Shown here one piece after another: positions 1 through 64,000 of a stretch of 64,000 nt of DNA (within the stretch, counting starts at the first letter, position 1; the number at the start of each line of letters is the position of its first letter). This stretch comes from Escherichia phage ECML-4. The DNA is taken from the sequence record JX128257; one strand, 5' to 3'. The notes beneath the pieces were generated by a model, which worked only from the letters and a program-made list of their open reading frames with translations, had not been told where the DNA came from and did not search any database. The position numbers were made by a program, and so were the translations under genes.

Positions 1-181
1 TTTGGTTGGATTGAATAAAGTGGTGGGATTTATTCATTTATATGATACAATACTCAAGGAAGATATTTATTGGAATTCTGAGTCGTTCTTATTGAAAAAG
101 ACTAATTCTGTGGTTCCGGATGAAAATACAGAATACACGAAAGGAAAACTCCGTGAGCTAATCCTTGCCCACGGAATTTGA

Positions 182-2122
182 TTACCAATCCCAAAGAATA
201 CGACCTGCGTCAGTACGGTTGGACGGCTCCAGTTGTGAACTGTTGAAGTTGTTTGTCGTACTGACTTTCTTCGAGTTATCAACATTTTGTTGTACAGGCA
301 TTACCACACTGGCTGGTGGGTTGGCGTAGGAAGATTTAACTTCCTCAATGTTGTTAGCCGCTCTCCCCTGAACCGGATATGCCCCACCCAGAGTACCTCC
401 CCCGATCCCAGCATATGCATCTTTCAATTGAGAAGTGCGATCTGTTACGTTCACAGCATCCGAAGAAACCCCAGAAGGCATTGGAGTCAGCGTGCTGATA
501 TCTGCATTAGGTTGTGCTGGCGATTGACTGTTCGGTGGTACAGAGGCATTCTCAGGAGCCTTATCGTCTTGGCTTATCAGCATAGACTGTCTTGCTTCCG
601 CCATCTTATTCCTGGCTGCTTCACCACCCAACGCATCGGGGATAATGCTGACAAACTTATCCACGATATCAAACATCGCATTGGTGATAGCATTCAACAT
701 GTTGAAGAAAGGTTTCTTCACATTTTCAGCAAATCCTTTCTTCATGTCTTCAACGACTTTGTTTGCAGCCGCCATGCCGTCATCTATCAGGCCAGTTATT
801 CCACCCGTTACCCAATCAACCAATTTTATCAATTGGCCTTGCAAGTTATCTGCAAGTTTACCAGGTATTTCGGTCAGTGATGTGCTCTTCCCAATACCCG
901 CAAACAAATCGTTGGTGACCCAATCAACAATCGAGTTCAACCAACGCACGGGCGCTTCGGTCATTTTCAGCACTTGTTCACGGAACGCCTTTCCAAACCC
1001 AGCATTGTTCCATCCGAATATTTCAGCAACCCAATCAGCGAGATCCCCGAAACTACCGACCAGCTCTGTTATCCCTGCCTGAACCCGATCAACGATCGAT
1101 ACTTGCGCTTTACCAAGGATTTCTTTAGCATTAAAGAACCCTTTACCGAATTCAAATACAGATGTTATTAACGCCAGAGGTCCAACTCGAAGCATCTTGG
1201 TTGCTGCTTTCAGGGGCGCAAGCAACCCGCCGATCCCAGCACCAAACCCCATGAATAATTTAATGAAGCCACCAACAAGTTTTAATGGGGACATCAGGAG
1301 TTTTAACGCGCCCAGTCCAAGGAGTGCCCCCAGCGCCGCGCCTAACCCAGAAGATTGACCATCTTGTTTAGGCTCAGACGGAGGGATAGAACCAGCCTCT
1401 GGATTGTTCTTGTTTTCTTTACCTTCTTCACCACGACGGAATTTCTCTTCTTCTCTATATTTTTGATCACTTTCATAGATACGTGTCAGAGTATCATTAA
1501 GATCTTCGTTCATGTATCCCAATTTGTCATCAATGCTGTCGAGGCGGGTAACAGTTTCGTTACTGGCATCTTTATTGAAATCCAGCGTGTCCTTATGCGT
1601 TTGAAGCATTATGTCAGTCAGGTTTACGATCTCCCCTCCGACCAACGCCAGCTTATCCTTTAATCCATCAAGGCGTTCAAGACTATCTTCGTTGGCTGCG
1701 CCCAATTGATCTGATATCATGTCAAGATATTCAACTGACATGTCGTCAACCGGACCATTCGCTGCTTCACCAAATTTTTCGATCTTGGTGGCGATACGCA
1801 TCAGTTCTTCATTGCCATCCTTTGTTAGACTGACGGTGTCTTTCATCCAAGTGCTGTAATCCCTTGTGAAAATAGGACTGACGCGGACGAACCCACCAAC
1901 AATATCATTCACCGATGGGAATTTAATTGGCGGGACTTTCTGCTCCTGATTAGACGCCTGTCGTGTCTTCAGAGATTGCAGTTGTTTGTTGACATCGGCG
2001 AGCTGTTTATTCGTCTCGGATTGGGCGCGCAATTGCTTGCGCTCCATCATTTCTTTTTTGATTTTATCCAAAACCTTGACGATGTCTTGCTGCCCTGGTG
2101 TCGGTTGATTGTTATCTGCCAT
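182..2122 (-). CDS. putative tail tape-measure / baseplate-hub-like virion protein (T4 gp29-like)
   Basis: 646 aa; N-terminal coiled-coil-like charged region, central Gly/Ala-rich hydrophobic segment (GLGAALGALLGLGALKLL...GFGAGIGGLL) typical of tape-measure proteins; sits in a co-directional structural cluster. Confidence 0.4.
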   Translation of the reverse strand: MADNNQPTPGQQDIVKVLDKIKKEMMERKQLRAQSETNKQLADVNKQLQSLKTRQASNQEQKVPPIKFPSVNDIVGGFVRVSPIFTRDYSTWMKDTVSLTKDGNEELMRIATKIEKFGEAANGPVDDMSVEYLDMISDQLGAANEDSLERLDGLKDKLALVGGEIVNLTDIMLQTHKDTLDFNKDASNETVTRLDSIDDKLGYMNEDLNDTLTRIYESDQKYREEEKFRRGEEGKENKNNPEAGSIPPSEPKQDGQSSGLGAALGALLGLGALKLLMSPLKLVGGFIKLFMGFGAGIGGLLAPLKAATKMLRVGPLALITSVFEFGKGFFNAKEILGKAQVSIVDRVQAGITELVGSFGDLADWVAEIFGWNNAGFGKAFREQVLKMTEAPVRWLNSIVDWVTNDLFAGIGKSTSLTEIPGKLADNLQGQLIKLVDWVTGGITGLIDDGMAAANKVVEDMKKGFAENVKKPFFNMLNAITNAMFDIVDKFVSIIPDALGGEAARNKMAEARQSMLISQDDKAPENASVPPNSQSPAQPNADISTLTPMPSGVSSDAVNVTDRTSQLKDAYAGIGGGTLGGAYPVQGRAANNIEEVKSSYANPPASVVMPVQQNVDNSKKVSTTNNFNSSQLEPSNRTDAGRILWDW

Positions 2123-2132
2123 TTGTCACCTC

Positions 2133-3521
2133 TCAGACCTTCTGGGCTTGTCCTTTCTCTATTGGCGTCGGAGTTGGTGTAGAAGCCACAGTTTGACCAG
2201 TCTGAGGCGGTAAGACCTTCTGGATCATACTATCTTTGGCAATCTCAGCGACGCATTGATAATCATTTGTCAGGCGTGAAATCTTGTGGCGTATCTTTGT
2301 GACGATATAATGGCCTGTTGATAACTTACTTAACTCGGCAATGTTTTCATTAGATTTCGGGCGGTTCGACAAATCTTCAATATAATAAACCTGCCCAACA
2401 TTCAGACGGTTATCCCCCACGACCAGCAAACGCATAACCGTTGATGCGAGGCTGAATTCTATAACGCGTCGTGCGTAATCTATTTGTTCGGCACCATCCG
2501 GTTGCGCTTCAATGTACCTAACGTTCTCGCGGTCGAATTGATCAGAGAACAAAGGGAACGGATCAAGGTGAGCAGTGCTGTCAAACCATTCTGAATAAAT
2601 GCGTTGGGTCGCTGTCGTGGATTTTGTACTAAAGTCATACACGCGCTCGTTCACTGCCAAGATATCCCGATAATTCGCCATGTACTGATCACGCGCCAGT
2701 TTCTTTTCAGCCTTGATGATCGTCCGCATAAAACGTTCGGAGTTGAAGTTGTTGTCTTGCATCAACGGGGCATCTTGAGGATCACGGAAGAATTTCTTTT
2801 CCGCGCTTGCCTCTTGTTTCTCTTCAGCAGTCATGGACTGATTGCCCTGGTTGAACAATGTCGTCATGCTCTTGAAGTGATAGCCTGTGAAGTCTTCATA
2901 GAAAACAAATGGCATAAACAATTCGTCGTATGCGCGGCTGGCCATATAATCGATGGAACGAAGTACAGGCCAAAGAGGAGTTGCGAATCGTTCTTGCACA
3001 CCATACGACGGATCTATGTCTTCAAATTTGGTTCGAGAATTTAACTGCTCAAAAATCTTGGCCGCCATTTCTGAATAAGAACCGCTCAGACCGATAGACT
3101 TACGCAGCATGCTGTCACGGTACGCATCTGTTGTCACCAAGTGCAGCCAAAATGCTTTTTTAGATGATGAATTGGATTCATCCGCAACTCTGCCCACCCG
3201 ACTCACGCGCAATGAGAGAGTAGTGTAATCAGAAGCCGCTGGTGATTTGAATGACACCACCACTTCTTCACCGCCAAGTATCGGCATTGTGTCCAATATA
3301 TCCCAACCTTCTTTTATCAAGATATTGGCTGTCAGTGAAGGAGAAGCATTACCTTCCAAACCAAGATCTTGGTAGACGTTGAATTCTTGAAATAAAGAAG
3401 ACAGGTCATATGGTCTTGGCGTACCACCTTCTGGAGTATGTGGTAGGATCGCCATATACTTCAAATCAAATGTGGTGGACGGTGTTAAAATACCGTCTTG
3501 AGATTCTTTATTTTCGATCAT
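2133..3521 (-). CDS. putative baseplate hub/structural protein
   Basis: 462 aa ORF, 4-nt overlap with upstream ORF, 10-nt gap to downstream ORF; context only. Confidence 0.35.
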   Translation of the reverse strand: MIENKESQDGILTPSTTFDLKYMAILPHTPEGGTPRPYDLSSLFQEFNVYQDLGLEGNASPSLTANILIKEGWDILDTMPILGGEEVVVSFKSPAASDYTTLSLRVSRVGRVADESNSSSKKAFWLHLVTTDAYRDSMLRKSIGLSGSYSEMAAKIFEQLNSRTKFEDIDPSYGVQERFATPLWPVLRSIDYMASRAYDELFMPFVFYEDFTGYHFKSMTTLFNQGNQSMTAEEKQEASAEKKFFRDPQDAPLMQDNNFNSERFMRTIIKAEKKLARDQYMANYRDILAVNERVYDFSTKSTTATQRIYSEWFDSTAHLDPFPLFSDQFDRENVRYIEAQPDGAEQIDYARRVIEFSLASTVMRLLVVGDNRLNVGQVYYIEDLSNRPKSNENIAELSKLSTGHYIVTKIRHKISRLTNDYQCVAEIAKDSMIQKVLPPQTGQTVASTPTPTPIEKGQAQKV

Positions 3522-4075
3522 TTGGTCAGCTCCTGTTCCAGCTGATTAACAAAGGAAGAAACATAATCTGGATCGAGCACTTGGATGTTACGTTTGGCTT
3601 CGTTTTTGTTTATTGCATCATCGTGATATGTAATGCCAGTCAGTCCGTAATTCGCGATGATTGTCGCGTCGTCCATAGCGCCAAGGCCATATGCCAAACG
3701 GATAGCGCGGGGATCTGTTTCATTCCCAAATTCGTCAACGTAGTATTTTACGTCCCACATCCCATCGAGACCATAACGAGCAGTTAGCTCTTCAATGATT
3801 CTGCGTTCTGGTTTTGGCCAGTCTTCTGTGATATCCATGATACCATTGATAAGACATGGTATCCAGAACAACTCGAAGGAACCATAGACCCGTTCCGCAA
3901 AAGACCTTGGGGTTTCCCCATCGAAAACAGTATAAGGCAGGAGAAGCCCTTCTATGTCCCGAATTTTCTTAACAACCATAACCCGTCGTGTCAAGTTTTG
4001 CAACAGGACTTGGTCATTTTCTTTGACACCAATTAGTTGATGCCATACGAGTGGAAATTTCTCAAAATATTTCAT
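3518..4075 (-). CDS. hypothetical protein (virion morphogenesis cluster)
   Basis: 185 aa ORF in structural operon; no recognisable motif. Confidence 0.4.
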   Translation of the reverse strand: MKYFEKFPLVWHQLIGVKENDQVLLQNLTRRVMVVKKIRDIEGLLLPYTVFDGETPRSFAERVYGSFELFWIPCLINGIMDITEDWPKPERRIIEELTARYGLDGMWDVKYYVDEFGNETDPRAIRLAYGLGAMDDATIIANYGLTGITYHDDAINKNEAKRNIQVLDPDYVSSFVNQLEQELTK

Positions 4076-4087
4076 GGCATCTTCCCC

Positions 4088-5056
4088 TTAGAAGCTGTCG
4101 CCTTCGGTATCAAAGCGGCCTTTGTGCAACGGTTCCAGTTCAATAAATGTCATGTCAATCTGGGTTGACACGATGCTATCATCTTTGTGGACAGCATATG
4201 AAGAATCCGGCGTCTCGTTGACAAACATGTTTGACAAAACACAAGTCGATATTCGATGTAACCATTTATTGCGTTCCCCCTGCACCATGAACGTGATGTC
4301 AAATGTGGAAGGGTGTAGGTAGAATGCACTGGAATTCTTGTTGTATTTGTATTCAGGGTACATATGCATCTTGAACAGACGAATGATCTCCCTCACCATT
4401 TTCGCCTCTTTTTGAGATCGAGGGGTGAATTTAAAGGTGAATGGAATTTCGCGGTTGCGCACCCCTTGGAATATCATTTCTACATATGGGTTTGTCATTG
4501 TGCCCGTGAACAACTCTAATGTATCGTGAGCATTAATTGTTGGTAAGAACGGAATTGCTTCCGAAGCAGATTGAATCGCCTTTGTGGCAGCAAATCGCCC
4601 CATTTCTTTTCCCACGTTTAATGCATCGCCAAGTTTGAATTGGCTCATATCTTGGGCAGCGCGGGATAAGAATTGGGCACCCATACCAGCTAATCCTAAC
4701 TCAGAGCCGTTCCAACCAACGCCATAGTTGGTTGTAATAGATTCAGGCATGCATAACACTATGGACTCGTTAGAGCGGACATGACGCGCCCAAGCATATT
4801 TGCTGATAGAACCTGATTTAGAACCATAAACCACAGGAGTTTTTCCCAGTGGGTTTTGGATAGGGTTCTCAACGGTTTGAGTCGTTGTGTCGCCGTATGA
4901 CGATCCTGATATGCGGTTAATATTGAATAAAACATAATGACCGAGGGTTTTACCCCCCGTTATATCCAACGGATAGACCAATTGCTTCTGAGACTTGGCC
5001 AAGCCTTTTGTGTTCAGAACTTTGATCTTATCGATGGTCGACTTGAAATTCGCCAT
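4088..5056 (-). CDS. hypothetical virion/baseplate-associated protein
   Basis: 322 aa ORF, first gene of the minus-strand structural operon. Confidence 0.4.
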   Translation of the reverse strand: MANFKSTIDKIKVLNTKGLAKSQKQLVYPLDITGGKTLGHYVLFNINRISGSSYGDTTTQTVENPIQNPLGKTPVVYGSKSGSISKYAWARHVRSNESIVLCMPESITTNYGVGWNGSELGLAGMGAQFLSRAAQDMSQFKLGDALNVGKEMGRFAATKAIQSASEAIPFLPTINAHDTLELFTGTMTNPYVEMIFQGVRNREIPFTFKFTPRSQKEAKMVREIIRLFKMHMYPEYKYNKNSSAFYLHPSTFDITFMVQGERNKWLHRISTCVLSNMFVNETPDSSYAVHKDDSIVSTQIDMTFIELEPLHKGRFDTEGDSF

Positions 5057-5108
5057 GGTCTGAAGCCCTTAATTAGAATAGAGTAATGACACTATTTAGG
5101 ACTAGAAT

Positions 5109-5729
5109 ATGGCTATGTATTTGCAGGGGAAGTATGTTCCCGTAAATCCCAAGAAATATAAAGGCGATGTGAACAAAATAGTTTTTCGTTCATCACTAGA
5201 ACTTGTCGCCTTCAAATTCTGTGATATGAATCCTGCTATTGTTTATTGGTCATCCGAAGAAACCGTAATCCCATATATCTCTCCAGTTGATGGTCGCGCC
5301 CACCGCTATTTTATGGATTTGAAAGTATGGACTCGTCGACAAGACTCTGAAGAGTTACAGATAACTCTTATTGAAATAAAACCCAAAGACCAAATTAAAG
5401 AACCCCGAAAAACAAAAACGATGAAGGAATCAACGTTCAATAATTCGATGCGTACATGGCTGGTGAACCAAGCGAAGTGGACCGCCACCAAAGAGCATTG
5501 TGCTAAAGTTGGTTGGAAATTCATTATTTGGACGGAAGAGCATTTGGTACCAGGAGAAGATCCCGAAGTTAAAAAACAATTTGCGCTACGTTCTAAGAAA
5601 AAGCGCGAGGTCGAAATGGAAGATCGACGCCGCGCTCAAAGAATTAATGCGTTGAAAGAGCAGATGAAAAAGGAAACTTCCAACAAACAAACGACAAAAC
5701 CTGAGGATGACGGTTTGTTGTTACCCTGA
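5109..5729 (+). CDS. PD-(D/E)XK-like protein, possibly head completion (T4 gp4-like)
   Basis: 206 aa; E...D...E-x-K arrangement (SSLE, FMDLKVW, IEIKPK) consistent with a TnsA-N-like nuclease fold; Lys/Arg-rich tail; lone plus-strand gene between minus-strand blocks. Confidence 0.4.
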   Translation: MAMYLQGKYVPVNPKKYKGDVNKIVFRSSLELVAFKFCDMNPAIVYWSSEETVIPYISPVDGRAHRYFMDLKVWTRRQDSEELQITLIEIKPKDQIKEPRKTKTMKESTFNNSMRTWLVNQAKWTATKEHCAKVGWKFIIWTEEHLVPGEDPEVKKQFALRSKKKREVEMEDRRRAQRINALKEQMKKETSNKQTTKPEDDGLLLP

Positions 5730-5939
5730 TTTCCTTGGATGTCCAGGGGCAAAACAAGTTTGTTTGTCCCTGCATATCACCCATCCTTCCGAACGGGCTT
5801 GTCTAGCACAATCAGCCCAAGTTTCACCAGCATAAGACTTCATACCGCATCTTGGGTGGTGCTCTTGCCAAGCCCAATCACAAGATTTGCATTCCACGCA
5901 TTCACAATACAAATCTAATGTGTATCCTGCGGTAATCAT
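5721..5939 (-). CDS. small Cys-rich protein (possible zinc-binding)
   Basis: 72 aa with 8 Cys including CECVECKSC; fills the gap between neighbours. Confidence 0.3.
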   Translation of the reverse strand: MITAGYTLDLYCECVECKSCDWAWQEHHPRCGMKSYAGETWADCARQARSEGWVICRDKQTCFAPGHPRKSG

Positions 5940-6347
5940 TTAATCCGCCAGGCGTTCGTAAATTTTTTGACGGAACTCATTCCCTTTTGCACAACCTGTG
6001 GCCAGCAAACGAGTACCGCCTGTCCCGATGACACTGATCGTTGAAAATCTGAGAATACGGCCTGTAATGGACTGATCCACTTTGATGGTCTCAACTTTAC
6101 CCAGGCGAAGTTCATCAGCATCACGGCGGATAAACCCTCGTTTTACGATAACCCGTTTGTTGGTGACTGCGAATTCCGTGGTCATCACATTCAAGATAGT
6201 TGGGATCAGGAATAACAAACTGAAACCAAATGTTGGAATAATCGTTAAAGCGACGAGAACATAAATCCAGAATCCACTCCACCAAGTCGGACGAGTGAAT
6301 GCAACCACATATTCATTTTCGCTCAGCATACGGTCGACGTAACGCAT
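5940..6347 (-). CDS. membrane protein with bacterial PH-like domain
   Basis: 135 aa; two adjacent hydrophobic helices then a beta-rich domain (VTNKRVIVKRGFIRRD...LRLGKVETIKV). Confidence 0.4.
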   Translation of the reverse strand: MRYVDRMLSENEYVVAFTRPTWWSGFWIYVLVALTIIPTFGFSLLFLIPTILNVMTTEFAVTNKRVIVKRGFIRRDADELRLGKVETIKVDQSITGRILRFSTISVIGTGGTRLLATGCAKGNEFRQKIYERLAD

Positions 6348-6348
6348 T

Positions 6349-6870
6349 TTAATTCCTTACTTTGTCAGGATTAGATAAGATTTGTTCGTATCCGACTTCT
6401 CCTTGATAGTCGAAAACATGCTGAAGAATCGCCATATCTTCTACCATCCGATAAACTTCAATTCCAGCGTTCATCAATTTTTTGATTCCATCCATAATAC
6501 GATATGGCTCACGATAATATACTTTATCGATTTTACCGCTATCTATTATCTTTTGAGTGCAATTAGGGCAAGGACTATGTGTCACAAACATAACCAACCC
6601 TGTGAAATCATCTGCATTTTCGGGGATACGCATTAGAGCATTTTCCTCCGCATGAACGACACACGGGTTTGTAACAATTTGCCCGTGTTGTTCCATCTCA
6701 CAAACATTCGGCATGCCAGGAGGCGTTCCGTTCCATCCTATAGCCACAGGCTGATCAGTTTCAGGGTTTACAATAACACAACCGACTTGCAGACGCCGAG
6801 CATAACTGGTTACACCATATGCTGCAGCTGATCGCATATGAGCAAACATCATACGTGGTTTGATAGCCAT
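6349..6870 (-). CDS. cd: dCMP deaminase (cytidine/deoxycytidylate deaminase family)
   Basis: zinc-binding signatures CVVHAEENA (H-x-E) and HSPCPNC (PC-x2-C); 173 aa. Confidence 0.85.
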   Translation of the reverse strand: MAIKPRMMFAHMRSAAAYGVTSYARRLQVGCVIVNPETDQPVAIGWNGTPPGMPNVCEMEQHGQIVTNPCVVHAEENALMRIPENADDFTGLVMFVTHSPCPNCTQKIIDSGKIDKVYYREPYRIMDGIKKLMNAGIEVYRMVEDMAILQHVFDYQGEVGYEQILSNPDKVRN

Positions 6871-7274
6871 TATTCACCTCTCAGAAGACGAGCGAAGCGT
6901 TCAACAATGCGATTGCGCGGCTTCTCGGGAACGATGTCTTCTACCGTAATGGTCAGTGTGTAGTTTGTAGAAAAATCGCAATCGGACTTTGTGATGATTT
7001 TCCGTTCACCAGGCAGCGGATACATCGTTAAAGCCCTATCGACGGAATCTAGAGAAGAACCGACCAAGTCCACCACCCTTTGGTGCCCGAACGATAATGG
7101 ACCTACGACATCCTTTTCAAAAATTTCAATCACGTCGGTGACTAACACACCCAATGCAAGTCTTAGTCCAAGGTTCTGATTTTTATCCCCTAGTGTGTAC
7201 ACAAACTGCCGACGCCACAACTCTTTCCGGTCTTCAGAACGGACGAGAGAATAATTCAAATGGTATTGTTTCAT
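6870..7274 (-). CDS. hypothetical protein
   Basis: 134 aa ORF, 1-nt overlap with downstream gene. Confidence 0.4.
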   Translation of the reverse strand: MKQYHLNYSLVRSEDRKELWRRQFVYTLGDKNQNLGLRLALGVLVTDVIEIFEKDVVGPLSFGHQRVVDLVGSSLDSVDRALTMYPLPGERKIITKSDCDFSTNYTLTITVEDIVPEKPRNRIVERFARLLRGE

Positions 7275-7603
7275 TTCACCAACACCTTTTCCAGGAAGAA
7301 GATCATGTCATCCTGGTCGGCACGGCCAAAGATCTGACCGAGGGACACCATGGAATGAACCTCTTTGACAATCAGGTCTTTGCCTGTTGCACCGCTGTTG
7401 TCCAATTCGAGAATTGTAGACATGCGCTCAACCATATGAGGTGGATGATTGATATAACGTTGAAGATACTTTTCACGCAACGCAATTTTTTCGATAAGAT
7501 CTGACATTTCTGCATTCTCTTCTGAATACAGACGTTCTTTAGATTTCAGTTCTTCGAGGCGTTCGTACATTTCTTTTAATGAAATCATGTTTGTCTCTCC
7601 CAA
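7271..7603 (-). CDS. hypothetical protein
   Basis: 110 aa ORF, 4-nt overlap with next gene. Confidence 0.4.
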   Translation of the reverse strand: MGETNMISLKEMYERLEELKSKERLYSEENAEMSDLIEKIALREKYLQRYINHPPHMVERMSTILELDNSGATGKDLIVKEVHSMVSLGQIFGRADQDDMIFFLEKVLVK

Positions 7604-7650
7604 TAAATTAAGGGGAAGTATACCTTCCCCTTCTTCAATAAAATAAATTA

Positions 7651-8001
7651 TTATTCAGTACAAGCTCGACCAAGTTCAGTCAGGCGGTAGAATGTTACTT
7701 CTGATTTCGGCCAATGCTTATACTCTTCAGAGTCATCATGAACCATAGTGAACGCAGGTTCGATCAGACCTTTAGATAATAATGATTGCCCTGAACGTGT
7801 ATCCCACGGATCACCTTTTACAGAACGAAACCCACCAGCAATCGGAGGGGCATGGAATGTCCATACTGTCTTGCCCTTTTCATTCGTCCAAGACTTCGGA
7901 TTGAAATACCAATGACAAAGGCGTCGATCATCATGGGTTTCAAAATTCAGCATTCCCAGAAGGACACAGAGTTGATGTCCTGTGATTCTTGGCTTTTTCA
8001 T
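7651..8001 (-). CDS. hypothetical protein
   Basis: 116 aa ORF in a chain of 4-nt overlaps. Confidence 0.4.
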   Translation of the reverse strand: MKKPRITGHQLCVLLGMLNFETHDDRRLCHWYFNPKSWTNEKGKTVWTFHAPPIAGGFRSVKGDPWDTRSGQSLLSKGLIEPAFTMVHDDSEEYKHWPKSEVTFYRLTELGRACTE

Positions 8002-8330
8002 AAGATCCCCAAGTCAGTAAGGTAACGATAAGACAGGACTACAGATAGAAATCCAATTAACATCCAAGACGACAGGATAGGCTTGCAATTTAGCGTAGTC
8101 TTTCCATTGGGTATGTTGGGACTTCCAGTAATAACAACCGAATCCGTTTTAGCTCTCAACGTCATGACAGAACCCATGAGAATGATTGGGCGCACATAAT
8201 GTCCGTCGCGATTGCGCTTTACAATACATGGTGAAGAAAATCGCAGGAACGGATCACCGCTTTTATAACCGAACAACTCGACCTTTTCTATTTCTTCGGG
8301 AACCTTTTGTCCAGGAAAGAATATTCTCAT
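7998..8330 (-). CDS. hypothetical protein
   Basis: 110 aa ORF, translationally coupled chain. Confidence 0.4.
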
Positions 8331-8887
8331 AATATGATTCCTAAATTTGTGTATAACAATTCAGCTAGAGTAACAGGTCGTTTGAATTGTTCCCAGCTGC
8401 AGTTCAGATATTCACGTTCTTCGCGGATCTTTTCGTGAAGATGTCCGTGGATATTATACGCCCAACGATCTAATTGATACGGAACGTGTGTAGTCAGAAT
8501 CCGACCGACAGAAGTATCCCGCTCATACATGGCACCAAAGGATGTAATCCAGCCCTCCAGATACAACCGCATTAACATTTTGAAACTGTCGTGGTTGCCC
8601 TGTGCCACCCTGATGATAAAGTTCGGACGCCATTCATCGGGAACGGGGCGGCGCTTGAACTCATCAATGTTCCGCTTGGCTCCTTCGCGCATCAGGCGTA
8701 TGAACCCCTCAGCGCCGATAAAGCAGATGTCCCCCGCCAGTTCAAGGACATCCCGAGATTTCAGCCCTTGGAATATGCTGTCTATAACCGCAGCATCATG
8801 GGATTCTTGAGTATCGAATCCACGAGGTTTAAAGACTTTTTTATGCCCGAGGTGAGTGTCACCAAGGTACTTGACAATTCCTGCCAT
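8327..8887 (-). CDS. calcineurin-like metallophosphoesterase
   Basis: GDTHLG near N-terminus, GNHD and HGHLH motifs. Confidence 0.7.
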
Positions 8888-9229
8888 TTATGGCCTCCTC
8901 ATCCATTCTAATATTGGGATGCCTACAAACCCTTTATGCCAGCGGTGGGGTTTATGGCCTCTGTTGTGATCCAACAAACAAGTATCTGGAGGAACACTGA
9001 AATGGATACCATCGATATCGTAATAATTCCCGTCGATAAGAGTATACACATGCCCTTCAATCTGGCTGTAATGAATCTCCGCTTGCGGATAAACGTGTTT
9101 GAGAACCAGGGCGACTTGATAGCACTTCCCGTTCTTTCCCACATACTCAACATCCACCTGTTGTGGGAAAATGTCCTTGATCAGATTTATCAATATGGTG
9201 ATATCATTCACTACAACAGATGGTTTCAT
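8888..9229 (-). CDS. hypothetical protein
   Basis: 113 aa ORF, His-rich C-terminus. Confidence 0.35.
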   Translation of the reverse strand: MKPSVVVNDITILINLIKDIFPQQVDVEYVGKNGKCYQVALVLKHVYPQAEIHYSQIEGHVYTLIDGNYYDIDGIHFSVPPDTCLLDHNRGHKPHRWHKGFVGIPILEWMRRP

Positions 9230-9242
9230 CTTCTCATCTCAC

Positions 9243-9905
9243 CTATGATAACTCATAGCGATGGCGGGTACATGCAGGGCAATTACAGTCTTTTCTCAAA
9301 ATTGGCATTTCACACCACGTCATCAAACCATGTATTGGAGACATATGATGATAAAACCATGATTTTTTGAGACTAATCAAAGGATATAAAATTTCAATTG
9401 GCCTTTCCCCGTCTCTTGTCATCATATTGTATCCTTCGATGACCTTATTGAAAGCTGGGATCCAGTGGATCGCGTCGTCCCCGTTGACATATGCCAATAT
9501 GTATGTGGGAGGCAAACTCCGGCCTTTAAATTGTGTGTTTAATAACCATATCGGGGCTTGTGCTAAACACGCACGAAACCCGCCGTCCGGCACGTGAATG
9601 CTACTAATCGGTTCTTGGTGATGAGTCCAACGATGCATAAGAAGCGGAGCATTCTTGTTGATCCAATTATAAATTTTATTTCGCGCCCAATTCTCACGTT
9701 TGGATTTGAAATTATTATTTTCAAGATGGCAATACACAGTATGAACCGAATAACCTTTCGATAATAACCAAACCAACATGTATGTGCTATCCACGCCGCC
9801 TGACCAAAACAATGTCACTTCTTGATTATTTTCCGGCAAAGGTGCATCCCCTTGAAGGACACGGTACACAAATTCACAATCAGATACAGAGACAGCGATT
9901 TCCAT
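9243..9905 (-). CDS. PP-loop ATP pyrophosphatase, QueC-like
   Basis: SGGVDST PP-loop; C-terminal C-x8-C-x-C-x2-C cluster resembling the QueC zinc site; 220 aa. Confidence 0.5.
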   Translation of the reverse strand: MEIAVSVSDCEFVYRVLQGDAPLPENNQEVTLFWSGGVDSTYMLVWLLSKGYSVHTVYCHLENNNFKSKRENWARNKIYNWINKNAPLLMHRWTHHQEPISSIHVPDGGFRACLAQAPIWLLNTQFKGRSLPPTYILAYVNGDDAIHWIPAFNKVIEGYNMMTRDGERPIEILYPLISLKKSWFYHHMSPIHGLMTWCEMPILRKDCNCPACTRHRYELS

Positions 9906-10201
9906 TAAATTATTCCCCTCAAAGAGTCATTGATTCTACGCAATTCATTTTCCACCTTTATCTTCATATTTTTGTCGTCGTTCACGAAAATCATTTTATC
10001 TAAATCTTCGCCATTAATCTTTGTATAAAAATAAATGTCATGCTCAAAGAAAATCGTTTTTCCAACAGAACGCATGGCAAAGAATGTCGCAATAGTTCTC
10101 GATAATGGCTTGAACTTAATAGCATTAAAACGCAAAGCCTGATATAGGGGTTTTAATGTTCCCAATCTGATACAGTGCTGAATGATTTCTTGTTCTTTCA
10201 T
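9905..10201 (-). CDS. hypothetical protein
   Basis: 98 aa ORF. Confidence 0.35.
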   Translation of the reverse strand: MKEQEIIQHCIRLGTLKPLYQALRFNAIKFKPLSRTIATFFAMRSVGKTIFFEHDIYFYTKINGEDLDKMIFVNDDKNMKIKVENELRRINDSLRGII

Positions 10202-10283
10202 CCCATTGTCCGAGTGACGGGGTTTCCGATGAATCCCCCTATGTTTGTTGGTTAAACAATGATACTTTAGTCAAGATATAGAA

Positions 10284-10306
10284 AAGCCCCTTTCGGGGCT
10301 TATTCT
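10284..10306. terminator. hairpin terminator (possibly bidirectional)
   Basis: AGCCCC-TTTC-GGGGCT with T-rich flanks. Confidence 0.5.
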
Positions 10307-10590
10307 TCATCAGATTTGAAAAGGTTCCATCGGCCTATTCCATACCATTCTCCAATATTGTTGGAGTAGCGGGTTGTCCTAACTCCACCGATTTCGTACC
10401 CCCATTTGAAGAAACTCCATCTTTCCTTTAGGGTGGGTGGTTTATTTCCGGTTGCCAAGGAGCAAGCTGTAAGCCAACGTGCGATACTAATGGCTTGAAA
10501 AATTGGATGAATAAACGAATAATACACAACACCCAGAGTTATAATGACGAAGACGCATGTCGTAATCAACCCGACAATTTCAAAGAACAT
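10300..10590 (-). CDS. small membrane protein
   Basis: 96 aa; N-terminal hydrophobic helix (LITTCVFVIITLGVVYY); terminator hairpin just downstream. Confidence 0.4.
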   Translation of the reverse strand: MFFEIVGLITTCVFVIITLGVVYYSFIHPIFQAISIARWLTACSLATGNKPPTLKERWSFFKWGYEIGGVRTTRYSNNIGEWYGIGRWNLFKSDEE

Positions 10591-10664
10591 TTATAACCCC
10601 CAATATTGAACACACACTATGATGAACGTTGTGATCGTGAATACCCAGGAGAAGATAGAAAGTT

Positions 10665-11297
10665 TCATTCTTCTACCTTTAGCCCCATCAGGTCTTCCAT
10701 GGTCTTCTGAATACGAAGCCAATCAAGAGCAGCGTCATAACGAGGATCGTGGTATACCATGCCTTCCAGTTCCCAAGCCTTGATACCAGCATAACGATCC
10801 TGTTGCCCAACGCCTTTCAGCCAGCTCACGATGTCGAAGGTGTGATGGTAATCCCAAGGCTCGTTGGAGTCCTGCTTACATGTCACCTCAATGATATGTT
10901 GGGCCTTGCGGAGATCAAACAAGTTTCGGTCACACCAGTCAACCGAGCGCGGGTCTATCCCAAGACGATGACAACCTTTGCGGATTTCATCGGCCAGCTG
11001 GAAGATAGAGGTGTCCTGATCGGTCGGGTACAGGCTGACAGCGCGAGCAGCATCACACGGGTTTCGCTTACCCGTACCTAACCACCATTCAACAGTCCCC
11101 TGATCCTTGACGCGGCCAAGTTTAGTCTGCTCTTTGACATCCAACTTTATGAACGTCGTTCGCTCTTCAACGAGTTGCTGAAGAGTGTAGCGTTTGGTCA
11201 GGTCGGCGATAGTATGCGCCCAGGATAACATAATAGCATCGTCCCAGCGCCCCAGAGTCTCGCTATCGGCGACAGCCAAGAAATTAGATTTATACAT
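10665..11297 (-). CDS. 3'-5' exonuclease, DEDDh (DnaQ-like; DexA-like)
   Basis: Exo I AVADSETLG, Exo II HHTFDIVSWL, Exo III YHDPRYDAALD. Confidence 0.65.
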   Translation of the reverse strand: MYKSNFLAVADSETLGRWDDAIMLSWAHTIADLTKRYTLQQLVEERTTFIKLDVKEQTKLGRVKDQGTVEWWLGTGKRNPCDAARAVSLYPTDQDTSIFQLADEIRKGCHRLGIDPRSVDWCDRNLFDLRKAQHIIEVTCKQDSNEPWDYHHTFDIVSWLKGVGQQDRYAGIKAWELEGMVYHDPRYDAALDWLRIQKTMEDLMGLKVEE

Positions 11298-11634
11298 CGG
11301 TTTCCCCCGCTTTCTCTAAAAGAAGTTTCAAAGGATATGTCCCACAAGCGGTGGCATATTCAACTCTGAAATATGAATTATCGTTCATGGCGAAATTGCG
11401 ATGAGGAAAATATTCACCATCATCAAAACCACCCATCCCTCCACCGACGCGATATTGTTTCAATTCTACTTCGCCACCGTAACGCAGTTGGGCGTAGAGA
11501 CCGATAGGAGCGCGAACATAATGCTCCAACCACACCCAATTACCGTCATGTAGACGGGTGGGTAAAAACGCAAACCGTACCTTGGGATGAAGAACGGCTT
11601 TAGCCAACATTTCTTCCGTCACTTCAGATTTCAT
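11290..11634 (-). CDS. hypothetical protein
   Basis: 114 aa ORF overlapping neighbours by 8 and 4 nt. Confidence 0.35.
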   Translation of the reverse strand: MKSEVTEEMLAKAVLHPKVRFAFLPTRLHDGNWVWLEHYVRAPIGLYAQLRYGGEVELKQYRVGGGMGGFDDGEYFPHRNFAMNDNSYFRVEYATACGTYPLKLLLEKAGETDV

Positions 11635-12236
11635 CCGATGCTTTCCTCTTCGATGACGTCTTCTTCATTAGGAACAACCGAGATCCCAAAGTCGATCATT
11701 TGAGAGAGTTCTTGTAAATCCTTTTCGAATCCATCCCCTTCCCGAATATAGAATACTGGGACCACGCGACGGCGAGTATCTTCAAAGATGGTTTCGGCGA
11801 TTTTGTTAATCTGGCCCACCACATGTGTGAGATTCAAGCCACCAATACCACAACCGATGGCGGGCAAACCGACATAGACAGTTTCATCAGCTTTGGCTTC
11901 AACGATATCATGAATTTGTTCAAACATGATCTGGACTGAGCTAATGATAGATGGCATGCGAGCATTGGGACCTGGGTAAAATTGAGTATACAAATTGAAT
12001 CCCCAGACACCAGTGTCATGATCAAACGCATAGGACATGTTTCCCAAGCGCTGTTCCGGACCACGTTCATCTAATTGGTCGGCGCGGTAAATCTCTGGGA
12101 AATTCAATCGAACGTGATTGGCGATACCCGCGCCCATTACAGACCAACAATTTGCGCCGTGAGCAAAGGCATTGATAAGATTGAAACTCGTGGCGGCTTT
12201 TAATAAATCGCCATTTGTGATAATATAAGTGGTCAT
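11631..12236 (-). CDS. macro domain protein (ADP-ribose binding/hydrolase)
   Basis: INAFAHGANCWSVMGAGIANHV matches the macrodomain N-x6-GGG-V-x2-AI signature; start moved to the ATG at 12236 forming an ATGA overlap with the upstream stop. Confidence 0.6.
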   Translation of the reverse strand: MTTYIITNGDLLKAATSFNLINAFAHGANCWSVMGAGIANHVRLNFPEIYRADQLDERGPEQRLGNMSYAFDHDTGVWGFNLYTQFYPGPNARMPSIISSVQIMFEQIHDIVEAKADETVYVGLPAIGCGIGGLNLTHVVGQINKIAETIFEDTRRRVVPVFYIREGDGFEKDLQELSQMIDFGISVVPNEEDVIEEESIG

Positions 12237-12469
12237 GCGTAACGTCTCCATTGTATAATTTCGTTGTCGACACAACTGACCTGAATGATACACATATTCT
12301 GGCGATGGTCGGTGAGTGTCATAATAAAACTGTCTGGTTGTGACATGACACGATTAACAGATATCCCGCGCGACATCAAACGAAAGCAAATTTCTTGATA
12401 CAAACGTTGCATATATCCTGAAACAGAAGCCGATTCATATGCGCGTTCAAATTCGTATAATTCGTTCAT
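12233..12469 (-). CDS. hypothetical protein
   Basis: 78 aa ORF, 4-nt overlaps on both sides. Confidence 0.35.
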   Translation of the reverse strand: MNELYEFERAYESASVSGYMQRLYQEICFRLMSRGISVNRVMSQPDSFIMTLTDHRQNMCIIQVSCVDNEIIQWRRYA

Positions 12470-12690
12470 TTATTAAGACCATTAATAGCATTTTCAGAGA
12501 TGTATTCGACGAATTGATTGTCAGCCGCCATTTTTAAAAGTTCAAACAATTCAGTTCCAACTGTACTCCCAAACATTCCTTCCAATACTCCTTGGACATC
12601 TTCATCTATTTCTTCGATGATGAGTCCATAAGATTTCAGGCGTCGCGAAATAGCACGGAACTGGGCAATATCTCCAATTTCATTTGCCAT
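12466..12690 (-). CDS. hypothetical protein
   Basis: 74 aa ORF; TATAAT-containing hairpin upstream. Confidence 0.35.
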   Translation of the reverse strand: MANEIGDIAQFRAISRRLKSYGLIIEEIDEDVQGVLEGMFGSTVGTELFELLKMAADNQFVEYISENAINGLNK

Positions 12691-12738
12691 GGTATTATCT
12701 CAATATGGGGTTAGGCGGCAATTATACCGCCATTTTCT

Positions 12739-13152
12739 TCAATAGAGGTCTTCGGAAAAGAGTTCACGGAAAGGAGTGTTCTTCAAACGAACTTGATTGG
12801 TTTGTCCAGCTTCACGGGCTACAATAGCCGCCTCTTCCCTAGACATCCATTGCCCATAGTTATCGATAAACCCTTGTTCACGCGTGCGGGTGTTTTCGAT
12901 AACACCTGCTTCCTTCAATCGTTTCAGTTGCGCATTCATTAATTTGTCGTGGTGACGGGCGCTTACAACGATGACATCACCATATCTGTTGGCAGCGGCC
13001 ACTACGCGGCGGTCAAATTTAGTTGGGTCTGGTATATCCCGAGCATATAGGGCGATATGGGTGTCGTCAACATCCCCTTTGACTTCAGAATATAACTGGC
13101 CACCATTAGGAGATCCAGTGGGTAAAGAACGAAAATAACCGAGTAATTTCAT
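12739..13152 (-). CDS. hypothetical protein
   Basis: 137 aa ORF. Confidence 0.4.
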   Translation of the reverse strand: MKLLGYFRSLPTGSPNGGQLYSEVKGDVDDTHIALYARDIPDPTKFDRRVVAAANRYGDVIVVSARHHDKLMNAQLKRLKEAGVIENTRTREQGFIDNYGQWMSREEAAIVAREAGQTNQVRLKNTPFRELFSEDLY

Positions 13153-13207
13153 AATCTAGTCTATCCATATTTCAGGTTCGGGGATATCAACCATCTCCAT
13201 TGACATA

Positions 13208-13519
13208 TTACGCCTCCACTTCTTCATCAGGAAAATAAGGGCGTAAATCCCCAATTAATTTAGGGAAGAGGGCAAACCCGAACAGATTAAAAGAACGCAT
13301 GGTCCCAACCATACCAACATCATCCAATTCGGTAACGTCAGAAAGGGCACACAACGGTATCCACACGTCTTCTTGTCCTTCGTAATTTACGAAGGCAACT
13401 TCCTCTTTGATGAATCGAGGACACAGAATATCAAACAGCCAATAGACGTATGCCAGTAATGAGAGACTGCGGAAATATACAAACATGGTGAACCCCTCAC
13501 AGGTTTGGAGGGAATTCAC
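13208..13519 (-). CDS. hypothetical protein
   Basis: 103 aa ORF. Confidence 0.35.
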   Translation of the reverse strand: MNSLQTCEGFTMFVYFRSLSLLAYVYWLFDILCPRFIKEEVAFVNYEGQEDVWIPLCALSDVTELDDVGMVGTMRSFNLFGFALFPKLIGDLRPYFPDEEVEA

Positions 13520-13528
13520 CCTCCAGAT

Positions 13529-14860
13529 TTATAGGCTTAATGCCTTTTCAAGATCATCTAAATCATCATTGTAGAGATCAATGTCTTGTTTGTTATTTAA
13601 TTCTTCTCTTTGTTCTTCCAGATTCTTTATCTGATTCAACAATCGTTCACGTGCGTCTAACGTGATTGATGATAAAGACATCTTGAATAATTCATCAAGA
13701 TCACCATCAAAATCTGGATAATCCGTTTGAAACAACGCTTTCAGTTCTGTAATGCTGCGACGCATATCCGTAACCACAGCCCAACTGATGAATAATGCAC
13801 GGTTGTTCAGGCGATGAATTTTATCAGTCATCTCCTTTAACAGGTATTGACGACGGTCTTCATAACGGATCAAACGATAGTTGAAGAAGGAAAGCAGCAT
13901 CTCCTTCCACCCAGAATAACGTCGGATGACACCATCTTCATCCCATGCCGTCCAGACGGGTTTGTTCGCAGAGTATAGTTTGAACATCTGCTCGATTTGT
14001 GCATCATCCAGCTTAGACAATTCACCACGTTTGAACACGACAGTAATGTCCCAGCCGTCTTCGGTCGTGTCATTGGCGTATTCAGTGAGCAAACCCGCCT
14101 TATACAACGGCAACAGAACTTTGGTCTCATACGATTTAGCGAACCAACCAATTGGGACCTCGGTGATGTGAAGGGTTGTAGCATTGATGCGTTTGAAGAT
14201 GCCGCGACTGTATGCTCTTCCTTCCTCAGTATAGCCTGTCTCTCCTTTATATCCATTCCAGTACGGTTTTAAGTCCGTAGGGTCTTCGCCACGGAGAAGT
14301 GCTCTCAGAGCGCCGAGGACTGATTTAACGCAATGGCATGGGGTGTCCGTTGAGTACCCAGATCCGATACCATTAATTCCGTTCACCAAGAACATGGGAA
14401 TAACAGGCAAAAAGAACTTTGGTTCCAATTGTTCTTCACCCAAGTAGTTGTAATCCAAAATCCCCTCATCTTCCTTACGGAATATTTTACGGATAACATC
14501 GGATACAGAAACAGAAATGTAACGAGCAGACGATGCATCACGTCCCATGATAGAACCAAATTGACCATCACGGTCAAAGTATGGAATATTGTTCGTACCA
14601 GGAAACGCCTGAGCCATGTTCACAATCGTATTGCCCATGTTCTCACCACCGGACTTGTAGTTGGTACGAGCGGCGGCGAACATACCCAGACGATCAACAA
14701 TCTCTTCCTTGCCATATTCCAATGCAGTGAAAAGAATTTTGCGCTGACTTGGTTTCAAACTGTCAATCAACTGAGGTATTTGACGGATGCTGTTGAACAC
14801 AGAAAATGCCTTGTGATCATTATTGACATAATCCGTGACATTGATACTTTGAGCGACCAT
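13529..14860 (-). CDS. DNA topoisomerase II medium subunit (GyrA-like cleavage domain; T4 gp52-like)
   Basis: DGQFGSIMGRDASSARY matches the GyrA active-site tyrosine region; LKPSQRKILF matches the GyrA N-terminal box; start set to ATG 14860 (GAGGGAGAA SD, abuts upstream stop). Confidence 0.8.
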   Translation of the reverse strand: MVAQSINVTDYVNNDHKAFSVFNSIRQIPQLIDSLKPSQRKILFTALEYGKEEIVDRLGMFAAARTNYKSGGENMGNTIVNMAQAFPGTNNIPYFDRDGQFGSIMGRDASSARYISVSVSDVIRKIFRKEDEGILDYNYLGEEQLEPKFFLPVIPMFLVNGINGIGSGYSTDTPCHCVKSVLGALRALLRGEDPTDLKPYWNGYKGETGYTEEGRAYSRGIFKRINATTLHITEVPIGWFAKSYETKVLLPLYKAGLLTEYANDTTEDGWDITVVFKRGELSKLDDAQIEQMFKLYSANKPVWTAWDEDGVIRRYSGWKEMLLSFFNYRLIRYEDRRQYLLKEMTDKIHRLNNRALFISWAVVTDMRRSITELKALFQTDYPDFDGDLDELFKMSLSSITLDARERLLNQIKNLEEQREELNNKQDIDLYNDDLDDLEKALSL

Positions 14861-14861
14861 C

Positions 14862-16772
14862 TTATTCTCCCTCTGTTTCAAACAAACAAACATCACTAAA
14901 CCAGGTTTTGCGGTAATCGGCGGCCTCATCACCGAAGCCGTTCTTCAGTGATTCTTTGTAGTTGTCATCCAACGTGACCGTCGTAGTATACGCATCCAGA
15001 TTGTTTAGAATACGTTTGAAGTCTTCAGTGCTGTTACCACCAAGACCTTTCAGATATTTCTTCTTCGTAATCTTCTTGGCGTCAGGGGTTTTTAAAAATT
15101 CTTCATATTCCGTATTGCTCATAAACTCATACATCGTTTTACCACACCAAATACGCATGTATGGTGTGCGCAGGAGTTTCAGCCTACCCTGACGGACGTA
15201 CTCCGGCCAATATGTGCAATACAGAGTAATCAACAAACCACGGATGTGAATGCCATCATCGTCCGCATCGGTGGCTACAACAGTCTGTGGGTAGCGGGTG
15301 ATATCAATCGGCTGACCTGGGACTGCGCCTCCATGAATCGTGCAAAGATTCTTGAACTCCTCATTATTCATTACCTTTGATCGCGGATTGTTTAAACAAT
15401 TGATGAATTTACCACGCAAAGGGAATAATCCAATCTTTTTAGTATCACGGGCGTTCAGGATAGGATTGGACGCGCTGTCACCTTCAGTCAATAACAGAGA
15501 GCACCCACTGCGATCACCACGGGCGGTCGCCGGATAATACTTCTCTATCTCACGATAATCCCGTTTGCTAATATCCTTCTTGGCCTTTTCAAATTCAGCA
15601 TCATCTTGGTCGTTACGCAAGGCGGCCAATTCTTTGCTCAGGCCAGCTGTGACAAACTCCAGAGCCTTCCGGATTAGTTTATCGCTGGGTTTATAGGTCG
15701 TACCAAACTGGCTAACAGGAGTCGTCATACGCTCCTTGGTTTGGCTATCAAAACGAGGGTTGTTGATATCAGCCGAGATGAAAAGCATCATATGGTTTTT
15801 AATCATAGAAGGCTTCAGATCAGTCTTAAACTTTTTCACCAATTGTGGGCGAATCGCATTCACGATCTGGTCAGCAACGTAATCCACATGAGGACCACCG
15901 ATATGGGTGGCAATGCTGTTCACATATGATGCATGAATAAACGTCCCTTGTGAAGGAGCAACAGCAACAGACCACTCCTCTGTTTCATCAACAGAAGAAC
16001 CTTGGCAAAAGTAATCCACAAAATGGCCAAATCGGTCGATACGGATTTGTTTCCCGTTCAGAATGACTTTCAGGCGCGGGTTACAAGCAGCCACTTCAAA
16101 TGCGCGGCGATAGATCATCAACAAGTTATTTTGATCAAGACCTTTGACACCCAGACGCGCATAATCAGGTATCCATGCGATAGACGTCCCAGGGGCATTC
16201 AAATTACTGATCACCGGATTAGAACGTTTGCTCAAATTGTCTTCAAATGTTTGAGTGTAAGACTTCTTCCCGTCATTTGTCGTGACACGGAACCATTTTG
16301 AAAATACGTTGACCAGTGAAGCCCCTTCACCGTTCTGACCACCTGATTTTTTGTTATTGTATTCTTCATCGTCGTCGTTGAAGTTGCTACCCGCATAGAG
16401 GGAGCCAAATAACATTTCAGGGAGCCATTCCTTTGTCTCCCCGTGTTTAACAACCGGAATACCCCCATTGTCAGCCACGATGATCTGACCATTCATAGGA
16501 GAAACGGTAATGGTGATTTCTGTGAGGCTTTTACCTTCTGGCGTTTTGCTATGATCTACAGAGTTGGTGATAATTTCATCAAACTGTTTAATCAATGCAG
16601 GAGAATATTCAAAATTATCCTTGAATATAACTTGATCTTTTATTGGATCATATATCCAAGTTGTTCCAACGGCTGAACGGATACTACCCAGATGACGCTC
16701 TGGGCGAAGAAGGATATGCTCTATGTGAGTGAGCTTTTTGTATTTTCGTTCAATATCAATCATATTAGACAT
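14862..16772 (-). CDS. DNA topoisomerase II large subunit (GyrB-like GHKL ATPase + toprim; T4 gp39/gp60-like)
   Basis: LRPERHLGS, GHKL N-box EIITNSVDH, G1 box DNGGIPV; 636 aa. Confidence 0.85.
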   Translation of the reverse strand: MSNMIDIERKYKKLTHIEHILLRPERHLGSIRSAVGTTWIYDPIKDQVIFKDNFEYSPALIKQFDEIITNSVDHSKTPEGKSLTEITITVSPMNGQIIVADNGGIPVVKHGETKEWLPEMLFGSLYAGSNFNDDDEEYNNKKSGGQNGEGASLVNVFSKWFRVTTNDGKKSYTQTFEDNLSKRSNPVISNLNAPGTSIAWIPDYARLGVKGLDQNNLLMIYRRAFEVAACNPRLKVILNGKQIRIDRFGHFVDYFCQGSSVDETEEWSVAVAPSQGTFIHASYVNSIATHIGGPHVDYVADQIVNAIRPQLVKKFKTDLKPSMIKNHMMLFISADINNPRFDSQTKERMTTPVSQFGTTYKPSDKLIRKALEFVTAGLSKELAALRNDQDDAEFEKAKKDISKRDYREIEKYYPATARGDRSGCSLLLTEGDSASNPILNARDTKKIGLFPLRGKFINCLNNPRSKVMNNEEFKNLCTIHGGAVPGQPIDITRYPQTVVATDADDDGIHIRGLLITLYCTYWPEYVRQGRLKLLRTPYMRIWCGKTMYEFMSNTEYEEFLKTPDAKKITKKKYLKGLGGNSTEDFKRILNNLDAYTTTVTLDDNYKESLKNGFGDEAADYRKTWFSDVCLFETEGE

Positions 16773-16819
16773 CGGCCTATCCCGTCAATGGTAAACACAA
16801 GATTATGTATGGGGTCGGC

Positions 16820-17398
16820 TTATAGACCAAATTTACCGCGCCATTTCTGTACTTTGTGTTCAACAGCGCGTTCTACGTCAGGGATCGTACTCTTGAGATT
16901 GCAATGGCAGTCACAAGCCAGTTTAGCCGTGTGGCGAATAACACCGTTGATCAGATCAAAGATTTGGTCATTTGAACGCTGCGGCTGGTTCAGAAGTCGG
17001 GTGATGCGGCCTTTGTAATGATTGATCCTAGCCAACTGCCTATCCACCGGATCTACACCACCACAGAACCAGTAATCTTCCAAGGTATGCTCTGATAAGT
17101 TTGTTGTGTGGTTGGCCTGAGCCAACGCATAAATGACAGAATCGAATATTTCTTCTTTTGTCATGGAACCATGTTGTTGGATATGCTGATATTCACAAAC
17201 ATACAACAAATCCAGAGCCGAGATGATAACATCCGCCACTTCCCCATTCAAAGGTTCCGACGCAGCAATCCCGTAGAACACGTCCGATAGTTCACATGTT
17301 TCTTCTACAAGTTTACAGAACACAAATACAGATGGACGATCCGGTTCGTTCTGGCTGAGTTCATAAGATGTTTCTAAGATGCGACGAATAAATTTCAT
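16820..17398 (-). CDS. MazG-like nucleoside triphosphate pyrophosphohydrolase (T4 gp56 dCTPase-like)
   Basis: EETCELSD ... EVADVIISALDL resembles the MazG E-x2-E ... E-x2-D metal-binding helices. Confidence 0.55.
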   Translation of the reverse strand: MKFIRRILETSYELSQNEPDRPSVFVFCKLVEETCELSDVFYGIAASEPLNGEVADVIISALDLLYVCEYQHIQQHGSMTKEEIFDSVIYALAQANHTTNLSEHTLEDYWFCGGVDPVDRQLARINHYKGRITRLLNQPQRSNDQIFDLINGVIRHTAKLACDCHCNLKSTIPDVERAVEHKVQKWRGKFGL

Positions 17399-17895
17399 TT
17401 CAAATATCCTTCTAAGCGAAAGCGGTTGATATGTTGTATGATAAAGTCCATAGAGTTTTGAAAACTATATTTCCCCTGATGCTCATATGCATGAATAAGG
17501 GGAAGTCGGCTGTGAGCCAATTGGAATCGCAGTCTTGGTGGCATAGACAACAACTTGGCTGATGTCGCCGCGATAATACGAGAACGCAATATGGGGGAAT
17601 CTGAATCAACGAGAGGGATTTGTATTTTACCCAAATCCAATCCATACTTCTTGGCTTCATAACCACTCAGATGCCGAAGAGCATCATCGCGATATTTTAT
17701 CCAGTACCAATAACCCTCGATAGAATCGAAGTGCCCGTCCAGGGTTTCAATCGGATGATGGGTAAAATGCGATAGGAATTTTCCCAGATCAGTCCGGCTT
17801 TGGCTGTATATGTTGTAATGATTGACACCCTCAGTTATAGGCGTCATCGCTTTCTTTGAAACATTCAGTAATATAAGCATGATATAGAGTCTCAA
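17395..17895 (-). CDS. NADAR (YbiA-like) domain protein
   Basis: VNHYNIYS ... GKFLSHF ... PIETLDGHFDSIEGYWYWIKY ... ATSAKL aligns by eye to YbiA INFYS ... GDFSNFA ... PIKVDG ... TSEHYFQAQKF ... ATAPAKL; true start may be the internal Met (MTPITEG). Confidence 0.5.
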   Translation of the reverse strand: MRLYIMLILLNVSKKAMTPITEGVNHYNIYSQSRTDLGKFLSHFTHHPIETLDGHFDSIEGYWYWIKYRDDALRHLSGYEAKKYGLDLGKIQIPLVDSDSPILRSRIIAATSAKLLSMPPRLRFQLAHSRLPLIHAYEHQGKYSFQNSMDFIIQHINRFRLEGYLK

Positions 17896-18159
17896 ATCAA
17901 AATTGCTGTGTGTAATCAGGTCAAATCTTTTTATATGCTTTCAGGGTACAGATAATAGAGACGCCGCCAAATAGAACGAGCAATATGAATCGTTCCATCC
18001 TAAAATCAGGAAGGGAAAGCAGTCCCACAAGGCTGTCTAAAGCAATCATGAACGTTACTCCAGTCAGCATGCCCAACTTAAAGGAGTTGGAACCTCTTTT
18101 GCAACGTAGCATAAATCACCTCCGATTCAAATGGGGAGTTTCCTCCCCATACAAATTAT

Positions 18160-18663
18160 CTAGCCCAGAAACACTACTAAAGTCAAATTTGTAAAGCAGC
18201 TGCGATTATCTTTTAACATTTGATGGGCAGCGGAAAGGCGCTTAGCATCATGCAGAGTATCTGAAAACACGATGATATTGGCCTTGTCGATTTTGGTCCC
18301 CATAAAATTGGCCATGGTCGACGTTTTCTCTTTTCGATCAAATTTTTCATACTGCTCCCCTGTGGTTACATTTTTCGATTGAGTGAAAAACGTATCACGT
18401 TCACGAGCAGTGTGAAATACACCGAATACGTCGATTTCATTTTCAATTTGGAATTTTTCAGAAAGGAGTTTCTTTAACGCCGCAGTGTGACCAGTCTGGC
18501 GAAGCATTCGATAGTAGAGCATGCTCCCACTGCCTGCGGGATCAAGGTCGTAACGAATCCGGCGGTCTTTTTGAATTTCATACGCATCTAGAACCAATTG
18601 TTGTAGCATTTCAATATGCGCATTAAGGGATACTTCTACTTTTCGTTTAACTAAAGATTTCAT
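18160..18663 (-). CDS. hypothetical protein
   Basis: 167 aa ORF. Confidence 0.4.
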   Translation of the reverse strand: MKSLVKRKVEVSLNAHIEMLQQLVLDAYEIQKDRRIRYDLDPAGSGSMLYYRMLRQTGHTAALKKLLSEKFQIENEIDVFGVFHTARERDTFFTQSKNVTTGEQYEKFDRKEKTSTMANFMGTKIDKANIIVFSDTLHDAKRLSAAHQMLKDNRSCFTNLTLVVFLG

Positions 18664-18729
18664 TGTTGGAGCCTCGAATTTACGTTCCGCTCATGGGGAA
18701 CATAAAAATTATACCCTTAGACACAACAA

Positions 18730-18751
18730 TGAAAAAGAGGCCGAAGCCTCT
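18730..18751 (-). terminator. rho-independent terminator
   Basis: minus strand AGAGGC-TTCG-GCCTCT followed by TTTTT. Confidence 0.6.
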
Positions 18752-18973
18752 TTAATCGTCATATTTGCCTGTCCTGAAATTCCATTTCCTGGCCTTGGAT
18801 AGGTCAAGATCTTTGAATATATTACCGAAGATCTTTTTAAACCCTGACTCTTCTTCAAGATCTTTCGGTCTCTTGACAGGTTCTTGAACCATACCGCCTT
18901 CGGGTTTCCCCACATCAGCGGTAGTGGTGGCCGGAGCAGAAGAGTCTTCGAGGTAATCCTGGAAGCTCTTCAT
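18752..18973 (-). CDS. hypothetical small protein
   Basis: 73 aa ORF followed by a strong terminator hairpin. Confidence 0.35.
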   Translation of the reverse strand: MKSFQDYLEDSSAPATTTADVGKPEGGMVQEPVKRPKDLEEESGFKKIFGNIFKDLDLSKARKWNFRTGKYDD

Positions 18974-18976
18974 AGA

Positions 18977-19798
18977 TTACACCACAGCCAGTTCACAACG
19001 GGCGGAAGTTACAGAATGGCCGTCCGCGTCTTCTACAACACACCAGTACTCACCCTCAGAAGCAGCGGTGACAGCGTGGTTGACCAGAGACGCAGTCGCT
19101 GCTGTTGGGTTAACACCAGCATCAATCACCACACCTTCGCCGCCAGGGGTGTCAGAGTAATACCACGCATAAGAGTACGGCGTGGTGCCGCCAGCAGCAA
19201 CGATAGTGAATGTCGCATCAGCGCCGTCGGCCACGTCCTGAGAAGCAGCCAGATCGGTTGTCAACGACAACAGTCCTGCGATGGTAATGACGGTAGAATC
19301 GGTGTGATTTCCTTCTACAGTAACACCATAAACTGTAACAGAACCAGACTGAAGCAGTTTGAATTTACCACCGCCGATATGGATCGCCTTCGTCAGGTCG
19401 CCAGAATACCAGTTCACTCCTTGATATGTTGCGTTCACAGGAGCAACAGTGGCCAGCAATTCAACGATTTGGCCTATTTCCCCGCTGGCCGTAGCCGGAG
19501 TAATGGTCAGACCTGTGGTAAGAACAGCAGTCGGATCATGGATTTCATAAGAAACCTGGAAACCTACTGGCTTGGTCGGATCAACTTTGGTGACACCGTC
19601 CGCTTGCAGATTACTTTTGGTCAGCAACGCATCAAGACCTTTACATTCGGTCAGGATCTCATCAGGATCTTGATTTAGGCTGGTTTTTTGCCAACCCTTT
19701 GCAACACCCGTCACGACATGATTGCGTTCGGTTTCCGGTTTGTTGCGGACAACTTCCGGCGCGACTAATACTGTGATTGTTGGCATGGTTTCCTCCAC
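18977..19798 (-). CDS. Ig-like domain protein
   Basis: Thr/Val/Gly-rich beta-strand repeats and C-terminal YWCVVEDADGHSVTSARCELAV resembling Ig-like/Big_2 domains. Confidence 0.4.
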   Translation of the reverse strand: MEETMPTITVLVAPEVVRNKPETERNHVVTGVAKGWQKTSLNQDPDEILTECKGLDALLTKSNLQADGVTKVDPTKPVGFQVSYEIHDPTAVLTTGLTITPATASGEIGQIVELLATVAPVNATYQGVNWYSGDLTKAIHIGGGKFKLLQSGSVTVYGVTVEGNHTDSTVITIAGLLSLTTDLAASQDVADGADATFTIVAAGGTTPYSYAWYYSDTPGGEGVVIDAGVNPTAATASLVNHAVTAASEGEYWCVVEDADGHSVTSARCELAVV

Positions 19799-20157
19799 TC
19801 ATCCAAATCGTTGTTCAGAGCCATCATCAGCTCGTTATCTGGTTCGTATGAACCGGAACATAAATCATCTCTCCAAACTCCTAACGTCAACAGCGCTGCC
19901 TTTAGACGAGGATGTTGGTTCTTATCCGTTTTCAACACCAGCATTCGACACACAGCTTCAGTTTCGAAAGTATTGAAAAGAATAATCAATTGATTGATAA
20001 GCACACGAGGACTTTTCCCTGGCACAAATCTCTTCAATGATTGATTAATTAGCGAAATTCGCTGAATGTCTACCATCAAATCATCCCGTGAGACACCAGC
20101 AGTGATATAGTGTCTCAGGGCATATTCCATCAAATTGCTTTCGTCAACGATAGCCAT
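19765..20157 (-). CDS. hypothetical protein
   Basis: 130 aa ORF. Confidence 0.35.
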   Translation of the reverse strand: MAIVDESNLMEYALRHYITAGVSRDDLMVDIQRISLINQSLKRFVPGKSPRVLINQLIILFNTFETEAVCRMLVLKTDKNQHPRLKAALLTLGVWRDDLCSGSYEPDNELMMALNNDLDEWRKPCQQSQY

Positions 20158-20189
20158 ATTGAATTATAATCAGCAGTTATACACTGGGA

Positions 20190-20603
20190 TTATTTAATCT
20201 GGAGTTTTTCAGTCAATTGAGCAATAATTTCATTCCGGTCGGTAGAAACAATTCCCAAAGGTTCGGCCAATGTTTTAAGATCATTGATGTCAAGCAAGAG
20301 AAGGACTTCAACCGTAATATCGGTGGATACCACAGTGCCTGGTTTCATAGGCTTACCGAACTTGTCTAACCCATATCGACGTAAAGTACCCGCCAGCCCC
20401 GTAAGTTCCGCGAGAAGCTCCTTCGTGCCGTCTTTGTATTCACAGACCCAACCGTAGTCACCAGCATAAACGACGCCACCGTCGCCCCCCTGAGGGATGT
20501 TATCCACCACACGCTGGAGATAACTTGGGAGTTTGTTTTCTTCCTGGGCGGTGATTTCCTGGGAAGTTTGGGTATTTTCAATTTTCTTTGGTGTCTTCGC
20601 CAT
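20190..20603 (-). CDS. hypothetical protein
   Basis: start moved to the internal Met (MAKTPKK) to remove overlap with the upstream gene. Confidence 0.35.
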   Translation of the reverse strand: MAKTPKKIENTQTSQEITAQEENKLPSYLQRVVDNIPQGGDGGVVYAGDYGWVCEYKDGTKELLAELTGLAGTLRRYGLDKFGKPMKPGTVVSTDITVEVLLLLDINDLKTLAEPLGIVSTDRNEIIAQLTEKLQIK

Positions 20604-20877
20604 GATCAGTTCTCCTATAGACTGTAATGTATTTACCACAGCAATTGCAGCAATAAACGTGCATGGAATATCCGTCGTCATTGAAATCACACCCACCACA
20701 ACGACAGAACAATTTCACAAACTGGTCACCACTGACTTCTCTTGGAGGAAAATTCTTAAACGAGTATTCTCTGAGTTCACCCTCAAATTGGAATGAATCA
20801 ACAAGGAACTTTGTTTTTCGGCGCAGTGATCCAAATGCCTGTTGCTCATACACGAAGTAAACATCTCTGGTTTCCAT
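20578..20877 (-). CDS. Cys-rich zinc-ribbon-like protein
   Basis: 99 aa; CRCGGC ... CCNCCGKY cluster. Confidence 0.35.
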   Translation of the reverse strand: METRDVYFVYEQQAFGSLRRKTKFLVDSFQFEGELREYSFKNFPPREVSGDQFVKLFCRCGGCDFNDDGYSMHVYCCNCCGKYITVYRRTDHGEDTKEN

Positions 20878-20889
20878 ATTAACCTCAAA

Positions 20890-20912
20890 GAAAAGGAGGC
20901 CGAAGCCCCCTC
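20890..20912 (-). terminator. rho-independent terminator after rIIB candidate
   Basis: minus strand GGGGGC-TTCG-GCCTCC (one G-U pair) followed by TTTTCTTT. Confidence 0.5.
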
Positions 20913-20930
20913 TTTTATGTCAGTTCGCGG

Positions 20931-22514
20931 TTACTTGTACAGACCGTCAACGTCAATAGATTTATGTTGGCGGTTGTATTCCGTGGTATAGTCATCCAAC
21001 ACGAGATATTCACAGCAGCGGATTTTACTAGAACCGTAATCATCAGTGATAGACACGATGTCTTTCGGGTTCAGTTTACAACGCACAACCCGCTGGCCCA
21101 GGCTACCGAAACATTGTTTCAGATACGCCAGAGAACAAACGTGAAGACCATAGGAGCACAGGTCTTTGTTGTTATCGTTCACGAATGAGCGAGCCATCCG
21201 GACGATAGTGCCAGGTGCGTTGCTGACTTTACCTGTGCGCTTATCCATATAATTTCCGCGAACGGATTTGTATAGAATAATGTCGCCGTCTTCATGAATC
21301 TCAATGTCTGAGTATGCCATGAATTCATAGATCCGACCAGACTGAACCAGAGCAGCGCTCGGGTTTTGGAACATCTTGTCAAGGAAACGGCCCAAGCGTT
21401 CCAAGTTCGGATAATCGCCTTTTAATGCCAAAGCCAAAATGCGTTTGGCAACGGAAGTTCCGGTGATATCATATCCACCCCAGCGAACACGGTTGTCTGA
21501 AAGATCAACCATGCCTGTAGTGAATTGTTTGATGGCTTCACGCGGTTTCATCAGAGTGTAAGCTGTTTTGACGTCACGATTTTTAATCGCTTCAACAATA
21601 CGGTCATACGCCTGGTGGCTCGTTGTGATCGTTTCCGGTTTACCATCGACCACAATCACGATACTTTCCGGCAAAATCATGATCTGGTGTTCGTTCAGGA
21701 ACACAGACAGTTCTTTTTCATTAAATGAATTCTGAGTTTGCTTGTCGCCTGTTTCTTCAACAACTGCAACCGTCTTGACCACGAATAATACGGATGACAA
21801 TGCCAGACGAAGTGTACGGCCTAAAATTGCATCAAAGTAACCCACGCGCCGACGGGCATCAAGGGAACCGCGCATCGGATATGTTTCACCGTCATGCTGT
21901 ACGCTGATTTTCACACCATCATTGACTTTAACCACACCATCAACCAATGCAGTAGCCAGTTCTGCTAACGGCGAAATATTTTCTTCATTGAAGCGGCTTG
22001 ACCGAGTTTCTAACGGTTTCAGTTCTTCGCTTCTGAAAAGTTTGGCCTGAATAGCAGCAGAGCTATCATAACGCATACAGATAAACACTGTTTGGTTTTC
22101 CAGGAAACGGCCAACATACCATTCTTCGTCTTCAGAATCGACAGACACCGAACCTTCCAGAACTTCATAGGTGTCGGGGATTTTCCCTTCTTCAGTCAAT
22201 TCTTTAATTGGCGAAATCACGACCACGTTATTAGATTCTTTGATGATACGAACCATCAGGGCGCGGGCAATTGTTTTGGCACTGACACCATAAACTGATG
22301 CCAGAGAAGAATTGCTTTCACCTTTGCTGCTCTTGGTTTGTATTTCTTGAATCTGTTCAGTGGTCAGAGACTTAATCGAAGCCGGATCCACTCCCAGTTC
22401 TTTATCCGACACGCGTTGTATCATTGAGCGCGGTACGCCCAATTCACTGGCTATTGAACTTTGACTTCTGTTCTCATTCAACAGCTTGAGAATACGTTTT
22501 TCTATAGCATTCAT
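20931..22514 (-). CDS. rIIB: putative rIIB-like protein
   Basis: immediately downstream of the rIIA-like gene (T4-like synteny); N-terminal HTH-like segment (SIASELGVPRSMIQRV); 527 aa. Confidence 0.45.
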   Translation of the reverse strand: MNAIEKRILKLLNENRSQSSIASELGVPRSMIQRVSDKELGVDPASIKSLTTEQIQEIQTKSSKGESNSSLASVYGVSAKTIARALMVRIIKESNNVVVISPIKELTEEGKIPDTYEVLEGSVSVDSEDEEWYVGRFLENQTVFICMRYDSSAAIQAKLFRSEELKPLETRSSRFNEENISPLAELATALVDGVVKVNDGVKISVQHDGETYPMRGSLDARRRVGYFDAILGRTLRLALSSVLFVVKTVAVVEETGDKQTQNSFNEKELSVFLNEHQIMILPESIVIVVDGKPETITTSHQAYDRIVEAIKNRDVKTAYTLMKPREAIKQFTTGMVDLSDNRVRWGGYDITGTSVAKRILALALKGDYPNLERLGRFLDKMFQNPSAALVQSGRIYEFMAYSDIEIHEDGDIILYKSVRGNYMDKRTGKVSNAPGTIVRMARSFVNDNNKDLCSYGLHVCSLAYLKQCFGSLGQRVVRCKLNPKDIVSITDDYGSSKIRCCEYLVLDDYTTEYNRQHKSIDVDGLYK

Positions 22515-22546
22515 CTTGTAGTTCTCACTGTGGGGTAATGGGGCTA

Positions 22547-25288
22547 TTATGCCCCGAGAATACGTTTTGAAATAGCCTTCACAAATCTAGTGGCATCTTC
22601 AATCGCATTATGCGCCGTTGGCTGATATTTTGACATCATGAATTTCACCAAACGATGACATTCAACTCGGTATCGGTTTTTGGCCTTTTGCTTTTGAGAT
22701 ATAGTGCTAGTGACCTTTATCTCATCAAATCCTTCAGCAGTTAATTTTTCATTCAATAAATCAACAACTTGAGTTAACTGGTTACAGGCGCGGAAAAATC
22801 TCGTAGTTGAGAAAGGCATTTCTATACGATAATGTAATTCCTCAACAGCCTTGCGGAAATAACCGTACCCCGATCCAGACGGGTTTCGTTTGGCCAGCAT
22901 ACGAACAACCTTCCATTCTTCTTCAGTGATTTGTTGTTTCGCATAACCGATGATTGCTTTTGCCCTGTGTTGATGATGAGCATAGCCATCCGTAACTTCT
23001 CCATGGGAATCAATCAACAGCTTGGCACCATAATCAATGCGATGAGACATGATGTTTATGCCCTTGCGAAGTTTCAGGAGTTTCTTAGATTCAAGCGCCT
23101 GAAATTCATCTTTATAATGCTCAAGCAACATATCAAACACTGCGTCAATGGGGATGAATACTTCTGGGAATTTCTTCATCATCGGAACAGATTTACGACG
23201 CGCAAGAACGATTGTTGGATGCGCTCCCAGCAAATCAAACATGTTTTCGTTTCCATTCTCGCCGAACTTCGTTCTTTCCATCGCTTCACGCAAATGTCCA
23301 GCCGTGGATTGTCGTAAGGTATTACCATGAATTTTATGGATACCTTCTCGGCCAGATACTTCGATATATACGATCTTTTTGCCTGAATCAATAATATCTG
23401 AAACGGTTTTTCCATCCAATTCATAAACGCTGTCGAAGTTAAATGAATTGTAATGGAAACTAAACATCCCAGGATCTTTTTCAACGGTCGGGCGAACATA
23501 TTCCATTTCATGCATGAAATAAACTTCATCCGGATTGAATAAATCGCCAAAAACCTCGATCAGTTTATCGGCAAAGACCAGGTAGTCCGGTGTTGTTTCT
23601 TGTACACCGATCCATGATTCAAAATAAGACTTCAATTCCTCATGGTTGGTGAATGATTCTTTATGTGCCGCCAGCTGATTCCGATTACTGAAATAATTTT
23701 CATTCGGTTTGACGACGATAACGACATTGAAGTTATTACGTGCTGTTTGTATCTTCAGGTTTCGAGCACGATTCGAGTTATCAATAATAACAGCAATTTT
23801 TGATTTAGATTTCAACCAATTTCCGACAGAGTTCACATAAATGCTGTCGTGTACTACACCGTCGTCGTGTACTTCAATTTCGTAAGGACTACCAATAGAC
23901 CGGAAAGGTGCATCCACAGAGTAATCGCGCACGACGTCCGGCGCTCCGATATAACGGAACGTGCCTTTGTAGAAACGGTTATCTGCAGGAAATTCTCGCT
24001 CCACTAATTTACGGAAACCGCTACCGAACATATCGGTCAATTGAGCCTTCTTCATATAAAGCATAAGAGGACCCATAGATTCGGCCTGGCGAAGTTCATA
24101 CATCTTCGCCTGCATAATATTGTCAGCCACATATTTGAACACTCGGTTCAGGCTTTCACGGGTGAACTCGTCATATGACAAGTCTTCACGTGATGGAGGA
24201 ACATTCAATTCTCCAAGTTCAAAGAATGTATAGGAACTCGGGAATTTCTCCAGCACCGAACGTATTTCAGAATCCAATTGCTCAAGATCTATCGGATAAG
24301 AAACCCCGCCCATAACAGCATAGTGGGTATTATCAGAATCAGACTTCGGCTGAATATACGTGTTGCCCACACGGTTTTCAAAATTGATGTCCTGCCAGCG
24401 GAAAGAATAACTGGCATTTTCAACCTTCGGGCGCATTGATGGGCGCATAACTCGACCCAGACGGACCAGTTCTTGTTCAAATGCAGTAAATCGCTGATTC
24501 TTTACAGGCACTTTAACAGTCAGACCATTGAACTCATCAGTGTCTTCTGGTTTCGGATCACGGGTGTCCAAATCCTTGGTGATCAGGTCCACAGTAGGAA
24601 TCCTGTCCGCATTCAGATACATAAGGAAGCGATACAGTTTACCTTCATAACGACTTTCTACAGTAAATGAGTCCGACACTGCAAATGGGGATTTAGAACC
24701 CAGCCCGAACGCGCCGATCTGCCCGTCGTCGTCCTCTTTGGTGCTATGGAAGAGTGTTGTGTACAAACCAGGTCCACGGATGATCTCGCCGTCCTCAGCG
24801 CGGAATACCAACACCCCATTGTAATAACCAGGCGTCCCAATAACAGCAGTGCTGTCAGGGATTTCATCTTCCTTCACAACAATGTTGCCTTCGACAAGCA
24901 CTTCATCTTCCCGCGCTGCGATAGGTTCACCGATAATCATTTCTAACGGAAGGCCAATCCCATAATCCTTGATTTCCAGCCATGGTTCCATAACATCAGG
25001 TAAATGGACCACAACGGGCGTCCCTTTGGGAGCAAGATGCTTGCTGTATCTTTGGGGCATAGGGGTAAGAGGGGCATAATGGGACGGCAACCAACGCTGT
25101 TGGCGATCACGCATATTATGCGAGTCTATACCGTTACATAACGTCTCACGCAAAGATGCGGCCTCTTTATATTTGTAGAGACTTGAGAACAATGTTTCAA
25201 ATAATTTATCCGTCATCTTGACATTAAATGTCTGTCCGACGATAGTGGAAGAAGAGCGCACGAAATGCTCAGACTTGCGCATTTTCAT
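22547..25288 (-). CDS. rIIA: rIIA-like protein with N-terminal GHKL ATPase domain
   Basis: GHKL N-box ETLCNGIDSH, G1 box KDYGIGL, G2 box GAFGLGSKS; 913 aa; adjacent rIIB candidate. Confidence 0.6.
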   Translation of the reverse strand: MKMRKSEHFVRSSSTIVGQTFNVKMTDKLFETLFSSLYKYKEAASLRETLCNGIDSHNMRDRQQRWLPSHYAPLTPMPQRYSKHLAPKGTPVVVHLPDVMEPWLEIKDYGIGLPLEMIIGEPIAAREDEVLVEGNIVVKEDEIPDSTAVIGTPGYYNGVLVFRAEDGEIIRGPGLYTTLFHSTKEDDDGQIGAFGLGSKSPFAVSDSFTVESRYEGKLYRFLMYLNADRIPTVDLITKDLDTRDPKPEDTDEFNGLTVKVPVKNQRFTAFEQELVRLGRVMRPSMRPKVENASYSFRWQDINFENRVGNTYIQPKSDSDNTHYAVMGGVSYPIDLEQLDSEIRSVLEKFPSSYTFFELGELNVPPSREDLSYDEFTRESLNRVFKYVADNIMQAKMYELRQAESMGPLMLYMKKAQLTDMFGSGFRKLVEREFPADNRFYKGTFRYIGAPDVVRDYSVDAPFRSIGSPYEIEVHDDGVVHDSIYVNSVGNWLKSKSKIAVIIDNSNRARNLKIQTARNNFNVVIVVKPNENYFSNRNQLAAHKESFTNHEELKSYFESWIGVQETTPDYLVFADKLIEVFGDLFNPDEVYFMHEMEYVRPTVEKDPGMFSFHYNSFNFDSVYELDGKTVSDIIDSGKKIVYIEVSGREGIHKIHGNTLRQSTAGHLREAMERTKFGENGNENMFDLLGAHPTIVLARRKSVPMMKKFPEVFIPIDAVFDMLLEHYKDEFQALESKKLLKLRKGINIMSHRIDYGAKLLIDSHGEVTDGYAHHQHRAKAIIGYAKQQITEEEWKVVRMLAKRNPSGSGYGYFRKAVEELHYRIEMPFSTTRFFRACNQLTQVVDLLNEKLTAEGFDEIKVTSTISQKQKAKNRYRVECHRLVKFMMSKYQPTAHNAIEDATRFVKAISKRILGA

Positions 25289-25364
25289 AGTATAGAATTC
25301 CTATTCAGTTTCAAAGGGAACACATTATTGGGGTATGGGTATGATACTAGCGGGGGACTCAATA

Positions 25365-25388
25365 GAAAAAAGCCTCCAAAAGGAGGCT
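25365..25388 (-). terminator. rho-independent terminator upstream of rIIA
   Basis: minus strand AGCCTCC-TTTT-GGAGGCT followed by TTTTTT. Confidence 0.6.
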
Positions 25389-25397
25389 TAATCAGGT

Positions 25398-25751
25398 TTA
25401 ACTCTGGTCTACATTTACAACGGCAGCGTTAAAGTTGAATGTCGGATGGGTAGCGCCTGGCTCTAACGTTTCTTCCAGATAACCCGCGATATTCCGCACC
25501 ACGGTTTTAGGCTCAGAACGTGAAGGCTTCGTTGCTCCAAGTTCAATGATACTGGAAGTAACTTGTTCGACTTGGGTGTGAGCCACAACAAAATGGTAAC
25601 GACTACCAAACGCCGCCACTTCAACTTCTGTAATTTCCAAACCACTCAATTCAGAGCTGCTCAACTGCTTCACATTCAGTTGTGAACGAAGGTGTTCCAC
25701 AATGTTGCTATAAACATATTGTGGCGTGATCAGCTGTTCAATAGAACTCAT
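25398..25751 (-). CDS. hypothetical protein
   Basis: 117 aa ORF; terminator hairpin downstream. Confidence 0.4.
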   Translation of the reverse strand: MSSIEQLITPQYVYSNIVEHLRSQLNVKQLSSSELSGLEITEVEVAAFGSRYHFVVAHTQVEQVTSSIIELGATKPSRSEPKTVVRNIAGYLEETLEPGATHPTFNFNAAVVNVDQS

Positions 25752-26038
25752 GACATATCCTCATTTCTTTGGGGGTTATTGTTACTTAACCGGACGACCT
25801 CTGCTCGAAGGAAAAGGATTTCATCGGCCATTATCTTTCCCTCTTCAAACATCACATGGCAACGTGATAATCTGGGTTCGCCTTCAGATAATGCGTGAAG
25901 ACGATATTCAGGGATGACATCATTTACGACGTTTCTTTTTGTTCTTTCCATGGATCTTGGCCTTTTTAGGACGACTAACGGAAGGACGGGCATGCCCAGG
26001 CTCCCCAGGGGTACAACCTTGGGCATAACGTTGGTCAT
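25748..26038 (-). CDS. hypothetical protein (frame and start uncertain)
   Basis: 96 aa ORF; a second frame (25920-26126) competes. Confidence 0.25.
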   Translation of the reverse strand: MTNVMPKVVPLGSLGMPVLPLVVLKRPRSMERTKRNVVNDVIPEYRLHALSEGEPRLSRCHVMFEEGKIMADEILFLRAEVVRLSNNNPQRNEDMS

Positions 26039-26118
26039 CCCAGAGGCGTCCTTTGTGAGACATATCTTCAGCCATCGCGGACAAGGCGAGGGTTGCTACA
26101 GCCGCAGCAGATAATGGT

Positions 26119-26565
26119 TTAGACATCTGTTTCTCCTTTTGCTGCATATGCCAGTGCTTTTACAATCATCACGGCCAATCCGATTGGGTCGCACGTACCT
26201 TCGAATTCTTGTTCTAAAATCTCACGTATTTCATCAGAAGATTGTACTTCGGAGCAGTTCTTGCTCTGTCGACGTTGTTCTTGCTCAACGAGGTCTTTGA
26301 ACAGAAGGTCTTTGAAAGAATACTCATCGAAGTTTTCCAGATACTGCTGGATACTTGGTTGTTTCGCATCCATCGTTCTACGCAGATTGCTGATAGTTGT
26401 ACTCGCCTGTTCGCGGTGTTTGTTCATAACGGAAAAGTTCACGGGTTTTCCCCAAGCGTTCGTCACTGTGTTGGAACATACTTGTCCGAAGAGATCTTGG
26501 AAGGCGTCATCCAGATGAATCAGCGCGGCGGCCAGTTCATCATAAGTTGGTTTTTGAGCAGTCAT
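26119..26565 (-). CDS. hypothetical protein
   Basis: 148 aa ORF. Confidence 0.4.
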   Translation of the reverse strand: MTAQKPTYDELAAALIHLDDAFQDLFGQVCSNTVTNAWGKPVNFSVMNKHREQASTTISNLRRTMDAKQPSIQQYLENFDEYSFKDLLFKDLVEQEQRRQSKNCSEVQSSDEIREILEQEFEGTCDPIGLAVMIVKALAYAAKGETDV

Positions 26566-26945
26566 TTTCGTTTATTCCTATTTTTAGATTTCTTGGCTTG
26601 ACGTTTATGCTGAGCGGCTCCATACAAGCGCGGAGGCTTTTGATAACGCTGTGAGGCAATTATATCCCTGTAGTCGGCTTCGGCTTCACAGCAAGAAACA
26701 TCCGTTCTTCGTAATTGCGCGACCGCTTGTGACACCAGCATTTTACGTTCGCTTTCTACCAGGTCATCACAAATTATCATGCGCTCGCCTGGTTCACAAC
26801 GACGTTTGGGAATGTCGTCAACACTGATGCATTCCACCTCAACGCCTTTCAATTTTTCTTGAAGGATGATGGCCATAGTACGAGCGCCCACCCCTCCTCC
26901 AATAATTGCAATCTTTCTTGGCTTGTCAGACATAATACATTCCAT
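26562..26945 (-). CDS. small protein with Rossmann-like dinucleotide-binding motif
   Basis: KIAIIGGGVGARTMAII (G-x-G-x2-G/A) near N-terminus; 127 aa with Lys/Arg-rich tail. Confidence 0.3.
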   Translation of the reverse strand: MECIMSDKPRKIAIIGGGVGARTMAIILQEKLKGVEVECISVDDIPKRRCEPGERMIICDDLVESERKMLVSQAVAQLRRTDVSCCEAEADYRDIIASQRYQKPPRLYGAAQHKRQAKKSKNRNKRK

Positions 26946-26953
26946 AAAAAAGA

Positions 26954-26994
26954 GGATAGAGCAATAATACCCTATCCCCCTTTATTGAAGAACG
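26954..26994 (-). terminator. terminator hairpin within a repeated intergenic element
   Basis: GGATAG...CTATCC hairpin plus shared 14-mer TTTATTGAAGAACG (plus-strand reading), also present at 29792-29805. Confidence 0.45.
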
Positions 26995-26995
26995 A

Positions 26996-27421
26996 TTAGT
27001 CTTTGGATTCTACTTTATCACCACGCAGATCCTGGACGGGTTTGCCATCCGGCGACATGATGTAGATGGTGTTAATTGTTTCAAACCAAGACAGTTCATC
27101 AACTCCTTCAGTGTATGGAGTTACCGGAACTGAAGTTTTGATATGATCACCAACGTTATTTGGGGCACCATCAGACTTCAGCACTGGCTCCAGGAAGGCG
27201 AAACGACCATTTGGATAAATCACCCCGCCTTTGAACATGCGAATCTTCTTGCGAGGGTTGTTAGCCTCACCAAGACACACCACCAGATGATGAATCATCT
27301 CAGGGCGGGTGAGCAACGTGTCGTCACGGATGATCCCCTGTTTGATAGCAGAGATCACCACTTCATCCAACAAAGCCTGTTGCTGTTCCAGAGTCAAAGA
27401 TTCAGTAAGTTTCACGCTCAT
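26996..27421 (-). CDS. hypothetical protein
   Basis: 141 aa ORF. Confidence 0.4.
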   Translation of the reverse strand: MSVKLTESLTLEQQQALLDEVVISAIKQGIIRDDTLLTRPEMIHHLVVCLGEANNPRKKIRMFKGGVIYPNGRFAFLEPVLKSDGAPNNVGDHIKTSVPVTPYTEGVDELSWFETINTIYIMSPDGKPVQDLRGDKVESKD

Positions 27422-27424
27422 GGT

Positions 27425-27994
27425 CTAACCTTTGAAATTAATTGGGTTCTGAACCCCAGAGTCAAACGCGGCCTGGGTACGGGTATCGCTCACCACCTGA
27501 CAGGTCTTTTCGAGATCGATGCGAGGGTATCCAAAGATGCCAGCAATGACAGATCCAGGGAACTGGCCGAGTTTGGTTTCATAGATAGCACACGCATCTA
27601 ATTTCTTTGTCTGGCTGATACGGAATTCATCACGTCCTGAACTGATGACCACCTGAATTTCTTTGTACAGGCTTGAATCAAACTGGATGTTCTGTTCCTG
27701 GATCCATTGCATAACCGCCTTTGAACCATCAGCACCATAACGACCCTGGAAAGTATCTTTGATCACTTCTTTCAGACCGTCTTTGTACAGGCCAGGTATC
27801 TGAGCCGTCTCTTGTACTTTGTTTGTATAGTTGCTCAGATGGTTTTCAGAATCTTTATTGAACTTTTTGACTTGCTGTTCAATACGATTGAAATCATTGA
27901 AATAACTGACGAAACTACCAACACCGATTACAACAAAAGCCAGAATCGCCAAACCGATGATCCAACCAATTGAAATACCTTTACGCTGCGACAT
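27425..27994 (-). CDS. LemA family membrane protein
   Basis: N-terminal TM helix; C-terminal YETKLGQFPGSVIAGIFGY matches the LemA Y-N-x-FPGS-x2-A-x2-FGF signature. Confidence 0.6.
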   Translation of the reverse strand: MSQRKGISIGWIIGLAILAFVVIGVGSFVSYFNDFNRIEQQVKKFNKDSENHLSNYTNKVQETAQIPGLYKDGLKEVIKDTFQGRYGADGSKAVMQWIQEQNIQFDSSLYKEIQVVISSGRDEFRISQTKKLDACAIYETKLGQFPGSVIAGIFGYPRIDLEKTCQVVSDTRTQAAFDSGVQNPINFKG

Positions 27995-28009
27995 CTTTAC
28001 TTCCTCTTG

Positions 28010-29119
28010 TTAAAACAAACGTTTGTAAGTGCGACCATTGTACTGCATATGGCCTAATATGAAAATTGCGGTAAACGGAACACAACCTAATAAAACGACG
28101 ATAATCACTTCCCATGTCTTGAGGTCACGCCATTTCAGATACTCCATTTCCTTCATTTCAACACGGTTATAGCCTTTGCTGATATTGACTGCAACTTCTT
28201 GGAATACTGATATCCCCATGGGTTTGCCAGTCAATGAAAGACCGTTTCGGGAATGAAGTTCCATGTTATTCATCCCATCAGCAAATGACGTGGATTTACC
28301 CCAATTGATTTTCATATCCTTCGATATGTCAGTAACCACAATGACATCGTTCTTTTTACCACCAGACCATGCATATAGCAGCCCCTGAAAATATTCCACA
28401 GGCTGGCCAGAAGTCACTACCCACACGATATTGACCTGACGTGATGCCCCCAATGTTTTCAAAGTGTTGTTCAGATAATCATTCCAATAATCAACGGGAA
28501 TATCCATCCCTGACATATTCAGAACACGAGTCACCCGATAATAATCATACACCCTTGGATATGACGGGATATGGTCTTTGAACTTCTCAGCGAATTGTTG
28601 GTCAGATTTGGAGAATAAAGAATCCTTGTTCCCTAGAACATAGTTCATATATGCATGTTCACGCGCTGCAGGTTCTCCGATTTTAACTTGCGCCCAACGC
28701 GGGGGCTCTGTAGTACCCTGACGATCAATACGGTCAATGCTCAGATCACCGACGGATGTTAATACGTCCCAATCAACGTCATAAGAGTGCTCATAGCACG
28801 TGCTGCAATGACGCGTTTGTGTACAAGATCGGTTATTTCCTGAACCAGAGCAAGAAGTTGTGTAATAGCACATACATTCATAAGAATGGCTACAACCCAC
28901 CTTATTTCGTTGCTTGTCAGTAACGTATCCATTCAAAATTTCAACATCTCCCGAACTACCCAGGGAAAATGCAGCGTATGCTCCCGCCTGGATAAGACAG
29001 GATAATACAACCACTATCGCAGTAGCAATTAGCGTTTCTTTTGGTTCATGGGTTTTGCGATGGTAAACCACGAACAATATGGCTAAAATAATAGGGACCA
29101 CAAACAGAAGGTAAATCAT
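28010..29119 (-). CDS. membrane protein (two N-terminal TM helices, Cys-rich ectodomain, C-terminal TM)
   Basis: 369 aa; hydrophobic helices at both termini; Cys cluster (CSHSYECMCYYTTSCSG...CTQTRHCSTC). Confidence 0.45.
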   Translation of the reverse strand: MIYLLFVVPIILAILFVVYHRKTHEPKETLIATAIVVVLSCLIQAGAYAAFSLGSSGDVEILNGYVTDKQRNKVGCSHSYECMCYYTTSCSGSGNNRSCTQTRHCSTCYEHSYDVDWDVLTSVGDLSIDRIDRQGTTEPPRWAQVKIGEPAAREHAYMNYVLGNKDSLFSKSDQQFAEKFKDHIPSYPRVYDYYRVTRVLNMSGMDIPVDYWNDYLNNTLKTLGASRQVNIVWVVTSGQPVEYFQGLLYAWSGGKKNDVIVVTDISKDMKINWGKSTSFADGMNNMELHSRNGLSLTGKPMGISVFQEVAVNISKGYNRVEMKEMEYLKWRDLKTWEVIIVVLLGCVPFTAIFILGHMQYNGRTYKRLF

Positions 29120-29502
29120 AACACACCATCCACGAGTTGTTCCTTCGTCATACCAAGAAGTTGATTTTTATGACCTGATTCAGCTCCATTTTTCAACAAC
29201 AGATCCCAACGTTCTTCATGATACTGTGGAGTCATTGCATCGTCAAAAGAAACATGGTGGCGATGCATAATTGTTGCAACGGTATGAAGAACGATTGCTG
29301 TCGCTCTTTTTAAAGCACGTGTATCAGTGATATGGTCTTCATATTCAATACCCATCAAATCGAGTTCTTTCCGAATATATGCAATAGACAAATCACCTTC
29401 AGAATGCAATTTAACAATAGTCGCTTTCTTAGGATGTAACACGCCGTCTGTTTCTTTCATGAACAGATCGTACAAATATTGTTTGTATTCGGGGCGCATC
29501 AT
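29116..29502 (-). CDS. hypothetical protein
   Basis: 128 aa ORF, 4-nt overlaps. Confidence 0.4.
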   Translation of the reverse strand: MMRPEYKQYLYDLFMKETDGVLHPKKATIVKLHSEGDLSIAYIRKELDLMGIEYEDHITDTRALKRATAIVLHTVATIMHRHHVSFDDAMTPQYHEERWDLLLKNGAESGHKNQLLGMTKEQLVDGVL

Positions 29503-29738
29503 CTCGTAATCCCTCCGGCACAGATAATATTCAGTTCACCGCGACGGAAACCGCCTTGCCCATCGTCCAACTTAGTCAGAGGTGTATGTGCATCTCGAAC
29601 TTTCTGAGCGAACTCTTCCGACACCACCAGATGACCCATCAGAGGAGTCTTTTCTTGTTTTGGGGTGGATTCAAAATAGTCACCGAACGTCGCTTCCATA
29701 TCCAGCACAGACATATCTTCAATTCGTTGCATTGCCAT
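29499..29738 (-). CDS. hypothetical protein
   Basis: 79 aa; ATG at 29738 preceded by AAGGAAATACATC, the same initiation context as gene 38210. Confidence 0.4.
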   Translation of the reverse strand: MAMQRIEDMSVLDMEATFGDYFESTPKQEKTPLMGHLVVSEEFAQKVRDAHTPLTKLDDGQGGFRRGELNIICAGGITR

Positions 29739-29819
29739 GATGTATTTCCTTGTAAAAGAAAGGGGAACGGGCTAATAATAACCCATTCCCCTTTATTGAA
29801 GAACGCAATCGCAGTCAGA

Positions 29820-29996
29820 TTACTTTTTCTTCAGCTCTTCCAGCTTGGCTTCAATTTGGTCCAGAATCTCTTTACCTTTCTGGACGATGGCTTCACCGTC
29901 TTGCGCGTGTTTACGAAAAACCAGAGCGCCAGCAATGAAACCAACAACCACGCCTGGGAGCGCATACACCAACAGATCTTGTAACATGATTTATAT
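29820..29996 (-). CDS. small single-pass membrane protein (58 aa; not in ORF track)
   Basis: hand translation MLQDLLVYALPGVVVGFIAGALVFRKHAQDGEAIVQKGKEILDQIEAKLEELKKK; GAGGA SD 8 nt upstream of ATG; terminator downstream. Confidence 0.4.
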
Positions 29997-30025
29997 CCTC
30001 ACTTTTATAAGCAAGGATATTTATA

Positions 30026-31261
30026 TCATCGTTTCAACAAAGACATGAGGTTTACACTGGTCGACTTCGGATTGTCATCTATCTTCCGGACGGGCATTTT
30101 CAGATTAGTGTAAACCTCAGATGGTTCCCAACGCGTACCCTGCTGCAGGTGCCAAATATGAAGAGGAACACCCGTCTCAAAGAACACAGGCATCTTCCAC
30201 TTCTGGACGCCAGGAACGTGCCCTGCAGGAGCTTTTTCGCATAACAAGGTATCTGGTAGCCAGAGGGAACGGGCTTCCCATAATGCCTTACAGGAGTACT
30301 CAGGCCAGATGCGTTCCATGTAGTCGATCTCATCCCAAGTACGCTCAGCATCCCACCCGATGTAACGAGTGTTTTTCAGACGGAAGAATTTCTTAAGCCA
30401 ACAAGCACCGGAAGTCTCAAAGTTCAAACGATTGATGAACGTGATGTGACCAAACTCGGCGACACAATCTTTGAATGCCTGTTCAAGATCAGCCTCAAGG
30501 ATGTCGCATTCTTCATCGGTGATAGGACAGCCGTTGATCTTTTTCTTTCCGTGCTTGGTCACCCAGTCGTCACGGTTTGACAAGAATGCCGCGCCGTTGC
30601 GGTTGGACTCACTACCATCACGGTCACGCAACATGAACCCAGGGACGTCGATCTGATACATGTTGCCGAATACCATGTTCAGGGCTTCCAGGAAGTTCCA
30701 GGCGCTCAGGCGACCGAAGTATTTCCATCCCATAGCCGTGTCCCATAGCTTAACGAATTGATCACTTTGCAGTTTAGTCTCCAACAACGGACGGAAAGCA
30801 TCCATCTGAGTACGACCAGCTAGCCAATCAATGTAGGACTGAACACACGGGATCATCTTCGATTTGCGATAGCGGCAATCAGTATCGAATCGCATACGCT
30901 CGAAGTTCAGGTTATACCAATCACAGAATCGCTTGAACTCTTGTGGTGACTGAGGCGGTACAGGAAACTCACTATAAATCGTCCATGGGCCAATCCCATT
31001 ATAACAACAGCCCCAAAGGAACGCCATCCAGATCTTGCGCTCGATCTTCTCAAGCTGTGTAATGCCTTCAGTGACTTCAATCGCATAATCCATCAGACGA
31101 ACTTGTTGGTTGTGTTCTTCCGTATACGACAGCGCCTCCACCCATGCTTTGAGCAGATACATCCGATTCTCTGGCTTACGATAATCGATTGACAAATCAA
31201 TTGGGTACTTCCATTCAGCCGGAGGCGTATAACCTGTCGGCATTTTAGATAGATGCGTCAT
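30026..31261 (-). CDS. hypothetical enzyme-sized protein (candidate DNA-modification enzyme)
   Basis: 411 aa, Trp/Cys-rich, no motif recognised; lies beside the P-loop kinase and HAD genes. Confidence 0.3.
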   Translation of the reverse strand: MTHLSKMPTGYTPPAEWKYPIDLSIDYRKPENRMYLLKAWVEALSYTEEHNQQVRLMDYAIEVTEGITQLEKIERKIWMAFLWGCCYNGIGPWTIYSEFPVPPQSPQEFKRFCDWYNLNFERMRFDTDCRYRKSKMIPCVQSYIDWLAGRTQMDAFRPLLETKLQSDQFVKLWDTAMGWKYFGRLSAWNFLEALNMVFGNMYQIDVPGFMLRDRDGSESNRNGAAFLSNRDDWVTKHGKKKINGCPITDEECDILEADLEQAFKDCVAEFGHITFINRLNFETSGACWLKKFFRLKNTRYIGWDAERTWDEIDYMERIWPEYSCKALWEARSLWLPDTLLCEKAPAGHVPGVQKWKMPVFFETGVPLHIWHLQQGTRWEPSEVYTNLKMPVRKIDDNPKSTSVNLMSLLKR

Positions 31262-31595
31262 CCTTCACCTCGGCTTCGAGTTGGATATCTTCAGGGTTTA
31301 AAACGGGCTGGCCCAAAGACCAAATTGGAAGGAACCGACGGTCATTGGATACTACCCAGATTTGCTTGGCGGTTTTCGTTTTTTCAGAAATATAATGCTG
31401 GGCATTAACCTGAGTCCGTGCCAGCCCAATTTGCCGCCATGCACCGAAATCTTTAGAAGATGGATTGGTGTTCAGCTGGAATTGGGGAATGATTTTATTC
31501 TGTTCCGGATAATATCGGACAGCGTTAATCATATTGGCATCGCCACGATAGTCAACAGCAATAGCAATGGCATTGCGTGGAATAAGAATTTTCAT
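31245..31595 (-). CDS. hypothetical protein
   Basis: start moved to the internal Met to abut the upstream stop. Confidence 0.35.
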   Translation of the reverse strand: MKILIPRNAIAIAVDYRGDANMINAVRYYPEQNKIIPQFQLNTNPSSKDFGAWRQIGLARTQVNAQHYISEKTKTAKQIWVVSNDRRFLPIWSLGQPVLNPEDIQLEAEVKDDASI

Positions 31596-31596
31596 T

Positions 31597-31800
31597 TTAA
31601 TTCCTTTTGAAACTTTCAATTATGTTGTAAACGAACGGCGTTAATAAAGCAACACCGCCCGAATAATATAACGCGTAAACATTCAATATTTCGGTTGAGT
31701 CTAATTCAACGATGCCCAAATATTTCATAACACCGACAAGCATAGCTGAAAAGCACATCACCAGACCGACGAACACAAAATATTTAGACATCTTTTTCAT
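31597..31800 (-). CDS. small membrane protein
   Basis: 67 aa, two hydrophobic helices. Confidence 0.35.
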   Translation of the reverse strand: MKKMSKYFVFVGLVMCFSAMLVGVMKYLGIVELDSTEILNVYALYYSGGVALLTPFVYNIIESFKRN

Positions 31801-31803
31801 TAT

Positions 31804-32718
31804 CTACGCCTTACGCATTAGCCCCAGAAGGGACACGGATGAGGTCTTTGGTTCTTCCTTGGCGACGGCCTTGTTTTTAGTTTTGGATGCCTTCTGCGGC
31901 TTCTCAGGCACTCTGTGAGCCAAAGGATCCTGACCGCCGACTTCACGCGTCATCGGATTGGTTTCGCAATAGCCGTAGAAGTCTTTCGACATCAGATTGT
32001 TAGCGCGGCAAACTGTGCCAAGCTGATGATAGATAGCATTACCCACCACCCACAACGGGGCGTCGAACGGCAACATAGCCAATTCGCTATCATTCCCAGT
32101 CTTGAATTCTTGGGTGTTCGTAGCCGTTTGGTGGTACAAAACGTCTTGCCCACTGTAATCATCCACGGCAACATTCCAGCCAAGCGCCAGCATTTCAGCC
32201 TTGGACTTCTCGAACTCCTTGGAGTAAGATTCGTTGCGCGACCAGCCGGAATCCCCCGCTTCTTTACCAGAGCGTCCACGGATGCGGGCATCGTACTGAT
32301 AGCGGTCTGGATATGCAAAGTACAGCAGCGCCAAAGAATCAATCGGATAGTTCTTGAACATCCATTCAGGACGCCACTTGTCCGACAGCATCAGGGGTTC
32401 GCCCTCACACACCAGGGTATATCCCTGAGCCAGCCAACCCTTGACGAGGTCGCGAGCAATATCCCCAGAGCCTGTGGCAGCATGAATGGCGTCCATAGAG
32501 GTCCAAGACGCCAGGCCGGATTTATTGGACACTGTGTATTGGCCGACGAAGATTAACTTCAGCTCTTCAAATTTCAGGCCGAAGGGGCGCGTCTTATCCC
32601 CAACAGTGTACGACAATTCAGTCGGCTTCAGCTTAGTGCGGAGCCACTCGATGAACTGTACGACACGAGTGCCTTTACCCGTGCCGCTGGTTCCTTTGAT
32701 TACGATGATCTTTGCCAT
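31804..32718 (-). CDS. P-loop nucleotide kinase-like protein
   Basis: N-terminal IVIKGTSGTGKGT, an NMP-kinase-style G-x-G-K-G-T P-loop; 304 aa. Confidence 0.5.
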   Translation of the reverse strand: MAKIIVIKGTSGTGKGTRVVQFIEWLRTKLKPTELSYTVGDKTRPFGLKFEELKLIFVGQYTVSNKSGLASWTSMDAIHAATGSGDIARDLVKGWLAQGYTLVCEGEPLMLSDKWRPEWMFKNYPIDSLALLYFAYPDRYQYDARIRGRSGKEAGDSGWSRNESYSKEFEKSKAEMLALGWNVAVDDYSGQDVLYHQTATNTQEFKTGNDSELAMLPFDAPLWVVGNAIYHQLGTVCRANNLMSKDFYGYCETNPMTREVGGQDPLAHRVPEKPQKASKTKNKAVAKEEPKTSSVSLLGLMRKA

Positions 32719-33023
32719 TATGCAGCATCCTCAATGCGCCAACTCACTCCACCCAACCAAGGTGCCCAAAACACGGCAACTTGCGGATGACCATTCTCAA
32801 CAAACTTCACTTTATACTGGTCATCAAAGTTATAGAAAATTTCGTCGTCATCAGGTGCCATACCGTTTTCAATCAGAACTCGTTTTAATTCCAACGCTGC
32901 GCCAACGGAAGTTGGTGGATTCTGATTACGGATGAAGTTGTTTACATGGATAATGATACCATCCATATCACTGTCACCGGAACGCTTGTCAGGGCTTTCT
33001 ACAACTTTATTTTGTTCTTGCAC
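32718..33023 (-). CDS. hypothetical protein
   Basis: 101 aa ORF, 1-nt overlap. Confidence 0.35.
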   Translation of the reverse strand: MQEQNKVVESPDKRSGDSDMDGIIIHVNNFIRNQNPPTSVGAALELKRVLIENGMAPDDDEIFYNFDDQYKVKFVENGHPQVAVFWAPWLGGVSWRIEDAA

Positions 33024-33032
33024 GATGTGCTC

Positions 33033-33875
33033 CTATCGGACATATTGATAATGAGAAACCAGGCGATTCACCACTTCATCGAGGTTACGATTTAAGAAGT
33101 CAAAGTGGTTTTGGCCTTCTACATGCTTAATATAAAGCATATCCTCGCAATTCGAAAGATCCAGTTTTTCATAATTGCCCTGAGGGACGAAGATGACGAA
33201 GATGTTATTCAGGGCACACGGCTCAACATACTTCGGATTGTCGTCGATCAGGACATCGCCAGCAAGCAGATGCTTTTCATCCGTGCTCACGAACCCATTA
33301 ATCAACGATTCAAAGTGATGGTATATGAACTGACGCTTGCTGCGTTCGTGTTCCGGTTCGCATTTTGTAACTGCCACCATTTCCACTTGCTCAAACTTCT
33401 GAAGGAGAGCGGCCTTTAAATTCGTAAGGAATTCAACAGCCCCTGGCAGTGGTGACATTCTGGAATACAGATCAGGCATACGCCACCAATCCATCGGATC
33501 ACGTCCTGTTGGCGAATCCATCCACTGACCAGCAACGAATACACGGCGCGTTAACCAGGCCGGATGCGCGCGTTCACGCATGAGGATCGCCAGATCACCA
33601 GCGTGTGACATATAACACTCTTTGGTGATTGGTTGAAATTCAGATGGGTAGTCGTGACATCCCATATTTTCCGCAGCGGCTTTAGAATTAGAAATATTGA
33701 ACCATTCAACCCACGGCGATAGGGAATCAACCAGAGTCAAATCCACATCCACCAGAACGCGATATAACCCGCCAATTTTAGAACATGCGTCATACAGACC
33801 AACGTGATTATTCATCAGATTTCTCCACATTGTCATAACCCGTTGCGGTGCATTGTTCTTCAGTGCAATCGGCAT
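33033..33875 (-). CDS. HAD-superfamily hydrolase (5'(3')-deoxyribonucleotidase-like)
   Basis: HAD motif I in LVDVDLTLVDS (DxDxT), late DVLIDD; start probably an internal Met because the ORF 5' end overlaps the upstream gene. Confidence 0.5.
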   Translation of the reverse strand: MPIALKNNAPQRVMTMWRNLMNNHVGLYDACSKIGGLYRVLVDVDLTLVDSLSPWVEWFNISNSKAAAENMGCHDYPSEFQPITKECYMSHAGDLAILMRERAHPAWLTRRVFVAGQWMDSPTGRDPMDWWRMPDLYSRMSPLPGAVEFLTNLKAALLQKFEQVEMVAVTKCEPEHERSKRQFIYHHFESLINGFVSTDEKHLLAGDVLIDDNPKYVEPCALNNIFVIFVPQGNYEKLDLSNCEDMLYIKHVEGQNHFDFLNRNLDEVVNRLVSHYQYVR

Positions 33876-34170
33876 ACAGAACCACAGAAGATTCCTTCAC
33901 GTAAGTGGTACAGTGATAGGTTTCATCTTCCTGGATGGAATCATCATAATTGCAAACAGTTTGCAACGGACCAGGAGTGGTGTTGTCCAAAGCTGCATGT
34001 GCCTTGATGGTGTCTTCCATCTTATTCACCGCTTGCTGATTGGTGAACGTCGGCGCATCGAGGTCAACAGTAGACGCAACGTCCAGAAGGGTAGAGCATG
34101 CAGTGGTAGAGAAAGCCAGAGCACACACCAGAAGAATCTTATTGAGTTTCATAACAATACCTGTTGTCAA
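33808..34170 (-). CDS. putative secreted/lipoprotein
   Basis: signal-peptide-like MKLNKILLVCALAFSTTACSTLL with Cys after the hydrophobic core; several further Cys. Confidence 0.4.
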   Translation of the reverse strand: MTTGIVMKLNKILLVCALAFSTTACSTLLDVASTVDLDAPTFTNQQAVNKMEDTIKAHAALDNTTPGPLQTVCNYDDSIQEDETYHCTTYVKESSVVLYADCTEEQCTATGYDNVEKSDE

Positions 34171-34212
34171 AGGGATAACAGGGGGAATTATATCCCCCTT
34201 TGTTTTATTGAA

Positions 34213-37209
34213 TCAACCTTTCTTGCCCATCATGGACAACAGATTAACTCGACGTTTGTGAGACCAACCAACCACGTCTAGAATAGACTGAATCGGCTCT
34301 ATGAAGGTCTTTTCAAACGTGGTGTGGTAATCTACCCACTTATCCAGCCCCAACTCCGGAGGGAGGAAGTCAGGGAAGGCTATGCGGTCGTTCCCCACAG
34401 GGTTCCCAGGTTTCAGGTTAATGATTTTAACCTTATCGCCAGATTCTATCGGCGGGAGACCGAGGTCTTCATGCTTGTCTATCAGCTTGTTGTACATAAT
34501 ACAAGCCTTGGCAGCAAAGTGTGTGCCACTGATATAATTTCCGTTGCCGTCTAACCACTTCTCAATATCACTAACGCCAGAGGCTTGAGCAATATCATCC
34601 ACGGTTAATTCCATATATTCCTTCTTATAACCCGCGATCAATTCCTGAACTTCAGCCTCCGTCCCCAGCAGAACTTTCTCATAGCATTTAACCAGACGCT
34701 CACGACACCATTCCGGCGTTGTAGATTTACGCGCTTCCAGACCTTTGAATTTTATCTTTGGCTTCTCATACTTGATGCCTTCGCTATCGTATACTGCCAT
34801 GCAATACATCTTCTTGGCTCGCCATACAGCAGACGATGCGATGACCTCACGTTCCCAGACCATGCGCTGCTCAAACCCGTTCATGGTATTACACAACAAC
34901 TGCGCCCATTCACTGGTTTTTGGCTGGTAATTCTCTTTGATCCATTGGTCAATGTTATCAACGAGTTTGTGATGATCCTTTTCTTCAGGCCACAATTGCT
35001 TGACCAGACGTTCAATGCAAATGTAGTTGGAGTCAGTATCACCCGCGATAACAAAATCCTGACCAGTAGTGCCGCAAAGTTTGTTCAGATAATCATCGGT
35101 GTGGCGTTTGTTCCATTTGTTGATCAGCTGGCCGGAAGTGGTGATTGCTTCAGCGATGTTGATGTTGAAGTATTCTTTAAACCAGACGTTGGAGATTGCG
35201 CCATAACCTGCGTTCATCAAGATCTTCAGACCTTGTTGTAACGTGTCTTGAGCAACCCCCAGATCTTCCCACTTGTGCATGACTTCAGTCAGGTGATCAA
35301 GATCGATGTGCTTGTGTTCTTCATACCATTCAGGATCGTAGAAACGAGACTTCATGGCGGATTCAAGGTGGAAATCACCTTTAGACATTTCCTTACACCA
35401 ACCAGCCCATTGCTCATACTTCAGGCCAGTTGCTTTCTCTCCTTTACGGTCAGCGTATATGCCTCGCATAATTTCGGAAAGGAAGGACATCTTCTCATTA
35501 CTGAAGAACTGAACGTTCGGGGTAAACGAAACGTTATATCGGCGTAGTGTTTCAAAATGGAATTCGCCCAGCGCGACCAATTCATCAACAACTTGTATGC
35601 GTTCATCAATAGCACGCTGCAACTTGTCGTGAAGATTTTTGAGATGACGACGTTTATTCATCGGCGTTGTCATATCATTCATCGCTTTGGTCAATTCCTC
35701 ACACATGGCCTCAATAATATCACGGCGGGTGTGCTTATCAGAAACGATAGTCTCTGGACCAAGGTTGTATTGCTGTATGATGTGGGGATACAGGGAGTTT
35801 AAGTCCTCAGAGAAGACCCAGAAATATATCCCTGGTGCAACCTCCATGACATATGCGCCTTCAAAATCTGTTGGCCCATCATAGACGCGCTGGATTTTCG
35901 GGACAATCCCCTTCTCATAAAGACGATAATAACACATCGCCAGCCACGGCGCTACAGTGCCGAGACCGTCTTCATAGTTGGATTTAGTGCGATAAGCCAA
36001 TACAAACATCAGCTGTATCAAACGCAGTTTTTGTTCTAAGCGCCACACCAGCTTGACGTCTTTGATACCATATCGCGTATGCTTGCAATAATCATTGAAA
36101 TAAAGGTCATACAATGATTTGCTTTCACTATAATCCAACTTCTTCTCACCGAGTTCACAATAAGCGATCCAGTCCAGTGAGTATTTTTCACGGGTGGTGT
36201 AAGTGTGTTTCTTGTACACTTGCATGTAGTCCATCATTGGACAACCCACAAACTGATAAGACGTGACGTCGCCTTTACGGTCTTTGATGAAACGTTTCTT
36301 CAGTTTACCCCAAGGACTGAGACGTTGGGCTTCAGATTCACCAAGAACCTGCGTAATTCGTTCAACCAAATAGGGGCTATCGAACGTTTCAATGTTCCAC
36401 CCAGTCCAACCGTCAAATTGACGCTGCGACCAGTAATCCAAGAAGGCGCGAAGCAGATCTTGTTCCGTCGTATATTCTTTATATTCAACCTCAAGACCGC
36501 CGACTTCTTCATCATTGGGGTCATATTTGAATTTATGGCGATCCTTGGAACACGGCATGCCCCAGACATAGAATTTATTGGTATTCATATCTTGGAGCTG
36601 TATCAGCGTAATAGGGAACGCCGCATTCATGTTCTGTGTGATTTTACCGTTACTGTCAATTATAGGGAATTGGTCAGTCACGTTGTTGGAAATAAAGGAA
36701 CCAGGGAAATGCTCCCGAACGAAATCATGGTTGGCCAGTACTTGCTTATGGAAACGACGAACCCGCGCCTCGCTGCCTTTAAACGTGTGAGATTCAATCG
36801 TTGCGTGTGGGAATGGACCTTTAGTCATTTCTCCGTCACGCCAACCAGCCGAGAACACTTCGATATCCACGTTGGCGATGTGGATATTTGAATAATCAGG
36901 TGTGATCATCCCAGGAAAACTATGGGCGATGAATTGATATGCATAATCCGTTTGTCCATACACCGCAGCCCCTTCGACCTCCTTGTACTCCTCAAGATAG
37001 TTGTCAGCGTCGCGCATTGATGCAAACTTTTTAGACACCAACGGTTCGTTGAGGAGGCCAATCTTTTCAACTTTGGAATAATCAGCTGTGGGTAAATACA
37101 AGGTGGGTTCGAATTTCTTACGCAACATGCGGCGATTGCCGTTGTCGTCTGCGATACGAATCAGAAGGTCGTTACCCTGTCGGGCAACGTTCGTATAGAA
37201 AACAGTCAT
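34213..37209 (-). CDS. family B DNA polymerase (T4 gp43-like)
   Basis: Exo I NVDIEVF, motif A DLNSLYPHI, motif C AGDTDS; start set to ATG 37209 (MTVFYTN) preceded by GGAGA SD. Confidence 0.9.
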   Translation of the reverse strand: MTVFYTNVARQGNDLLIRIADDNGNRRMLRKKFEPTLYLPTADYSKVEKIGLLNEPLVSKKFASMRDADNYLEEYKEVEGAAVYGQTDYAYQFIAHSFPGMITPDYSNIHIANVDIEVFSAGWRDGEMTKGPFPHATIESHTFKGSEARVRRFHKQVLANHDFVREHFPGSFISNNVTDQFPIIDSNGKITQNMNAAFPITLIQLQDMNTNKFYVWGMPCSKDRHKFKYDPNDEEVGGLEVEYKEYTTEQDLLRAFLDYWSQRQFDGWTGWNIETFDSPYLVERITQVLGESEAQRLSPWGKLKKRFIKDRKGDVTSYQFVGCPMMDYMQVYKKHTYTTREKYSLDWIAYCELGEKKLDYSESKSLYDLYFNDYCKHTRYGIKDVKLVWRLEQKLRLIQLMFVLAYRTKSNYEDGLGTVAPWLAMCYYRLYEKGIVPKIQRVYDGPTDFEGAYVMEVAPGIYFWVFSEDLNSLYPHIIQQYNLGPETIVSDKHTRRDIIEAMCEELTKAMNDMTTPMNKRRHLKNLHDKLQRAIDERIQVVDELVALGEFHFETLRRYNVSFTPNVQFFSNEKMSFLSEIMRGIYADRKGEKATGLKYEQWAGWCKEMSKGDFHLESAMKSRFYDPEWYEEHKHIDLDHLTEVMHKWEDLGVAQDTLQQGLKILMNAGYGAISNVWFKEYFNINIAEAITTSGQLINKWNKRHTDDYLNKLCGTTGQDFVIAGDTDSNYICIERLVKQLWPEEKDHHKLVDNIDQWIKENYQPKTSEWAQLLCNTMNGFEQRMVWEREVIASSAVWRAKKMYCMAVYDSEGIKYEKPKIKFKGLEARKSTTPEWCRERLVKCYEKVLLGTEAEVQELIAGYKKEYMELTVDDIAQASGVSDIEKWLDGNGNYISGTHFAAKACIMYNKLIDKHEDLGLPPIESGDKVKIINLKPGNPVGNDRIAFPDFLPPELGLDKWVDYHTTFEKTFIEPIQSILDVVGWSHKRRVNLLSMMGKKG

Positions 37210-37270
37210 TGTTTGTCTCCGGTTAACCGTGCCGTCAGCACGTCCCCGTAATTTAACCGAGGAACGTTCA

Positions 37271-37861
37271 ATGACCAAGGAGTTTAAAATGGCAATCCCC
37301 TTTGTGAGCATGATTCCAGGGGCGCTAAAGCAACTCTGGAATCTTGGGACTGATTTGGTGCAATATAAGCGGGAAATTGTTCAGGCTAAACACGATGTTA
37401 AACTGGAGGCAATAAAGTCTTCTTCAGAATGGGAACTTTCTAAGATTACCGAAGTCGGCGGATCTTGGAAAGATGAATTCTGGACAATCGTTTTGGCTGT
37501 TCCCGCTATCCTTGTTATGATCGCTCCGGTTGTGGAACTTCTAATGTTCCCCACCGAGTATCATAAAGGGGATTTCATCAAAGCAGTAATTGATGGTATG
37601 CAAGCCCTTGAAACAGCGCCTGATTGGTATACTGCTTCGCTATTGACAGCAATTAGTGCATCATTCGGTATCAAGGGGTACAACCATTACAAAAGCAATA
37701 GCCGGAAGGCGCAAGCTGTGGATGCTCTCAAACAGTTTGGGGTCAAAGTGGTTAACAAAGATCCCACTGTTGTTACTCAGTCGGGTTCTCCCGATCTTGA
37801 GTCTGCTCCCCCAGCTGGGTCTACTGCGACCTCTGGTGCGTGGCCTGATCTGAAGAAATAA
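37271..37861 (+). CDS. membrane protein
   Basis: start at ATG 37271 (GAGGA SD); TM helix FWTIVLAVPAILVMIAPVVELLMF; terminator at 37868. Confidence 0.45.
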   Translation: MTKEFKMAIPFVSMIPGALKQLWNLGTDLVQYKREIVQAKHDVKLEAIKSSSEWELSKITEVGGSWKDEFWTIVLAVPAILVMIAPVVELLMFPTEYHKGDFIKAVIDGMQALETAPDWYTASLLTAISASFGIKGYNHYKSNSRKAQAVDALKQFGVKVVNKDPTVVTQSGSPDLESAPPAGSTATSGAWPDLKK

Positions 37862-37867
37862 GTTCAA

Positions 37868-37890
37868 GGGGAGGAAACTCCCCTTCTTTT
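37868..37890 (+). terminator. rho-independent terminator
   Basis: GGGGAGGAAACTCCCC hairpin followed by TTCTTTT. Confidence 0.6.
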
Positions 37891-37901
37891 GGTGTTAGGG
37901 A

Positions 37902-38114
37902 ATGAAAGTGGTAAACAAGAGATTGCTCGTCACCCAAGGCGGGGCGACGATAGTACGTGGACGGATATATGAACAAACCAAGCTGGGTGATCATAAGACT
38001 CGTCTGACGGTTAAAGCCCCCGACGGCGGTTGGCCAACAAAGGTGATTGTCCCAGACGGCCTCATAGAACGAGGGACGGCGACGTATAAGGGTGCAGAGT
38101 TCAAAATTTATTAA
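37902..38114 (+). CDS. hypothetical small protein
   Basis: 70 aa ORF. Confidence 0.35.
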   Translation: MKVVNKRLLVTQGGATIVRGRIYEQTKLGDHKTRLTVKAPDGGWPTKVIVPDGLIERGTATYKGAEFKIY

Positions 38115-38131
38115 AATATTTATTGAATAAA

Positions 38132-38160
38132 GTTTACTTCTTCAATAACTGGCGTATACT
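38132..38160 (+). promoter_or_regulatory. candidate sigma70-type early promoter
   Basis: GTTTAC (38132-38137), 17-bp spacer, TATACT (38155-38160); about 50 nt upstream of ATG 38210. Confidence 0.3.
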
Positions 38161-38209
38161 TCTAATTGTAGTACGAACAAACAACAATCTGAAGAGAAGG
38201 AAATACATC

Positions 38210-38767
38210 ATGGCAATCGAAATTATCGCTCAATCAAAATCAGGCAAGACTGTAATGTACGGCACTGAAGAAGGCCGCTGTATCATCAACTACGGCACTA
38301 TCACTGGCGAGTCTCCAGAGAAAGGTGGTCGCTATCTGGTTGAGTACGGTTCACGCCTGCTAATGGTAAGCAAAGTCGATGGTCGTGAAATCATGATTCC
38401 TCGTAAAGAATACTTTGACTCACGCTCTGCCGCGATGACTTTCTTCCTCTTCCAGAAACGCCACGAACTCTTCGTTGAAGCGAAAGACGCAGGTCTGGAC
38501 GACGCGACGGCTGAGCTGATTGCCGAAGGTAAAATGACTCTCGAAGCTGCTCTCGGAGACATGGATTGCGAAGCCGAAGCACATTATATTGAATATTCCG
38601 CATATCAGAACGAATGTGAAGATGATCCGGAAGACGACGGATTCGACCCTGACCTCCACGGCGGCGAAGACGATAACACCCCTTCCTTAGAAGTTCTGAT
38701 GGCTGGCGGCCAGGCCGCTTGGGAATGGCAGAACGAGAAGAACGCCTGGCTGGATTCCCGTATCTAA
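38210..38767 (+). CDS. hypothetical protein with acidic C-terminus
   Basis: start at ATG 38210 preceded by AAGGAAATACATC; C-terminal ECEDDPEDDGFDPDLHGGEDD. Confidence 0.45.
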   Translation: MAIEIIAQSKSGKTVMYGTEEGRCIINYGTITGESPEKGGRYLVEYGSRLLMVSKVDGREIMIPRKEYFDSRSAAMTFFLFQKRHELFVEAKDAGLDDATAELIAEGKMTLEAALGDMDCEAEAHYIEYSAYQNECEDDPEDDGFDPDLHGGEDDNTPSLEVLMAGGQAAWEWQNEKNAWLDSRI

Positions 38768-38815
38768 TTGACTGAAGCCCCTTCGGGGGCTTACTTTGAA
38801 CTGAAGGACTATATC

Positions 38816-38968
38816 ATGATTTTAATCTTATGGTTTGTATTCACATTTCTGGCCATGGCCGACATCGGCAAGTATCACGTTCTCCCAAGCGACCTGACCG
38901 TCCTACTATACGGCATAGTTTCGTTTGTGCTGGGTTCCTTGCGCGCCCATATGAGGACTATATCATGA
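38816..38968 (+). CDS. small membrane protein (50 aa)
   Basis: MILILWFVFTFLAMADIGKYHVLPSDLTVLLYGIVSFVLGSL; initiation context AGGACTATATCATGA. Confidence 0.35.
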   Translation: MILILWFVFTFLAMADIGKYHVLPSDLTVLLYGIVSFVLGSLRAHMRTIS

Positions 38969-39510
38969 GCACCCCAAAAACTCCTGTCCGTATCGCTGTT
39001 GAGCCTCTGCTGGTTGATGCTGAGAATGCTGCTGAGCAGTACGCGAACAAAGTCATCAAGAACATAATGGACGATCTGGCCTCCAACGACTGGGACGTCG
39101 AGAAGTGCGCTCCGTGGCCGTCTTCGGTTGGCGTCAAGTTTGGTGATCCAGATTACCAACGAATGAAATCAAAACACGCACTCTACCGTTCTTTGACCCA
39201 GGCAGTGAATCCTTCTTACACACCTGGGAAGCCGGATATTGTCAAAGCTGATCCTGAGCGCCATGCTCTGTTTGTCAAGGAAGCACGTCGAAACGCCGCG
39301 ATGCAGTATGAGTCTTTCATTTGTAAACTGGAAAACAAAATTGGTGGTCACAGCGCGGCTGTACTGAATGGTTCCCATGTATGGGGTTATTCAATCCTGA
39401 CCGTGACTACACCAGAGGGGATCGAGCGCTGGAAGACTCAGACGATTATCAATGTGTCCAAGCTGGGCAAACTCTTTAACCAATATCCAACGAGGAAGGT
39501 GAAGGAGTAA
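38965..39510 (+). CDS. hypothetical protein
   Basis: start at ATG 38965 with the same AGGACTATATCATGA context; ATGA overlap with upstream stop. Confidence 0.45.
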   Translation: MSTPKTPVRIAVEPLLVDAENAAEQYANKVIKNIMDDLASNDWDVEKCAPWPSSVGVKFGDPDYQRMKSKHALYRSLTQAVNPSYTPGKPDIVKADPERHALFVKEARRNAAMQYESFICKLENKIGGHSAAVLNGSHVWGYSILTVTTPEGIERWKTQTIINVSKLGKLFNQYPTRKVKE

Positions 39511-39521
39511 AATTAGAACAA

Positions 39522-39544
39522 CAAAGGGGCTTAATGCCCCTTTG
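39522..39544. terminator. bidirectional terminator between convergent genes
   Basis: CAAAGGGG-CTTAATG-CCCCTTTG hairpin with T-rich flanks on both strands. Confidence 0.5.
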
Positions 39545-39545
39545 T

Positions 39546-40004
39546 TTATTTCCCATCCCAAAAGTCGTCTTCATCGTCTACTTCATCAAACGCAGAATCC
39601 AATTCTGCGTCAGAGTACTCTGGTAGACGACCATTCTGTTTCAGATATTCAATTTCGTCATCTTCCAATTGAAGATCCGTTGCTATAAACAGCGCTCCGG
39701 TCTCTTCATCATGTTCAATGCTATAAGACGTATATTCAGAACCCTGAACTGTAATGATGATAGATGTTGGATCTTCTGGATCCACGTGAGCTTCAAACGG
39801 GATACCGTCAATTGGGGCGTCTTCTAAGAATGTTGCAAGGGCTACGGCAGCGCGGACAACATCCGTACCCTGTACCGATGCATAAATTTCTTCTGCGCCC
39901 GTTTCCCCGCGCTCAAAGAATTCAATCGTAGTTCCGTCTTGAACCCCAGTCCAGATAGGCATATCTGCTGGTGTATCGGCTTCAAATAATTTTGAAATTG
40001 GCAT
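39546..40004 (-). CDS. highly acidic protein
   Basis: 152 aa, very Asp/Glu-rich with few Lys/Arg. Confidence 0.45.
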   Translation of the reverse strand: MPISKLFEADTPADMPIWTGVQDGTTIEFFERGETGAEEIYASVQGTDVVRAAVALATFLEDAPIDGIPFEAHVDPEDPTSIIITVQGSEYTSYSIEHDEETGALFIATDLQLEDDEIEYLKQNGRLPEYSDAELDSAFDEVDDEDDFWDGK

Positions 40005-40039
40005 GTTCGTTTCCTCTATGGATAAACCTTATGGGATAT

Positions 40040-40489
40040 TTAGGCTTCTCTCTTCGCCAGCCCTGGTTTGAATACCACCATTTCTTCTACGTTATTGGCA
40101 CTCATAGAGGCTATGGAATCGAATCCTTTATTGATAAGTTCCTTCACATTATCGTGAATCTTACCAGGTTCTATCCCCAACTCACGCATTTTGTTTTCCC
40201 AAACAGAAACGTTATTAGAATCTATTACCAGAGTCTTCTTGGCCTTAACACGAAATGCCATGACAACAGGTTCACCAGATTGACGATAGCGAACGGCGTT
40301 TTCCGCGTAGATCTGCGCTTTTTCTGGATCCCCTGTCAGGTAAAATCCAGCACCCATCGTACCAGAGTCAGTCTGGCCAAATTTTTCAAAATCAAAGACG
40401 TCGAATTCAACATTCGACCCATGATATAAAACAATATCCGTAAAATCGGGCAATGTTGATTCACGATAGAATTCTAGGAAGGTTTTCAT
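40040..40489 (-). CDS. ADP-ribosyltransferase-fold protein (PARP-like H-Y-E class candidate)
   Basis: LYHGSN (H-G-S), GAGFYLTGD (G-x-G-x-Y-F/L), IYAEN, later NNVEEMVVF resembling the PARP catalytic-Glu strand; 149 aa. Confidence 0.4.
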   Translation of the reverse strand: MKTFLEFYRESTLPDFTDIVLYHGSNVEFDVFDFEKFGQTDSGTMGAGFYLTGDPEKAQIYAENAVRYRQSGEPVVMAFRVKAKKTLVIDSNNVSVWENKMRELGIEPGKIHDNVKELINKGFDSIASMSANNVEEMVVFKPGLAKREA

Positions 40490-40528
40490 GGATACCCCAC
40501 ACTTGCTGTATGGGGTATTTAGGAGGGA

Positions 40529-41722
40529 TCAATCAGGGGTAAACTCGTTCACAGGAACTTGTTCCGGCATAGACAATTCGGGGCATGCTGCCTTCATTGG
40601 CTCAATATACGGCTTGCTACCAACAATCCAGAACAGAGCGTTTTCGTTGAGCAGTTCTGGCTTATGCTGTTGGATCCAGGTCATGACCTTGCCTTCATAG
40701 CGAGGATGCAGCTCAATATCACCCCACTGATAATCCATCAGGTCATTATAGCGAACCCAATTCGTTGTATGCAAATCCCAATGGTGTACTGCAAAGCGTG
40801 GGAGCGTTATCTCCGGCTCTCCCTTCTCGCGGATACCCATCAGGAGGCCAGCCAGCGAAACGCTCTTAGAGGCATGCTGAAGATCCTTCTTACCATACAC
40901 ATAATCTGGGTTGTCGTGATAGCAACGAGTGAAATCCGTTATGTGCGGAAGATTAGCTTGTTTTCCAATAATACGCAAACGGCTTTCAATAAAGTCCAGA
41001 CGGTTGGGACCAATCCCGATCAGATATACATTTTTCAGATTTGGTTTCGGGTGCATTGCCAGCCCTGTCAAAATGCTGGTACAAGAATTACATGAACCAG
41101 CAGGAATGATCAGATCTGTGATATGGTCCGGAATGTTAGCAACCTGCTCGCCGCCCAGCATATGAAATCCTGCAATCCTCTCCGGAGAATGCAACGTATG
41201 ATCCAGAGTGATCCCATACTCTAGATAATATGCTTTTGGATTCTGCTGCTCAATCAATTTCTTGCAGCGCGGCTGGATAGTGCTGTTGTAACCCGAACCG
41301 ACAAAGTTGAATTCGCTGCCGAACCAGGCGCTCATCTTCACCATGTCATGGTTCATACACGTGGTGGGTTTGGTAGCGCCCAGGACTGTAGTTGTCTTGC
41401 CGCCGAAATGCCGTGAGACTGCCGTCGCCATAGGGGACTGCGGACTACCAACGACTGTACCATGGATAAGGTCTGGGGAGCCTCCGGCCTTTAAATGCTC
41501 AACCATCAGCCAGATGGCCTGACGAAGTTTACTGCCGTTGATGCCCTGCTTGCCATCTGTATAGTTGGACAGCGGCGCGAAGTAATCTTCACGCTTGAAC
41601 CAGACCTGTTGATTGGTTTCAGGGTTGGCAACGAGTTCACACGGGGTGTGCTTGTAGAGGTAGTCTTCCCAGTGGACCAGGTTGCGGTCGAGGGAAAGTG
41701 TATCGAAGATGGACTTGTTCAT
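40529..41722 (-). CDS. PLP-dependent enzyme, fold type II (ACC-deaminase/D-cysteine-desulfhydrase-like)
   Basis: GINGSKLRQAIWL resembles the G-N-K-x-R-K-L PLP-lysine motif; Gly-rich loop VGSGYNST; 397 aa. Confidence 0.5.
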   Translation of the reverse strand: MNKSIFDTLSLDRNLVHWEDYLYKHTPCELVANPETNQQVWFKREDYFAPLSNYTDGKQGINGSKLRQAIWLMVEHLKAGGSPDLIHGTVVGSPQSPMATAVSRHFGGKTTTVLGATKPTTCMNHDMVKMSAWFGSEFNFVGSGYNSTIQPRCKKLIEQQNPKAYYLEYGITLDHTLHSPERIAGFHMLGGEQVANIPDHITDLIIPAGSCNSCTSILTGLAMHPKPNLKNVYLIGIGPNRLDFIESRLRIIGKQANLPHITDFTRCYHDNPDYVYGKKDLQHASKSVSLAGLLMGIREKGEPEITLPRFAVHHWDLHTTNWVRYNDLMDYQWGDIELHPRYEGKVMTWIQQHKPELLNENALFWIVGSKPYIEPMKAACPELSMPEQVPVNEFTPD

Positions 41723-41791
41723 TCTATTTCTCCTGTAGACATTGGCTTATCATAGCGTATCTACAGGAGTATAGAAAAGGAGAATCTCGGG

Positions 41792-42475
41792 TTACTTGGT
41801 CAGAAAATCCATCAGGCGGCGGAAAAACGATTTGCGTGAGTCACTCACCTTCGGAGGATACTGAAGGATGGGTGGAAGTTCAGGATCCACACCAACAGGC
41901 GCTCCCTGATCGTTCAGAACACGACTGGCTGGTGGAGTCGGTGGAGTCGGCTTCAAAGATTTGATCGCCTGATTCAGATCGGAATTGTCCACAACACTCG
42001 CTTCTTCAGCCACAGAAACACACGGCTTGATTAAAACAGATTTCTTGGACTGCTCATACTGATGAGCGATATCTAGATATTTCTTGCGCTCAGCGTAGAA
42101 ATCTACGTTCTTAACTTTACGGCGGCGAGCAGTAGAACTCTCTTCACCATAAAAGTCATATCCATTTTTGAACATCCAATTCACTGCTTGCTCAAATGAA
42201 TTGAATACCATATACAGGCCGCGCCGCCCGTTGACCATATCGTCTTCGCTGGAATAACCGATGAACACCGCTTGGCCTTTCTTGTTCAGATCAAATGGGG
42301 TGCAGACGCCCGTATCATCTAGGGAACGCGGTGCTAGGTGCCCGTCTCTGTAAATGTAAGCCGGATACAAGAACTCATTCAGAGTGCGCTTGTTGCCTTT
42401 ATATGTGTACAGACGAGCAAATGGAGGCAGATCACAAACAACATCATTGTAATCCCAAATTGTTACATTGCGCAT
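41792..42475 (-). CDS. hypothetical protein
   Basis: 227 aa ORF; Pro-rich C-terminal segment. Confidence 0.4.
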   Translation of the reverse strand: MRNVTIWDYNDVVCDLPPFARLYTYKGNKRTLNEFLYPAYIYRDGHLAPRSLDDTGVCTPFDLNKKGQAVFIGYSSEDDMVNGRRGLYMVFNSFEQAVNWMFKNGYDFYGEESSTARRRKVKNVDFYAERKKYLDIAHQYEQSKKSVLIKPCVSVAEEASVVDNSDLNQAIKSLKPTPPTPPASRVLNDQGAPVGVDPELPPILQYPPKVSDSRKSFFRRLMDFLTK

Positions 42476-42546
42476 GGTGTTTCCTCAAATCAATGAAGGG
42501 GTTTATAAACGGTTAAATTTTAAACCCCTTATTGTCATTGAACAAA

Positions 42547-43065
42547 TCAAATACTGGTCATATAGAGTGGGACAACCTGCTCGGCAATCAACACGACCTC
42601 AGTAATAGTGAAGTCACCGCCATAAGAGTACAGTTTGATTTGCGCCCCGTTTGTCGCCAGATTCCCATCCTTGTCAACACTGAAGAACGTAATGAAAGAC
42701 AGGGTGTCCGGCGGCGGTACGCTAGCATCACGACTTCTTGATAACTGGTTCCCAAGAGAGCCAACAAAGTCAACAATCATGGTTCTGTTTGAAGTGGATC
42801 CAGACCATGAACCGACGATATTGACCTTCACCGGAAGAATAGAATCATAAGGAAACGCGTGAAATTTGTGATCTGATAATTTAAAGAACGGAGCCAAACC
42901 AGTAGGAGAAGAAGGGTTCGGAGTCTTCCCATCCAACACAGTTAACAAATCTATTCCAGTTGCCCCAGAAGTTAGAAGTTGTGACAAACCGGAAAATCTG
43001 ACTTCTGTTTTGATGCGATGGGTCTGAAGCATATTCCCCAAATAGGGAGATATCAAAATGGCCAT
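42547..43065 (-). CDS. hypothetical protein
   Basis: 172 aa ORF. Confidence 0.4.
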   Translation of the reverse strand: MAILISPYLGNMLQTHRIKTEVRFSGLSQLLTSGATGIDLLTVLDGKTPNPSSPTGLAPFFKLSDHKFHAFPYDSILPVKVNIVGSWSGSTSNRTMIVDFVGSLGNQLSRSRDASVPPPDTLSFITFFSVDKDGNLATNGAQIKLYSYGGDFTITEVVLIAEQVVPLYMTSI

Positions 43066-43074
43066 ACTCCCTCC

Positions 43075-43308
43075 TTAAGAAACGATAACCGTCGCATCAG
43101 AATTAATTGCCTTAACCCATCCCACCGTCGGCGGGGTTAAAACGACCATATTTCCTTGATATATGATATGCGCGTTGTTGCCCGTTGGAGCGCTGGGGCT
43201 ATCACACAGATACACAGAACCGTGAGTCACTTGAAGAGTTTTCAAAGATGTGCCGTCTGAGACTTGCGTCCATGTACTTGCGTTTGGTGTGATCTTAGCA
43301 GTTGCCAT
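43075..43308 (-). CDS. hypothetical small protein
   Basis: 77 aa ORF just downstream of the tRNA-cluster terminator. Confidence 0.35.
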   Translation of the reverse strand: MATAKITPNASTWTQVSDGTSLKTLQVTHGSVYLCDSPSAPTGNNAHIIYQGNMVVLTPPTVGWVKAINSDATVIVS

Positions 43309-43355
43309 AATAGACCTCCTTTACAAGTCAGATCTATTTATTACAGACAAAAAGA

Positions 43356-43378
43356 AGCCCGATCGTCCTGATCGGGCT
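43356..43378 (-). terminator. terminator downstream of tRNA cluster
   Basis: AGCCCGATC-GTCCT-GATCGGGCT hairpin; minus strand followed by TTCTTTTT. Confidence 0.5.
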
Positions 43379-43599
43379 ATATTAAACCATCGTGGGGATG
43401 GAAAGACTACTCACAGCAATTTCTGATAATGGGCGTTGGGAGAGTGCGTCGGGAATCGAACCCGAAACCGTCAGGACAATGAAAAGCTATTGCATTTCAC
43501 TTTGCATATCCTCCGGCTTTCTTAACTTCCTTAACCCCAGATTGTTATGAAGTCGGCATGCACACCTTCTTCATCTTCAGGAAGTCACACTCATTGTTC

Positions 43600-43675
43600 T
43601 GGTTGCTTCAACTGGATTCGAACCAGTGACCTCTCCCTTATCAGGGGAACGCTCTACCTACTGAGCTATGAAGCA
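43600..43675 (-). tRNA. tRNA-Ile (anticodon GAT)
   Basis: hand-folded cloverleaf: acceptor TGCTTCA/TGAAGCA, D stem GCTC/GAGC, anticodon stem TTCCC/GGGAG with loop CTGATAA, T arm ACTGG-TTCGAAT-CCAGT, CCA encoded. Confidence 0.8.
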
Positions 43676-43678
43676 ATT

Positions 43679-43767
43679 TGGCGGAAGGTGAAGGATTCGA
43701 ACCTTCGGGGGCTAAAAGCCCCACTCGATTAGCAGTCGAGTCCCTTAAACCTCTCGGGCAACCTTCC
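43679..43767 (-). tRNA. tRNA-Ser (anticodon GCT), type II
   Basis: acceptor GGAAGGT/ACCTTCC, anticodon stem CTCGA/TCGAG with loop CTGCTAA, long variable arm, T arm GAAGG-TTCGAAT-CCTTC, CCA encoded. Confidence 0.8.
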
Positions 43768-44052
43768 GTATACTGCGCCTCGGTCAAGAATTTTCCAAGC
43801 CATGACCTAAATCTGGGTTCTTGACCTGACCGAGCGTAATTTGGACGGGCTTCACACCCGATTGTGCATTTGATCTGCCGTAGCCCAACTCCCCGCGCCG
43901 AAGCGCCGATTGGTTAACTGGCACCAGTGCCTTCTGGTTCGATCTCCTGTAACTTTACAGGCTTTGCGCCCGACCATTTCTGGAAGTTGAGGCATCGTTC
44001 CCGATGTGGAGTCCCCTCATTTTACACAGCTGGCTGCAACGCTTACTGTGTT

Positions 44053-44136
44053 TGGTGTGAGTGGATGGATTCGAACCACCGCGCTGTTACGGGGAGATTT
44101 ACAGTCTCCTGCATTCGACCGCTCTGCCACACTCAC
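44053..44136 (-). tRNA. tRNA-Tyr (anticodon GTA), type II
   Basis: acceptor GTGAGTG/CACTCAC, anticodon stem GGAGA/TCTCC with loop CTGTAAA, 12-nt variable region, T arm GGTGG-TTCGAAT-CCATC, CCA encoded. Confidence 0.75.
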
Positions 44137-44392
44137 ATTTGGTCTACCACCACGTGCTGGGCCACGCTCGAGGACATCGGCCATCCTTCCTCAGCTAATC
44201 CACGCGGCGGTAGATTTAGATCAGAGTGTACGGTGTAGCATTCCGCAGGGGTGCACCTACTGTAGCCCTTTCACTCTGAAATTGTATGAAGTAGGTCTCA
44301 CTCCCCTGGGTATCTGTATCCTGCAGCCTTACATTGGCAGCTATCGCGCGATTCGCACTTCCGAAGGCGCTTCGAGATACTCTACTTCAATT

Positions 44393-44468
44393 TGGCGACG
44401 ATGGCAGGACTTGAACCTGCGACATATGGATTAACAGTCCACCGTTCTACCGACTGAACTACATCGTC
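44393..44468 (-). tRNA. tRNA-Asn (anticodon GTT)
   Basis: acceptor GACGATG/CATCGTC, D stem GTTC/GAAC, anticodon stem GTGGA/TCCAT with loop CTGTTAA, T arm GCAGG-TTCAAGT-CCTGC, CCA encoded. Confidence 0.8.
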
Positions 44469-44469
44469 A

Positions 44470-44670
44470 TTATCCGTGCTTGTTTGCTTCAATTGCCCTT
44501 AATTGAGCATCAGCGTCAGCTTTGGTGTCATGTGTCCCAAGAACCTTCGTCTTGGTGTGGTCAAGGACAACCCACTTGTCGCCTCGCTTTTCAACAAACT
44601 CAACAATCTCTTTGTTGTCGGTAGCGAGGCCATCCCACTCAGCAAGAAACTCACCGAACGTTTTCATCAT
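44470..44670 (-). CDS. small hypothetical protein embedded in tRNA cluster (66 aa)
   Basis: track ORF begins with TTG; more likely start is the ATG-ATG pair at 44670 preceded by GGTGAG. Confidence 0.35.
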   Translation of the reverse strand: MMKTFGEFLAEWDGLATDNKEIVEFVEKRGDKWVVLDHTKTKVLGTHDTKADADAQLRAIEANKHG

Positions 44671-44787
44671 ACTCACCAATTGTTTATTGAACAACTGGTT
44701 TATTTAGGTGCTCCCGAGGCGGTATTTTAATCCCGCGATCCCATCTCGCCTGCCGTAGACCAGAGCATGCTGACAGTCCAACATATT

Positions 44788-44863
44788 TGGTGACCCTGGC
44801 TGGACTTGAACCAGCGACCAATCGATTATGAGTCGACTGCTCTAACCACTGAGCTACGGGGCC
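44788..44863 (-). tRNA. tRNA-Met (anticodon CAT)
   Basis: acceptor GGCCCCG/CAGGGTC (one C-A mismatch), D stem GCTC/GAGC, anticodon stem GTCGA/TCGAT with loop CTCATAA, T arm GCTGG-TTCAAGT-CCAGC, CCA encoded. Confidence 0.7.
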
Positions 44864-44971
44864 AAAATTGGCGGGGTCTGAGGCTTTTCACCTCACCTGC
44901 TGGATTGGCCTCCAGCTGTTCTCTCTGGGGACTCGCTGTCCGGACAGCTATCCCTTAAACTATCGCCCCTT

Positions 44972-45086
44972 AATTCATATTGCTGTGGGTAATACCAAAG
45001 CGGAGGTTTGGAATCTCTCGCCCTATAGCGACCTTTAAACCGTTTGATCAGTCCGATCCAAAGGACTACCCACAGCAATATGAATT
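44972..45086. repeat. 20-bp perfect inverted repeat flanking a 75-nt loop
   Basis: AATTCATATTGCTGTGGGTA (44972-44991) and its exact reverse complement (45067-45086); a 14-bp palindrome GCTGTCCGGACAGC lies just upstream (44935-44948). Confidence 0.8.
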
Positions 45087-45293
45087 TGTTGTGTCCAATC
45101 AAGGACTGTCAACCTTTTATCCCGTTTGTGCATGATCAGTTCATGCAGGCCTCTTTGTGCGCCTCACGGCAACGCGCTTCTGTAGGTCATTGACTTGCAC
45201 CGTAGTCTCACCACAGGCGTTTATTTTTCCAGGGCTTTCCACTTACAAGTCTTAACCAGATCGGGATACGGGCTTGTAAGATCAGATTGGACA

Positions 45294-45371
45294 CAACTTT
45301 GATGGCTCTAGGACTAAAGATCCCGCGTCACCCATAGACTTGGTTTATAAAATCTAGAGCCATCAAAGTTG
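45294..45371. repeat. 18-bp perfect inverted repeat flanking a 42-nt loop
   Basis: CAACTTTGATGGCTCTAG (45294-45311) and CTAGAGCCATCAAAGTTG (45354-45371); an 8-bp hairpin CTTACAAG/CTTGTAAG lies upstream (45242-45280). Confidence 0.8.
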
Positions 45372-45750
45372 CAACCAATGTCGCAACTCGCACTTCAGCG
45401 TCTTCGTCTCGCTTCAGCACTTGTCCTCTACGCTCGGACCAAACGAGGCTGGCCGACAGAAACATGACACCACTCATCACTAGAGCGAGGATGTGGTTGA
45501 TAGCCACGATGCTATATCTCTGTCGCAGAGTGATCACACTTGTCAGGATGATCACTGTTTTGCGAACTTGAAAATACTGCGCCTGTCTCGGGTTTCCCCT
45601 TAGTTCGGCCTCTCATTGTTCGTCTAGTCAGGGAGCTACCCTTGATGACCAGCTTATTTTGAGATCTTCGCCAGCACCCACTAGTGTCTAGAATATGTAG
45701 GTGTCGAGGTCTGCAAGGCATTGCCCTATTTCATACAACGCTCTCTCAAG

Positions 45751-45888
45751 TACGCAAATCGAAGTTCTCTGGGCTTAACAGGTTCGACCCAACATGTTGT
45801 ATATCGCCTAACTTGCTCATGGGACGGACACATCTGTGTACAGACCTTGAGGGTTAAAAGATATACCCAGAGAACTTCGATTTGCGTA
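45751..45888. repeat. 23-bp perfect inverted repeat flanking a 92-nt loop
   Basis: TACGCAAATCGAAGTTCTCTGGG (45751-45773) and CCCAGAGAACTTCGATTTGCGTA (45866-45888); loop contains a T-loop-like GGTTCGACC. Confidence 0.8.
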
Positions 45889-46477
45889 GCCCTTCACTTG
45901 CCAAAGATCAGGGCTAATAACAAGACTTCGCTCACATCTTTGAGGGCACTCAGTGTACAACAGGCTCCGATATTTCATAGGGCATTACTGCCTCGGATTT
46001 AAGTTGCCTTTCTCCTGAAACTCCATGCAGTCTCGCGTCTGACGCGGAATGCCCTCAAAGATGTGGAGCCGTTTTAGGGAGTCGAACCCAAATGCTTGGC
46101 CAGCGCTGACCTTACATCCCATCTGACTTAGGCAACCCACCTCTGCTTACTCAGGAGCTTATCCCCTTTGGACAGTCAGATATAACGGCTTTGGGATTGG
46201 AGGAAGGACTCGAACCTTCTCATGTACGCTCCTGATTTCTCAGAAGTAGCCTGCTCCCATCGACCTATTAAGTACACGCTCCGCTCATTGTTCGGCGGGA
46301 GCTTATTAATCACACCCTCCCGCCTATTGTTAGTGCGCCGAATTTTGTTATGAGGAATCGGAAGACCTCACTGGTGTATGGCTATTAAGCTACTGCCAGG
46401 AACGTGTTATCATTAGCGATTATTTTTGTGGTCAGTTTCTAAAAACCCGCAAAGTCACGCACAACGAAAACGAAAAC

Positions 46478-46542
46478 CTGTTTGAGTCCTAAACCTACCT
46501 GTCTTGGTCTCACATCGCTATGAGTGGCCAGGACTCAAACAG
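46478..46542. repeat. 13-bp perfect inverted repeat flanking a 39-nt loop
   Basis: CTGTTTGAGTCCT (46478-46490) and AGGACTCAAACAG (46530-46542). Confidence 0.7.
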
Positions 46543-46617
46543 CTTGCCGTTCAGTGAGTTAACTATACTTTGTAACCCGTTATTGATAAAACCTTTTATT
46601 TTTGTTGACGAGGGTGT

Positions 46618-46718
46618 GGAATCGAACCACACTTCTGAGCGCTGCCCCGTGTCACCAATGCACCACCTCACCATCGATTTGCCGGAACTTACGCATCCGG
46701 CCTCGTCCTGTCGGTGTT
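46618..46718 (-). ncRNA. tRNA-like element (perfect 7-bp acceptor stem plus canonical T-arm, non-canonical 101-nt body)
   Basis: GACGAGG (46618-46624) pairs perfectly with CCTCGTC (46712-46718); T-arm-like GTGTGG-AATCGAA-CCACAC at 46625-46643; no standard anticodon arm could be folded. Confidence 0.3.
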
Positions 46719-47332
46719 CTTCTGAATCCGGGAAGATCAGCAGGAACTATGAATCAAGTTAATTCAACCAACAGGAATCCTCGTGTTGCCCTTTGACGCA
46801 ACATTATGAACCCTCTATGAAGACTCATAATGTTGTCGGCGTGATGGAGATTAGCGCCCCCGACCTCCCCTTATATGTTGGTGTCGACTTGCCAACAGGG
46901 TGCTCTCTGATTCTGAGCTAATCACGCTACAACAGGGAGTTTCGTTCTCCGACGGTCAAGTGCGTCCACTGACACCAGCGAGGTGGATATTATGCCTCTA
47001 TTCACACAAGCCCCAGAGACTAGGGGTTCACTGTTTTCGGTTTCAAGCCTACTCACACTGTGCTGTTTCCCTCATGTTTGATACTTTACTGCAAGCCAGC
47101 CAATTTGAAAAATCCTCTCCCCTTTGAATTACACTGCCCACAGCAGTGCGGACGAACCTTCATTCAAAACCGGATGCGCCGAAATGGGCGACTGTGTACC
47201 GGACTGATCAGGTCGACCCAGGAGAGAGCAGGTAATCCCGATCAGGAGGATGAGGAGTAACATCATGTAAAACATAGTGTTCCCTCCCTTCCATGCAACT
47301 AACTTTACCGCATTTATTTATTGAATAAAGCG

Positions 47333-47902
47333 TTATTTTATCAATTCTAACTTCACAACGCGGCGCAGAAGGTAAACATATTCGCCAGCAGCTTCATGCG
47401 TCATATAATGGGTAGAAGGTGTGGAATGATTGTTCTGGGTTTCTTTTAATCCAACACGTTCTGCCCAACCATTAATCGAATTCCCATAGAATCCGATGAT
47501 CGCGCCGAAATAAATGCGCTGGCTCTCTGGTTCTAAAATATAGTTGACAGTGAAGCAGATGTCAGAACGAATAGATTCCAACTTTATACCGACCCGACCT
47601 TCAGAGAATTCGTTGCGAACATACAAATGACGAAAACGATCGCGTCGCGCTTGTGATGACTCTTCCAATTCTTGGCGAAGTGAGGATGTTGCATCGATAT
47701 TAAATGAAAATGTCGGGTTTTGCAAATCGGTACGGGCTAACTCTAATGCTGATTCAACAACACGGCGGAAATTGATACTTTTACCTGTCAGACGTTTCAC
47801 TTCATCTGTGATTGTTCCAAAAGGGATTTTCGTGGCGCGTTCTCCTTCGTATTTCGCCAATAAAGGAATAATGTGTTTCATGATTGCTGTGTTAATGTGC
47901 AT
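47333..47902 (-). CDS. hypothetical protein
   Basis: 189 aa ORF; first minus-strand gene next to the divergent switch region. Confidence 0.45.
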   Translation of the reverse strand: MHINTAIMKHIIPLLAKYEGERATKIPFGTITDEVKRLTGKSINFRRVVESALELARTDLQNPTFSFNIDATSSLRQELEESSQARRDRFRHLYVRNEFSEGRVGIKLESIRSDICFTVNYILEPESQRIYFGAIIGFYGNSINGWAERVGLKETQNNHSTPSTHYMTHEAAGEYVYLLRRVVKLELIK

Positions 47903-48265
47903 TTCCTGAGCCTCGTCAAATTAATTAAATGTCCCCACTATTATATTGGGAATATGTTTATTGAATATAACCCCAAGAAAGGCCAATAAAATAATGACAG
48001 CGATTATTAATAGGTAAAAACTACTTTTCTACAACATCAAGAAACTGTATCTTAACGCGGTGCCCTTCGAGTTGTGAGTGTTAACGAACAACGAGAAGCA
48101 GCCTCCATGGCTGCGGAATGGGACTGCCTGTCAAGGCGGTGTTACGAGCGAGGGCGTCAGCCCCCTCGCGAGTATATTCGAATAAATTAACGCGCGAGAG
48201 CGTTTTGATTCCCTTTGGCTAAATATCTTCAACACCATATTCAAACTCAGGTGATGGAGATTATC

Positions 48266-50047
48266 ATGGCCACGCAAACAGTTCCTTCACTCGACGTCAG
48301 AGCCTTTGAGTACATTATCAAACAGCGAATGAAAGCTGATCCCACCTTTAAAGATTATGACTTTGAAGGTTCCGGTCTTAGTGCTATTATTCGTTTGTTG
48401 GCATCTGATGCGAACGCCATAGCCTTTATGCAGAACATGCTTAATGGTGAAGGCCATTTAAAAACAGCAAATCAACGTTCTAATGTTGGTTTGTCTGCTG
48501 CTTTTCTTTCTTACACCCCCGACAACTATCGGGCGGCATACATGTATGCCAACATCAAAGTAACGCCGTATGACGCTAGCACAGCTCCTAATGAGATCAT
48601 TATGGACCGCCGTGTGATGTTCGTTGGTGCAAAAGATGGTAGTTCCTACAACTTTACTGTTGAGAACCCCGTGTCCGCCACGTTGACTGCAGACGGTTAT
48701 TACATGTTCAACAATGTAAAGCTGATTCAGGGTAACTGGTTGTACAAGACTTATGATGTTGAAGGAAGCGCGATTTCGACTTATACGATACCTTCGGAAA
48801 ATGTTGATATCAATCATCTGGTCGTACAGGTACAGGAATCAGAGTCCTCTGATGTTTCAACGACATACCAGAGATACAACAGTCCATTTGACCTGAGCCA
48901 ATATGCCTACCTGTATTTCGTAGAATTAGGCATTGACGGTCTGTATGTGTTTGAATTCGGAGATGGTTATCTTTCGCGTCGAGTAGAAGATGGCAACGTC
49001 ATATTCCTTCAATACTTGGAAACTTCTGGTGCTGATGGAAATGACATCACAAGCCTGTCGTCAGCGTCTTCCATAGGCGGGTTTAACCAAGTTGATGTAG
49101 AATTAGTTTCCGAACGTAGCGCGGGCGGGGACAATCCGGAATCCATTGAAGACACCAAACGGTTGGCTCCTTTAGCTTATCAGGCTGATGGTGCTGCGGT
49201 TACAGAAACCGATTATGGCGTATTGACCGAAAGGTTATTCTCCAACGTCGCCCGTGCTAAATCATATGGCGGTGATACGCTTTCCCCTCCGGATTCTGGT
49301 TACGTTTATATCGCTGTGATACCATCTGTTGGGGAGACTCTTTCAGACGCAGAGAAGGCTGATATCGTTGCCGCGTTGGACAAATACAACGTTGGGTCCA
49401 TCACCCCCAAAGTAGTAGATTCTGAGATCACATATATCCAAGTCGCCACGACTATATTTTGGGATCCGACTTCAACGGTTTATGTTGAAGAACAAATGAA
49501 AGTGGTGGTGGGTAATAGTATCACCAAATGGGGTGAAAACAATCTCGGCGGTTTTGATCAGTTATTCGACAAAGAGATATTGCAGGAAGCAATTACGAAA
49601 ATGGAACGTTCCATTAACTCAAATATCACGTCTGTCGGTTATAAACGTCATTTCAAACCTGATTATGGTGTGTTGGATAGCTTTACTTTCAGTTATGGGA
49701 GAAGCATTAAACCTGGTTCTGTGAAAATAACAGGGTTTAAACCGCTTCCGGCCGAAGTTGATTTCACATATTATATGCGCGATGACAATGGCGATTTGAA
49801 CATGTATAAAGTGAACAACAACGACACCACTAAAGAATTTTTGGTTCAAAAGACTGGTGTTGTGGATTACGCCAACGGCGTCGTAGATCTTCAGCAGATT
49901 ACGGTTTCAAACTATAATACTGAAGGAGTAACGATCGTTGTGCTACCAGATGGCCTGAATCAGAATATACAGGCTTCACAAAACCAGGTATTCAAAATCG
50001 GTGATGTGGTTGTTACGCCAGAGGTGCGCTATGTCCAAAGATCTTAA
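48266..50047 (+). CDS. putative baseplate wedge protein (gp6/J-like)
   Basis: start at ATG 48266 (GGAG SD); about 594 aa; first gene of the plus-strand late module, upstream of fiber and tailspike genes. Confidence 0.4.
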   Translation: MATQTVPSLDVRAFEYIIKQRMKADPTFKDYDFEGSGLSAIIRLLASDANAIAFMQNMLNGEGHLKTANQRSNVGLSAAFLSYTPDNYRAAYMYANIKVTPYDASTAPNEIIMDRRVMFVGAKDGSSYNFTVENPVSATLTADGYYMFNNVKLIQGNWLYKTYDVEGSAISTYTIPSENVDINHLVVQVQESESSDVSTTYQRYNSPFDLSQYAYLYFVELGIDGLYVFEFGDGYLSRRVEDGNVIFLQYLETSGADGNDITSLSSASSIGGFNQVDVELVSERSAGGDNPESIEDTKRLAPLAYQADGAAVTETDYGVLTERLFSNVARAKSYGGDTLSPPDSGYVYIAVIPSVGETLSDAEKADIVAALDKYNVGSITPKVVDSEITYIQVATTIFWDPTSTVYVEEQMKVVVGNSITKWGENNLGGFDQLFDKEILQEAITKMERSINSNITSVGYKRHFKPDYGVLDSFTFSYGRSIKPGSVKITGFKPLPAEVDFTYYMRDDNGDLNMYKVNNNDTTKEFLVQKTGVVDYANGVVDLQQITVSNYNTEGVTIVVLPDGLNQNIQASQNQVFKIGDVVVTPEVRYVQRS

Positions 50048-50885
50048 TAATGGTCACAATGGGGTTAAGTATGAAACCCCGTTGTTTTACCAAAACGATT
50101 TTCCTCTGTTCATCGAGTTCATGGACACGTTCTTTAATTGGCTGTATCGGCAGCAGGGCTTCACTCAAGAAGAAATTTTGGCATATCTGGCAGACACTTC
50201 GAGTTGGATGAATCCTGAGAGTGAAGATTCACCTGTTAAACAACTCATAGATTTAAAGGCCGACAAAACGCCAGGTTCTGAAGCCAAAGATTATTTGTCA
50301 GATAAATTTTTGGTCAGAACATTTGAGAACATGATGGCTCTTGATGCCGAGATGCTGCTAGACGCTGATGGAAGGCCGTTGCTTTCTATTGAAGACAAGA
50401 ACAAGCAGATAGACGACTGGTATAATGATTTTGGGTTTCAACGAACTGTCGATAAATCATTTCAAGAATTTGGACATTTTATTCCAGTCGGTTCGGATTC
50501 TTTATTGACGGCCACGGGCGATACGTTCTCTGTTTATATTGAAGGAACTAAACGAAGAACTCTGGATCATCCGCGTTGGCTGAAATTGTTGAAACACATC
50601 TATAAAATACGTGGAACAAAGAAAGCGATTGAATTGTTCTTTTGGATATATTTCGGTTGTCCAGTCAGCGTCTATTTTACGAAAGAAGACATAGGCGGAC
50701 TGGACGGAAATTTTGAATGTGACGGCACGACAGGGATGCGTGATGATTACTATTATGATGAATACACTTATGTTATAGGAGTCCCAGGCGACGTATCTGA
50801 TTTTGAAGGTGTGTTTGAGCGCGTCTTCCGTCAGCATTTCCATCCTGCTGGATTTACTGTATTCCTAGAAAGCACAAGGAGCTAA
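50030..50885 (+). CDS. hypothetical virion protein
   Basis: start taken as ATG 50030 (MSKDLNN), overlapping the upstream gene end by 18 nt. Confidence 0.35.
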
Positions 50886-50887
50886 AA

Positions 50888-52078
50888 ATGGCCGATTTCC
50901 TGAGTCAATATACAGGTCAGCAGATAGATCAGATATTGGGTTCTGTTGATGACAAAGTAAGTAAAAATGACGTTATTAACGATTTTGAAGTTAACGACCC
51001 GTTGTTTCCACCATCTGCTCGCCTGACTTATGAGTTGAAAAGGTCTGTGGATACGATTAATGATACCCTGACCAACAAAGTTATAAGAACGGATAGTGGC
51101 GAACAGACAATCAACGGTAAGAAGACATTTAATGCGCTGTTGGTTACTAACGGGGGAATCCAAGTCCCCACTGGGAAATCTGTTTCAATCGCGGACGAAC
51201 CAACCAACTCAACAGACGGTGTCAACCTGAGTATGTTGAGGAAACATGGTGTCAGTGAAGACACCGCGCCAGATGGGTCTGGTTTGGCTGGGGAATTATT
51301 GACTTCCGGATATTACAAATTCAAACTGGATTTTAACAGATTGGCTGCGTATACGGAATTAACTCTCCCAACATCAGTTCCCGTGCAAACAGATTCTGGA
51401 GTTCGCACATGGTCAATGACTGCATTTTTTAATGCGTTATTTGCCGACGACCGTTTTAACGGTTATGTAACGACGACCACGTATGATGCCGACATGTTGA
51501 GTCTGGAGTCTCAGCTTAACAATATCAACACGACGTTGAACGGCAAAGTCAACACGTCAACTTACAACACAAAAATGGCTTCGTTGGATTTGAGTATATC
51601 CAACATTAACACATCTTTGAGCAACAAGGTTGAGGTCAGCACATATAATACGAAGATGACTTCCTTGGACGGCAGTATCAGTTCTCTCACGACTGGTAAG
51701 GTCGATGTATCAACGTATAATGCCAAAATGACCACAATTGATAACAGTTTGGGGAACGCTGTTTATCGCACCAAAACAAACTTGTCATCACTGACAGTAT
51801 CGGCTTCTGGAACAACAGCTCTGCCAGACTTTGATTTGGTGAAACTTTGCCAGATATTGGTAACAGCACAATGGGGTACAGGAGATGTCGTAGACACATA
51901 TCGTGTCACCATAACTCGAGACGGGACGATTAAGTCTGAGCTGCTGATCCAGAAAAGTACGAGCGGAACTGTGACGTTTACGGGTTCTGTAGTTGGTGGG
52001 AAACTGAGGATTTCTGTTGTCAATGCCAATACGACAACACCTTGCTCAGTCGATTATTCTATTACAGCATCTTTCTAA
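50888..52078 (+). CDS. tail fiber-like protein with tandem peptide repeats
   Basis: AGGAG SD; repeated units VNTSTYNTKMASLD / VEVSTYNTKMTSLD / VDVSTYNAKMTTID; Ser/Thr/Asn-rich. Confidence 0.5.
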   Translation: MADFLSQYTGQQIDQILGSVDDKVSKNDVINDFEVNDPLFPPSARLTYELKRSVDTINDTLTNKVIRTDSGEQTINGKKTFNALLVTNGGIQVPTGKSVSIADEPTNSTDGVNLSMLRKHGVSEDTAPDGSGLAGELLTSGYYKFKLDFNRLAAYTELTLPTSVPVQTDSGVRTWSMTAFFNALFADDRFNGYVTTTTYDADMLSLESQLNNINTTLNGKVNTSTYNTKMASLDLSISNINTSLSNKVEVSTYNTKMTSLDGSISSLTTGKVDVSTYNAKMTTIDNSLGNAVYRTKTNLSSLTVSASGTTALPDFDLVKLCQILVTAQWGTGDVVDTYRVTITRDGTIKSELLIQKSTSGTVTFTGSVVGGKLRISVVNANTTTPCSVDYSITASF

Positions 52079-52082
52079 AACT

Positions 52083-52120
52083 AAATACCCCTAGATGACA
52101 TGAATACATTTAGGGGTATT
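52083..52120 (+). promoter_or_regulatory. conserved ATACCCC/GGGGTAT hairpin immediately upstream of a tailspike start codon
   Basis: AATACCCCTA (52083-52092) pairs with TAGGGGTATT (52111-52120), 4 nt before ATG 52125. Confidence 0.5.
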
Positions 52121-52124
52121 ACAA

Positions 52125-55100
52125 ATGGCCAACAAACCAACACAGCCTCTTTTCCCTTTGGGTTTAGAAACTTCGGAGTCTTCGAACATAAAAGGCTTCA
52201 ACAACTCCGGCACCATAGAGCATTCCCCTGGTGCAATATTGACGTTCCCTGAAGATACTGATGTTGCGGGTCTCCCATCTTCTGTGCGTTACAATCCTGA
52301 TAGTGATGAATTCGAAGGTTATTACGAAAATGGCGGGTGGTTGTCTTTGGGCGGCGGTGGAATACGCTGGGAAACGCTCCCATACGCTCCCTCCAGCAAT
52401 CTGTTAGAAGGGCGCGGCTATCTCATTAATAACTCCACTGGGACTTCTACGGTGGTTCTTCCTTCCCCTACGCGCGTTGGTGACTCGGTTACAATTTGTG
52501 ATGCCTATGGTAAATTCGCGACGTATCCATTGACCGTATCTCCAGCGGGAAATAACCTGTACGGCTCCACCGAAGATATGACGATATCCACCGATAACGT
52601 GTCGGCGACTTTCACTTGGTCTGGTGCTGAGCAGGGTTGGGTTGTTACATCTGGTGTTGGCCTCGGTCAAGGTCGTGTGTACAGTCGAGAGATTTTCACT
52701 CAAATTTTAGCATCTGATACAAATGAAGTGACTCTCAACATCCCTCCGACAATTGTGGACGTGTACACTGATGGGAAACGCCTTACAGAATCCAAATATT
52801 CTTTAAATGGAAACGTAATCACTTTCGACCCTTCTTTACCTGCTGGCACTGAATTGCAGGTAATAGAATATACTCCGATTCAGTTAGGTACTGGCGGCGG
52901 GGGTTCGGGCGCTTCTGCAATCACCTGGATTTACAATGGCGGATCCGCTATCGGCGGCGAAACCGAAATAACGCTAGACATCGTTGTAGATGATGTTCCG
53001 GCTATTGATATAAACGGGTCTCGTCAGTACAAAAATCTTGGATTCACGTTCGACCCATTGACGAGTAAAATCACTCTGACGCAAGAACTGGAACCAGAAG
53101 ATGAAGTTGTTGTGGTTATAAATGGGACACCAAACATCTATAACCAGATCGATCGTTCTTTACAGGAAGTTGCTCGCGCCTACAATTTTACAAATGCTCA
53201 AGTTATTTTGAGCAACGATTATACTTCTGTGCTGGATAATAAAGTCGTTATTTATGATACGACATCCCAACGTTCTTGGGGGATTCCATCTGGAATTCCA
53301 GCAGGTTCTACAGTGGTTTCCGTCAATGGGGATCAACTGAAATACAAAAATGGATCAACTGAAACCACTGTTACATTGGTGAGCGTACCAGGTAGTGCAG
53401 AGAAGTTGAAGAACGATCTGGCGTCGAACTCTGGCGCGGGTATGTTGAAAACTTCTAGAGGTGATACCGTAGAAGAAGAATTGACTTTTATTAATCAGAA
53501 TATGGTCGTTCAAATTTCAGATTTCGCGAGCCTTAGAACTTTAGTGCCAGCCACAGCGGGCATCCGAGTCAAATTGAAAGGTTATTATTCTGGTTCTGAA
53601 ATTGGTGGCGGAGAATTCATTTCCGTCGCTGGTGATGCTGTTGATGATGCTGGGATGATTGCTCGAGTGTCAAGCAGCTTCTATTGGAAGAGAATTATCG
53701 ACAAACATATTACTCCTGGTATGTATGGCATCAAAGGGAATCTTCCAGAAGATCCGGCAGTGAAACTGAACGCTATGTTTGCGGCTGCGGCTGCGGCTAA
53801 CGCTTATGTCTTACTGAACGATGTCGATACTCTGGTCTGTAAAAGCCCTGTCGTGATCCCAGCACATTCATTAGTGTACGGCAACAAGCGGACCATATTG
53901 AAACGTGATGCATCGTTGTCATATGCTAATGATTTCTTGACAATTATGAATGATTCATATGTCAAGGGGATCTATGTTGATGGTAGCCGTTTAGATTCTC
54001 AGACTCCGCTAGAAGCAGTTTTGGTGCGCATCGCTGGGAATGTGACTATCCATAAGAGCGAGATCCGAAACAATGCTGGCTATGGCGTTGTTGGTAACGC
54101 AGTCCCTGGCATTCGTATCACCAAGAACATTTTTTCCAACTTCGCCAAAGGTTGTGTGGCTATGTTTGGTGACGGAACGGCGACGAGTGATGATCTGCAA
54201 ATTAATGATAACAGATTCTTTAACCTGGGCGCGGGAACCATTTATGTTGGCGGTTACTCAAACTTCCTTGTCGACAAAAACGTCGGAAGAGGCACTTACG
54301 TGGGTTCTCCAGGAAACCGTCTGTATGTTGTGACCAATACCAACGGGACTATCACCCAAAGCGCTGGGCCAGATTTTGGGGCGCTGAAAACGGGTATGTT
54401 CTTTGTATTGCCTGGTGGTTCTGAACATATGATAACGGCAGTCAACAGCCTTACAAGTGTGACAGTAACCCCAGCACCTCCGTCGAATGCAACGGTTCGT
54501 GCAATTGCTGGGACAGGGGATCTTCTGGGCATCCAATCATGCTCCTACGGCACCATCAGCCGTAACAACCTGACCGATTGTGTGACTTACGGAACTGGTG
54601 GAGGCACGATGGAGGGGAGCACTCTGGGGTGCAATTATGTCACATGGGAAGACAACTTCATCCGCAACACAGGTAAGAACGGAATCAACGTCGGGCAATC
54701 AGGCGCTGGGGTCGCCACGTGTTCAATCCTGAGGAACACTCTGATACAGGTTGGTAACGGCGGTCAGGGTGTTGGCCCAGCGTATCTTCTGCCTTGGTTC
54801 GATACGGTAGGTATTGCTCTGTATCAGGGAAACCCAGGTTATATGGCGAATATGGACGTCAGTGATAACAACGTCTCTACATGGTCTGGCGATCTGAATG
54901 ACGGCGCTGCTTGGTTTGGTATGAGCGGTTGTACGGAAGCCACTGTGACTTGTACAGGCAACAAATCTTCTGGTTATTCCGACGGCTATGTTCGTGGAGA
55001 TATATTAGAAGTCACGTTGACAGGTTATGGTACAGGGGCGGCTGCGACTTCATTCGTTAGTGATGGTGAGTCTATACAGATAACTGTTCAAACAGGTACT

Positions 55101-55298
55101 TCACCAACAGCTTCTCCTTATTTTTCAGTGCGGAAGGCGATCCGCACCCGCCATCAACCGATGATAACGGCGCAGATCGTCACCACAACTGGGAACATGT
55201 CTCATTGTTGGGGTATGCAATCTAGTACAGCAGGAAATTGGATGGTGGGTCAGAATACAACTCCTTCAGGGGTCACGACGTATTACGCAAAAGGGTAA
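52125..55298 (+). CDS. tailspike protein (1057 aa) with beta-helix region
   Basis: internal module IDRSLQEVARAYNFTNAQVILS...VVIYDTTSQRSWGIP homologous to the other three tailspikes; C-terminal Gly/Asn/Thr-rich repeats typical of right-handed beta-helix. Confidence 0.75.
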   Translation: MANKPTQPLFPLGLETSESSNIKGFNNSGTIEHSPGAILTFPEDTDVAGLPSSVRYNPDSDEFEGYYENGGWLSLGGGGIRWETLPYAPSSNLLEGRGYLINNSTGTSTVVLPSPTRVGDSVTICDAYGKFATYPLTVSPAGNNLYGSTEDMTISTDNVSATFTWSGAEQGWVVTSGVGLGQGRVYSREIFTQILASDTNEVTLNIPPTIVDVYTDGKRLTESKYSLNGNVITFDPSLPAGTELQVIEYTPIQLGTGGGGSGASAITWIYNGGSAIGGETEITLDIVVDDVPAIDINGSRQYKNLGFTFDPLTSKITLTQELEPEDEVVVVINGTPNIYNQIDRSLQEVARAYNFTNAQVILSNDYTSVLDNKVVIYDTTSQRSWGIPSGIPAGSTVVSVNGDQLKYKNGSTETTVTLVSVPGSAEKLKNDLASNSGAGMLKTSRGDTVEEELTFINQNMVVQISDFASLRTLVPATAGIRVKLKGYYSGSEIGGGEFISVAGDAVDDAGMIARVSSSFYWKRIIDKHITPGMYGIKGNLPEDPAVKLNAMFAAAAAANAYVLLNDVDTLVCKSPVVIPAHSLVYGNKRTILKRDASLSYANDFLTIMNDSYVKGIYVDGSRLDSQTPLEAVLVRIAGNVTIHKSEIRNNAGYGVVGNAVPGIRITKNIFSNFAKGCVAMFGDGTATSDDLQINDNRFFNLGAGTIYVGGYSNFLVDKNVGRGTYVGSPGNRLYVVTNTNGTITQSAGPDFGALKTGMFFVLPGGSEHMITAVNSLTSVTVTPAPPSNATVRAIAGTGDLLGIQSCSYGTISRNNLTDCVTYGTGGGTMEGSTLGCNYVTWEDNFIRNTGKNGINVGQSGAGVATCSILRNTLIQVGNGGQGVGPAYLLPWFDTVGIALYQGNPGYMANMDVSDNNVSTWSGDLNDGAAWFGMSGCTEATVTCTGNKSSGYSDGYVRGDILEVTLTGYGTGAAATSFVSDGESIQITVQTGTSPTASPYFSVRKAIRTRHQPMITAQIVTTTGNMSHCWGMQSSTAGNWMVGQNTTPSGVTTYYAKG

Positions 55299-55310
55299 TA
55301 TTGAATGCCT

Positions 55311-55345
55311 AAATACCCCATATTGGTCATCCTTTATGGGGTATT
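55311..55345 (+). promoter_or_regulatory. conserved ATACCCC/GGGGTAT hairpin upstream of a tailspike start codon
   Basis: AATACCCCATA pairs with TATGGGGTATT, ending 4 nt before ATG 55349; near-identical copy at 57847-57881. Confidence 0.5.
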
Positions 55346-55348
55346 ATC

Positions 55349-57232
55349 ATGATTTCTCAATTCAATCAACCACGCGGCTCCACTTCCATAGAAGTTAACA
55401 AACAATCTATCGCTCGAAATTTCGGTGTCAAAGAAGACGAAGTCATTTATTTCACTGCTGGTATTGATCTCAGTGGATTTAAAGTAATTTATGATGAGTC
55501 TACCCAACGGGCTTATTCTCTCCCTTTCGGTATTGTTTCAGGGACAACTGCAATTAGTCTGGATGAAAGAGCTATCCTCACTCATTCCGCTGGCTCTGTT
55601 GACCTTGGGGAATTAGCAGTAAGCCGCGAAGAATATGTGACTTTACCTGGTTCTTTTAATTTCGGCCATACCATTAATGTGAAAAATGAACTTCTTGTTC
55701 ACGATGATAAAAAATATCGATGGGATGGCACATTACCTAAAGTTGTTCCTGTTGGATCAACTCCTACAACAACTGGGGGAATTGGGGTTGGTGCATGGTT
55801 GAGTGTTGGTGATGCATCGCTACGTGGTGAATTATTTTCAGAATACATCTTATACAAAACACCTCAGGCATTTGGTGCTATTGGTGATGGAGTTGCTGAT
55901 GACACTTTATCACTGCAAGATGCAATGGATTACTGTCAGGTTCACAACGAGAAACTTGTTATCCCATCAGGACGCTATCGAATCACCAAGCCACTGCTAT
56001 ATCGCAACCAGGGTTTTTATAACTATGAGATTGAAGGGCAGGGAGGTGCTGCTGTAATCATCATGGATTCTCTGGAAAAAACTGGAATTACTGCTCCTGA
56101 TGCCTTTGGCGATGATTTTAACGTTAACGCAGCGATGGTAGTTCTGAATGACACTAACCAGAGTAAGTATTGCCGCATTAGTGGATTGCGTTTCGAATCA
56201 CCAGTTGGTGCTGAATATGCTATTTATGTTGGTCAGGCAGAAAATACGTATATCCATGACTGCTTCTGGACTGGTTTCACCTTTGGGTGGTATGACCTTG
56301 GATCATGGGTTACACGCGTAGAACGCTGTATTGCCAGGGATATTGTAGATACTGGGTTCTTTAAGAAAAATGGCACCAGTACCTACATAGCTGAGTGTTA
56401 TGCAGACAGGATGATGCGAGGGTATTACCTCGGGGGTGGGTATTCGGCTATCATAAATTGTGCTTGCGATTTAACCACTCGCTGGGGGTTCTATCTATAT
56501 GGTGGTAGGACTGGTTCTGATTTAGCAACATTCTCTATTAAAGGTTGTGGTTCAGAGCAGTCTGGAACTGATTCTGTATTTTATGTTGACGGGCTAGTTG
56601 CGCTGTCTATAGAGGACCACAACGCAGGTAATGACCCAACTGTTCAACCAGCACCTGCTGCGTTGCTTAGCATGGCTTCGAATACATCATATTCACAAGT
56701 GGTGCTGAAAAATATTAGGACAGTAAATGTGGATACATTAATTTTGGATTCTGCTGACCATAATTATTTTGATTTAACAAATGTCACATGCCGCAGCGAG
56801 ATGTCGAAAGAATTTTATCTCGGTACGAATTCAAGAGTTTTAAAAAGGTCATATGATGGTGAAAGATTCATTACTAGCAACGACCAAGTTGGCATTGGCT
56901 TTGCGGAGTCTGATATTGTTGATGGATGGACAGATCTCACTTTGTCTGGACTAAGAAATGGACAATTTATAATTAGGAGGACTGTAAGCATACCCAGAAC
57001 TTCAGGGGATGCTGGGGCGGTAACTATCACGATGCCATTAAATATGGATACGAATTATACCGTAGCTGCCACTCTGGAGGGTGAATTTAGTCAACTGCAA
57101 TCCATTTGCCCTGTGTTCAGTGTTACAGATAAAACATCATCTAGTTTTTCTTTGTGTGCATCGTCTGCAAAGAATAATACAACATGGTCAGCTATAGATG
57201 TTGAGGTGATTATATATGGGCTGAAATCGTAA
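55349..57232 (+). CDS. tailspike protein (627 aa), pectate-lyase-like beta-helix
   Basis: N-terminal anchor shared with the 60707 gene (KVIYDESTQRAYSLP...HSAGSVDLGELA...LPGSF); FGAIGDGVADDTLSLQDA resembles the Pectate_lyase_3 signature. Confidence 0.8.
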   Translation: MISQFNQPRGSTSIEVNKQSIARNFGVKEDEVIYFTAGIDLSGFKVIYDESTQRAYSLPFGIVSGTTAISLDERAILTHSAGSVDLGELAVSREEYVTLPGSFNFGHTINVKNELLVHDDKKYRWDGTLPKVVPVGSTPTTTGGIGVGAWLSVGDASLRGELFSEYILYKTPQAFGAIGDGVADDTLSLQDAMDYCQVHNEKLVIPSGRYRITKPLLYRNQGFYNYEIEGQGGAAVIIMDSLEKTGITAPDAFGDDFNVNAAMVVLNDTNQSKYCRISGLRFESPVGAEYAIYVGQAENTYIHDCFWTGFTFGWYDLGSWVTRVERCIARDIVDTGFFKKNGTSTYIAECYADRMMRGYYLGGGYSAIINCACDLTTRWGFYLYGGRTGSDLATFSIKGCGSEQSGTDSVFYVDGLVALSIEDHNAGNDPTVQPAPAALLSMASNTSYSQVVLKNIRTVNVDTLILDSADHNYFDLTNVTCRSEMSKEFYLGTNSRVLKRSYDGERFITSNDQVGIGFAESDIVDGWTDLTLSGLRNGQFIIRRTVSIPRTSGDAGAVTITMPLNMDTNYTVAATLEGEFSQLQSICPVFSVTDKTSSSFSLCASSAKNNTTWSAIDVEVIIYGLKS

Positions 57233-57269
57233 TTATTGTATTAAATAAATAACTTATCTTTTATTAAAA

Positions 57270-57296
57270 AACCCCGCTTCGGTGGGGTTAGTTTTT
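57270..57296 (+). terminator. rho-independent terminator
   Basis: AACCCCGCTTCGGTGGGGTT hairpin followed by GTTTTT. Confidence 0.6.
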
Positions 57297-57846
57297 AGAA
57301 GTTGTTGATGGTAATCGGCGATGATTGCTCATTTTGTTTTGGGTAATTCTTCGATCTTCAGTCGTTAAACGCCATCATTGCTGCTTCCCATCCCAGCGCC
57401 ACACACACACACACTATGCATCCGGCATTTAAAGATGCGGAAAGGTAATCAATCTGGCCTTCCTCCCAATCGCTAATTGTGTGGTCTTTCCTCTTGCTTC
57501 TGGTGTTTCTTTGTCCGGCGCTGGGAATTATATGGTAATTTCGGGAAACACGTTGATGGCTAATAACCCATCTGCGCCTGAAAATATAACTTTGTATCAG
57601 GTCACAGGTGCGCAGAGTTGGGTGGCCCATTATGAAACTATCAGATGTGTTCGAAATGATTTCAAATCTGCGCTGTTGGCGATTAATGCAACAGGGACAG
57701 CACAATCTGGTTTGAGTACTACCAATAAATTCTGGTTCGGGGATAACGCGACGATCAATACCACGGTTGTTTGTACTTATCCTGCTGGCAACAAAGCCAA
57801 CACCGATATCACTCAGACAGTTTCAGTTTAAATTGAATTGAGCCTA

Positions 57847-57881
57847 AATACCCCATATTGGCAAATCCTTTATGGGGTATT
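57847..57881 (+). promoter_or_regulatory. conserved ATACCCC/GGGGTAT hairpin upstream of a tailspike start codon
   Basis: AATACCCCATA ... TATGGGGTATT, about 35/40 identical to the 55311 copy; track ORF starts at an ATG inside the 3' arm. Confidence 0.5.
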
Positions 57882-57886
57882 TTCAA

Positions 57887-60652
57887 ATGACCAGAAATGT
57901 AGAAGAATTATTCGGCGGCGTAGTCACAGCTCCCCACCAGATTCCTTTCACTTATAAATCAAGTGTCGGTGGAGAAACTTTCTTTTCTCTACCTTTCTAT
58001 CCTGTCACTGGTGTTGTCACAATCAACGGTGGTATGCAAGTTCCGTTAGAGAACTTCGAGATAGACGGGAATACGTTGAATCTCGGGCGCGCATTGTCCA
58101 AAGGCGATGTTGTGTATTGCTTATTCGATAAAATTCTTTCACCAGAAGACACTGCCAAAGGCATCCGCATATACAAATTTCAAGCCGTGGGTGGAGAAAC
58201 CGAATTCACGCCTGACTTTACTTCTTATGGTGTACAGTCTCTTTATATCGGTGGCGAATACAAAACTCCTGATATAGAATATTCATACAACAGTACGACT
58301 GGGAAAGTGTCTTTGCAAACTGCATTGACTGCAGGCGTTTGGGTAGTCGCTGAAATCTCTGTTAAACAACCGAATATCAGTCCGGCGTTTGACCGCAGTA
58401 TTCAAGAAATTGCCCGTTCTGCTAATGTGAAAGACTCTGAAGTCATCGTTAGTACGGACACCATATCTTTGTTGGATGGGAAGAAAGTTGTTTATGACAT
58501 AGCGGCACAAACCAGTTATGGTTTACCAACCATTCCTGATGGTTCTGTCATTTCTACGATCTCAGACGGGAAATTGAATTACAACCCAGGTGATGTGCAG
58601 GTTGATTTGTTGCCTTTAGAAGATTCATTTATTAATGTGATAAACACTCTGGGGCGCAATGATGGTGCCAAGTATATCGGAGAATGCCATTCTGTTGCTG
58701 ATCTCAGGAATACTGAACCCACTATGGATGGACAACGCATTATTCTTAAGCAACACACTGCGGGTACTCTTCTTGGTGGAGGGGTATTCCGTGCGTTAAT
58801 TGATGGTACAGGAAAGACTGATGATAACGGTACTGTGATCAAAACTGTTGGCGGCGCAGCCTGGTTACGTGTTAATGCTGATAGAGTTAACCCATTCATG
58901 TTTGGTGCTTTGGGTGGTTCTAATGATGATACTATTCCAGTACAATCTTGTGTGGACAGTGGTAAGGCCACACAATTAACTGGTATACATTACGTTAGCA
59001 ATATCCAGTTAAAATATAATACGTCGTCTATTTATGGGTCTGGATTACATTACTCCAGGTTGCATCAGTTGCCTTCTGCTACTGGGAATTGTATTACCAT
59101 AAAAGATACATGCTCCCTTATTGTATTAGACTCCTTTGGGGTATATGGCACAGGTGCACAACAAGGCACATCATTTACTGCGGGTACAACAGGTATCTAT
59201 ATAGAAACTCCTTCAGGTCTCTCAGCCGATTATCCGTTCCACACTACCGCAGACCCAAGACGCGACTTGTGTATTTCTAAGGTCCATATAGCAGGTTTTG
59301 ATGAATATGGGTTAAATATTGATAGTGGTAACTTTAGTGTTACTACAGATTCTCTTTTAGTCAACCACATCAATCAGGTGGGCGTCCGTTGTGCTACTAC
59401 TGATTGGACTTGGACAAATATCCAGGTTAATACCTGCGGTAAACAATGTCTGGTTCTTGATGGTTGTGGTAATGGTCGTATTATTGGTGGTAAATTCATT
59501 TGGGCTAACTGGCAACCTTATGGTACAGTAGGACAGTTCCCAGGCATTACTATTAATAATAGCCAGAATATGGTTATTAATGGTATTGAGGTACAAGATT
59601 GTGGCGGGAATGGCATTGAGATTAGCGATTCATATTCAATTTCCATGAACGGATTGAACACCAATCGTAACGGCATCAACGCTAACAACACTTTCTACAA
59701 CATCGTATTTAACAAAAGTGATGCAGTTATCAACGGATTCGTAGGACTCAATTATGCCGCGAATAGTGGTTCAGGTGCTAACTCTAGTGCGGGCAATTTT
59801 CAGTTCCTGTCTAATGATTGCAGCGTCACCATTAATGGTGTGGTTGAGACTGGTTATATGGGCATTAACTTTATTGGTGATAACAATATTATCAACCCCA
59901 CAAATTCCGACCTGAGCATTAACGGATTGGTTAATTATTCCAAGACTGGTTTGCAAACCATGAACGAGACCCCTACATTTGATGGTGTTAGCACTACACC
60001 TGTTTATGTAAGTGTCCCATCTTCTGTAGGGCAAGTAAATGGTCTGAGACTATCACAAGCCAACAAAGATAAATTACTGTACTCAAGAACAGCAGGTCCA
60101 GAAGGTATTACCATGGCTGCTGTTGTAGTACCTACCATATCTGGAGCTGAAGTATTTAACTTCATGGCCATTGGTTCAGGGTTTAGTGATACATCCAACA
60201 GTCTTCATCTTCAATTAGTTATAGACGCTTCCGGAAAACAAACAATTGCTTTGCTATTGGGGGGCGATGGTACAACCCAAATTTTATCTGGGGATTTACC
60301 TAACGACCTTAAACTACAAAGTGGTGTGCCATATCATATAGCTATTGGTGCTAAACCTGGATATTTCTGGTGGAGTATTCTTAATATTCAGACGGGTAAG
60401 AGAATCAGACGGTCATTCCGAGGCGCTTATTTAGCTGTACCATTTAATTCTATATTCGGATTAACTTCTTCATTAACATTCTTCTCGGATAGCAATGCTG
60501 GTGGGGATGCCTGTTCTGGTGTAGGTGCTAAAGTGTATGTTGGTATGTTCTCTTCTGAGAATGATTATGTAGCTTCACGGTACTACAACCTGATTAATCC
60601 TGTAGACCCTAATAAGTTAATTAGTTACCGTATATTGGATTCTTCTATTTAA
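57887..60652 (+). CDS. tailspike protein (about 921 aa) with beta-helix region
   Basis: start set to ATG 57887 by analogy with the other tailspikes; module FDRSIQEIARSANVKDSEVIVS...VVYDIAAQTSYGLP homologous to the 52125 gene; Gly/Asn-rich repeats. Confidence 0.75.
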   Translation: MTRNVEELFGGVVTAPHQIPFTYKSSVGGETFFSLPFYPVTGVVTINGGMQVPLENFEIDGNTLNLGRALSKGDVVYCLFDKILSPEDTAKGIRIYKFQAVGGETEFTPDFTSYGVQSLYIGGEYKTPDIEYSYNSTTGKVSLQTALTAGVWVVAEISVKQPNISPAFDRSIQEIARSANVKDSEVIVSTDTISLLDGKKVVYDIAAQTSYGLPTIPDGSVISTISDGKLNYNPGDVQVDLLPLEDSFINVINTLGRNDGAKYIGECHSVADLRNTEPTMDGQRIILKQHTAGTLLGGGVFRALIDGTGKTDDNGTVIKTVGGAAWLRVNADRVNPFMFGALGGSNDDTIPVQSCVDSGKATQLTGIHYVSNIQLKYNTSSIYGSGLHYSRLHQLPSATGNCITIKDTCSLIVLDSFGVYGTGAQQGTSFTAGTTGIYIETPSGLSADYPFHTTADPRRDLCISKVHIAGFDEYGLNIDSGNFSVTTDSLLVNHINQVGVRCATTDWTWTNIQVNTCGKQCLVLDGCGNGRIIGGKFIWANWQPYGTVGQFPGITINNSQNMVINGIEVQDCGGNGIEISDSYSISMNGLNTNRNGINANNTFYNIVFNKSDAVINGFVGLNYAANSGSGANSSAGNFQFLSNDCSVTINGVVETGYMGINFIGDNNIINPTNSDLSINGLVNYSKTGLQTMNETPTFDGVSTTPVYVSVPSSVGQVNGLRLSQANKDKLLYSRTAGPEGITMAAVVVPTISGAEVFNFMAIGSGFSDTSNSLHLQLVIDASGKQTIALLLGGDGTTQILSGDLPNDLKLQSGVPYHIAIGAKPGYFWWSILNIQTGKRIRRSFRGAYLAVPFNSIFGLTSSLTFFSDSNAGGDACSGVGAKVYVGMFSSENDYVASRYYNLINPVDPNKLISYRILDSSI

Positions 60653-60653
60653 A

Positions 60654-60677
60654 AATATACCCCTCTTCGGAGGGTAT
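60654..60677 (+). promoter_or_regulatory. ATACCC hairpin with TTCG tetraloop upstream of fourth tailspike
   Basis: ATACCCTC-TTCG-GAGGGTAT followed by T-run; AGGAGA SD then ATG 60707. Confidence 0.5.
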
Positions 60678-60706
60678 TTACTAGAGAAAAACAGGAGATT
60701 CTTATT

Positions 60707-62941
60707 ATGAATCCGCAATTTGCTCAACCAAAAGGTTCTACTTCAAAAGAATCGAACAAAGACAGTATTGCTCGTAAATTTGGGTGTAAAAAGTCGGAAG
60801 TCGTTTATGCGAAATCAGGACAGTCCTTGTCTGGATATAAGGTTATTTATGACAAGGAAACACAGAGAGCGTATTCCTTGCCTGTAGATATTCCAGCAGG
60901 AACCACGGCTATTAGCCTTAGCGCCAGTGCTCTGCTTGTACACTCTGGGGGTTCTGTAGACCTGGGCGAACTAGCTTCCCAACGCAATGAATATAATGTA
61001 TTACCTGGTTCTTTTACTACTGGTGCAATAGTATCCACAAAGAATGATGTACTTACCCACAATGGTATCCAGTATCGTTGGAATGGTTCATTACCTAAAG
61101 TTGTACCTCAGAACTCTTTACCATCCAGTGATGATAATTGGATTGGCTTGGGTGCTTCTTATCTGAAGGAACAGCTTAACAGTACCAGTGGTGCATCCAT
61201 GGTAGTACTGGCTAATGGCAAAACCATTGAAGAAGAATTTGCCGAAGAAGCTGCATGGCAGAACCAAGAGAATATGGTGAGAACCGTTATTCCTAATGTT
61301 TATCACCATATCCGTGGCGTTCAGCGTCACTCTGGTAAAAACTTAGCATGGTCTGCTCCAGACGTTGCTATTGATAAACTTAACCCTACGGATACCGTCT
61401 TCTACCGTATGCCCCAGATTGTTAAAACTGGTGATGGTACTCTGATGATTTTCTGTAATGAGTTGCATGGTAACAATACAGATATTGGTGCTACTCCAGA
61501 TCAGCAATGTAATATCGTTATGAAATACTCCATTGATAATGGGTGGTCTTGGTCGGCTAAGGTAGTGGTAGCTAACTTTGGGGCTACGTATCAGAACGGT
61601 GAGATTGCTGCTGTGTATAACCCAGTAGATGGTCGGGTATACTGTTACTTTACTTCCTGCAAAGGCCAGTTGGGTTGGGGATACTCACAGCCAGGCAATG
61701 ACCCTAATACATCATCCCAGATATATGTTACCTACTGTGATGCGGAAGCTCCTACTATATGGCGTACACCAGCTAACATTACTGCTACCCTTAAGCCAGC
61801 AACGGCAGATTTTATCTGGACTTCACCAACTAAACCAGTTGTTTTACCGGATGGTAAGATGGCAATGATTGTGTCTACCGTCACTGGTTCACGGGTTGAT
61901 TCTTTCCTTACCATCATGAAGTATGACATTAAGTACAGCATGGACTACGTACTTAGTTCCGAAGAATCTGGTGGGGAAGTCGGACTGAACCTTTTGCCGG
62001 ATGGTCGTATGGTGATGAACTCTCGTGCTTACCACACCACAGACCTTAAAGGGCTTCAGAAATTCTATATCAGTGATCATCAGTTTAAGAACTGGCAGCA
62101 CTTATCTGATTTAGTTACATCGGATAGTAAGGGTGACCTGGTTCCTATTTTTGATGGGGTTAATGGTGTTCTTACTTGGGCGTTTACTTGTGCTAATGGT
62201 GTAGGTGATAATTCTATTGGTCGTACTAACTACCGAGTATGGATTAGTCGTGACCTAGTTACTTGGGGGTTAGCTCCTACTGGGGATATCAACACAAGTG
62301 ATTCTGTTGGGTACATCGCATCAATGCCTGGTGGTGATGATGGTTATGTAATCTCTACATCTGAATCAGGTGGTTTTGGTGGTATTTGGTTTACTCAATG
62401 GAATGCTAAGTATATCCAGAACAGAAACTACAACCGCTATCACAAAGAGTTGCGAGAATTAGAGTCAGTAGATGAAACAGCAATGCTCGCATCCGGCGCT
62501 ATTCCTAACTACTCTTTTTACGTAAACAAAGACTCCAACCTAATTAACTTCAACCGCAACGGTACTCCAGTTAAGATTCAGCAATTGGGGGTTAGTCAGA
62601 ATGCTGTTGATAAGTACACTACAACTCAGACCCTAGCATCTATTCCTGTAGATGGTGTTGATATTGTATTAGTCACTGGTTCCGGTATTACTCTTACCCT
62701 TAGTGGGTTTAGCGGTGGATATATGGGCCAGCGTGTGACAGTTATCTCTGATTCATCTGGTGGTGGGGTAGTGCTTAAACGTGCTGATACAACATTGCCT
62801 ACTGTAACGGACAGATTCCACTTTAATGTGGCAGGAGCCTTTACTGCTTTGAGGGTAGACTATGCAACTAAGATGATGGTTACTTTAGTTAAGACTCCAT
62901 CTGGTTGGTTCACGGAAAGTATTGCTAACGTAACAATCTAA
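60707..62941 (+). CDS. tailspike protein (744 aa) with Asp-box (BNR) beta-propeller-like domain
   Basis: N-terminal anchor KVIYDKETQRAYSLP...HSGGSVDLGELA...LPGSF; Asp-box-like SIDNGWSWS and SRDLVTWG in the C-terminal half. Confidence 0.75.
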   Translation: MNPQFAQPKGSTSKESNKDSIARKFGCKKSEVVYAKSGQSLSGYKVIYDKETQRAYSLPVDIPAGTTAISLSASALLVHSGGSVDLGELASQRNEYNVLPGSFTTGAIVSTKNDVLTHNGIQYRWNGSLPKVVPQNSLPSSDDNWIGLGASYLKEQLNSTSGASMVVLANGKTIEEEFAEEAAWQNQENMVRTVIPNVYHHIRGVQRHSGKNLAWSAPDVAIDKLNPTDTVFYRMPQIVKTGDGTLMIFCNELHGNNTDIGATPDQQCNIVMKYSIDNGWSWSAKVVVANFGATYQNGEIAAVYNPVDGRVYCYFTSCKGQLGWGYSQPGNDPNTSSQIYVTYCDAEAPTIWRTPANITATLKPATADFIWTSPTKPVVLPDGKMAMIVSTVTGSRVDSFLTIMKYDIKYSMDYVLSSEESGGEVGLNLLPDGRMVMNSRAYHTTDLKGLQKFYISDHQFKNWQHLSDLVTSDSKGDLVPIFDGVNGVLTWAFTCANGVGDNSIGRTNYRVWISRDLVTWGLAPTGDINTSDSVGYIASMPGGDDGYVISTSESGGFGGIWFTQWNAKYIQNRNYNRYHKELRELESVDETAMLASGAIPNYSFYVNKDSNLINFNRNGTPVKIQQLGVSQNAVDKYTTTQTLASIPVDGVDIVLVTGSGITLTLSGFSGGYMGQRVTVISDSSGGGVVLKRADTTLPTVTDRFHFNVAGAFTALRVDYATKMMVTLVKTPSGWFTESIANVTI

Positions 62942-62948
62942 AATACAA

Positions 62949-62974
62949 GCCCCCAATAAGGGGGCTTTCTTTTG
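62949..62974 (+). terminator. rho-independent terminator
   Basis: AGCCCCCAATAAGGGGGCT hairpin followed by TTCTTTT. Confidence 0.6.
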
Positions 62975-63105
62975 CTATGTCTCGTTAACCTGACAGGAAC
63001 TGGAAGTTCAAAACTATCAGGTGGAGGAACTGGGTTTTTATTTCTATCTGTTTGTTGGCTGTATACTAAATATCTCTATAAAATGGCACTAGATGGAGCA
63101 TCAAA

Positions 63106-64000
63106 ATGCAATCTACAAATTTAAACCGTCGCCCGTATTGGGATGACTGGAATCCTGGGAAACGTTTTTCACGGATTCTTTTTCGTCCGATGCCTATCAA
63201 GGTTCAGACTCGCGAACTGAACCAGATGCAGACTATTCTTCAGGATCAAATTGAAAAACTGGGCAACCATCTGTTCAAAGATGGTTCTATGGTTATCCCT
63301 GGCGGTCTGACGATCACCAATGCCGCAGTCTCTTTGAAATTCACTTTGGCGGGTGGTACTGAATTCACCGATCTGGAAGGTATTTCTGAACTCTACGTTT
63401 TGGGGAAAGACAATAACGCCAAAGCGCGTGTGTTGTCTCTTGAACGTGATCTGTCTGCTCCTGATACGATGTTGGCCATCCTTGAGATGACTGAAGCGGG
63501 TAATGCTGACGGATTCCATGTTAACGATAATCTGTATTTCCAGACTTACGACGTGAATGATAATTTCATTCGTATTGGTTATGGGATCGCGGCTGCTGTA
63601 ACTGGTTCTATCGTTGCTCGTATGACGAAAGGCGTTTACTTCATTCGTGGGATGTTCCTTGATGTTGATGACGCGACTCTCATCGTCGATAAAACTTCAA
63701 ACACTTCTTCCCATCGCGTCGGGTTTAAAGTCACCGAAACCATCGTGACTGAATCTGAAGACGAATCCCTTTATTCAAACGCTCAGGGAACGATTAACTC
63801 CAAAGCCCCAGGCGCTCATCGTCTTCGAATAGATCTGGTCTTATCTCGATTTGATTATGATGCTGTGGTTGAAGACTTTGTTGAACTGGCCAAAGTTCGT
63901 GATGGTAAAATCCAGTCTATGGTGACTCAGTCCACCTATAATATTCTGGAAGACACGTTGGCTCAACGGACGTATGAAACCAACGGCGATTACAACGTTT
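63106..64000 (+). CDS. virion structural protein, 5' partial (runs off window end)
   Basis: open frame from ATG 63106 (GATGGAG SD) to the window end with no stop; part of late module. Confidence 0.5.
   Translation, partial: MQSTNLNRRPYWDDWNPGKRFSRILFRPMPIKVQTRELNQMQTILQDQIEKLGNHLFKDGSMVIPGGLTITNAAVSLKFTLAGGTEFTDLEGISELYVLGKDNNAKARVLSLERDLSAPDTMLAILEMTEAGNADGFHVNDNLYFQTYDVNDNFIRIGYGIAAAVTGSIVARMTKGVYFIRGMFLDVDDATLIVDKTSNTSSHRVGFKVTETIVTESEDESLYSNAQGTINSKAPGAHRLRIDLVLSRFDYDAVVEDFVELAKVRDGKIQSMVTQSTYNILEDTLAQRTYETNGDYNV

Follow-up and report, generated by a model that had tools for sequence, protein, structure and literature searches.

A divergent His-type NADAR protein predicted in Escherichia phage ECML-4 and related Ackermannviridae

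Phage-encoded NADAR proteins (AdfN) and macrodomains (AdfM) erase the marks of DarT1 and DarT2 from phage DNA (PMC11825919, PMC13309987). T4 gp30.3 (AdfN-T4) and two other phage NADARs strip guanine-linked ADP-ribose and neutralise DarTG1 (PMC11825919, PMC11125620), and AdfN-Bas60 and AdfN-Bas32 are phage NADARs shown to neutralise DarT1 (PMC11825919). Full function of T4 AdfN depends on a T-even-specific context, and the protein alone gives no rescue of DarT1 toxicity (PMC11825919, PMC11125620). All NADAR types tested, YbiA included, hydrolyse guanine-ADP-ribose on DNA in vitro (PMC11125620). [quoted passage not shown] Full T4 AdfN activity requires E36 and K43 (PMC11825919), and phage NADARs carry a His at the position of the YbiA Glu and the DarG1 Asp (PMC11543638, PMC11125620). 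A search of the full-text literature returned no relevant link between NADAR or DarTG and Ackermannviridae or Kuttervirus.

Here we describe a NADAR-like gene on the minus strand of a 64,000-nucleotide stretch of Escherichia phage ECML-4 (JX128257), referred to as the window. A reading made from the sequence only had placed an open reading frame at 17395-17895, and the minus-strand frame has exactly these coordinates, comprising 166 aa when counted from a TTG at 17895 and ending in a TGA stop (17397-17395). Of the possible starts, the ATG at 17880 is the likeliest on sequence grounds, since homologues of the protein are nearly all called at 161 aa and a short N-terminal extension remains in frame across homologues (54-97% identity). 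We therefore take the coding sequence to be 17395-17880 (161 aa); a further ATG at 17847 would yield 150 aa. Residue numbers are counted from the TTG, in the 166-aa frame. A promoter and terminator scan around the gene returned sites no more numerous than expected by chance. The phage itself is a Vi01-like Kuttervirus of the Ackermannviridae, and the region 16000-20000 of the window shares 99.3% identity with phages UTK0005, AR2819 and FrontPhageNews and 95.6% with Vi01.

Searched as a single sequence, the protein has no match in Pfam at E ≤ 1 (neither PF08719 nor PF08010), in NCBIfam at E ≤ 10, in PADLOC at E ≤ 1 (DarG models included) or among PDB sequences by phmmer at E ≤ 10. Its sole library match is PHROG phrog_652, of unknown function (E 2.6e-49). 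Because the single sequence matches no curated library, the gene has been left as hypothetical in nearly all homologue records among the matches listed. A shallow profile of 18 Ackermannviridae sequences returned noise only from the PDB, and T4 gp30.3 alone aligned to it weakly (24%).

Exhaustive HMM searching across 1.84 billion representatives (E ≤ 1e-3) identified 1,392 relatives (about 1,400 clusters at 50% identity), almost all of them viral, and 147 diverse relatives were chosen from these to build a family profile. Run against 177,635 PDB sequences, this profile matched the Phytophthora NADAR (8bau, E 5.6e-5) and YbiA (2b3w, E 0.0026), with the next matches at E ≥ 0.76. Profile comparison by hhalign aligned the family to YbiA alone at 95% (E 3.6e-8), to T4 gp30.3 alone at 84%, and to an alignment of the gp30.3 family (108 sequences, T4 gp30.3 and 107 relatives) at 97.4% (E 1.2e-11) over 110-135 columns across the domain. 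T4 gp30.3 was also the best non-self open reading frame picked by the family HMM. Among the 147 relatives, Phage_30_3 (PF08010) matched in 15, weakly (best E 9.3e-5), and NADAR (PF08719) in 6. The profiles thus return NADAR/YbiA and T4 gp30.3 rather than an unrelated family. Depth from the exhaustive representative search was required to reveal this homology, and solved NADARs share 16-19% identity with the protein.

The domain partners of the relatives agree with this assignment. Fusions among the 147 comprise Macro (6), YAcAr/YpsA SLOG (10), the SLOG-type DNA_processg_A (9), DUF4326 (7), DUF488-N3a (5) and Rv2179c-like exonuclease (2). Fusion partners like these reportedly gave NADAR its name, in the NAD/ADP-ribose network of de Souza and Aravind.

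An AlphaFold2 model computed from the 18-sequence alignment (pLDDT 91.8, pTM 0.85) comprises five short strands and seven helices, arranged as a helical core with a three-strand and a two-strand sheet. This predicted fold agrees with published accounts of the YbiA-like NADAR fold, in which two small sheets flank a helical core (PMC11543638). Foldseek searches of the PDB with the model returned only NADAR structures, the top three with TM scores of 0.62, 0.53 and 0.52 and the rest at probability ≤ 0.1, and searches of BFVD returned family members at the top followed by many viral 'NADAR domain' proteins. We conclude that the protein is almost certainly a NADAR of the His-type branch. By alignment the family appears to be sister to the gp30.3 branch of phage NADARs, and is neither YbiA-type nor DarG1-type. 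The sequence-only reading, which had assigned the protein to the YbiA/NADAR family, therefore holds at the level of the superfamily, as supported by the fold, the profile searches and the Pfam matches of relatives; its YbiA part does not extend to type, as the protein has neither the Glu of YbiA nor a D-x2-W-G motif.

The motifs of the protein are N28-I-Y30, G38-K-F-L-S42-H-F44, P48-I-E-T-L-D-G54, S58-I-E60-G-Y-W-Y-W-I-K67-Y68 and A110-T-S-A-K114-L. All of those listed from the sequence alone are present, with S-x-E-x-Y-W-x-W-x-K-Y and A-T-S-A-K-L exact; the proposed G-x-F-S-x-F and P-I-x-h-D-G are each one residue longer in the actual protein (G-K-F-L-S-H-F and P-I-E-T-L-D-G). Across the 18 Ackermannviridae homologues, most motif positions do not vary; G23, N28, Y30, G38 and E60 are invariant in the 147 distant relatives; and HMMER and hhalign align the motif segments to the sequences of YbiA and the Phytophthora NADAR. 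This invariance and alignment argue that the motif matches are not due to chance. Five positions that hardly vary in the wider family carry fixed substitutions in the Kuttervirus clade (N43H, R86L, F103L, Y136A and W151F).

Comparison with characterized NADARs identifies a predicted active site. The predicted catalytic residue Glu60 (codon 17716-17718, minus strand) corresponds to Phytophthora E43, E. coli C7 E88 and T4 AdfN E36, and is invariant in 147/147 relatives and 18/18 Ackermannviridae sequences. Seven residues further on, a spacing identical in the Phytophthora NADAR, the C7 NADAR and T4 AdfN, Lys67 (17695-17697, minus strand) corresponds to the phosphate- and adenine-contacting Phytophthora K50, to C7 K95 and to T4 K43; it is Lys in 16 of the 18 Ackermannviridae homologues, and the wider family has G, S, L or T there. 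His135 (17491-17493, minus strand), within L-P-L-I-H-A-Y at the start of the last β-hairpin, corresponds to T4 H123, Phytophthora E125 and C7 D171 and is conserved in 144/147 relatives and 18/18 Ackermannviridae sequences. The gp30.3 family has E in 108/108, K in 104/108 and H in 108/108 sequences at the equivalent positions (E36, K43 and H123). From these correspondences, Glu60, Lys67 and His135 would be expected to cluster in space. Of the remaining Phytophthora contacts, K75 and G78 are matched by K82 and G85, and the diphosphate-binding R79 differs, its position being occupied by Leu86 and unconserved in the gp30.3 family too. The W89/R93 region has no reliable alignment, and the D130/W133 motif (D-x2-W-G) is missing, as it is from T4 gp30.3.

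On the basis of this analogy, we propose, with a probability of roughly 0.55, that the protein is an AdfN-like hydrolase that removes guanine-linked ADP-ribose from phage DNA and so counters host DarT1-type toxins. In this model the hydrolase is free-standing, has the NADAR fold and belongs to the His-type phage branch exemplified by T4 gp30.3/AdfN. It would bind the ADP-ribose moiety in a cleft of the helical core, with the diphosphate and adenine held by Lys67, Lys82 and the Gly85 backbone and the distal ribose flanked by Glu60 and His135. Cleavage would then fall on the N-glycosidic bond that joins ribose C1'' to the exocyclic amine of a nucleobase, most likely N2 of guanine in single-stranded DNA, and would release intact ADP-ribose. 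Clearing the marks of host DarT1-type ADP-ribosyltransferases from phage DNA in this way would allow replication to go on, a role set among the replication and nucleotide-metabolism genes that surround the gene. Because T4 AdfN needs its T-even-specific context, AdfN behaviour does not automatically transfer to the protein described here.

The gene neighbourhood bears on a different kind of substrate. Immediately downstream on the minus strand lies a MazG-like pyrophosphatase gene (16820-17398; PHROG phrog_1247, E 6.5e-37) whose ATG start codon overlaps the stop codon of the NADAR-like gene (ATGA), so that the two genes are probably translationally coupled; their adjacency is annotated in many Ackermannviridae records. 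The other immediate neighbour is a 63-aa open reading frame of hydrophobic sequence (PHROG phrog_4835, function unknown), and the same gene block holds topoisomerase II, rIIA/rIIB, DexA and dCMP deaminase genes. The overlap with a nucleotide pyrophosphatase gene would suit a NADAR-fold N-glycosidase that acts on a small molecule (a nucleotide, an NAD-derived metabolite or an ADP-ribose-containing immune signal), much as E. coli YbiA acts on riboflavin intermediates, and that possibly works together with the MazG-like enzyme. Also consistent with a small-molecule substrate, a NadR-like AAA_28 kinase gene recurs beside distant relatives (4 of 17 loci), and two GenBank records, FrontPhageNews gp54 and Serratia phage Yaphecito, name homologues 'putative N-glycosidase', which indicates that some annotators had already seen the YbiA-like signal. 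However, the protein lacks the Glu and D-x2-W-G motif that define YbiA, riboflavin genes are absent nearby, and the gp30.3 family gives a far better alignment. ADP-ribosylated DNA is the substrate of that family and, in vitro, of every NADAR type tested (PMC11125620). We give the small-molecule reading a minor but real chance.

A hydrolase of the proposed kind could also act on something other than DarT1-modified guanine. Because cytidine ADP-ribosylation is also reversed by NADARs (PMC12945103), guanine is a probable rather than a certain target base of the protein. Candidate substrates are another ADP-ribosylated base (cytidine, or RNA), a product made by the ART-PolyVal of the phage itself, or an immune signal derived from ADP-ribose, and the fixed Kuttervirus substitutions N43H, R86L, Y136A and W151F may mark a pocket retuned in a phage with hypermodified thymidine in its DNA. 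We consider such a departure from DarT1-modified guanine doubtful.

The window encodes two further candidate proteins of ADP-ribose metabolism. A DarG/TARG1-like macro-domain gene (11631-12293, minus strand), a candidate second ADP-ribose eraser, matches the DarG macrodomain 5m3i (E 3.6e-5) as well as 7omu (E 2e-4) and 5m31 (E 0.002) in a phmmer search of the PDB, and the PADLOC DarG model (E 1.7e-10), and falls in PHROG phrog_335, labelled 'phosphatase'. An ADP-ribosyltransferase gene of the ART-PolyVal/DUF3990 type (40040-40489, minus strand) matches PF18760 (E 9e-11; 43.1 bits against a cutoff of 31.2), PF13151 (E 7e-8) and PADLOC PDC-M13A (E 2.5e-9). An acidic 152-aa open reading frame beside the latter (39546-40004), considered as a 'macro' gene, was rejected, having no family match and an unsuitable sequence. 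The NADAR-like gene had been described from the sequence as lying alongside macro and ART genes, and both are indeed in the window, though not adjacent: the macro gene lies about 5 kb downstream on the same strand and the ART gene about 22 kb away in a different gene block. The three genes form no operon. The proposed pairing of macro and NADAR erasers in one phage is likewise real but not special, as the macro family reaches 2,738 phage records, T4-like phages included, which carry a Tk.4-type macro protein together with gp30.3. Between them, the NADAR-like protein and the DarG-like macro protein may deal with the two DarT chemistries, which in other phages are handled separately by AdfN and AdfM (PMC11825919, PMC13309987).

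The presence of ART, macro-domain and NADAR genes in one genome, each widely conserved within Ackermannviridae, raises the alternative that the NADAR-like protein partners the phage's own ART-PolyVal, limiting or reversing its marks on phage nucleic acid or protein rather than acting against a host toxin. Precedent exists in the ART-NADAR toxin-antitoxin pairs DarT1-NADAR and YarT-YbiA (PMC11543638, PMC11125620). Set against this are the position of the ART gene in another block and its distribution: ART-PolyVal is limited to about 225 Ackermannviridae records, whereas the NADAR-like family occurs in 565 phage records (tblastn), many of them jumbo phages without the ART. We consider a dedicated partnership with the phage's own ART improbable.

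A catalytically weakened NADAR-fold protein, able to bind ADP-ribose or ADP-ribosylated DNA but not to hydrolyse it and so serving as a reader or shield, or else dependent on a phage partner, would account for the five departures of the Kuttervirus clade from nearly invariant family positions and for the lack of an arginine equivalent to R79, and the T-even-specific factors that full T4 AdfN activity needs offer a parallel (PMC11825919). The Glu-Lys-His set of active gp30.3-type enzymes is nevertheless intact and conserved, and the clade substitutions are fixed (for example, H43 and A136 in 18/18), which fits a retuned site and not a decaying one; catalytic weakening is thus decidedly improbable. 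A chance resemblance to NADARs, with membership in an unrelated family, would fit the blanks drawn by the single sequence in Pfam, NCBIfam, PADLOC and the PDB and by the shallow 18-sequence profile in the PDB. Three independent lines (fold, sequence and profile searches, and the domain partners of relatives) agree on NADAR, and a spurious match is scarcely credible.

The family is viral rather than a bacterial antitoxin family. Its phage members span Ackermannviridae and many jumbo phages, including those of Erwinia, Vibrio, Serratia and Ralstonia, among others. Cellular genomes hold 18 family loci in 185,579 species genomes, and these loci are phage-like arrays of small co-directional open reading frames, plus two Pseudomonas megaplasmids. 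We rejected a bacterial antitoxin family next to DarT on the basis of this rarity, the phage-like arrays and the absence of any ART among the ten neighbours scanned. Phage NADARs detectable with YbiA form a separate set of 641 phage records, with no Ackermannviridae among the matches listed or the genera named.

By analogy with characterized phage NADARs, the gene would represent a divergent new member of an already described class of phage counter-defence genes, sensible rather than surprising, and it leaves the conceptual picture of phage counter-defence unchanged. If the AdfN-like reading is true, the AdfN-type strategy reaches Ackermannviridae and many jumbo phages, and resistance of these phages to DarTG1-type defence is predicted. 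A large NADAR branch escapes the Pfam, NCBIfam and PADLOC models tried, and the divergent enzyme should be useful both for annotation and for what determines NADAR substrate specificity. Ackermannviridae are widely used as biocontrol and therapy phages for Salmonella, E. coli and Klebsiella.

Set beside the described systems, the protein differs most clearly from the cellular NADARs. In E. coli YbiA (COG3236, a riboflavin-intermediate N-glycosidase; 2B3W), the segment L-V-E-x4-D-x2-W-G stands where the phage protein has L-P-L-I-H-A-Y-E-H-Q-G-K, and the phage gene has no riboflavin gene context. DarG1 (G. lovleyi 8BAT, E. coli C7) is the BC4488-type NADAR that serves DarTG1 as antitoxin, and there a catalytic Asp (C7 D171) occupies the position of His135; moreover, the phage gene has neither an adjacent DarT gene nor a PADLOC DarG match, the one ART found being ART-PolyVal at 22 kb, and its family is almost absent from bacteria. 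AdfN-Bas60 and AdfN-Bas32 resemble it as phage-encoded orphan proteins of the NADAR superfamily with the same presumed role in guanine-ADP-ribose removal. Unlike it, AdfN-Bas60 (Bas60_0111 of phage PaulScherrer, MZ501100) is a canonical Glu-type NADAR with F-V-E-A-S-P-Y-D-S-I-Y-G, and we rejected membership in the same family on the strength of this Glu type and an hhalign probability of 5.6% against the family.

The closest counterpart is T4 gp30.3/AdfN-T4 (PF08010). The two share about 20% identity, and the ECML-4 protein has no PF08010 match; its Glu is followed by an aromatic run, Y-W-Y-W, in place of the F-L-Q-x-L of the gp30.3 family, and it also has a β-hairpin H-A-Y-E-H-Q-G-K-Y-S following the His and an additional N-terminal D/E-G-x-x-H-x-N-x-Y-S segment. 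The phages that host the two families also differ, being Ackermannviridae and jumbo phages for the family described here and Straboviridae for gp30.3. Like gp30.3, however, it is a free-standing protein from a phage, about 150-160 aa long, that has the NADAR fold (here predicted) and is encoded among early and DNA-metabolism genes. The two families share the motifs L-S-N/H-F, D-G-x-F-x-S-x-E-G, A-K-x-x-G and L-x-H, and both have the Glu-Lys-His set, in which His occupies the position that is Glu or Asp in cellular NADARs.

The Kuttervirus NADAR-like protein, a predicted ADP-ribose eraser of the His type, diverges at several positions that are otherwise highly conserved. Numbered from the TTG start at 17895, N43H, R86L, F103L, Y136A and W151F are fixed in the Kuttervirus clade, and the same positions are nearly invariant across the wider family of 147 distant relatives. 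Lys67 is retained in the clade, yet lost from most of that family. This viral NADAR branch comprises ~1,400 clusters and lies outside Pfam coverage. Many relatives are multidomain proteins (for example, P0028, P0037, P0044, P0059 and P0063), and the domains joined to the NADAR-like domain include Macro, SLOG/YpsA/DprA-like, DUF4326, DUF488-N3a and Rv2179c-like exonuclease. Family members are also encoded on two ~1-Mb Pseudomonas 'plasmids' (the megaplasmids L015 and L016). At four metagenome-assembled-genome loci (L014, L021, L023 and L026), the NADAR-like gene has a NadR-like AAA_28 kinase gene as an immediate or close neighbour.

In ECML-4, the NADAR-like stop codon overlaps (ATGA) the start codon of a MazG-like pyrophosphatase gene (16820–17398, minus strand; phrog_1247, E = 6.5e-37), for which a Pfam search returned zero matches. 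The two genes adjoin in many Ackermannviridae genomes. A 149-residue ART-PolyVal/DUF3990 ADP-ribosyltransferase is encoded at 40040–40489 (minus strand); it matches the PADLOC candidate-defence models PDC-M13A/B, and its ~225 records are all from Ackermannviridae. Directly downstream lies a very acidic 152-residue ORF (39546–40004, minus strand) with zero matches in Pfam and PADLOC searches; candidate roles for its product are those of inhibitor, chaperone or DNA mimic.

Elsewhere in the window, a PP-loop ATPase-like gene (9243–9905, minus strand; weak QueC/ThiI N-terminal matches) adjoins a YunG-like gene (8888–9229, minus strand; PF24591, E = 4e-44), a pair that possibly has a role in nucleotide or base modification. 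A cluster at 43600–44863 (minus strand) holds five tRNA genes (Ile-GAT, Ser-GCT, Tyr-GTA, Asn-GTT and Met-CAT), whereas the annotated tRNAs of the 99%-identical phage FrontPhageNews are Met, Trp, Asn, Ser and Leu.

Two minus-strand genes are assigned to thymidine hypermodification. An amino acid:DNA transferase (PF18724, E = 3e-58) and a 5-hmdU DNA kinase (PF18747, E = 6e-169) are encoded at 30026–31261 and 31804–32718, and a third minus-strand site, 40529–41722, gives a weak PLP-enzyme match (PALP, E = 2e-7, under the cutoff). ECML-4 DNA therefore probably carries modified thymidines.

The macro-domain protein (11631–12293, minus strand), annotated 'phosphatase' in phrog_335, belongs to a family of 2,738 phage records that includes T4-like Tk.4. 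Its top matches are the macrodomains of DarG antitoxins (PADLOC DarG, E = 1.7e-10; PDB 5m3i, E = 3.6e-5). Aligned by HMMER, the protein retains the asparagine of N-C-x-x-V-M-G-x-G-I-A and has F-Y-P-G-P-N-A in place of the DarG segment F-P-T-K-K-H-W, so that the TARG1/DarG-type lysine may be missing. Modified thymidines in the phage DNA may interplay with thymine-directed DarT2.

Follow-up and report, generated by a model that had tools for sequence, protein, structure and literature searches.

Two intergenic sites in Escherichia phage ECML-4, a Kuttervirus (Vi01-like, Ackermannviridae), are paralogous copies of a compact intercistronic element on the minus strand. With moderate confidence, we read them as terminator/promoter cassettes of the promoter-early stem-loop (PeSL) type, with recombination between the copies. 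The window analyzed is a stretch of 64,000 nucleotides from sequence record JX128257.

Genes in this region run on the minus strand, where both sites have the same order: stop codon, a TTCTTCAATAAA box, a 16-bp G/C hairpin, a U-run, a ribosome-binding site, and ATG (Table 1). Both elements are intergenic, lie between co-directional ORFs, and end in the ribosome-binding site and start codon of the next gene. An earlier note had described an identical 14-mer at two intergenic sites, similarity extending beyond it, a G/C hairpin at both, and a position after a stop codon and before the next gene on the minus strand, and each of these descriptions holds. The 14-mer, TTTATTGAAGAACG on the plus strand, is exact at both sites and is enclosed by a 32-nt direct repeat with 91% identity (26963-26994 vs 29774-29805). 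The order given there, hairpin and then 14-mer, is correct for the plus strand; because the functional strand is the minus strand, the 14-mer (there CGTTCTTCAATAAA) comes before the hairpin and U-run. The box at site 1 begins 1 nt past the TAA stop of a 141-aa gene, and the 14-mer at site 2 begins 14 nt past the TAA stop of a 55-aa membrane-protein gene served by a late-type promoter of its own, TATAAATA. At site 1, TATTAT is separated by 13 nt from the CAATA upstream of it and by 17 nt from TTCTTC, and the ATG at 26933 comes 30 nt further on; this second ATG of the DUF7231 gene is the sole one present in Taipeivirus, which supports it as the start. At these sites the start codon is within about 15-20 nt of the hairpin, leaving no space for a separate promoter to serve the downstream genes. 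The 21-nt start region of the 79-aa gene, AAGGAAATACATCATGGCAAT, is also found before the gene at 38211.

Table 1. Coordinates of the two sites, the gene block between them, and related elements in the window
Feature	Position	Strand	Details
Site 1 14-mer CGTTCTTCAATAAA (gene strand)	26981-26994	-	box TTCTTCAATAAA = 26981-26992
Site 1 hairpin	26948-26983	-	16-bp stem, 4 G.U pairs, 4-nt apical loop
Site 1 TATTAT, -10-like hexamer	26964-26969	-	top of hairpin
Site 1 U-run TTTTTT	26946-26951	-	3' of hairpin
GGAA ribosome-binding site and likely true ATG of DUF7231 gene	26931-26943	-	ATG at 26933-26931
Five-gene block between elements	26996-29738	-	79, 128, 369, 189, and 141 aa; orthologous to SenALZ1 gp078-083
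Site 2 14-mer	29792-29805	-	box = 29792-29803
Site 2 hairpin	29759-29794	-	16-bp stem, 2 G.U pairs
Site 2 TATTAT	29775-29780	-	top of hairpin; spacing from box as at site 1
Site 2 U-run TTTCTTTT	29754-29761	-	3' of hairpin
AAGGAAATACATC ribosome-binding region and ATG of 79-aa gene	29736-29751	-	
Inverted-box element	7617-7640	-	TATTGAAGAA, then TATACT in loop of GGGGAAG/CTTCCCC
Inverted-box element	12721-12744	-	TATTG, 13 nt, TATAAT in loop of GGCGG/CCGCC
Element after DNA polymerase gene	34187-34216	-	TTGATT, 18 nt, TATAAT; CAATA 13 nt upstream
Sigma70-type promoter	38119-38160	+	TTTACT, 16 nt, TATACT; palindrome TTTATTGAATAAA just upstream

Motif frequency is above expectation. The 14-mer has six matches at two or fewer mismatches (0.63 expected) and the 12-mer core has eight at one or fewer (0.73 expected), counts that none of 100 shuffles reached. 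The recurrences of the core claimed near 7634 and 38139 are real, but the elements there differ: at 7631-7642 the plus strand reads TTCTTCAATAAA beside a different hairpin, inverted relative to the local genes, and at 38138-38149 it reads TTCTTCAATAAC within the spacer of a sigma70-type promoter whose region (38119-38160) is 95% identical to Taipeivirus cp21. Comparison with related phages found sites 1 and 2 both kept in all loci examined from Kuttervirus, Limestonevirus, and Taipeivirus, and the two copies have hardly changed in genera with flanking genes of only ~66% DNA identity. The idea that the sites are a chance resemblance, or a neutral and functionless leftover of duplication, has the A/T richness of the intergenic DNA in its favor and nothing more; it is already refuted by the shuffle tests and the regional conservation, and its probability is negligible. 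The view of a reused regulatory cassette is supported by the same two lines of evidence, by three terminator annotations, and by one annotated putative -10 signal.

Both sites are among the best-conserved parts of the region. Identity over six distant loci is 0.90 at site 1 (98th percentile of the 9-kb region) and 0.86 at site 2 (95th), compared with 0.60 (48th) at an ordinary terminator at 25365-25395. Other regulatory intergenic regions of Ackermannviridae are conserved equally or more, so this level of conservation is not unique to sites 1 and 2. The first base of the conserved block is the start of TTCTTCAATAAA. The site 1 box (the site reads TCCTTCAATAAA in SenALZ1) is identical in 16/16 related loci, TATTAT is invariant in the same number, and the bases immediately upstream of the box vary. 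Site 2 is present in Miltonvirus too, with compensatory stem changes, and site 1 is absent from that genus. Concerted evolution between the sites was considered and rejected: each copy is nearer to its orthologs in other genera than to its own paralog; thus, the duplication is old and no ongoing homogenization is seen. A scan of IMG/VR with TTTACTTCTTCAATAA returned mostly chance matches in unrelated contigs, together with five useful Ackermannviridae contigs.

The terminator part of the cassette is well supported. Both sites have the makeup expected of an intrinsic terminator, a G/C-rich hairpin with a U-rich tract directly after it on the transcribed strand, and three independent teams have annotated both hairpins as terminators (OR122688.1, MG428990.1, HE600015.1). 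The predicted RNA fold at site 1 is -22.9 kcal/mol on the gene strand (z -5.7) vs -8.8 on the plus strand, and at site 2 it is -27.8 vs -18.3 kcal/mol. The sense strand folds more stably in 12 of 13 natural variants, and the asymmetry is present in every site 1 variant tested. In the Miltonvirus ortholog of site 2 the inner stem sequence is largely different, and RNAfold pairs all 16 positions, three of them as G.U. This divergent but fully paired stem, along with G.U to G-C changes, points to RNA structure; the stem comparison consists of per-sequence folds, and Taipeivirus site 2 has a 1-nt register shift that MAFFT misplaced. An antisense function was rejected: the plus-strand hairpins are much weaker, and the plus strand past TTTATTGAAGAAC has no conserved -35 or -10 and falls in poorly conserved coding sequence. 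A search of Rfam over 25000-35000 gave nothing at gathering score (26.9 vs 40 and 24.1 vs 55.8, terminator-like noise), and a literature search found no transcriptome, TSS, or Term-seq studies of Ackermannviridae.

A rival account, less likely in our view, takes the sites as nothing but intrinsic terminators or attenuators punctuating the long minus-strand operon, in which case the box would be an A-tract or upstream context retained by descent and weak selection, and TATTAT would be accidental. Strand-specific stability, with its G.U pairs, and the placement of hairpin and U-run straight after stop codons fit that account, as do the three terminator calls, the poor -35-like hexamer, and the frequency of TAnnnT in A/T-rich loops. 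However, nine bases upstream of the stem, TTCTTCAAT, are unpaired and as strictly conserved as the stem itself, whereas the bases just before them vary and the nearby ordinary terminator drifts freely. The A/T-only hairpin top also carries a -10-like hexamer, with a start codon a short distance on, which sets these sites apart from ordinary intrinsic terminators.

Further evidence against plain terminators comes from the spacing and orientation of the hexamer. Genome-wide, matches to [CAATA or TATTG]-N-TAT[ACT][AC]T peak sharply at N=13, where SJ2 has 12 (compared with ~3 for any other spacing) and cp21 has 10, although the hypothesis was drawn from the same genomes later counted and orthologs or paralogs make up several of the instances. 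In SJ2, nine of the 12 matches are intergenic, 25-40 nt upstream of a start codon where one is visible, and the motif also occurs without any hairpin (25341-25364; cp21 136836). At site 2, a -10-like hexamer with A in its second and T in its sixth position lies exactly 13 nt after CAATA in four of five lineages while loop and stem sequences change; in phage maane the hairpin is inverted, and the T at position 6 is lost in the N=13 register. G/C hairpins located 18-47 nt ahead of a gene start have TATAAT in the loop more often than any other A3T3 hexamer, in the sense orientation only (12 cases, compared with 0 for its reverse complement and 0-4 for other hexamers); TATTAT accounts for seven cases. 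A/T-only loops readily hold TAnnnT by chance. Several of the loop-TATAAT hairpins (12700-12717; SJ2 47032) have no U-run and are therefore not terminators. In the element after the DNA polymerase gene, TATAAT sits in the loop of an AGGGGGA/TCCCCCT hairpin; the element is conserved in Taipeivirus, and in Miltonvirus the loop TATAAT is retained with a different stem.

The promoter part of the cassette we infer from these features. TATTAT agrees with the -10 consensus at five of six positions, and in HE600015.1 the copy at site 1 is annotated 'minus_10_signal, putative promoter'. At the -35 position, with 17-bp spacing, TTCTTC agrees with TTGACA at two of six, and neither site has a TGn extended -10. 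The box is also the spacer motif of Ackermannviridae sigma70-type (TTTACT) promoters, where it lies 6 bp closer to the -10 than at sites 1 and 2, so no single geometry fits every occurrence. Two T4 promoter types were considered as matches and rejected. TTCTTCA resembles the MotA box TGCTTCA, but it is 16 nt from the loop hexamer, which is the wrong spacing, and Vi01-like phages have no reported MotA or AsiA (PMC3184105). The T4-type late promoter fails on sequence, since AATAAAGG agrees with TATAAATA at only 5/8 positions and a genuine TATAAATA is found at 30018-30025.

In the T4 genes e, soc, 49, and I-TevI, the promoter lies within a hairpin and only transcripts begun there are translatable. 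The sites described here are similar in that a putative promoter hexamer is in the hairpin, so that a read-through RNA could fold and an internally started RNA could not. They differ in that the T4 hairpin covers the ribosome-binding site and contains a gp55 late promoter, whereas here the main stem does not include the ribosome-binding site and the hexamer is of a sigma70-like type. A clear arrangement of the T4 kind occurs 200 nt away, where TATAAATA at 30018-30025 comes with a hairpin at 29990-30020.

Control of translation or mRNA stability at the RNA level is a further explanation, one that we regard as unlikely. In a read-through RNA, the half of the box rich in pyrimidines (UUCUU/UUCA) would pair with the ribosome-binding site (AAGGA/UGGA), extending the hairpin and limiting or coupling translation; alternatively, the unpaired A/U-rich box would be an endonuclease site whose cleavage leaves a protective 5' hairpin. 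The helix between box and ribosome-binding site appears in the minimum-energy folds of both sites and of three other site 1 lineages, and UGGA is retained at site 1 across genera. Hairpins elsewhere clearly enclose the ribosome-binding site (SJ2 47032; 29990-30020), and a hairpin over the ribosome-binding site works in this way in T4 genes e, soc, and 49. Yet the helix is only 4-5 bp, includes a wobble pair, and is missing from the centroid structures. Pairing with a ribosome-binding site is open to any run of pyrimidines, and the invariant box offers no covariation in support of the helix. Control at the RNA level also leaves unexplained the box in promoter spacers and the inverted box at 7617 and 12721.

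That the box occurs at the DNA level within promoter spacers, and also inverted, argues against a nut-like antitermination site, in which a boxA-like CGUUCUUCAAUAAA and the hairpin would supply RNA polymerase with a factor from the host or the phage. We rate this as very improbable. The rrn boxA consensus is UGCUCUUUAACAA; in a hand comparison with the consensus sequences, the Kuttervirus 14-mer matches rrn boxA at 9/13 positions and lambda boxA at 8/12. Each genome has two copies, both on the transcribed strand, and Kutter et al. suggested a possible role for antitermination in ViI-like phages (PMC3184105). However, the leading CG, which supplies the G/C of the boxA core GCUCUUUA, is confined to Kuttervirus and is AA, AG, or AT in other genera. 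The stem is a 16-bp terminator type with a U-run rather than a short boxB, and Rfam gave no match. A lambda-type nut site, with conserved GCUCUUUA core and short boxB, was thus not found, the partial match being restricted to Kuttervirus.

The closest known counterparts of the PeSL-type cassette that we favor are the PeSLs of the T4-type phages RB49/phi1, T4/PST, and KVP40/nt-1 (Arbiol et al. 2010, PMC2839356; Comeau et al. 2014, PMC4122927), for which promoter and terminator activity have been measured. Like sites 1 and 2, PeSLs are small intergenic cassettes between co-directional ORFs with a ribosome-binding site and ATG, and they combine an A/T-rich stretch (on the 5' side, here TTCTTCAATAAA), a sigma70-type promoter-like part (putative at sites 1 and 2), and a polyG...polyC stem-loop, repeated in the genome. 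The PeSL stem-loop is proposed or shown to terminate upstream transcription; the sites here have the same stable G-run...C-run stem-loop and U-run, with terminating ability predicted. Small-ORF indels adjoin PeSLs, and one ORF indel directly adjoins site 2. There are also clear differences. PeSLs belong to Straboviridae, whereas the present elements belong to Ackermannviridae and are known from sequence. The PeSL stem-loop is just upstream of the promoter, ahead of the -35 (Comeau et al. 2014, Fig. 3 legend), whereas at sites 1 and 2 the A/T-rich box is upstream of the stem and the stem-loop encloses the -10-like hexamer; the canonical PeSL order does occur elsewhere, at 25289-25397 in this genome and at 18371 in SJ2 L005. 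The elements here have a poor -35, and their upstream element is a fixed box found in inverted form as well. Finally, PeSLs are present in many copies in hyperplastic regions, whereas here there are two near-identical copies at deeply conserved positions.

PeSLs also share with these sites the deletion of ORFs by recombination between neighboring copies, with crossovers in or beside the stem-loop. The five-gene block is deleted exactly in two selz/SenALZ1 mutants, OL964747.1 and MZ375358.1, which were obtained under Cas9 selection and may share one ancestor. In both, the junction is within the shared box and reads from the site 2 upstream flank through CGTTCTTCAATAAAGGGG into the site 1 hairpin. 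An unplanned large-fragment loss of 'genes 78-83' is listed in PMC9825161. Thus, as direct repeats 2.8 kb apart, the copies serve as recombination substrates, and a crossover inside the shared box removes the intervening genes, which are dispensable. A Pfam search of the five genes gave no confident family and no function.

In the mechanism that we propose, the hairpin and U-run in the mRNA would act as a factor-independent terminator or attenuator of incoming transcripts, and also as a stabilizer of their 3' ends; at site 2 these would include transcripts of the 55-aa gene. The same DNA would hold a promoter, with TATTAT at the hairpin top as the -10 and the box as an upstream element, the center of CAATA being 16 bp before the first -10 base, or roughly -28 to -30 from the start site. 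With the -10 at the hairpin top, transcription would restart ~7 nt on, inside the 3' arm; the new transcript, having neither the box nor the 5' arm, could form no hairpin, and its ribosome-binding site would be free. The phage recombination system acts on the repeated cassettes and deletes the DNA between them, as seen in the two mutants.

More speculatively, and with a low but not trivial probability, the box and loop hexamer may define a non-canonical, middle-type class of Ackermannviridae promoter read by a phage factor in the role of MotA/AsiA. Its -30 element would be TTCAATAA or the inverse TTATTGAA, followed after 13 bp by a TATAAT-like -10, in most cases atop a G/C hairpin, and folding of the hairpin would link re-initiation to the termination of transcription arriving from upstream. 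The TTTACT early promoters have the box 6 bp nearer the -10, so one box-binding factor could turn them off and the middle-type promoters on. T4 middle promoters (a MotA box at -30 plus a -10) are similar in having a box near -30, ~11-13 bp before the -10, with no usable -35, and in serving genes that include rIIA and DNA ligase. They differ in that the box here is not TGCTT and is used in either orientation, and in that Vi01-like phages have no reported MotA/AsiA homolog; according to Kutter et al. (2011, PMC3184105), neither early nor middle promoters were identifiable in ViI-like phages, and no MotA/AsiA equivalent was known.

For phages used in biocontrol and engineering, the repeats are a natural deletion point, at which genes 78-83 (SenALZ1 numbering) can be lost by recombination while the phage stays viable. 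Close copies number only two, but sites 1 and 2 belong to a looser, family-wide set of ~10 hairpins per genome in which a short box and a -10-like loop hexamer keep a fixed spacing. This set is a testable candidate for the transcription and punctuation of the long minus-strand operon for replication and nucleotide metabolism. If our reading is true, the PeSL idea, in which promoter/terminator cassettes act as recombination linkers, would extend beyond Straboviridae.

By megablast, the window belongs to the genus Kuttervirus (Vi01-like phages, Ackermannviridae); Salmonella phages Hercules_SET and SJ2 are ca. 99% identical to it, and SJ2 positions 52477-116476 are collinear with it. From about 5.9 to 37.2 kb all genes lie on the minus strand, including an amino acid:DNA transferase gene (thymidine hypermodification pathway) directly upstream of the 55-aa membrane-protein gene at site 2. 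The 14-mer that the earlier note saw at two intergenic sites is indeed exact at both (26981-26994 and 29792-29805), and the extended similarity claimed around it was recovered by the repeat finder as a 32-nt pair with 91% identity. Allowing up to two mismatches, the window holds six matches to the 14-mer versus 0.63 expected; its 12-nt core, TTCTTCAATAAA on the gene strand (the box), gives eight matches at up to one mismatch versus 0.73 expected, a count reached in none of 100 shuffles. Along the transcribed strand, the two sites share one order of parts: a stop codon, (CG)TTCTTCAATAAA, the hairpin, a U-run, a ribosome-binding site, and ATG. Both sites do follow a stop codon and precede the next minus-strand gene, but functionally they are read in the direction opposite to that used in the earlier note. 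Two further occurrences reported earlier are real but differently placed: near 7634 the box is inverted (TATTGAAGAA on the gene strand) and lies immediately upstream of another hairpin, and near 38139 it lies in the spacer of a sigma70-type promoter. With these corrections, the observation is confirmed and the idea of a reused regulatory cassette is supported.

Positions of the two sites and of other features (window coordinates unless a genome or locus is named)
Feature	Position	Strand	Context
Site 1, box; hairpin	26981-26992; 26948..26983	minus	141-aa gene (26996-27421) on one side, DUF7231 gene on the other
Site 2, box; hairpin	29792-29803; 29759..29794	minus	55-aa membrane-protein gene (29820-29987); 79-aa gene (29499-29738)
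192-nt ORF insertion	between 29739 and 29751		relatives L007, L010-L014, L016, L021; Guerrero gene 206
Inverted site 2 hairpin	maane (IMGVR_UViG_2974516482), L006 2502-2531
Other loop-hexamer elements	34187-34216; 12721-12744; 7617-7640		first after DNA polymerase gene; several elsewhere in SJ2
PeSL-like element	25289-25397	minus	upstream of rIIA
Ordinary terminator	25365-25395		upstream of rIIA
DNA ligase element	SJ2 L005 47032-47085; cp21 51349		SJ2 copy 5' of DNA ligase gene
Late promoter consensus; region with its hairpin	30018-30025; 29988-30025	minus	just 5' of 55-aa gene
CTAAATACCCC	52081-52091, 55309-55319, 57844-57854	plus
CTAAATACCCC	40512-40522	minus
TTTAC-family promoter	38119-38160	plus	box occurrence near 38139
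TTTAC-family promoters	SJ2 L005 1774, 3643, 18395, 24624, 32104, 45096; L004 34826
Divergent region	37208-37286		DNA polymerase gene (minus) versus next plus-strand gene
Repeat families D1, D2	43597-46216		phage tRNA cluster
Tailspike repeat pair	55625-55750; 60983-61108	plus	neighboring tailspike genes

The hairpins are strand-specific, RNA-type structures. Folded as gene-strand RNA, each forms a 16-bp stem (site 1, -22.9 kcal/mol, z -5.7; site 2, -27.8 kcal/mol, z -4.9), whereas plus-strand folds reach only -8.8 and -18.3 kcal/mol, respectively, because four (site 1) and two (site 2) G.U pairs become C.A mismatches. The more stable strand is the sense strand in 12 of 13 natural variants, and variation within the stems is mostly G.U to G-C. 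At site 2 of Miltonvirus (Serratia phage Kevin), the inner stem differs largely in sequence, yet RNAfold pairs all 16 positions, three as G.U. Only phage maane departs from this strand preference, its entire site 2 hairpin having been inverted in place. The maane hairpin is the reverse complement of the reference with one change and unaltered flanks; as a result, a C.A mismatch replaces a G.U pair and the loop hexamer runs the other way. A U-run directly follows the hairpin at both sites, and three independent records (OR122688.1, Menlow MG428990.1, and LIMEstone1 HE600015.1) annotate both hairpins as gene-strand terminators; no Rfam family matches them. Sequence evidence gives good support to a putative role of these hairpins as gene-strand terminators or attenuators.

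Both sites occupy the same gene junctions in 16 IMG/VR loci from Kuttervirus, Limestonevirus, and Taipeivirus (66-97% identity to the window across 9 kb); site 1 is absent from Miltonvirus. Among the six most distant loci, identity over 45-nt windows is 0.90 at site 1 and 0.86 at site 2, compared with a region mean of 0.60; site 1 ranks at the 98th percentile of the region and site 2 at the 95th. All higher-ranking windows lie in coding sequence of the DNA-transferase gene or its neighbors, and the ordinary terminator upstream of rIIA ranks at the 48th percentile. The conserved block begins exactly with TTCTTCAATAAA, the bases just 5' varying by lineage. Such conservation indicates that the sites are functional, though not unique in this respect, as other regulatory intergenic regions of the family are equally or more conserved (38115-38209, for example, at 95%). 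Each site is nearer its ortholog than its paralog, so the duplication is older than the genera. Natural genomes also differ directly 3' of the site 2 hairpin, where an ORF of 192 nt is present or absent. Many Kutterviruses have this ORF, complete with a ribosome-binding site of its own, between the hairpin and the gene for the 79-aa protein, and the window lacks it; the indel thus exactly adjoins the cassette.

At sites 1 and 2 and in related elements, G/C hairpin tops carry TAT(A/T)AT or TATACT 28-36 nt 5' of a start codon, with CAATA or its reverse complement TATTG exactly 13 nt 5' of this hexamer. When spacings of 6-21 nt were counted, in the same genomes on which the hypothesis had been formed (a point that weighs against a promoter), matches peaked sharply at 13 nt, with 12 in SJ2 versus ca. 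3 at each other spacing, and 10 in cp21, a Taipeivirus phage. Nine of the 12 SJ2 matches are intergenic, 25-40 nt 5' of a start codon where one is visible; genes downstream of such sites include rIIA and DNA ligase, and a few sites have no hairpin. All 20 A3T3 hexamers were compared in two genomes for their presence in hairpin loops that precede a gene start by 18-47 nt: TATAAT occurred there in 12 cases, its reverse complement in none, and the others in 0-4 each. TATTAT occurred in loops upstream of gene starts in seven cases. In four of five lineages, site 2 keeps in the 13-nt register a hexamer whose second base is A and whose sixth is T, despite changes in stem and loop sequence; in Taipeivirus, loss of a G at the stem base is compensated by a C gained near the loop. 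The LIMEstone1 record already labels TATTAT of site 1 "minus_10_signal, putative promoter", within its annotated terminator. Two features count against a promoter: the box lies 6 bp nearer the -10 in canonical promoters, and the -35 position reads TTCTTC, only two of six matches to consensus. The latter favors reading both sites as terminators and nothing more, which we consider rather unlikely; from the loop hexamers and their register we infer, by reasoning, an overlapping promoter.

Two side observations concern related elements. The one upstream of rIIA has the classic order of promoter-early stem-loops (PeSLs), a tetraloop terminator (AAGCCTCC TTTT GGAGGCTT) followed by TATTG, 13 nt, and TATCAT; its terminator drifts between genera, and ATTG, 13 nt, and TATCAT are kept in Limestonevirus and Taipeivirus. 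The DNA ligase element carries TATTG, 13 nt, and TATAAT within a hairpin whose 3' arm includes the gene's GGAG ribosome-binding site, which would be free only in transcripts begun at the loop hexamer.

Sequence records also show a recombination role. In GenBank, OL964747.1 (selz_8t2) and MZ375358.1 (selz_497L) are mutants with reduced genomes derived from Salmonella phage selz (SenALZ1, 154,811 bp); these two, obtained under Cas9 selection and possibly of shared ancestry, both lack the block between sites 1 and 2, gp078-gp083 in the wild type. Their junction runs from the site 2 upstream flank (...GTAATCTGACTGCGATTG) through CGTTCTTCAATAAAGGGG into the site 1 hairpin (GATAGGG...); as wild-type site 1 has TCCTTC, the crossover fell within ca. 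14 nt of identity. The block is dispensable and the repeats are usable as recombination substrates. The paper on the mutants (PMC9825161) lists the loss of genes 78-83 as an unplanned large-fragment deletion and leaves the repeat unmentioned.

Among described systems, the PeSL of T4-type phages comes nearest; it combines an A/T-rich stretch, a sigma70-type promoter, a polyG...polyC stem-loop terminating upstream transcription, and a ribosome-binding site with ATG; PeSLs are repeated, and neighbors recombine in or beside the stem-loop to give deletions and mini-circles (PMC2839356, PMC4122927). Sites 1 and 2 resemble PeSLs in recombination behavior and in their parts, the terminator being predicted and the promoter a candidate. 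They differ in arrangement, with the -10-like hexamer inside the stem-loop; in addition, their -35 is weak, their copies are few, their positions are deeply conserved, and the host family is another one. We regard the full composite, a terminator with an overlapping promoter, as an evenly balanced proposition.

Several other elements were noted. The sole exact T4-type late promoter consensus in the window, TATAAATA, annotated as a putative late promoter at the orthologous TAAATA in LIMEstone1, is accompanied by a hairpin, ATATCCT...AGGATAT (29990-30020), that would mask the ribosome-binding site of the 55-aa gene in read-through transcripts and not in those begun at the late promoter. The same logic applies to T4 genes e and soc, where a hairpin covers the ribosome-binding site except in transcripts begun at an inner promoter. 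CTAAATACCCC, a candidate late-promoter motif of the phage family, occurs four times versus ca. 0.03 expected (a rough base-composition estimate); a hairpin, ATACCCC...GGGGTAT, follows at least three copies, and the three plus-strand copies precede genes for tailspikes or structural proteins. Repeat families D1 and D2 fall in a tRNA cluster that the SJ2 annotation gives as Ser, Ile, Asn, and Met; they most likely represent tRNA genes, unrelated to the two-site cassette, and the tailspike pair (74-76% identical, 5358 nt apart) is probably a shared N-terminal attachment module. The 79-nt divergent region upstream of the DNA polymerase operon is 86% conserved versus Taipeivirus and has no recognizable sigma70, box, or late motif.

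The promoter near 38139 belongs to a sigma70-type family, TTTAC, TTCTTCAATAAC, 5 nt, TATA(C/A)T, in which TTCTTCAATAA(A/C) is part of the spacer and which the palindrome TTTATTGAATAAA precedes. Eight copies lie between genes in SJ2, every one on the plus strand, and they are kept in Taipeivirus. A fuller, well-conserved pattern is TTTAC, T(TC)TTCAATAA, 5-6 nt, TATA(A/C)T, with a 5' leader, likewise conserved, and then the ribosome-binding region AAGGAA(A/C)TA(C/T)ATC ATG on its 3' side. Kutter et al. (2011) were unable to identify the early and middle promoters of ViI-like phages and reported MotA and AsiA to be absent (PMC3184105); the TTTAC family is a good candidate for the missing early promoters.

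Follow-up and report, generated by a model that had tools for sequence, protein, structure and literature searches.

Introduction

Proteins with a TPM domain (PF04536) have been proposed to help membrane complexes to assemble or to be repaired (bioRxiv 10.1101/2024.10.28.620569; PMC11237479), with a chaperone-like part in their assembly (PMC11237479). The fold is defined as a four-stranded central beta-sheet with four flanking helices, and LMTP1 (PDB 9H70) is one of the PF04536 proteins (bioRxiv 10.1101/2024.10.28.620569); metal binding and phosphatase activity are debated even within the family (bioRxiv 10.1101/2024.10.28.620569; PMC11237479). For the LemA-like domain, a role as membrane-associated scaffold or remodeller has been put forward (bioRxiv 10.64898/2026.07.15.738315). 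In bacteria the two can be neighbours: four of the six bacterial lemA loci that we examined have an adjoining TPM gene, which agrees with the view of an earlier note on the present DNA that LemA pairs are bacterial envelope modules. Our literature searches found no paper connecting LemA or TPM to the phages discussed here, in which we describe a pair of adjacent genes that probably represents a diverged form of this bacterial module.

Results

The window analysed here is a stretch of 64,000 nucleotides of Escherichia phage ECML-4 (JX128257), a Kuttervirus genome ~99% identical to Vi01/SJ2. Two open reading frames, here called A and B, are present on the minus strand at the positions at which the earlier note had placed them:

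28010-29119, minus strand: gene A, 369 aa, ortholog of Vi01_203; predicted inner-membrane protein with three transmembrane (TM) segments and a large periplasmic domain
28000-28006, minus strand: Shine-Dalgarno sequence GAGGAAG of gene B, read from the sequence, 5 nt ahead of the ATG of B
27425-27994, minus strand: gene B, 189 aa, ortholog of Vi01_204; predicted type II membrane protein carrying a helical, LemA-like domain

A lies upstream and B downstream, with an intergenic spacer of 15 nt, and the start ATG of A shares the sequence ATGA with the stop codon of the preceding ORF. The two had been called translationally adjacent; adjacency and common orientation hold, whereas overlap or coupling does not, because B is preceded by its own ribosome-binding site. 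The products match the families phrog_2087 (A, E 8e-166) and phrog_1383 (B, E 3e-85), and the homolog search recovered proteins 99% identical to A. Given these family matches and hundreds of homologs, A and B are, as judged from sequence, real genes. They are located in a non-structural block together with the DNA polymerase, hypermodification genes and rIIA/rIIB, while the tail genes are encoded on the opposite strand; this neighbourhood suggests expression during infection. Scans for promoters and terminators gave nothing better than shuffled sequence. A single protein (P0332) is an in-frame read-through of A into B and speaks weakly for a joint function of the two; it is a singleton from one 9.5-kb contig, in which the ribosome-binding site of B is retained.

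B is a divergent LemA-like protein

B has a single membrane anchor at its N-terminus, followed by a helical domain that reaches close to the C-terminus:

27905-27976, minus strand: TM anchor of B, about residues 7-30; hydropathy 2.67 (segment 7-25), N-terminus predicted inside
27512-27916, minus strand: LemA-like domain of B, residues 27-161; from hhalign against genuine LemA, PDB 2ETD and a reciprocal HMM search
27527-27562, minus strand: FPGSVIAGIFGY motif, residues 145-156 of B (F145-Y156); aligned counterpart of LemA FPxxxxAxxFGF

For comparison with genuine LemA, full-length LemA ORFs were taken from the loci for the HMM and for hhalign, as the homologs collected with a 63-aa piece of LemA as query were all truncated LemA proteins. 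The alignment of the B family with genuine LemA by hhalign gave a probability of 95.5 and an E-value of 1.4e-8 over 135 columns, with residues 27-161 of B matched to 20-175 of LemA, in line with the LemA call of the earlier note at the level of the superfamily. In the other direction, the LemA-only HMM, run against all ORFs of 118 loci, found three true LemA genes and otherwise only the ORF directly downstream of A (17 of 17). When the B family profile was searched against PDB sequences, the top match was 2ETD, annotated 'lemA protein' (E 6.6e-4, in two co-linear stretches). The same entry came first of about 350,000 chains in a Foldseek search with the model of B, as a weak match (E 0.25, probability 0.57, TM-scores 0.31/0.37). 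The AF2 model itself (pLDDT 77.5) consists of helices 9-63, 68-84, 89-100 and 107-143, so that in its length of 189 aa, its single N-terminal TM segment and its helical bundle, the first helix of which is long, B fits the architecture of LemA.

Membership in the Pfam family is a different matter. PF04011 matched neither B (E<=1) nor the consensus of the B family (E<=10), whereas genuine LemA proteins, scanned likewise, reached E-values of 1e-59 and 4e-63. LemA is nevertheless the most recurrent Pfam family among B members, with sub-threshold matches in 4 of 34 (best E 0.0016). The identification therefore stands at the level of the superfamily (hhalign, and 2ETD as top match in the profile search and, weakly, in the fold search) and not for PF04011 as such. 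The signature motifs give a graded picture: the C-terminal Y...FPGxxxAGxFGY motif is kept in the B protein of the window, including at F145-Y156 the FPGS...FG signature reported before, but reads FWKG in many other family members, while ENYPxLK and GTENRI are down to single conserved residues. Taken together, these comparisons indicate that B is a highly divergent protein of the LemA superfamily. A weak PADLOC match of B to LeoBC, which spans the TM segment and the coiled region, was set aside as compositional; otherwise NCBIfam, Pfam and PADLOC scans of A and B returned nothing usable.

A combines a Cys-rich beta domain with a TPM-like domain

Hydropathy analysis of A yielded three TM segments (residues 1-19, 29-47 and 338-356), and the AF2 model (pLDDT 87.6, pTM 0.76) places two domains between the second and the third:

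29063-29119, minus strand: TM1 of A, residues 1-19; Kyte-Doolittle window score 2.9, model helix 4-21
28979-29035, minus strand: TM2 of A, residues 29-47; hydropathy 2.16
28535-28951, minus strand: beta-rich Cys/His domain of A, residues 57-195; long beta-hairpins, no Pfam match
28796-28894, minus strand: cysteine cluster C76-C108 of A; C76, C82, C84, C90, C99, C105 and C108, with conserved H78 and H111
28172-28525, minus strand: TPM-like alpha/beta domain of A, residues 199-316; from the order of elements in the model, Foldseek/BFVD and sub-threshold PF04536 matches
28346-28363, minus strand: GGKKND motif, residues 253-258 of A; counterpart of the TPM motif G-I-G-D-K-E-K-N-N-G
28052-28108, minus strand: TM3 of A, residues 338-356; hydropathy 2.79, followed by a basic tail

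The earlier description of this 369-aa partner, with two N-terminal TM helices, a Cys-rich ectodomain and a C-terminal TM helix, is borne out by hydropathy and by the conserved cysteines; it was incomplete in that it missed the TPM-like C-terminal part of the ectodomain. In the model the beta domain is built from strands 57-74, 79-91, 98-109, 114-121 and 150-158. Its seven cysteines, all within residues 76-108, are kept family-wide, C76 and C82 being invariant. C84 and C105 covary strictly (both present in 30 members, neither in 6, a single one in none), as do C90 and C99 (both in 34, neither in 2, a single one in none), and in each of these two pairs the residue numbers sum to 189, as expected of cross-strand neighbours in the predicted hairpin. 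The consensus of the beta domain had no match in Pfam, and from its sequence we regard it as a new domain without a Pfam family. In Foldseek, A also matched FliF ring domains and the pores of anthrax PA and CDTb, at probabilities <0.25; these matches are probably due to the long beta-hairpins; the sole match of the A family profile among PDB sequences, ferritin, was a chance hit.

The second domain (residues 199-316) is modelled with a pLDDT around 90 as beta-alpha-beta-alpha-beta-beta-alpha-alpha and, as a prediction, conforms to the definition of the TPM fold. In Foldseek searches of A against the PDB the top match was LMTP1 (9H70, probability 0.97), with Psb32 (8C7I) at rank 17, and the second-ranked match in BFVD, over the full length, was a protein that UniProt names 'TPM domain-containing protein' (E 1e-21). 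TPM_phosphatase (PF04536) is the only recurrent Pfam family among members of the A family, found in 10 of 36 at 12-18 bits and each time in the same region, and it is the top Pfam match of the family consensus (20.5 bits, E 5.2e-4). The gathering threshold of 22.1 bits is reached by neither A, which has no match to PF04536 at E<=1, nor its consensus, nor the ten sub-threshold members. Direct comparison by hhalign of the A family with one bacterial TPM sequence encoded next to lemA was not significant (probability 0.2%), and with three such bacterial TPM sequences, a very thin profile, the probability was 3% (E 0.014); the region aligned in the latter case was the correct one (A 212-256, WSGGKK against WGIGDK). 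The GGKKND motif of A, with the invariant columns G253, K255, N257 and D258, aligns with the 'WGIGDK' of bacterial TPM proteins. The C-terminal ectodomain of A is thus TPM-like as far as its predicted structure is concerned, with sequence matches to TPM that stay sub-threshold.

Both large domains are predicted to face the periplasm

Across the A family, the loop ahead of TM2 has a net charge of +0.64 as compared to -1.5 past TM2, and the C-terminal tail has one of +2.2. The short basic loop preceding TM2 and the basic tail past TM3 are therefore predicted to be cytoplasmic, and the TPM-like domain, bracketed by TM2 and TM3, would have the extracytoplasmic anchored location that this charge bias fits. 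Among B members, the flank on the N-terminal side of the anchor is more positive than that on the C-terminal side in 31 of 34. In addition, covarying cysteine pairs without exceptions occur in the ectodomains of both proteins. Owing to the charge bias and these cysteine pairs, the large domains of A and B are both predicted to be periplasmic and to contain periplasmic disulfides. The topology prediction suggested earlier as a check accordingly came out in favour of two membrane proteins, by hydropathy, charge bias and cysteines alike.

A topology of this kind would also suit a function in lysis or lysis timing, with A and/or B supplying the holin, antiholin or i-spanin-like component that is missing from the Vi01-like phages. 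Like the T4 holin T and antiholin RI, both are predicted membrane proteins with large periplasmic domains; the predicted type II topology of B is that of an i-spanin or of T4 T, and a few members of the A family match Pfam holin families weakly over the TM region. Moreover, CBA120, ViI and Mutine lack a reliably identified holin or spanin (PMC3184105; PMC6509533), and the Vi01 record labels the A gene 'host lysis protein', a label for which we found no basis. However, A with its 369 aa and a periplasmic domain of ~280 aa is unlike typical holins, and B is a homolog of the LemA helical bundle rather than an extended coiled coil. We considered B as part of a two-component spanin; its type II topology agrees with this, but an o-spanin embedded in B or following it was rejected, as neither the downstream ORF (26996-27421) nor the ORF within B (27598-27738) has a signal sequence or a lipobox, so that a spanin lipoprotein partner is missing. 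Furthermore, no endolysin lies next to the pair, the neighbours being replication-type genes, and A and B are also found in T4-like Aeromonas phages such as phiAS5. Phages of that group carry T4-type lysis genes. Altogether, a part in lysis appears quite unlikely to us.

The annotation of B points in yet another direction, namely to a true virion component that travels with the particle and, perhaps along with A, enters the host envelope when the phage infects. The labels in the Vi01 record stem from particle proteomics in which, according to the account given in PMC3184105, B was among 41 particle-associated proteins (Pickard 2010). Many later records, and phrog_1383, have taken over the label 'virion structural protein'. 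In LIMEstone1, on the other hand, the orthologs ORF194 and ORF195 (the latter corresponding to B) are absent from a virion proteome of 39 proteins, even though this proteome did include non-structural carry-over such as rIIB, DNA ligase, PhoH and gp44 (PMC3296691). Vesicles that carry along an abundant membrane protein would account for the one detection of B, whose TM anchor and covarying cysteine pair suggest folding in the periplasm. The genes, too, are not part of the structural block but belong to the replication/rII block on the opposite strand. Neither reproducible presence in particles (LIMEstone1 proteome) nor a gene within the structural module (gene location) was thus found for B; its label is doubtful, and we consider delivery with the virion very improbable.

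The pair is conserved in large lytic phages

Among sequenced phages, 485 have A and 496 have B, with matching tallies by genus. Of 110 informative loci, 101 have B immediately after A, and in 106 the distance is no more than 1.4 kb. All phages with A or B are large and lytic and infect Gram-negative hosts, which for pair-bearing phages range from Vibrio to Sinorhizobium and Xanthomonas, and at 50% identity the A proteins fall into about 2,100 clusters. The genes flanking A and B vary between phage groups. Constant pairing, near-equal phage counts and changing flanks speak for a joint function of the two. Since TPM genes adjoin bacterial lemA, the phage pair can be read as a rearranged, phage-specific version of the bacterial LemA/TPM module, as far as sequence comparison goes, and the TPM-like character of A would make it a true counterpart of bacterial LemA pairs.

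These data bear on superinfection exclusion, which the earlier note had named beside envelope remodelling, or envelope immunity. Like T4 Imm and Sp, A and B would then block DNA entry or cell-wall attack by later phages. Proteins for exclusion tend to be small, to evolve fast and to be confined to narrow lineages. A and B, by contrast, are strongly conserved (>20 invariant residues in A), span phage groups on hosts as different as those named above, and derive from a widespread cellular module. Their predicted inner-membrane, periplasm-facing topology and their position in a non-structural block beside rIIA/rIIB would fit exclusion; yet in the close relative Mutine an exclusion protein resembling P22 gp17 is already annotated (PMC6509533). 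We therefore judge exclusion to be unlikely, and the broad and strongly conserved distribution of the pair is a better fit to a housekeeping-type envelope role than to fast-evolving exclusion.

Discussion

Very probably, A and B form a LemA-like/TPM-like pair of periplasm-facing membrane proteins that work together. In the mechanism we propose, both would be made inside the infected cell as a two-protein inner-membrane module. B would be held by its one N-terminal TM anchor, with the LemA-like helical bundle exposed to the periplasm; A would pass the membrane three times and present its disulfide-stapled beta domain and its TPM-like domain on the same side as the bundle of B, and we infer direct binding between A and B. 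Acting at the membrane as a scaffold or chaperone, A/B might maintain or remodel the inner membrane or the envelope complexes of the host during the long infection by large lytic phages. This role is suggested by analogy to the roles proposed in the literature for TPM and LemA-like domains, and as a specific function, envelope maintenance or scaffolding, it is tentative. The overall explanation that we favour, a rearranged LemA/TPM pair acting during infection as an inner-membrane module for scaffolding or envelope maintenance, has in our estimate a little less than an even chance of being right.

A bolder version, which we regard as distinctly improbable, is that A forms a periplasmic ring, oligomerising via its long disulfide-stapled beta-hairpins, while B acts as a LemA-type membrane remodeller, the two together being a phage-dedicated device that builds or reshapes an inner-membrane structure. 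Were this true, the envelope and the membrane potential could stay stable until lysis, or membrane-bound phage processes could be organised, and study in a tractable phage would also reveal the function of the ubiquitous bacterial LemA/TPM module.

Whatever its exact role, a diverged and rearranged LemA/TPM copy has become fixed as a two-gene unit in very many big lytic phages of Gram-negative bacteria. Candidates for therapy and biocontrol, such as Kuttervirus, Limestonevirus and ICP1, bear the pair, and its genes are a target for re-annotation, as neither 'virion structural protein' nor 'host lysis protein' is likely to be a correct label. Two phage genes would also offer a genetically simple system for the role that LemA/TPM modules, widespread in bacteria, play at the membrane.

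Comparison with known systems

The superinfection exclusion proteins Imm and Sp and the holin/antiholin pair T and RI of T4 are likewise phage-encoded, inner-membrane or periplasmic, and have the infected cell's envelope as their site of action; A and B differ from them in size, conservation pattern and evolutionary origin, and no similarity in sequence or fold to them was detected. Closer in structure to A are TLP18.3, Psb32 and LMTP1 of the thylakoid lumen and YdjH of B. subtilis, the partner of PspA. They share the alpha/beta fold of A and, as predicted for A, reside at an energy-transducing membrane, on its extracytoplasmic or lumenal face, and a disulfide such as those predicted for A is also present in LMTP1. 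In contrast to these proteins, A has no photosystem context, its partner is LemA-like instead of PspA, and the sequence similarity is marginal. For B, the LemA-like proteins of Magnetospirillum and the mycobacterial ML0451c (bioRxiv 10.64898/2026.07.15.738315) provide a comparable architecture, a helical bundle with a far longer membrane-proximal first helix, which the model of B resembles in its single helix 9-63 followed by shorter helices; unlike these scaffolds, B has a predicted periplasmic orientation and a TPM-like protein as its partner.

The bacterial pair of LemA (PF04011; T. maritima TM0961, PDB 2ETD) and TPM (PF04536) is set apart from the phage pair in several respects. The order of the genes is TPM-like then LemA-like in the phages, whereas lemA comes first in three of the four bacterial examples. 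Phage A has an extra N-terminal hairpin of two TM segments and the novel disulfide-stapled beta domain, and it is without the Gly-rich C-terminal tail of the bacterial TPM partners. The LemA signatures ENYPxLK and GTENRI are only partly kept in phage B, and A and B both stay below Pfam thresholds. Nonetheless, the LemA partners are of nearly the same size (189 aa in phage B, 193 aa in the bacterial LemA of locus L008), each with an N-terminal TM segment and a LemA helical domain; the bacterial TPM partner is membrane-anchored and encoded beside lemA, as phage A is beside B, and the two-gene logic is common to both.

Location and annotation of the gene pair

Two ORFs, for a LemA-type protein of the FPGS... 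type and a multi-TM partner, had been described in an earlier note, and the description is accurate as a whole. We refer to the upstream gene and its product as A, and to the downstream gene and its product as B. This region of the window is ~99% identical to the Salmonella phages vB-SalM-SJ2 and Vi01 (Kuttervirus, Ackermannviridae) and contains the following features:

28010-29119, minus strand: A, ORF of 369 aa, Vi01 counterpart Vi01_203
27425-27994, minus strand: B, ORF of 189 aa, Vi01 counterpart Vi01_204
26996-27421, minus strand: flanking ORF, phrog_4236, no function assigned
29116-29502, minus strand: flanking ORF, phrog_5047, no function assigned
30026-31261, minus strand: amino acid:DNA transferase (PF18724, E 3e-58), a short distance upstream of the pair
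31804-32718, minus strand: 5-hmdU DNA kinase (PF18747, E 6e-169), upstream of the pair
27143-27601, plus strand: 152-aa ORF antisense to the 3' end of B and to the beginning of the following gene, probably spurious

The stop codon of the ORF preceding A overlaps the start codon of A as ATGA, and a spacer of 15 nt separates A from B, with GAGGAAG 5 nt ahead of the ATG of B. Both proteins have strong PHROG matches (A, phrog_2087; B, phrog_1383). The minus-strand block with the pair also holds DNA polymerase, ADDT and 5-hmdU kinase (thymidine hypermodification), rIIA/rIIB and topoisomerase II; baseplate and tail-spike genes lie on the opposite strand from ~48.2 kb. The transferase and the kinase are hypermodification genes of the ViI type, the latter called 'guanylate kinase' in older records. 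The two flanking ORFs are kept within Ackermannviridae and do not accompany A-B in distant phages.

The record of Vi01_203 reads "conserved uncharacterised protein" with the gene label "host lysis protein", for which we found no basis, and that of Vi01_204 "virion structural protein". As described in PMC3184105, the latter label traces to Vi01 particle proteomics. The virion proteome of LIMEstone1 comprises 39 proteins without the A/B orthologs ORF194 and ORF195, and this list contained evident carry-over, e.g. rIIB, DNA ligase, PhoH and gp44 (PMC3296691). For B, the virion label is doubtful.

B is a divergent LemA relative

Neither B (at E<=1) nor the B-family consensus (at E<=10) gave a hit to Pfam LemA (PF04011), and an NCBIfam scan of B gave no match. 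When the family members were scanned one by one, LemA was the most recurrent Pfam family (4/34, best E 0.0016), and a profile of the 34 sequences found the PDB "lemA protein" 2ETD first (E 6.6e-4, two co-linear stretches). Foldseek with the AF2 model of B (pLDDT 77.5) also ranked 2ETD first, albeit weakly (E 0.25, TM 0.31-0.37). In hhalign comparisons the B family matched the C-terminal halves of genuine LemA with 69.5% probability; with two full-length bacterial LemA ORFs (PF04011 E 1e-59 and 4e-63) added to the set, the probability was 95.5% (E 1.4e-8) over 135 columns, in an alignment that starts directly past the TM helix and ends at FPG...GF. Reciprocally, an HMM of bacterial LemA alone, searched against all ORFs >=80 aa in 118 loci, matched 3 true LemA genes; each of its 17 remaining hits is the gene directly downstream of A. 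Judging by these comparisons, we place B in the LemA superfamily, as a genuine yet highly divergent member. The LemA-type call of the earlier note is thereby upheld at superfamily level, although PF04011 missed it, and the HHpred-type profile check proposed there does not contradict it. Existing names agree in places, with one B homolog listed as "LemA family protein" in UniRef and the name "LemA" given in GenBank entries of phages Guerrero and Ecwhy_1. B-like matches (residues 60-186, 31-34% identity) also occur in 15 records of Prevotella Lak megaphages (e.g. MK250020, MK250017), in which A was not detected (tblastn, E 1e-5).

A carries a TPM-like domain

Hydropathy places TM segments of A at residues 1-19, 29-47 and 338-356, in keeping with the partner of 369 aa with two N-terminal and one C-terminal TM helix noted before. 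The AF2 model, a confident one (pLDDT 87.6, pTM 0.76), predicts:

N-terminal part: two TM helices
residues 57-158, on to about 195: beta-rich domain with long hairpins
residues 199-316: alpha/beta domain, beta-alpha-beta-alpha-beta-beta-alpha-alpha
C-terminal end: one TM helix

No Pfam family matches the beta/Cys domain. The element order of residues 199-316 agrees with the published TPM fold, in which four helices flank four strands (bioRxiv 10.1101/2024.10.28.620569). Against the PDB, Foldseek placed LMTP1 (9H70), a PF04536 TPM protein, first (probability 0.97, E 6.9e-3) and the TPM protein Psb32 at rank 17; in a viral structure library, rank 2 was a full-length match to a myovirus protein named "TPM domain-containing protein" in UniProt (E 1e-21, TM 0.59/0.68). 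TPM_phosphatase is the sole Pfam family recurring among A members (10/36, best E 1.8e-4), always over ~residues 207-263 (profile positions 11-74), and comes first for the A-family consensus with 20.5 bits against a cut-off of 22.1. The invariant motif W-x-G-G-K-K-N-D aligns with W-G-I-G-D-K-E-K-N-N-G of bacterial TPM proteins. Aligning the A family with the few bacterial TPM sequences gathered gave no significant hhalign match, so that the putative TPM assignment rests on the predicted fold together with consistent sub-threshold sequence signals. The TPM-like nature of A-type partners was previously unrecognised.

Predicted topology and disulfides

B has a single TM segment (residues 7-25), and a positive-inside bias is found throughout both families. 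The flanks of the B helix carry net charges of +1.4 (N-terminal) versus -0.6 beyond it, a pattern seen in 31/34 sequences; in A, the TM1-TM2 loop (+0.6) and the C-tail (+2.2) are positive and the edges of the large domain negative (-1.5 and -1.3). Of the B family, 20 members have both C135 and C165 and 14 have neither. In A, C84/C105 occur together in 30 members and are jointly missing in 6, C90/C99 in 34 and 2, respectively. A single cysteine of any pair is never observed, and both A pairs fall at cross-strand positions of a predicted hairpin. This perfect covariation suggests disulfide bonds, which would place the ectodomains of A and B in the periplasm.

Conservation of the pair in phages

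Among 114 loci with A, B follows directly on the same strand in 101 (median gap 25 nt), follows past a small insertion in 4 and lies directly upstream in 1; a further 4 end at a contig edge, and 4 lack B, in contexts that look cellular. In Cronobacter phage GAP32, Xanthomonas phage BUDD and one metagenomic phage, a B homolog (hhalign probability 99.95-100%) comes next after that of A, and the remaining neighbours differ. GAP32 has a TelA-family gene of the membrane-stress type (PF05816; 1717-2865 of its locus) two genes upstream of the pair. GenBank phage records with A number 485 and those with B 496, and the tallies by genus agree. Carriers include Ackermannviridae, Rak2/GAP32-like jumbo phages, Erwinia RAY-like phages, Vibrio ICP1/JSF10/KIT04, Acinetobacter phages, Aeromonas phages including T4-like phiAS5, Sinorhizobium phiM12 and Agrobacterium Atu_ph07. 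'Enterococcus phage Efm 3-10' (OR844942.1, 111 kb), with A 97% and B 92% identical to the genes of this Salmonella Kuttervirus, is probably mislabelled or contaminated. An exhaustive profile search returned 2,117 A clusters at 50% identity, very uniform in length; a scan of 185,579 species-representative genomes, relying on exact sequence patterns, found 30 loci, mostly on MAG contigs. On a single metagenomic contig, A reads in-frame into B (P0332, contig positions 1012-2673, 553 aa), through a genuine fusion or the loss of a stop codon; it supports the pair as a unit only weakly, because it is a singleton that retains B's own Shine-Dalgarno sequence and ATG. The A-B pair is a real, well-conserved feature.

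Possible functions

Our literature searches found no experimental work on the phage A or B proteins. TPM domains are proposed to be chaperone-like factors in membrane-complex assembly or repair, e.g. in photosystem II repair or as YdjH, partner of PspA (PMC11237479; bioRxiv 10.1101/2024.10.28.620569). LemA-like domains are described as bundles of four helices, the first of them long, that scaffold or remodel membranes (bioRxiv 10.64898/2026.07.15.738315), and the B model has this shape. In our preferred reading, A and B would form an inner-membrane complex facing the periplasm, produced while infection proceeds, that would maintain or remodel the host envelope. A possible role in superinfection exclusion fits poorly with a pair so deeply conserved and so widespread. 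Lysis is kept as a reading because Vi01-like phages, according to two genome papers, have no reliably identified holin or spanin, yet show lysis and apparent lysis inhibition (PMC3184105; PMC6509533); the size and architecture of A, the lack of a lipoprotein partner, the place of the pair in the genome and its occurrence in T4-like Aeromonas phages argue against such a role.

Comparison with bacterial LemA/TPM loci

In four loci (L107, L113 and L114, GC 0.71-0.75, and L102), A-like genes without detectable B lie in bacterial-looking contexts, on high-GC contigs or on contigs with housekeeping genes downstream; they could represent cellular relatives of A or else remnants. One contig binned as Candidatus Kaiserbacteria (L097, 5921-6976 and 9390-9971) carries A and B together with a canonical LemA gene (PF04011, E 4e-63) ~2.4 kb further downstream. 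In four of the six bacterial lemA loci examined, a TPM_phosphatase gene is directly adjacent, downstream in L008 (E 2.3e-40), L121 and L122 and upstream in L123. The phage pair thus mirrors an actual cellular LemA/TPM pairing; its order, with the TPM-like gene first, is seen in only one of these four loci. In kind, A-B is ordinary, a membrane-protein pair of a known superfamily; its novelty lies in the architecture, in the fixation of the pair across phages and in the hitherto unrecognised TPM-like partner.

Follow-up and report, generated by a model that had tools for sequence, protein, structure and literature searches.

The region from 30026 to 41722 of a 64,000-nucleotide stretch of Escherichia phage ECML-4 DNA (the window) almost certainly encodes the post-replicative half of the 5-(2-aminoethoxy)methyl-2'-deoxyuridine (5-NeOmdU) pathway of ViI-like (Kuttervirus) phages. 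The original prediction, made from the DNA sequence, was of a ViI-type post-replicative thymidine hypermodification set, and comparison with Salmonella phage ViI bears this out: the kinase, the transferase, and the PLP enzyme are 100%, 100%, and 97% identical to gp243, gp247, and gp226, respectively. These ViI counterparts, YP_004327565 (gp243), YP_004327568 (gp247), and YP_004327553 (gp226), match the enzyme accessions in Table 1 of Lee 2021, which gives them as the 5-hmdU DNA kinase, the serine:DNA transferase, and the PLP-dependent decarboxylase, respectively. Earlier work has already described this system and characterised it biochemically in phage ViI (Lee et al., PNAS 2018; Lee et al., NAR 2021). 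Each of the three reactions has been rebuilt from purified ViI proteins (Lee 2018; Lee 2021), and the purified kinase, transferase, and decarboxylase suffice to produce 5-NeOmdU in vitro (Lee 2021). 5-NeOmdU takes the place of about 40% of thymidine in the virion DNA of ViI-like phages, and a 301-Da nucleoside does so in phages ViI, CBA120, CBA6, and 1.255.O. From the protein identities, we infer that the three post-replicative steps (steps 2 to 4 of the pathway) also operate in ECML-4 itself.

Between 30000 and 42000, the window shares 98.9% DNA identity with ViI and up to 99.3% over the same 12 kb with other Kuttervirus genomes. By sequence, it is a ViI-like Kuttervirus (Ackermannviridae) genome, with the genus, the gene order, and the HMUD2 and ADDT families in common with ViI, while the tail-spike region is mosaic relative to that phage. 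The four open reading frames (ORFs) originally singled out, at 30026 to 31261, 31804 to 32718, 33033 to 33875, and 40529 to 41722, were found at exactly these coordinates, all on the minus strand. The 12-kb arrangement recurs in 182 phage records (coverage of at least 80%), so the gene set is not a chance grouping.

The gene at 31804 to 32718 (minus strand) encodes the orthologue of ViI gp243 (Vi01_196), the 5-hydroxymethyluracil DNA kinase (5-HMUDK, or "kinase 2"), with 304/304 amino acids identical. The protein had been read as a P-loop kinase, and this holds: it matches Pfam HMUD2 (PF18747) over its full length (amino acids 1 to 303 on profile positions 1 to 298 of 298; E value of 5.6e-169; 561.4 bits against a cut-off of 25) and has a P-loop (Walker A) motif, GTSGTGKGT, at amino acids 9 to 17. 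Purified ViI gp243 catalyzes ATP-dependent monophosphorylation of 5-hmdU in DNA, yielding 5-PmdU (Lee 2021). The ECML-4 kinase is likewise predicted to move one phosphate of ATP onto the hydroxymethyl group of 5-hmdU in DNA.

The 411-amino-acid protein encoded at 30026 to 31261 (minus strand) was initially described as uncharacterised, a label that does not hold. It is identical at 411/411 amino acids to the assayed ViI gp247 (Vi01_199), a serine:DNA transferase (amino-acid:DNA transferase, aGPT-Pplase clade 2), and amino acids 49 to 292 match Pfam ADDT (PF18724; E value of 3.2e-58; 197.6 bits against a cut-off of 26.2). The pyrophosphorylase-type transferase of the original prediction is this very protein; its substrate base is monophosphorylated, not pyrophosphorylated. 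Assays with isotope-labelled serine, and a synthetic N-linked standard for comparison, established that purified ViI gp247 attaches L-serine to 5-PmdU in DNA through an O-linkage, and its Cys-to-Ala and Glu-to-Ala mutants were inactive, making both residues essential (Lee 2021). The catalytic cysteine and the neighbouring glutamate are placed in the ECML-4 protein solely by its complete identity to gp247. By the same identity, the transferase would exchange the phosphate of 5-PmdU for the side-chain oxygen of L-serine, forming O-serinyl-thymidine (O-SerT).

The third enzyme, encoded at 40529 to 41722 (minus strand), is the orthologue of ViI gp226 (Vi01_182) and a PLP-dependent decarboxylase of fold type II. 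The two proteins are 97% identical over 395 amino acids, with 12 substitutions, and differ in length (397 versus 424 amino acids): the genes share their ATG, and an in-frame difference of 81 nucleotides after about codon 3 leaves the ECML-4 enzyme without the 27-amino-acid N-terminal segment of gp226. Of 263 related records, 170 carry this short form contiguously, those of Det7 and Dickeya phages among them; within the family, it is the more frequent version. The Pfam PALP match fell below the gathering threshold (31.1 bits versus 35; E value of 2e-7) because the family is too divergent. The fold type II (tryptophan synthase beta-like) assignment, part of the original prediction, was confirmed by the AlphaFold2 model (pLDDT of 91.2, pTM of 0.90), which Foldseek matched to D-cysteine desulfhydrase, 1-aminocyclopropane-1-carboxylate (ACC) deaminase, and serine dehydratase structures (E values of 9.4e-12 for 4d8t and 1.7e-9 for 1j0a). 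Lys65, in the motif NGSKLR, is invariant in 61 homologues and is the Schiff-base lysine, corresponding to K92 of gp226; the two positions differ by 27 residues, exactly the difference in length. With O-SerT as substrate, the purified 424-amino-acid gp226 forms the 301-u nucleoside by decarboxylation (Lee 2021), and we expect the 397-amino-acid form to convert O-serinyl-thymidine in DNA to 5-NeOmdU.

The same structural matches could suggest that these proteins are ordinary metabolic enzymes acting on small molecules rather than DNA; the PLP enzyme would then be a threonine/serine ammonia-lyase or a D-cysteine desulfhydrase, and the kinase would be a guanylate kinase or a homing endonuclease. 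The top matches of the PLP model are indeed D-cysteine desulfhydrase and ACC deaminase, and many database entries carry the labels "threonine ammonia lyase," "guanylate kinase," and "putative homing endonuclease." However, sequence identity of the PLP enzyme to its structural matches is just 14 to 16%, and the identical or near-identical ViI proteins, acting on DNA substrates, gave 5-PmdU, O-SerT, and 5-NeOmdU. Unrelated metabolic families had been named at the outset as the outcome that would count against hypermodification, and none of the proteins matched a metabolic family in NCBIfam. Distant homologues of the PLP enzyme also lie inside hypermodification clusters: in metagenomic phage contigs, they adjoin genes for HMUD2, ADDT, HMUDK_hel, ThyA-like, dUTPase, and YfbR-like nucleotidase proteins. 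One contig (L008) has the order Tet_JBP, PLP, ADDT, radical SAM; two others (L009 and L010) have HMUD2, PLP, one gene, and HMUDK_hel, followed in L009 by one gene and then Thymidylat_synt. We regard a purely metabolic role as extremely improbable in ECML-4; for ViI, it is refuted by the in vitro reconstitution.

The modification genes lie around a family B DNA polymerase gene at 34213 to 37311 (minus strand), a homologue of Vi01_190 that matches Pfam DNA_pol_B_exo1 (4.4e-17) and DNA_pol_B (3.2e-14) and is 98.9% identical to the ViI polymerase. Incorporation of 5-hmdUTP by the polymerase during replication is established for hmU phages, and by analogy this polymerase would use 5-hmdUTP as well. 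It is the first gene of a same-strand run that continues with DUF7292, HAD, DUF7254, kinase, and two small ORFs and ends with the transferase; intergenic gaps range from -8 to +60 nt, and a terminator scan of the run found no strong internal one. The proximity of the modification genes to the polymerase is a conserved gene order that may answer no functional need. Whether that proximity is functionally meaningless, an inherited gene order holding part of a dispersed pathway in a family (Ackermannviridae) that scatters its nucleotide-metabolism genes, we judge to be evenly balanced. The ViI pathway genes occupy three separate places (36 to 39 kb, 87 to 89 kb, and 140 to 152 kb), and a 2024 review describes such a scattered organisation. 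Moreover, between the PLP gene and the kinase block lie the polymerase gene and a plus-strand cluster that runs divergently and has two-way terminators on its borders. Against this, the kinase and transferase genes are at most 1.5 kb apart on one strand, and the same families are tightly clustered in distant phages. A dispersed pathway is compatible with 5-NeOmdU synthesis as the main explanation of the region.

The remaining genes of the run include a HAD-superfamily protein at 33033 to 33875 (minus strand), which likely starts at Met21 (33815) and is identical to Vi01_194 at 260/260 amino acids. Its HAD hydrolase identity stands, given a weak and partial Pfam NT5C match (33 bits against a cut-off of 24.8; amino acids 130 to 220 on profile positions 56 to 143 of 180) and a motif I (DxDxT) of DVDLT at amino acids 43 to 47. 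The protein lies outside the demonstrated hypermodification steps and was dispensable in vitro. The best sequence match in the PDB, a weak one, is human mitochondrial 5'(3')-deoxyribonucleotidase (E value of 0.014), and partial homologues also occur in phages not known for thymidine modification. By sequence family, it is a divergent 5'(3')-deoxyribonucleotidase of the NT5C type, most likely a dTMP/dNMP phosphatase that would clear dTMP from the pool before replication. If involved at all, it would belong to nucleotide-pool preparation.

Three small ORFs accompany it, all on the minus strand. The DUF7254 gene at 32718 to 33023 (Pfam E value of 3.3e-47; 100/101 amino acids identical to Vi01_195) shares 1 nt of its stop codon with the kinase start. 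Between kinase and transferase lie a 67-amino-acid ORF at 31597 to 31800 (67/67 amino acids identical to Vi01_197), with no Pfam match, and a small conserved protein at 31245 to 31595 (116/116 amino acids identical to Vi01_198) that belongs to PHROG 4163 (7e-69), annotated as function unknown. In tblastn searches, all matches to DUF7254 and phrog_4163 were in large phage genomes (about 150 to 166 kb and 150 to 168 kb, respectively), bar one short fragment in each case, and the listed examples are Ackermannviridae.

The HAD protein, perhaps with DUF7254 and the two other small ORFs, might instead act on DNA after replication, for example by dephosphorylating 5-PmdU at unintended sites or by converting the remaining 60% or so of 5-hmdU to thymine. 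The genes are densely packed on one strand from polymerase to transferase, and their order is kept in the approximately 260 to 280 related phage records that match each gene. According to Lee 2021, 5-hmdU in these phages ends as either hypermodified base or thymine, and the part of that paper drawn on here names no thymine-forming enzyme for ViI. Yet three purified enzymes already suffice for 5-NeOmdU in vitro, the HAD protein is most closely related to mononucleotide phosphatases, and a Pfam search detected no reductase-like domain in the region. In the searches made, DUF7254 and phrog_4163 turned up solely in related large phages, so their co-occurrence with the pathway is indistinguishable from inherited gene order. 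We consider such post-replicative action unlikely. It is similarly doubtful that at least one of the NT5C-like HAD protein, DUF7254, the 67-amino-acid ORF, and phrog_4163 performs some part of the pathway to which the papers cited here assign no enzyme, be it the kinase's choice of the roughly 40% of sites or the conversion of 5-hmdU to thymine before packaging.

Elsewhere in the window, we located two candidates for nucleotide-pool enzymes that had been proposed along with the hypermodification genes. The dCMP deaminase is encoded at 6349 to 6870 (minus strand); this Vi01_030 homologue matches Pfam dCMP_cyt_deam_1 (1.4e-17) and is 99.4% identical to the ViI enzyme. Lee 2021 describes the place of dCMP deaminase in the hmU-phage pathway, and by analogy we infer that it provides the dUMP from which 5-hmdUMP is made before replication. 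For the MazG-like NTPase, a gene is present at 16820 to 17398 (minus strand), and its assignment as an all-alpha NTP pyrophosphohydrolase comes from a match to PHROG 1247, "MazG-like pyrophosphatase" (6.5e-37), and an ExxE...ExxD motif at amino acids 33 to 56, with no Pfam match. Its identity to Vi01_011 is just 81%, and it is tentatively a pool cleaner of the dTTPase/dUTPase type. Searches of the window with ViI proteins (tblastn) returned no gp67 (the second kinase), ThyA-like dUMP hydroxymethylase, dUTPase, or gp160 (aGPT-Pplase1). In ViI, dUMP hydroxymethylase, gp67, and gp160 are encoded at 37 to 39 kb and 87 to 89 kb, outside the part equivalent to the window. The window holds only a partial ViI-type system, and from relatives we assume that dUMP hydroxymethylase, gp67, and gp160 are encoded elsewhere in the genome.

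Two other groups of phages share parts of this chemistry. Pseudomonas phage M6 makes 5-NedU by the same logic on 5-hmdU DNA, namely, a kinase (gp54), an amino-acid transferase (the glycine:DNA transferase gp51), and then a PLP decarboxylase (gp52) (Lee 2021). In M6, however, glycine is N-attached and a radical-SAM isomerase (gp53) is needed before decarboxylation, whereas in the ViI type serine is O-attached and no isomerase is involved (Lee 2021); Pfam detected no radical-SAM gene in the ECML-4 region. The Bacillus hmU phages SPO1, SP8, and phi-e replace dTTP with 5-hmdUTP before replication and stop at 5-hmdU. This pre-replicative stage uses dCMP deaminase, dTMPase, dTTPase, and dUMP hydroxymethylase (Lee 2021), and the dCMP deaminase, NT5C-like HAD, and MazG-like proteins of the window fit three of these classes. 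The possible dTMPase role of the HAD protein and dTTPase role of the MazG-like protein are assigned by enzyme class only.

Together, these enzymes would modify ECML-4 DNA in four steps. In step 1, DNA would be made with 5-hmdU replacing thymidine through pool-level enzymes, represented in the window only by dCMP deaminase and possibly by the MazG-like NTPase and HAD nucleotidase. The kinase would then phosphorylate a subset of the 5-hmdU in duplex DNA to 5-PmdU (step 2). In step 3, the active-site cysteine of the transferase would attack C6, the phosphate would leave to give an exocyclic methylene, and the side-chain hydroxyl of free L-serine would add to it. Finally, the PLP enzyme would bind the attached serine at its free alpha-amine through Lys65, and decarboxylation would yield 5-NeOmdU (step 4). 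The result would be a genome with 5-NeOmdU in place of about 40% of its thymidine, in which cleavage by many restriction endonucleases would be blocked.

We compared positions 30000-42000 with a phage collection by megablast, and 282 records matched, 182 of them at a query coverage of at least 80%. Nearly all matches listed were Ackermannviridae phages of Salmonella, Escherichia, Klebsiella, and Dickeya, with Salmonella phage vB_Hercules_SET (99.3%) and a group including Salmonella phage ViI/Vi01 (98.9%) at the top. By coordinates, the counterpart of the window in ViI is approximately 118337-157061 followed by 1-25275, on the reverse strand. No deposited record covered more than 89% of the tail-spike part (44000-64000); thus, by this measure, ECML-4 is a separate isolate of Kuttervirus whose tail spikes are mosaic. 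The mosaicism of this tail-spike/tail-fibre region, where matches split into 4-10 pieces, fits the exchange of host-range modules. Five tRNA genes cluster at 43600-44863 on the minus strand (Ile-GAT, Ser-GCT, Tyr-GTA, Asn-GTT, and Met-CAT, by ARAGORN), a set different from that annotated in phage Guerrero (Leu, Ser, Asn, Trp, and Met).

The four ORFs of the original prediction, which placed a ViI-type thymidine hypermodification gene set near the DNA polymerase, are all present exactly, on the minus strand. The predicted P-loop kinase (31804-32718) was borne out: it matches the Pfam family HMUD2 ("5-hmdU DNA kinase 2") over its full length (E = 5.6e-169), carries the P-loop GTSGTGKGT at residues 9-17, and is identical to Vi01_196 at 304/304 positions of the aligned translations. 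The 411-aa protein (30026-31261) had been called uncharacterised, a label that no longer applies. It matches Pfam ADDT ("amino acid:DNA transferase"; E = 3.2e-58), is identical to Vi01_199 over 411/411 aligned residues, and is the transferase. The ViI record notes (orf00247, orf00243, and orf00226) and the RefSeq accessions (YP_004327568, YP_004327565, and YP_004327553) correspond to the entries in Lee et al. 2021, where gp247 is the serine:DNA transferase, gp243 the 5-hmdU DNA kinase, and gp226 the PLP-dependent decarboxylase of ViI. With 100%, 100%, and 97% identity to gp247, gp243, and gp226, respectively, the three proteins uphold a thymidine hypermodification of the ViI type; judged by sequence, the system is that of ViI itself, and what sets it apart from the published phage is allelic variation. 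A PDB sequence search with these proteins returned nothing at E <= 0.01, and NCBIfam gave zero matches across the pathway proteins.

The third enzyme (40529-41722, minus strand) scored 31.1 bits against Pfam PALP, below the gathering threshold of 35. Because this match was subthreshold and the PDB search gave no sequence match at E <= 0.01, its fold was tested by structure prediction and a fold search. The AlphaFold2 model, built on 61 homologues, had a pLDDT of 91.2 and a pTM of 0.90, and its Foldseek matches were D-cysteine desulfhydrase (4d8t, E = 9.4e-12), ACC deaminase together with the homologous 1j0a, serine dehydratase, and CysM. Each of these is a fold-type-II PLP enzyme, in agreement with the predicted fold. 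K65 is equivalent to K92 of ViI gp226, the proposed Schiff-base lysine (Lee et al. 2021), and is invariant in the 61-sequence alignment.

Aligned translations gave 97% identity to Vi01_182 over 395 residues. The gene shares its ATG with ViI and lacks 81 nt (27 codons) in frame after approximately codon 3. We rejected the possibility that the 397-aa protein is truncated or damaged, based on this shared start, the in-frame difference, a junction that is uninterrupted in 170 of 263 related phage records (Det7, Maynard, and Dickeya phage phiDP23.1 among them), and a PHROG profile of 392 positions, the short length. The junction and the profile thus indicate that the short form is the common one and that ViI carries an insertion. 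Related phages have either the 397-aa form (as here, in Maynard, Det7, and Dickeya phiDP23.1) or a 424-aa form that is 27 residues longer at the N-terminus (ViI, Guerrero, and vB_Sen_ST2), the difference lying at 41630-41722 on the minus strand, the 5' end of the gene. A short diverged patch follows the 81-nt difference and suggests recombination.

In these phages, replication first places 5-hmdU fully in place of T (Lee et al. 2021). The 5-hmdU DNA kinases, including ViI gp243 and the second ViI kinase gp67, transfer one phosphate from ATP to the base to give 5-PmdU, where a pyrophosphate had formerly been proposed. Purified gp247 joins free L-serine to 5-PmdU. That the product is O-serinyl-thymidine (O-SerT) was established with isotope labels and by comparison with a synthetic N-linked standard, and the enzyme depends on a conserved cysteine and a conserved glutamate. 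Trapping with gp51, the homologue from M6, speaks for an exocyclic methylene intermediate. Purified gp226, which is yellow and has an absorbance at 410-425 nm, removes CO2 from O-SerT to leave a 301-u nucleoside identical to native 5-NeOmdU (Lee et al. 2021). The 301-Da nucleoside replaces approximately 40% of T in ViI and the related CBA120, CBA6, and 1.255.O. The M6 pathway, as described, shares the kinase, transferase, and decarboxylase logic with ViI but has an N-linked glycine and a radical-SAM isomerase.

By protein identity, these steps would apply to ECML-4. The kinase would use ATP to convert 5-hmdU-containing DNA to 5-PmdU, the transferase would add L-serine to form O-serinyl-thymidine, and the PLP enzyme would remove CO2 to yield 5-NeOmdU. 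The pyrophosphorylase-type transferase originally proposed is the 411-aa protein, and the phosphorylated intermediate bears a single phosphate rather than two.

The polymerase, DUF7292, the HAD protein, DUF7254, the kinase, a 67-aa ORF (31597-31800), the phrog_4163 protein, and the transferase form one minus-strand run with gaps of -8 to +60 nt, assuming ViI-type starts, and no strong terminator-like site lies inside it. The PLP gene belongs to a separate minus-strand block, with a divergent plus-strand cluster between it and the polymerase block. Two strong two-way terminator-like hairpins (37866-37885 and 39520-39546) flank the plus-strand cluster, and on both strands a run of T follows each of them. 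Promoter-like sites were not in excess (25, against 21.9 in shuffled sequence), which leaves the transcription units as inferences.

In vitro, the three purified enzymes (kinase, transferase, and decarboxylase) suffice; therefore, the intervening genes are not required for the chemistry. For the HAD protein (33033-33875, minus strand), the predicted family stood, based on motif I (DVDLT, residues 43-47) and a match to part of the Pfam NT5C profile above the curated cut-off; it is no more than a candidate member of the pathway. Its top PDB sequence match was human mitochondrial 5'(3')-deoxyribonucleotidase (E = 0.014). Full-length homologues occur in related large phage genomes, and partial ones in Vibrio and Aeromonas phages and other large phages. 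Pool-level functions of hmU-type phages include dTMPase, dTTPase, and dCMP deaminase (Lee et al. 2021), and the NT5C-like protein would fit the dTMPase class.

We found DUF7254 (32718-33023) and the phrog_4163 protein (31245-31595), both on the minus strand, only in related large phage genomes, so their conserved position is indistinguishable from inherited gene order. In ViI-like phages, according to Lee et al. 2021, 5-hmdU becomes either the hypermodified base or thymine in sequence-specific contexts, and the consulted text of that paper assigns no ViI enzyme to thymine formation or site choice. The conserved unknown genes of the kinase-transferase run are possible but improbable candidates for either role.

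Two JGI metagenome contigs hold more distant clusters. The first (L009, 84 kb), at 8323-15838, encodes, in a compact cluster and in this order, a dUTPase, one gene, HMUD2, a PLP enzyme, a 393-aa protein without a recorded domain, HMUDK_hel, one gene, a ThyA-like protein, one gene, a YfbR-like HD-domain protein, one gene, and a PolIII-alpha polymerase. YfbR is a 5'-deoxynucleotidase; the YfbR-like protein and the HAD protein of ViI-like phages are not homologues. This neighbour, in one distant cluster, hints weakly by analogy that a nucleotidase may be a usual pathway companion. The second (L008, 63 kb), at 9175-13946, encodes, in order, a Tet_JBP dioxygenase, a distant PLP homologue, ADDT, one small gene, and a radical SAM protein, with no HMUD-kinase Pfam match recorded nearby; it may represent a variant pathway making 5-hmU in DNA via T oxidation.

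The ViI-type set is incomplete in the window. In tblastn searches of the 64 kb with ViI queries, we did not find gp67, the ThyA homologue (orf00066), the dnk product, dUTPase, gp160 (aGPT-Pplase1), or the second MazG-like protein, the genes for which lie in ViI at 36-39 kb and 87-89 kb, outside the covered part. The 2018 lysate reconstitution used five genes, and three of the five are here. The predicted dCMP deaminase was located at 6349-6870 and is the sole clear pool-level enzyme in the window. The candidate MazG-like NTPase gene (16820-17398, minus strand) was recognised solely from a hit to a PHROG profile and from the motif ExxE...ExxD; a Pfam search gave no match.

Apart from the short PLP form, two genes stand out from their ViI counterparts. 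The MazG-like protein is 81% identical to its counterpart, whereas most other compared genes are 97-100% identical, apparently a patch that was replaced or evolves fast. The product of 39546-40004 (minus strand), without a significant Pfam match, is 86% identical to Vi01_184 ("putative structural protein"), whereas its neighbours are 97-100% identical. Directly downstream of the PLP decarboxylase, 40040-40489 (minus strand) matches ART-PolyVal (PF18760, 9e-11) and DUF3990, ADP-ribosyltransferase-like families; its Guerrero counterpart is annotated "putative N-acetyltransferase." Based on these matches, we rejected an acetyltransferase adding to the base, as in PaMx11. At 9243-9905 (minus strand), annotated "QueC-like," matches to QueC, ThiI, MnmA, and argininosuccinate synthase are confined to aa 25-90, the PP-loop motif for ATP binding at the N-terminus; the predicted product is a PP-loop ATPase, with no support for 7-deazaguanine synthesis.

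The finding itself adds nothing new: publications of 2018 and 2021 described the pathway, its intermediates, and its three enzymes in ViI, and two of the three proteins encoded here do not differ from those described. Its practical value is the annotation of public records. ViI-like phage records misname the gp243 kinase "guanylate kinase" or "putative homing endonuclease," RefSeq ViI calls gp67 "terminase small subunit," and the PLP decarboxylase appears as "threonine ammonia lyase/deaminase" and DUF7254 as "putative thioredoxin"; the label "hypothetical" also occurs among these genes. ViI DNA is described as resisting approximately 71% of more than 200 tested type II restriction enzymes. Resistance to many restriction enzymes should likewise be expected of ECML-4 DNA, and its modified bases may affect modification-sensitive sequencing chemistries.
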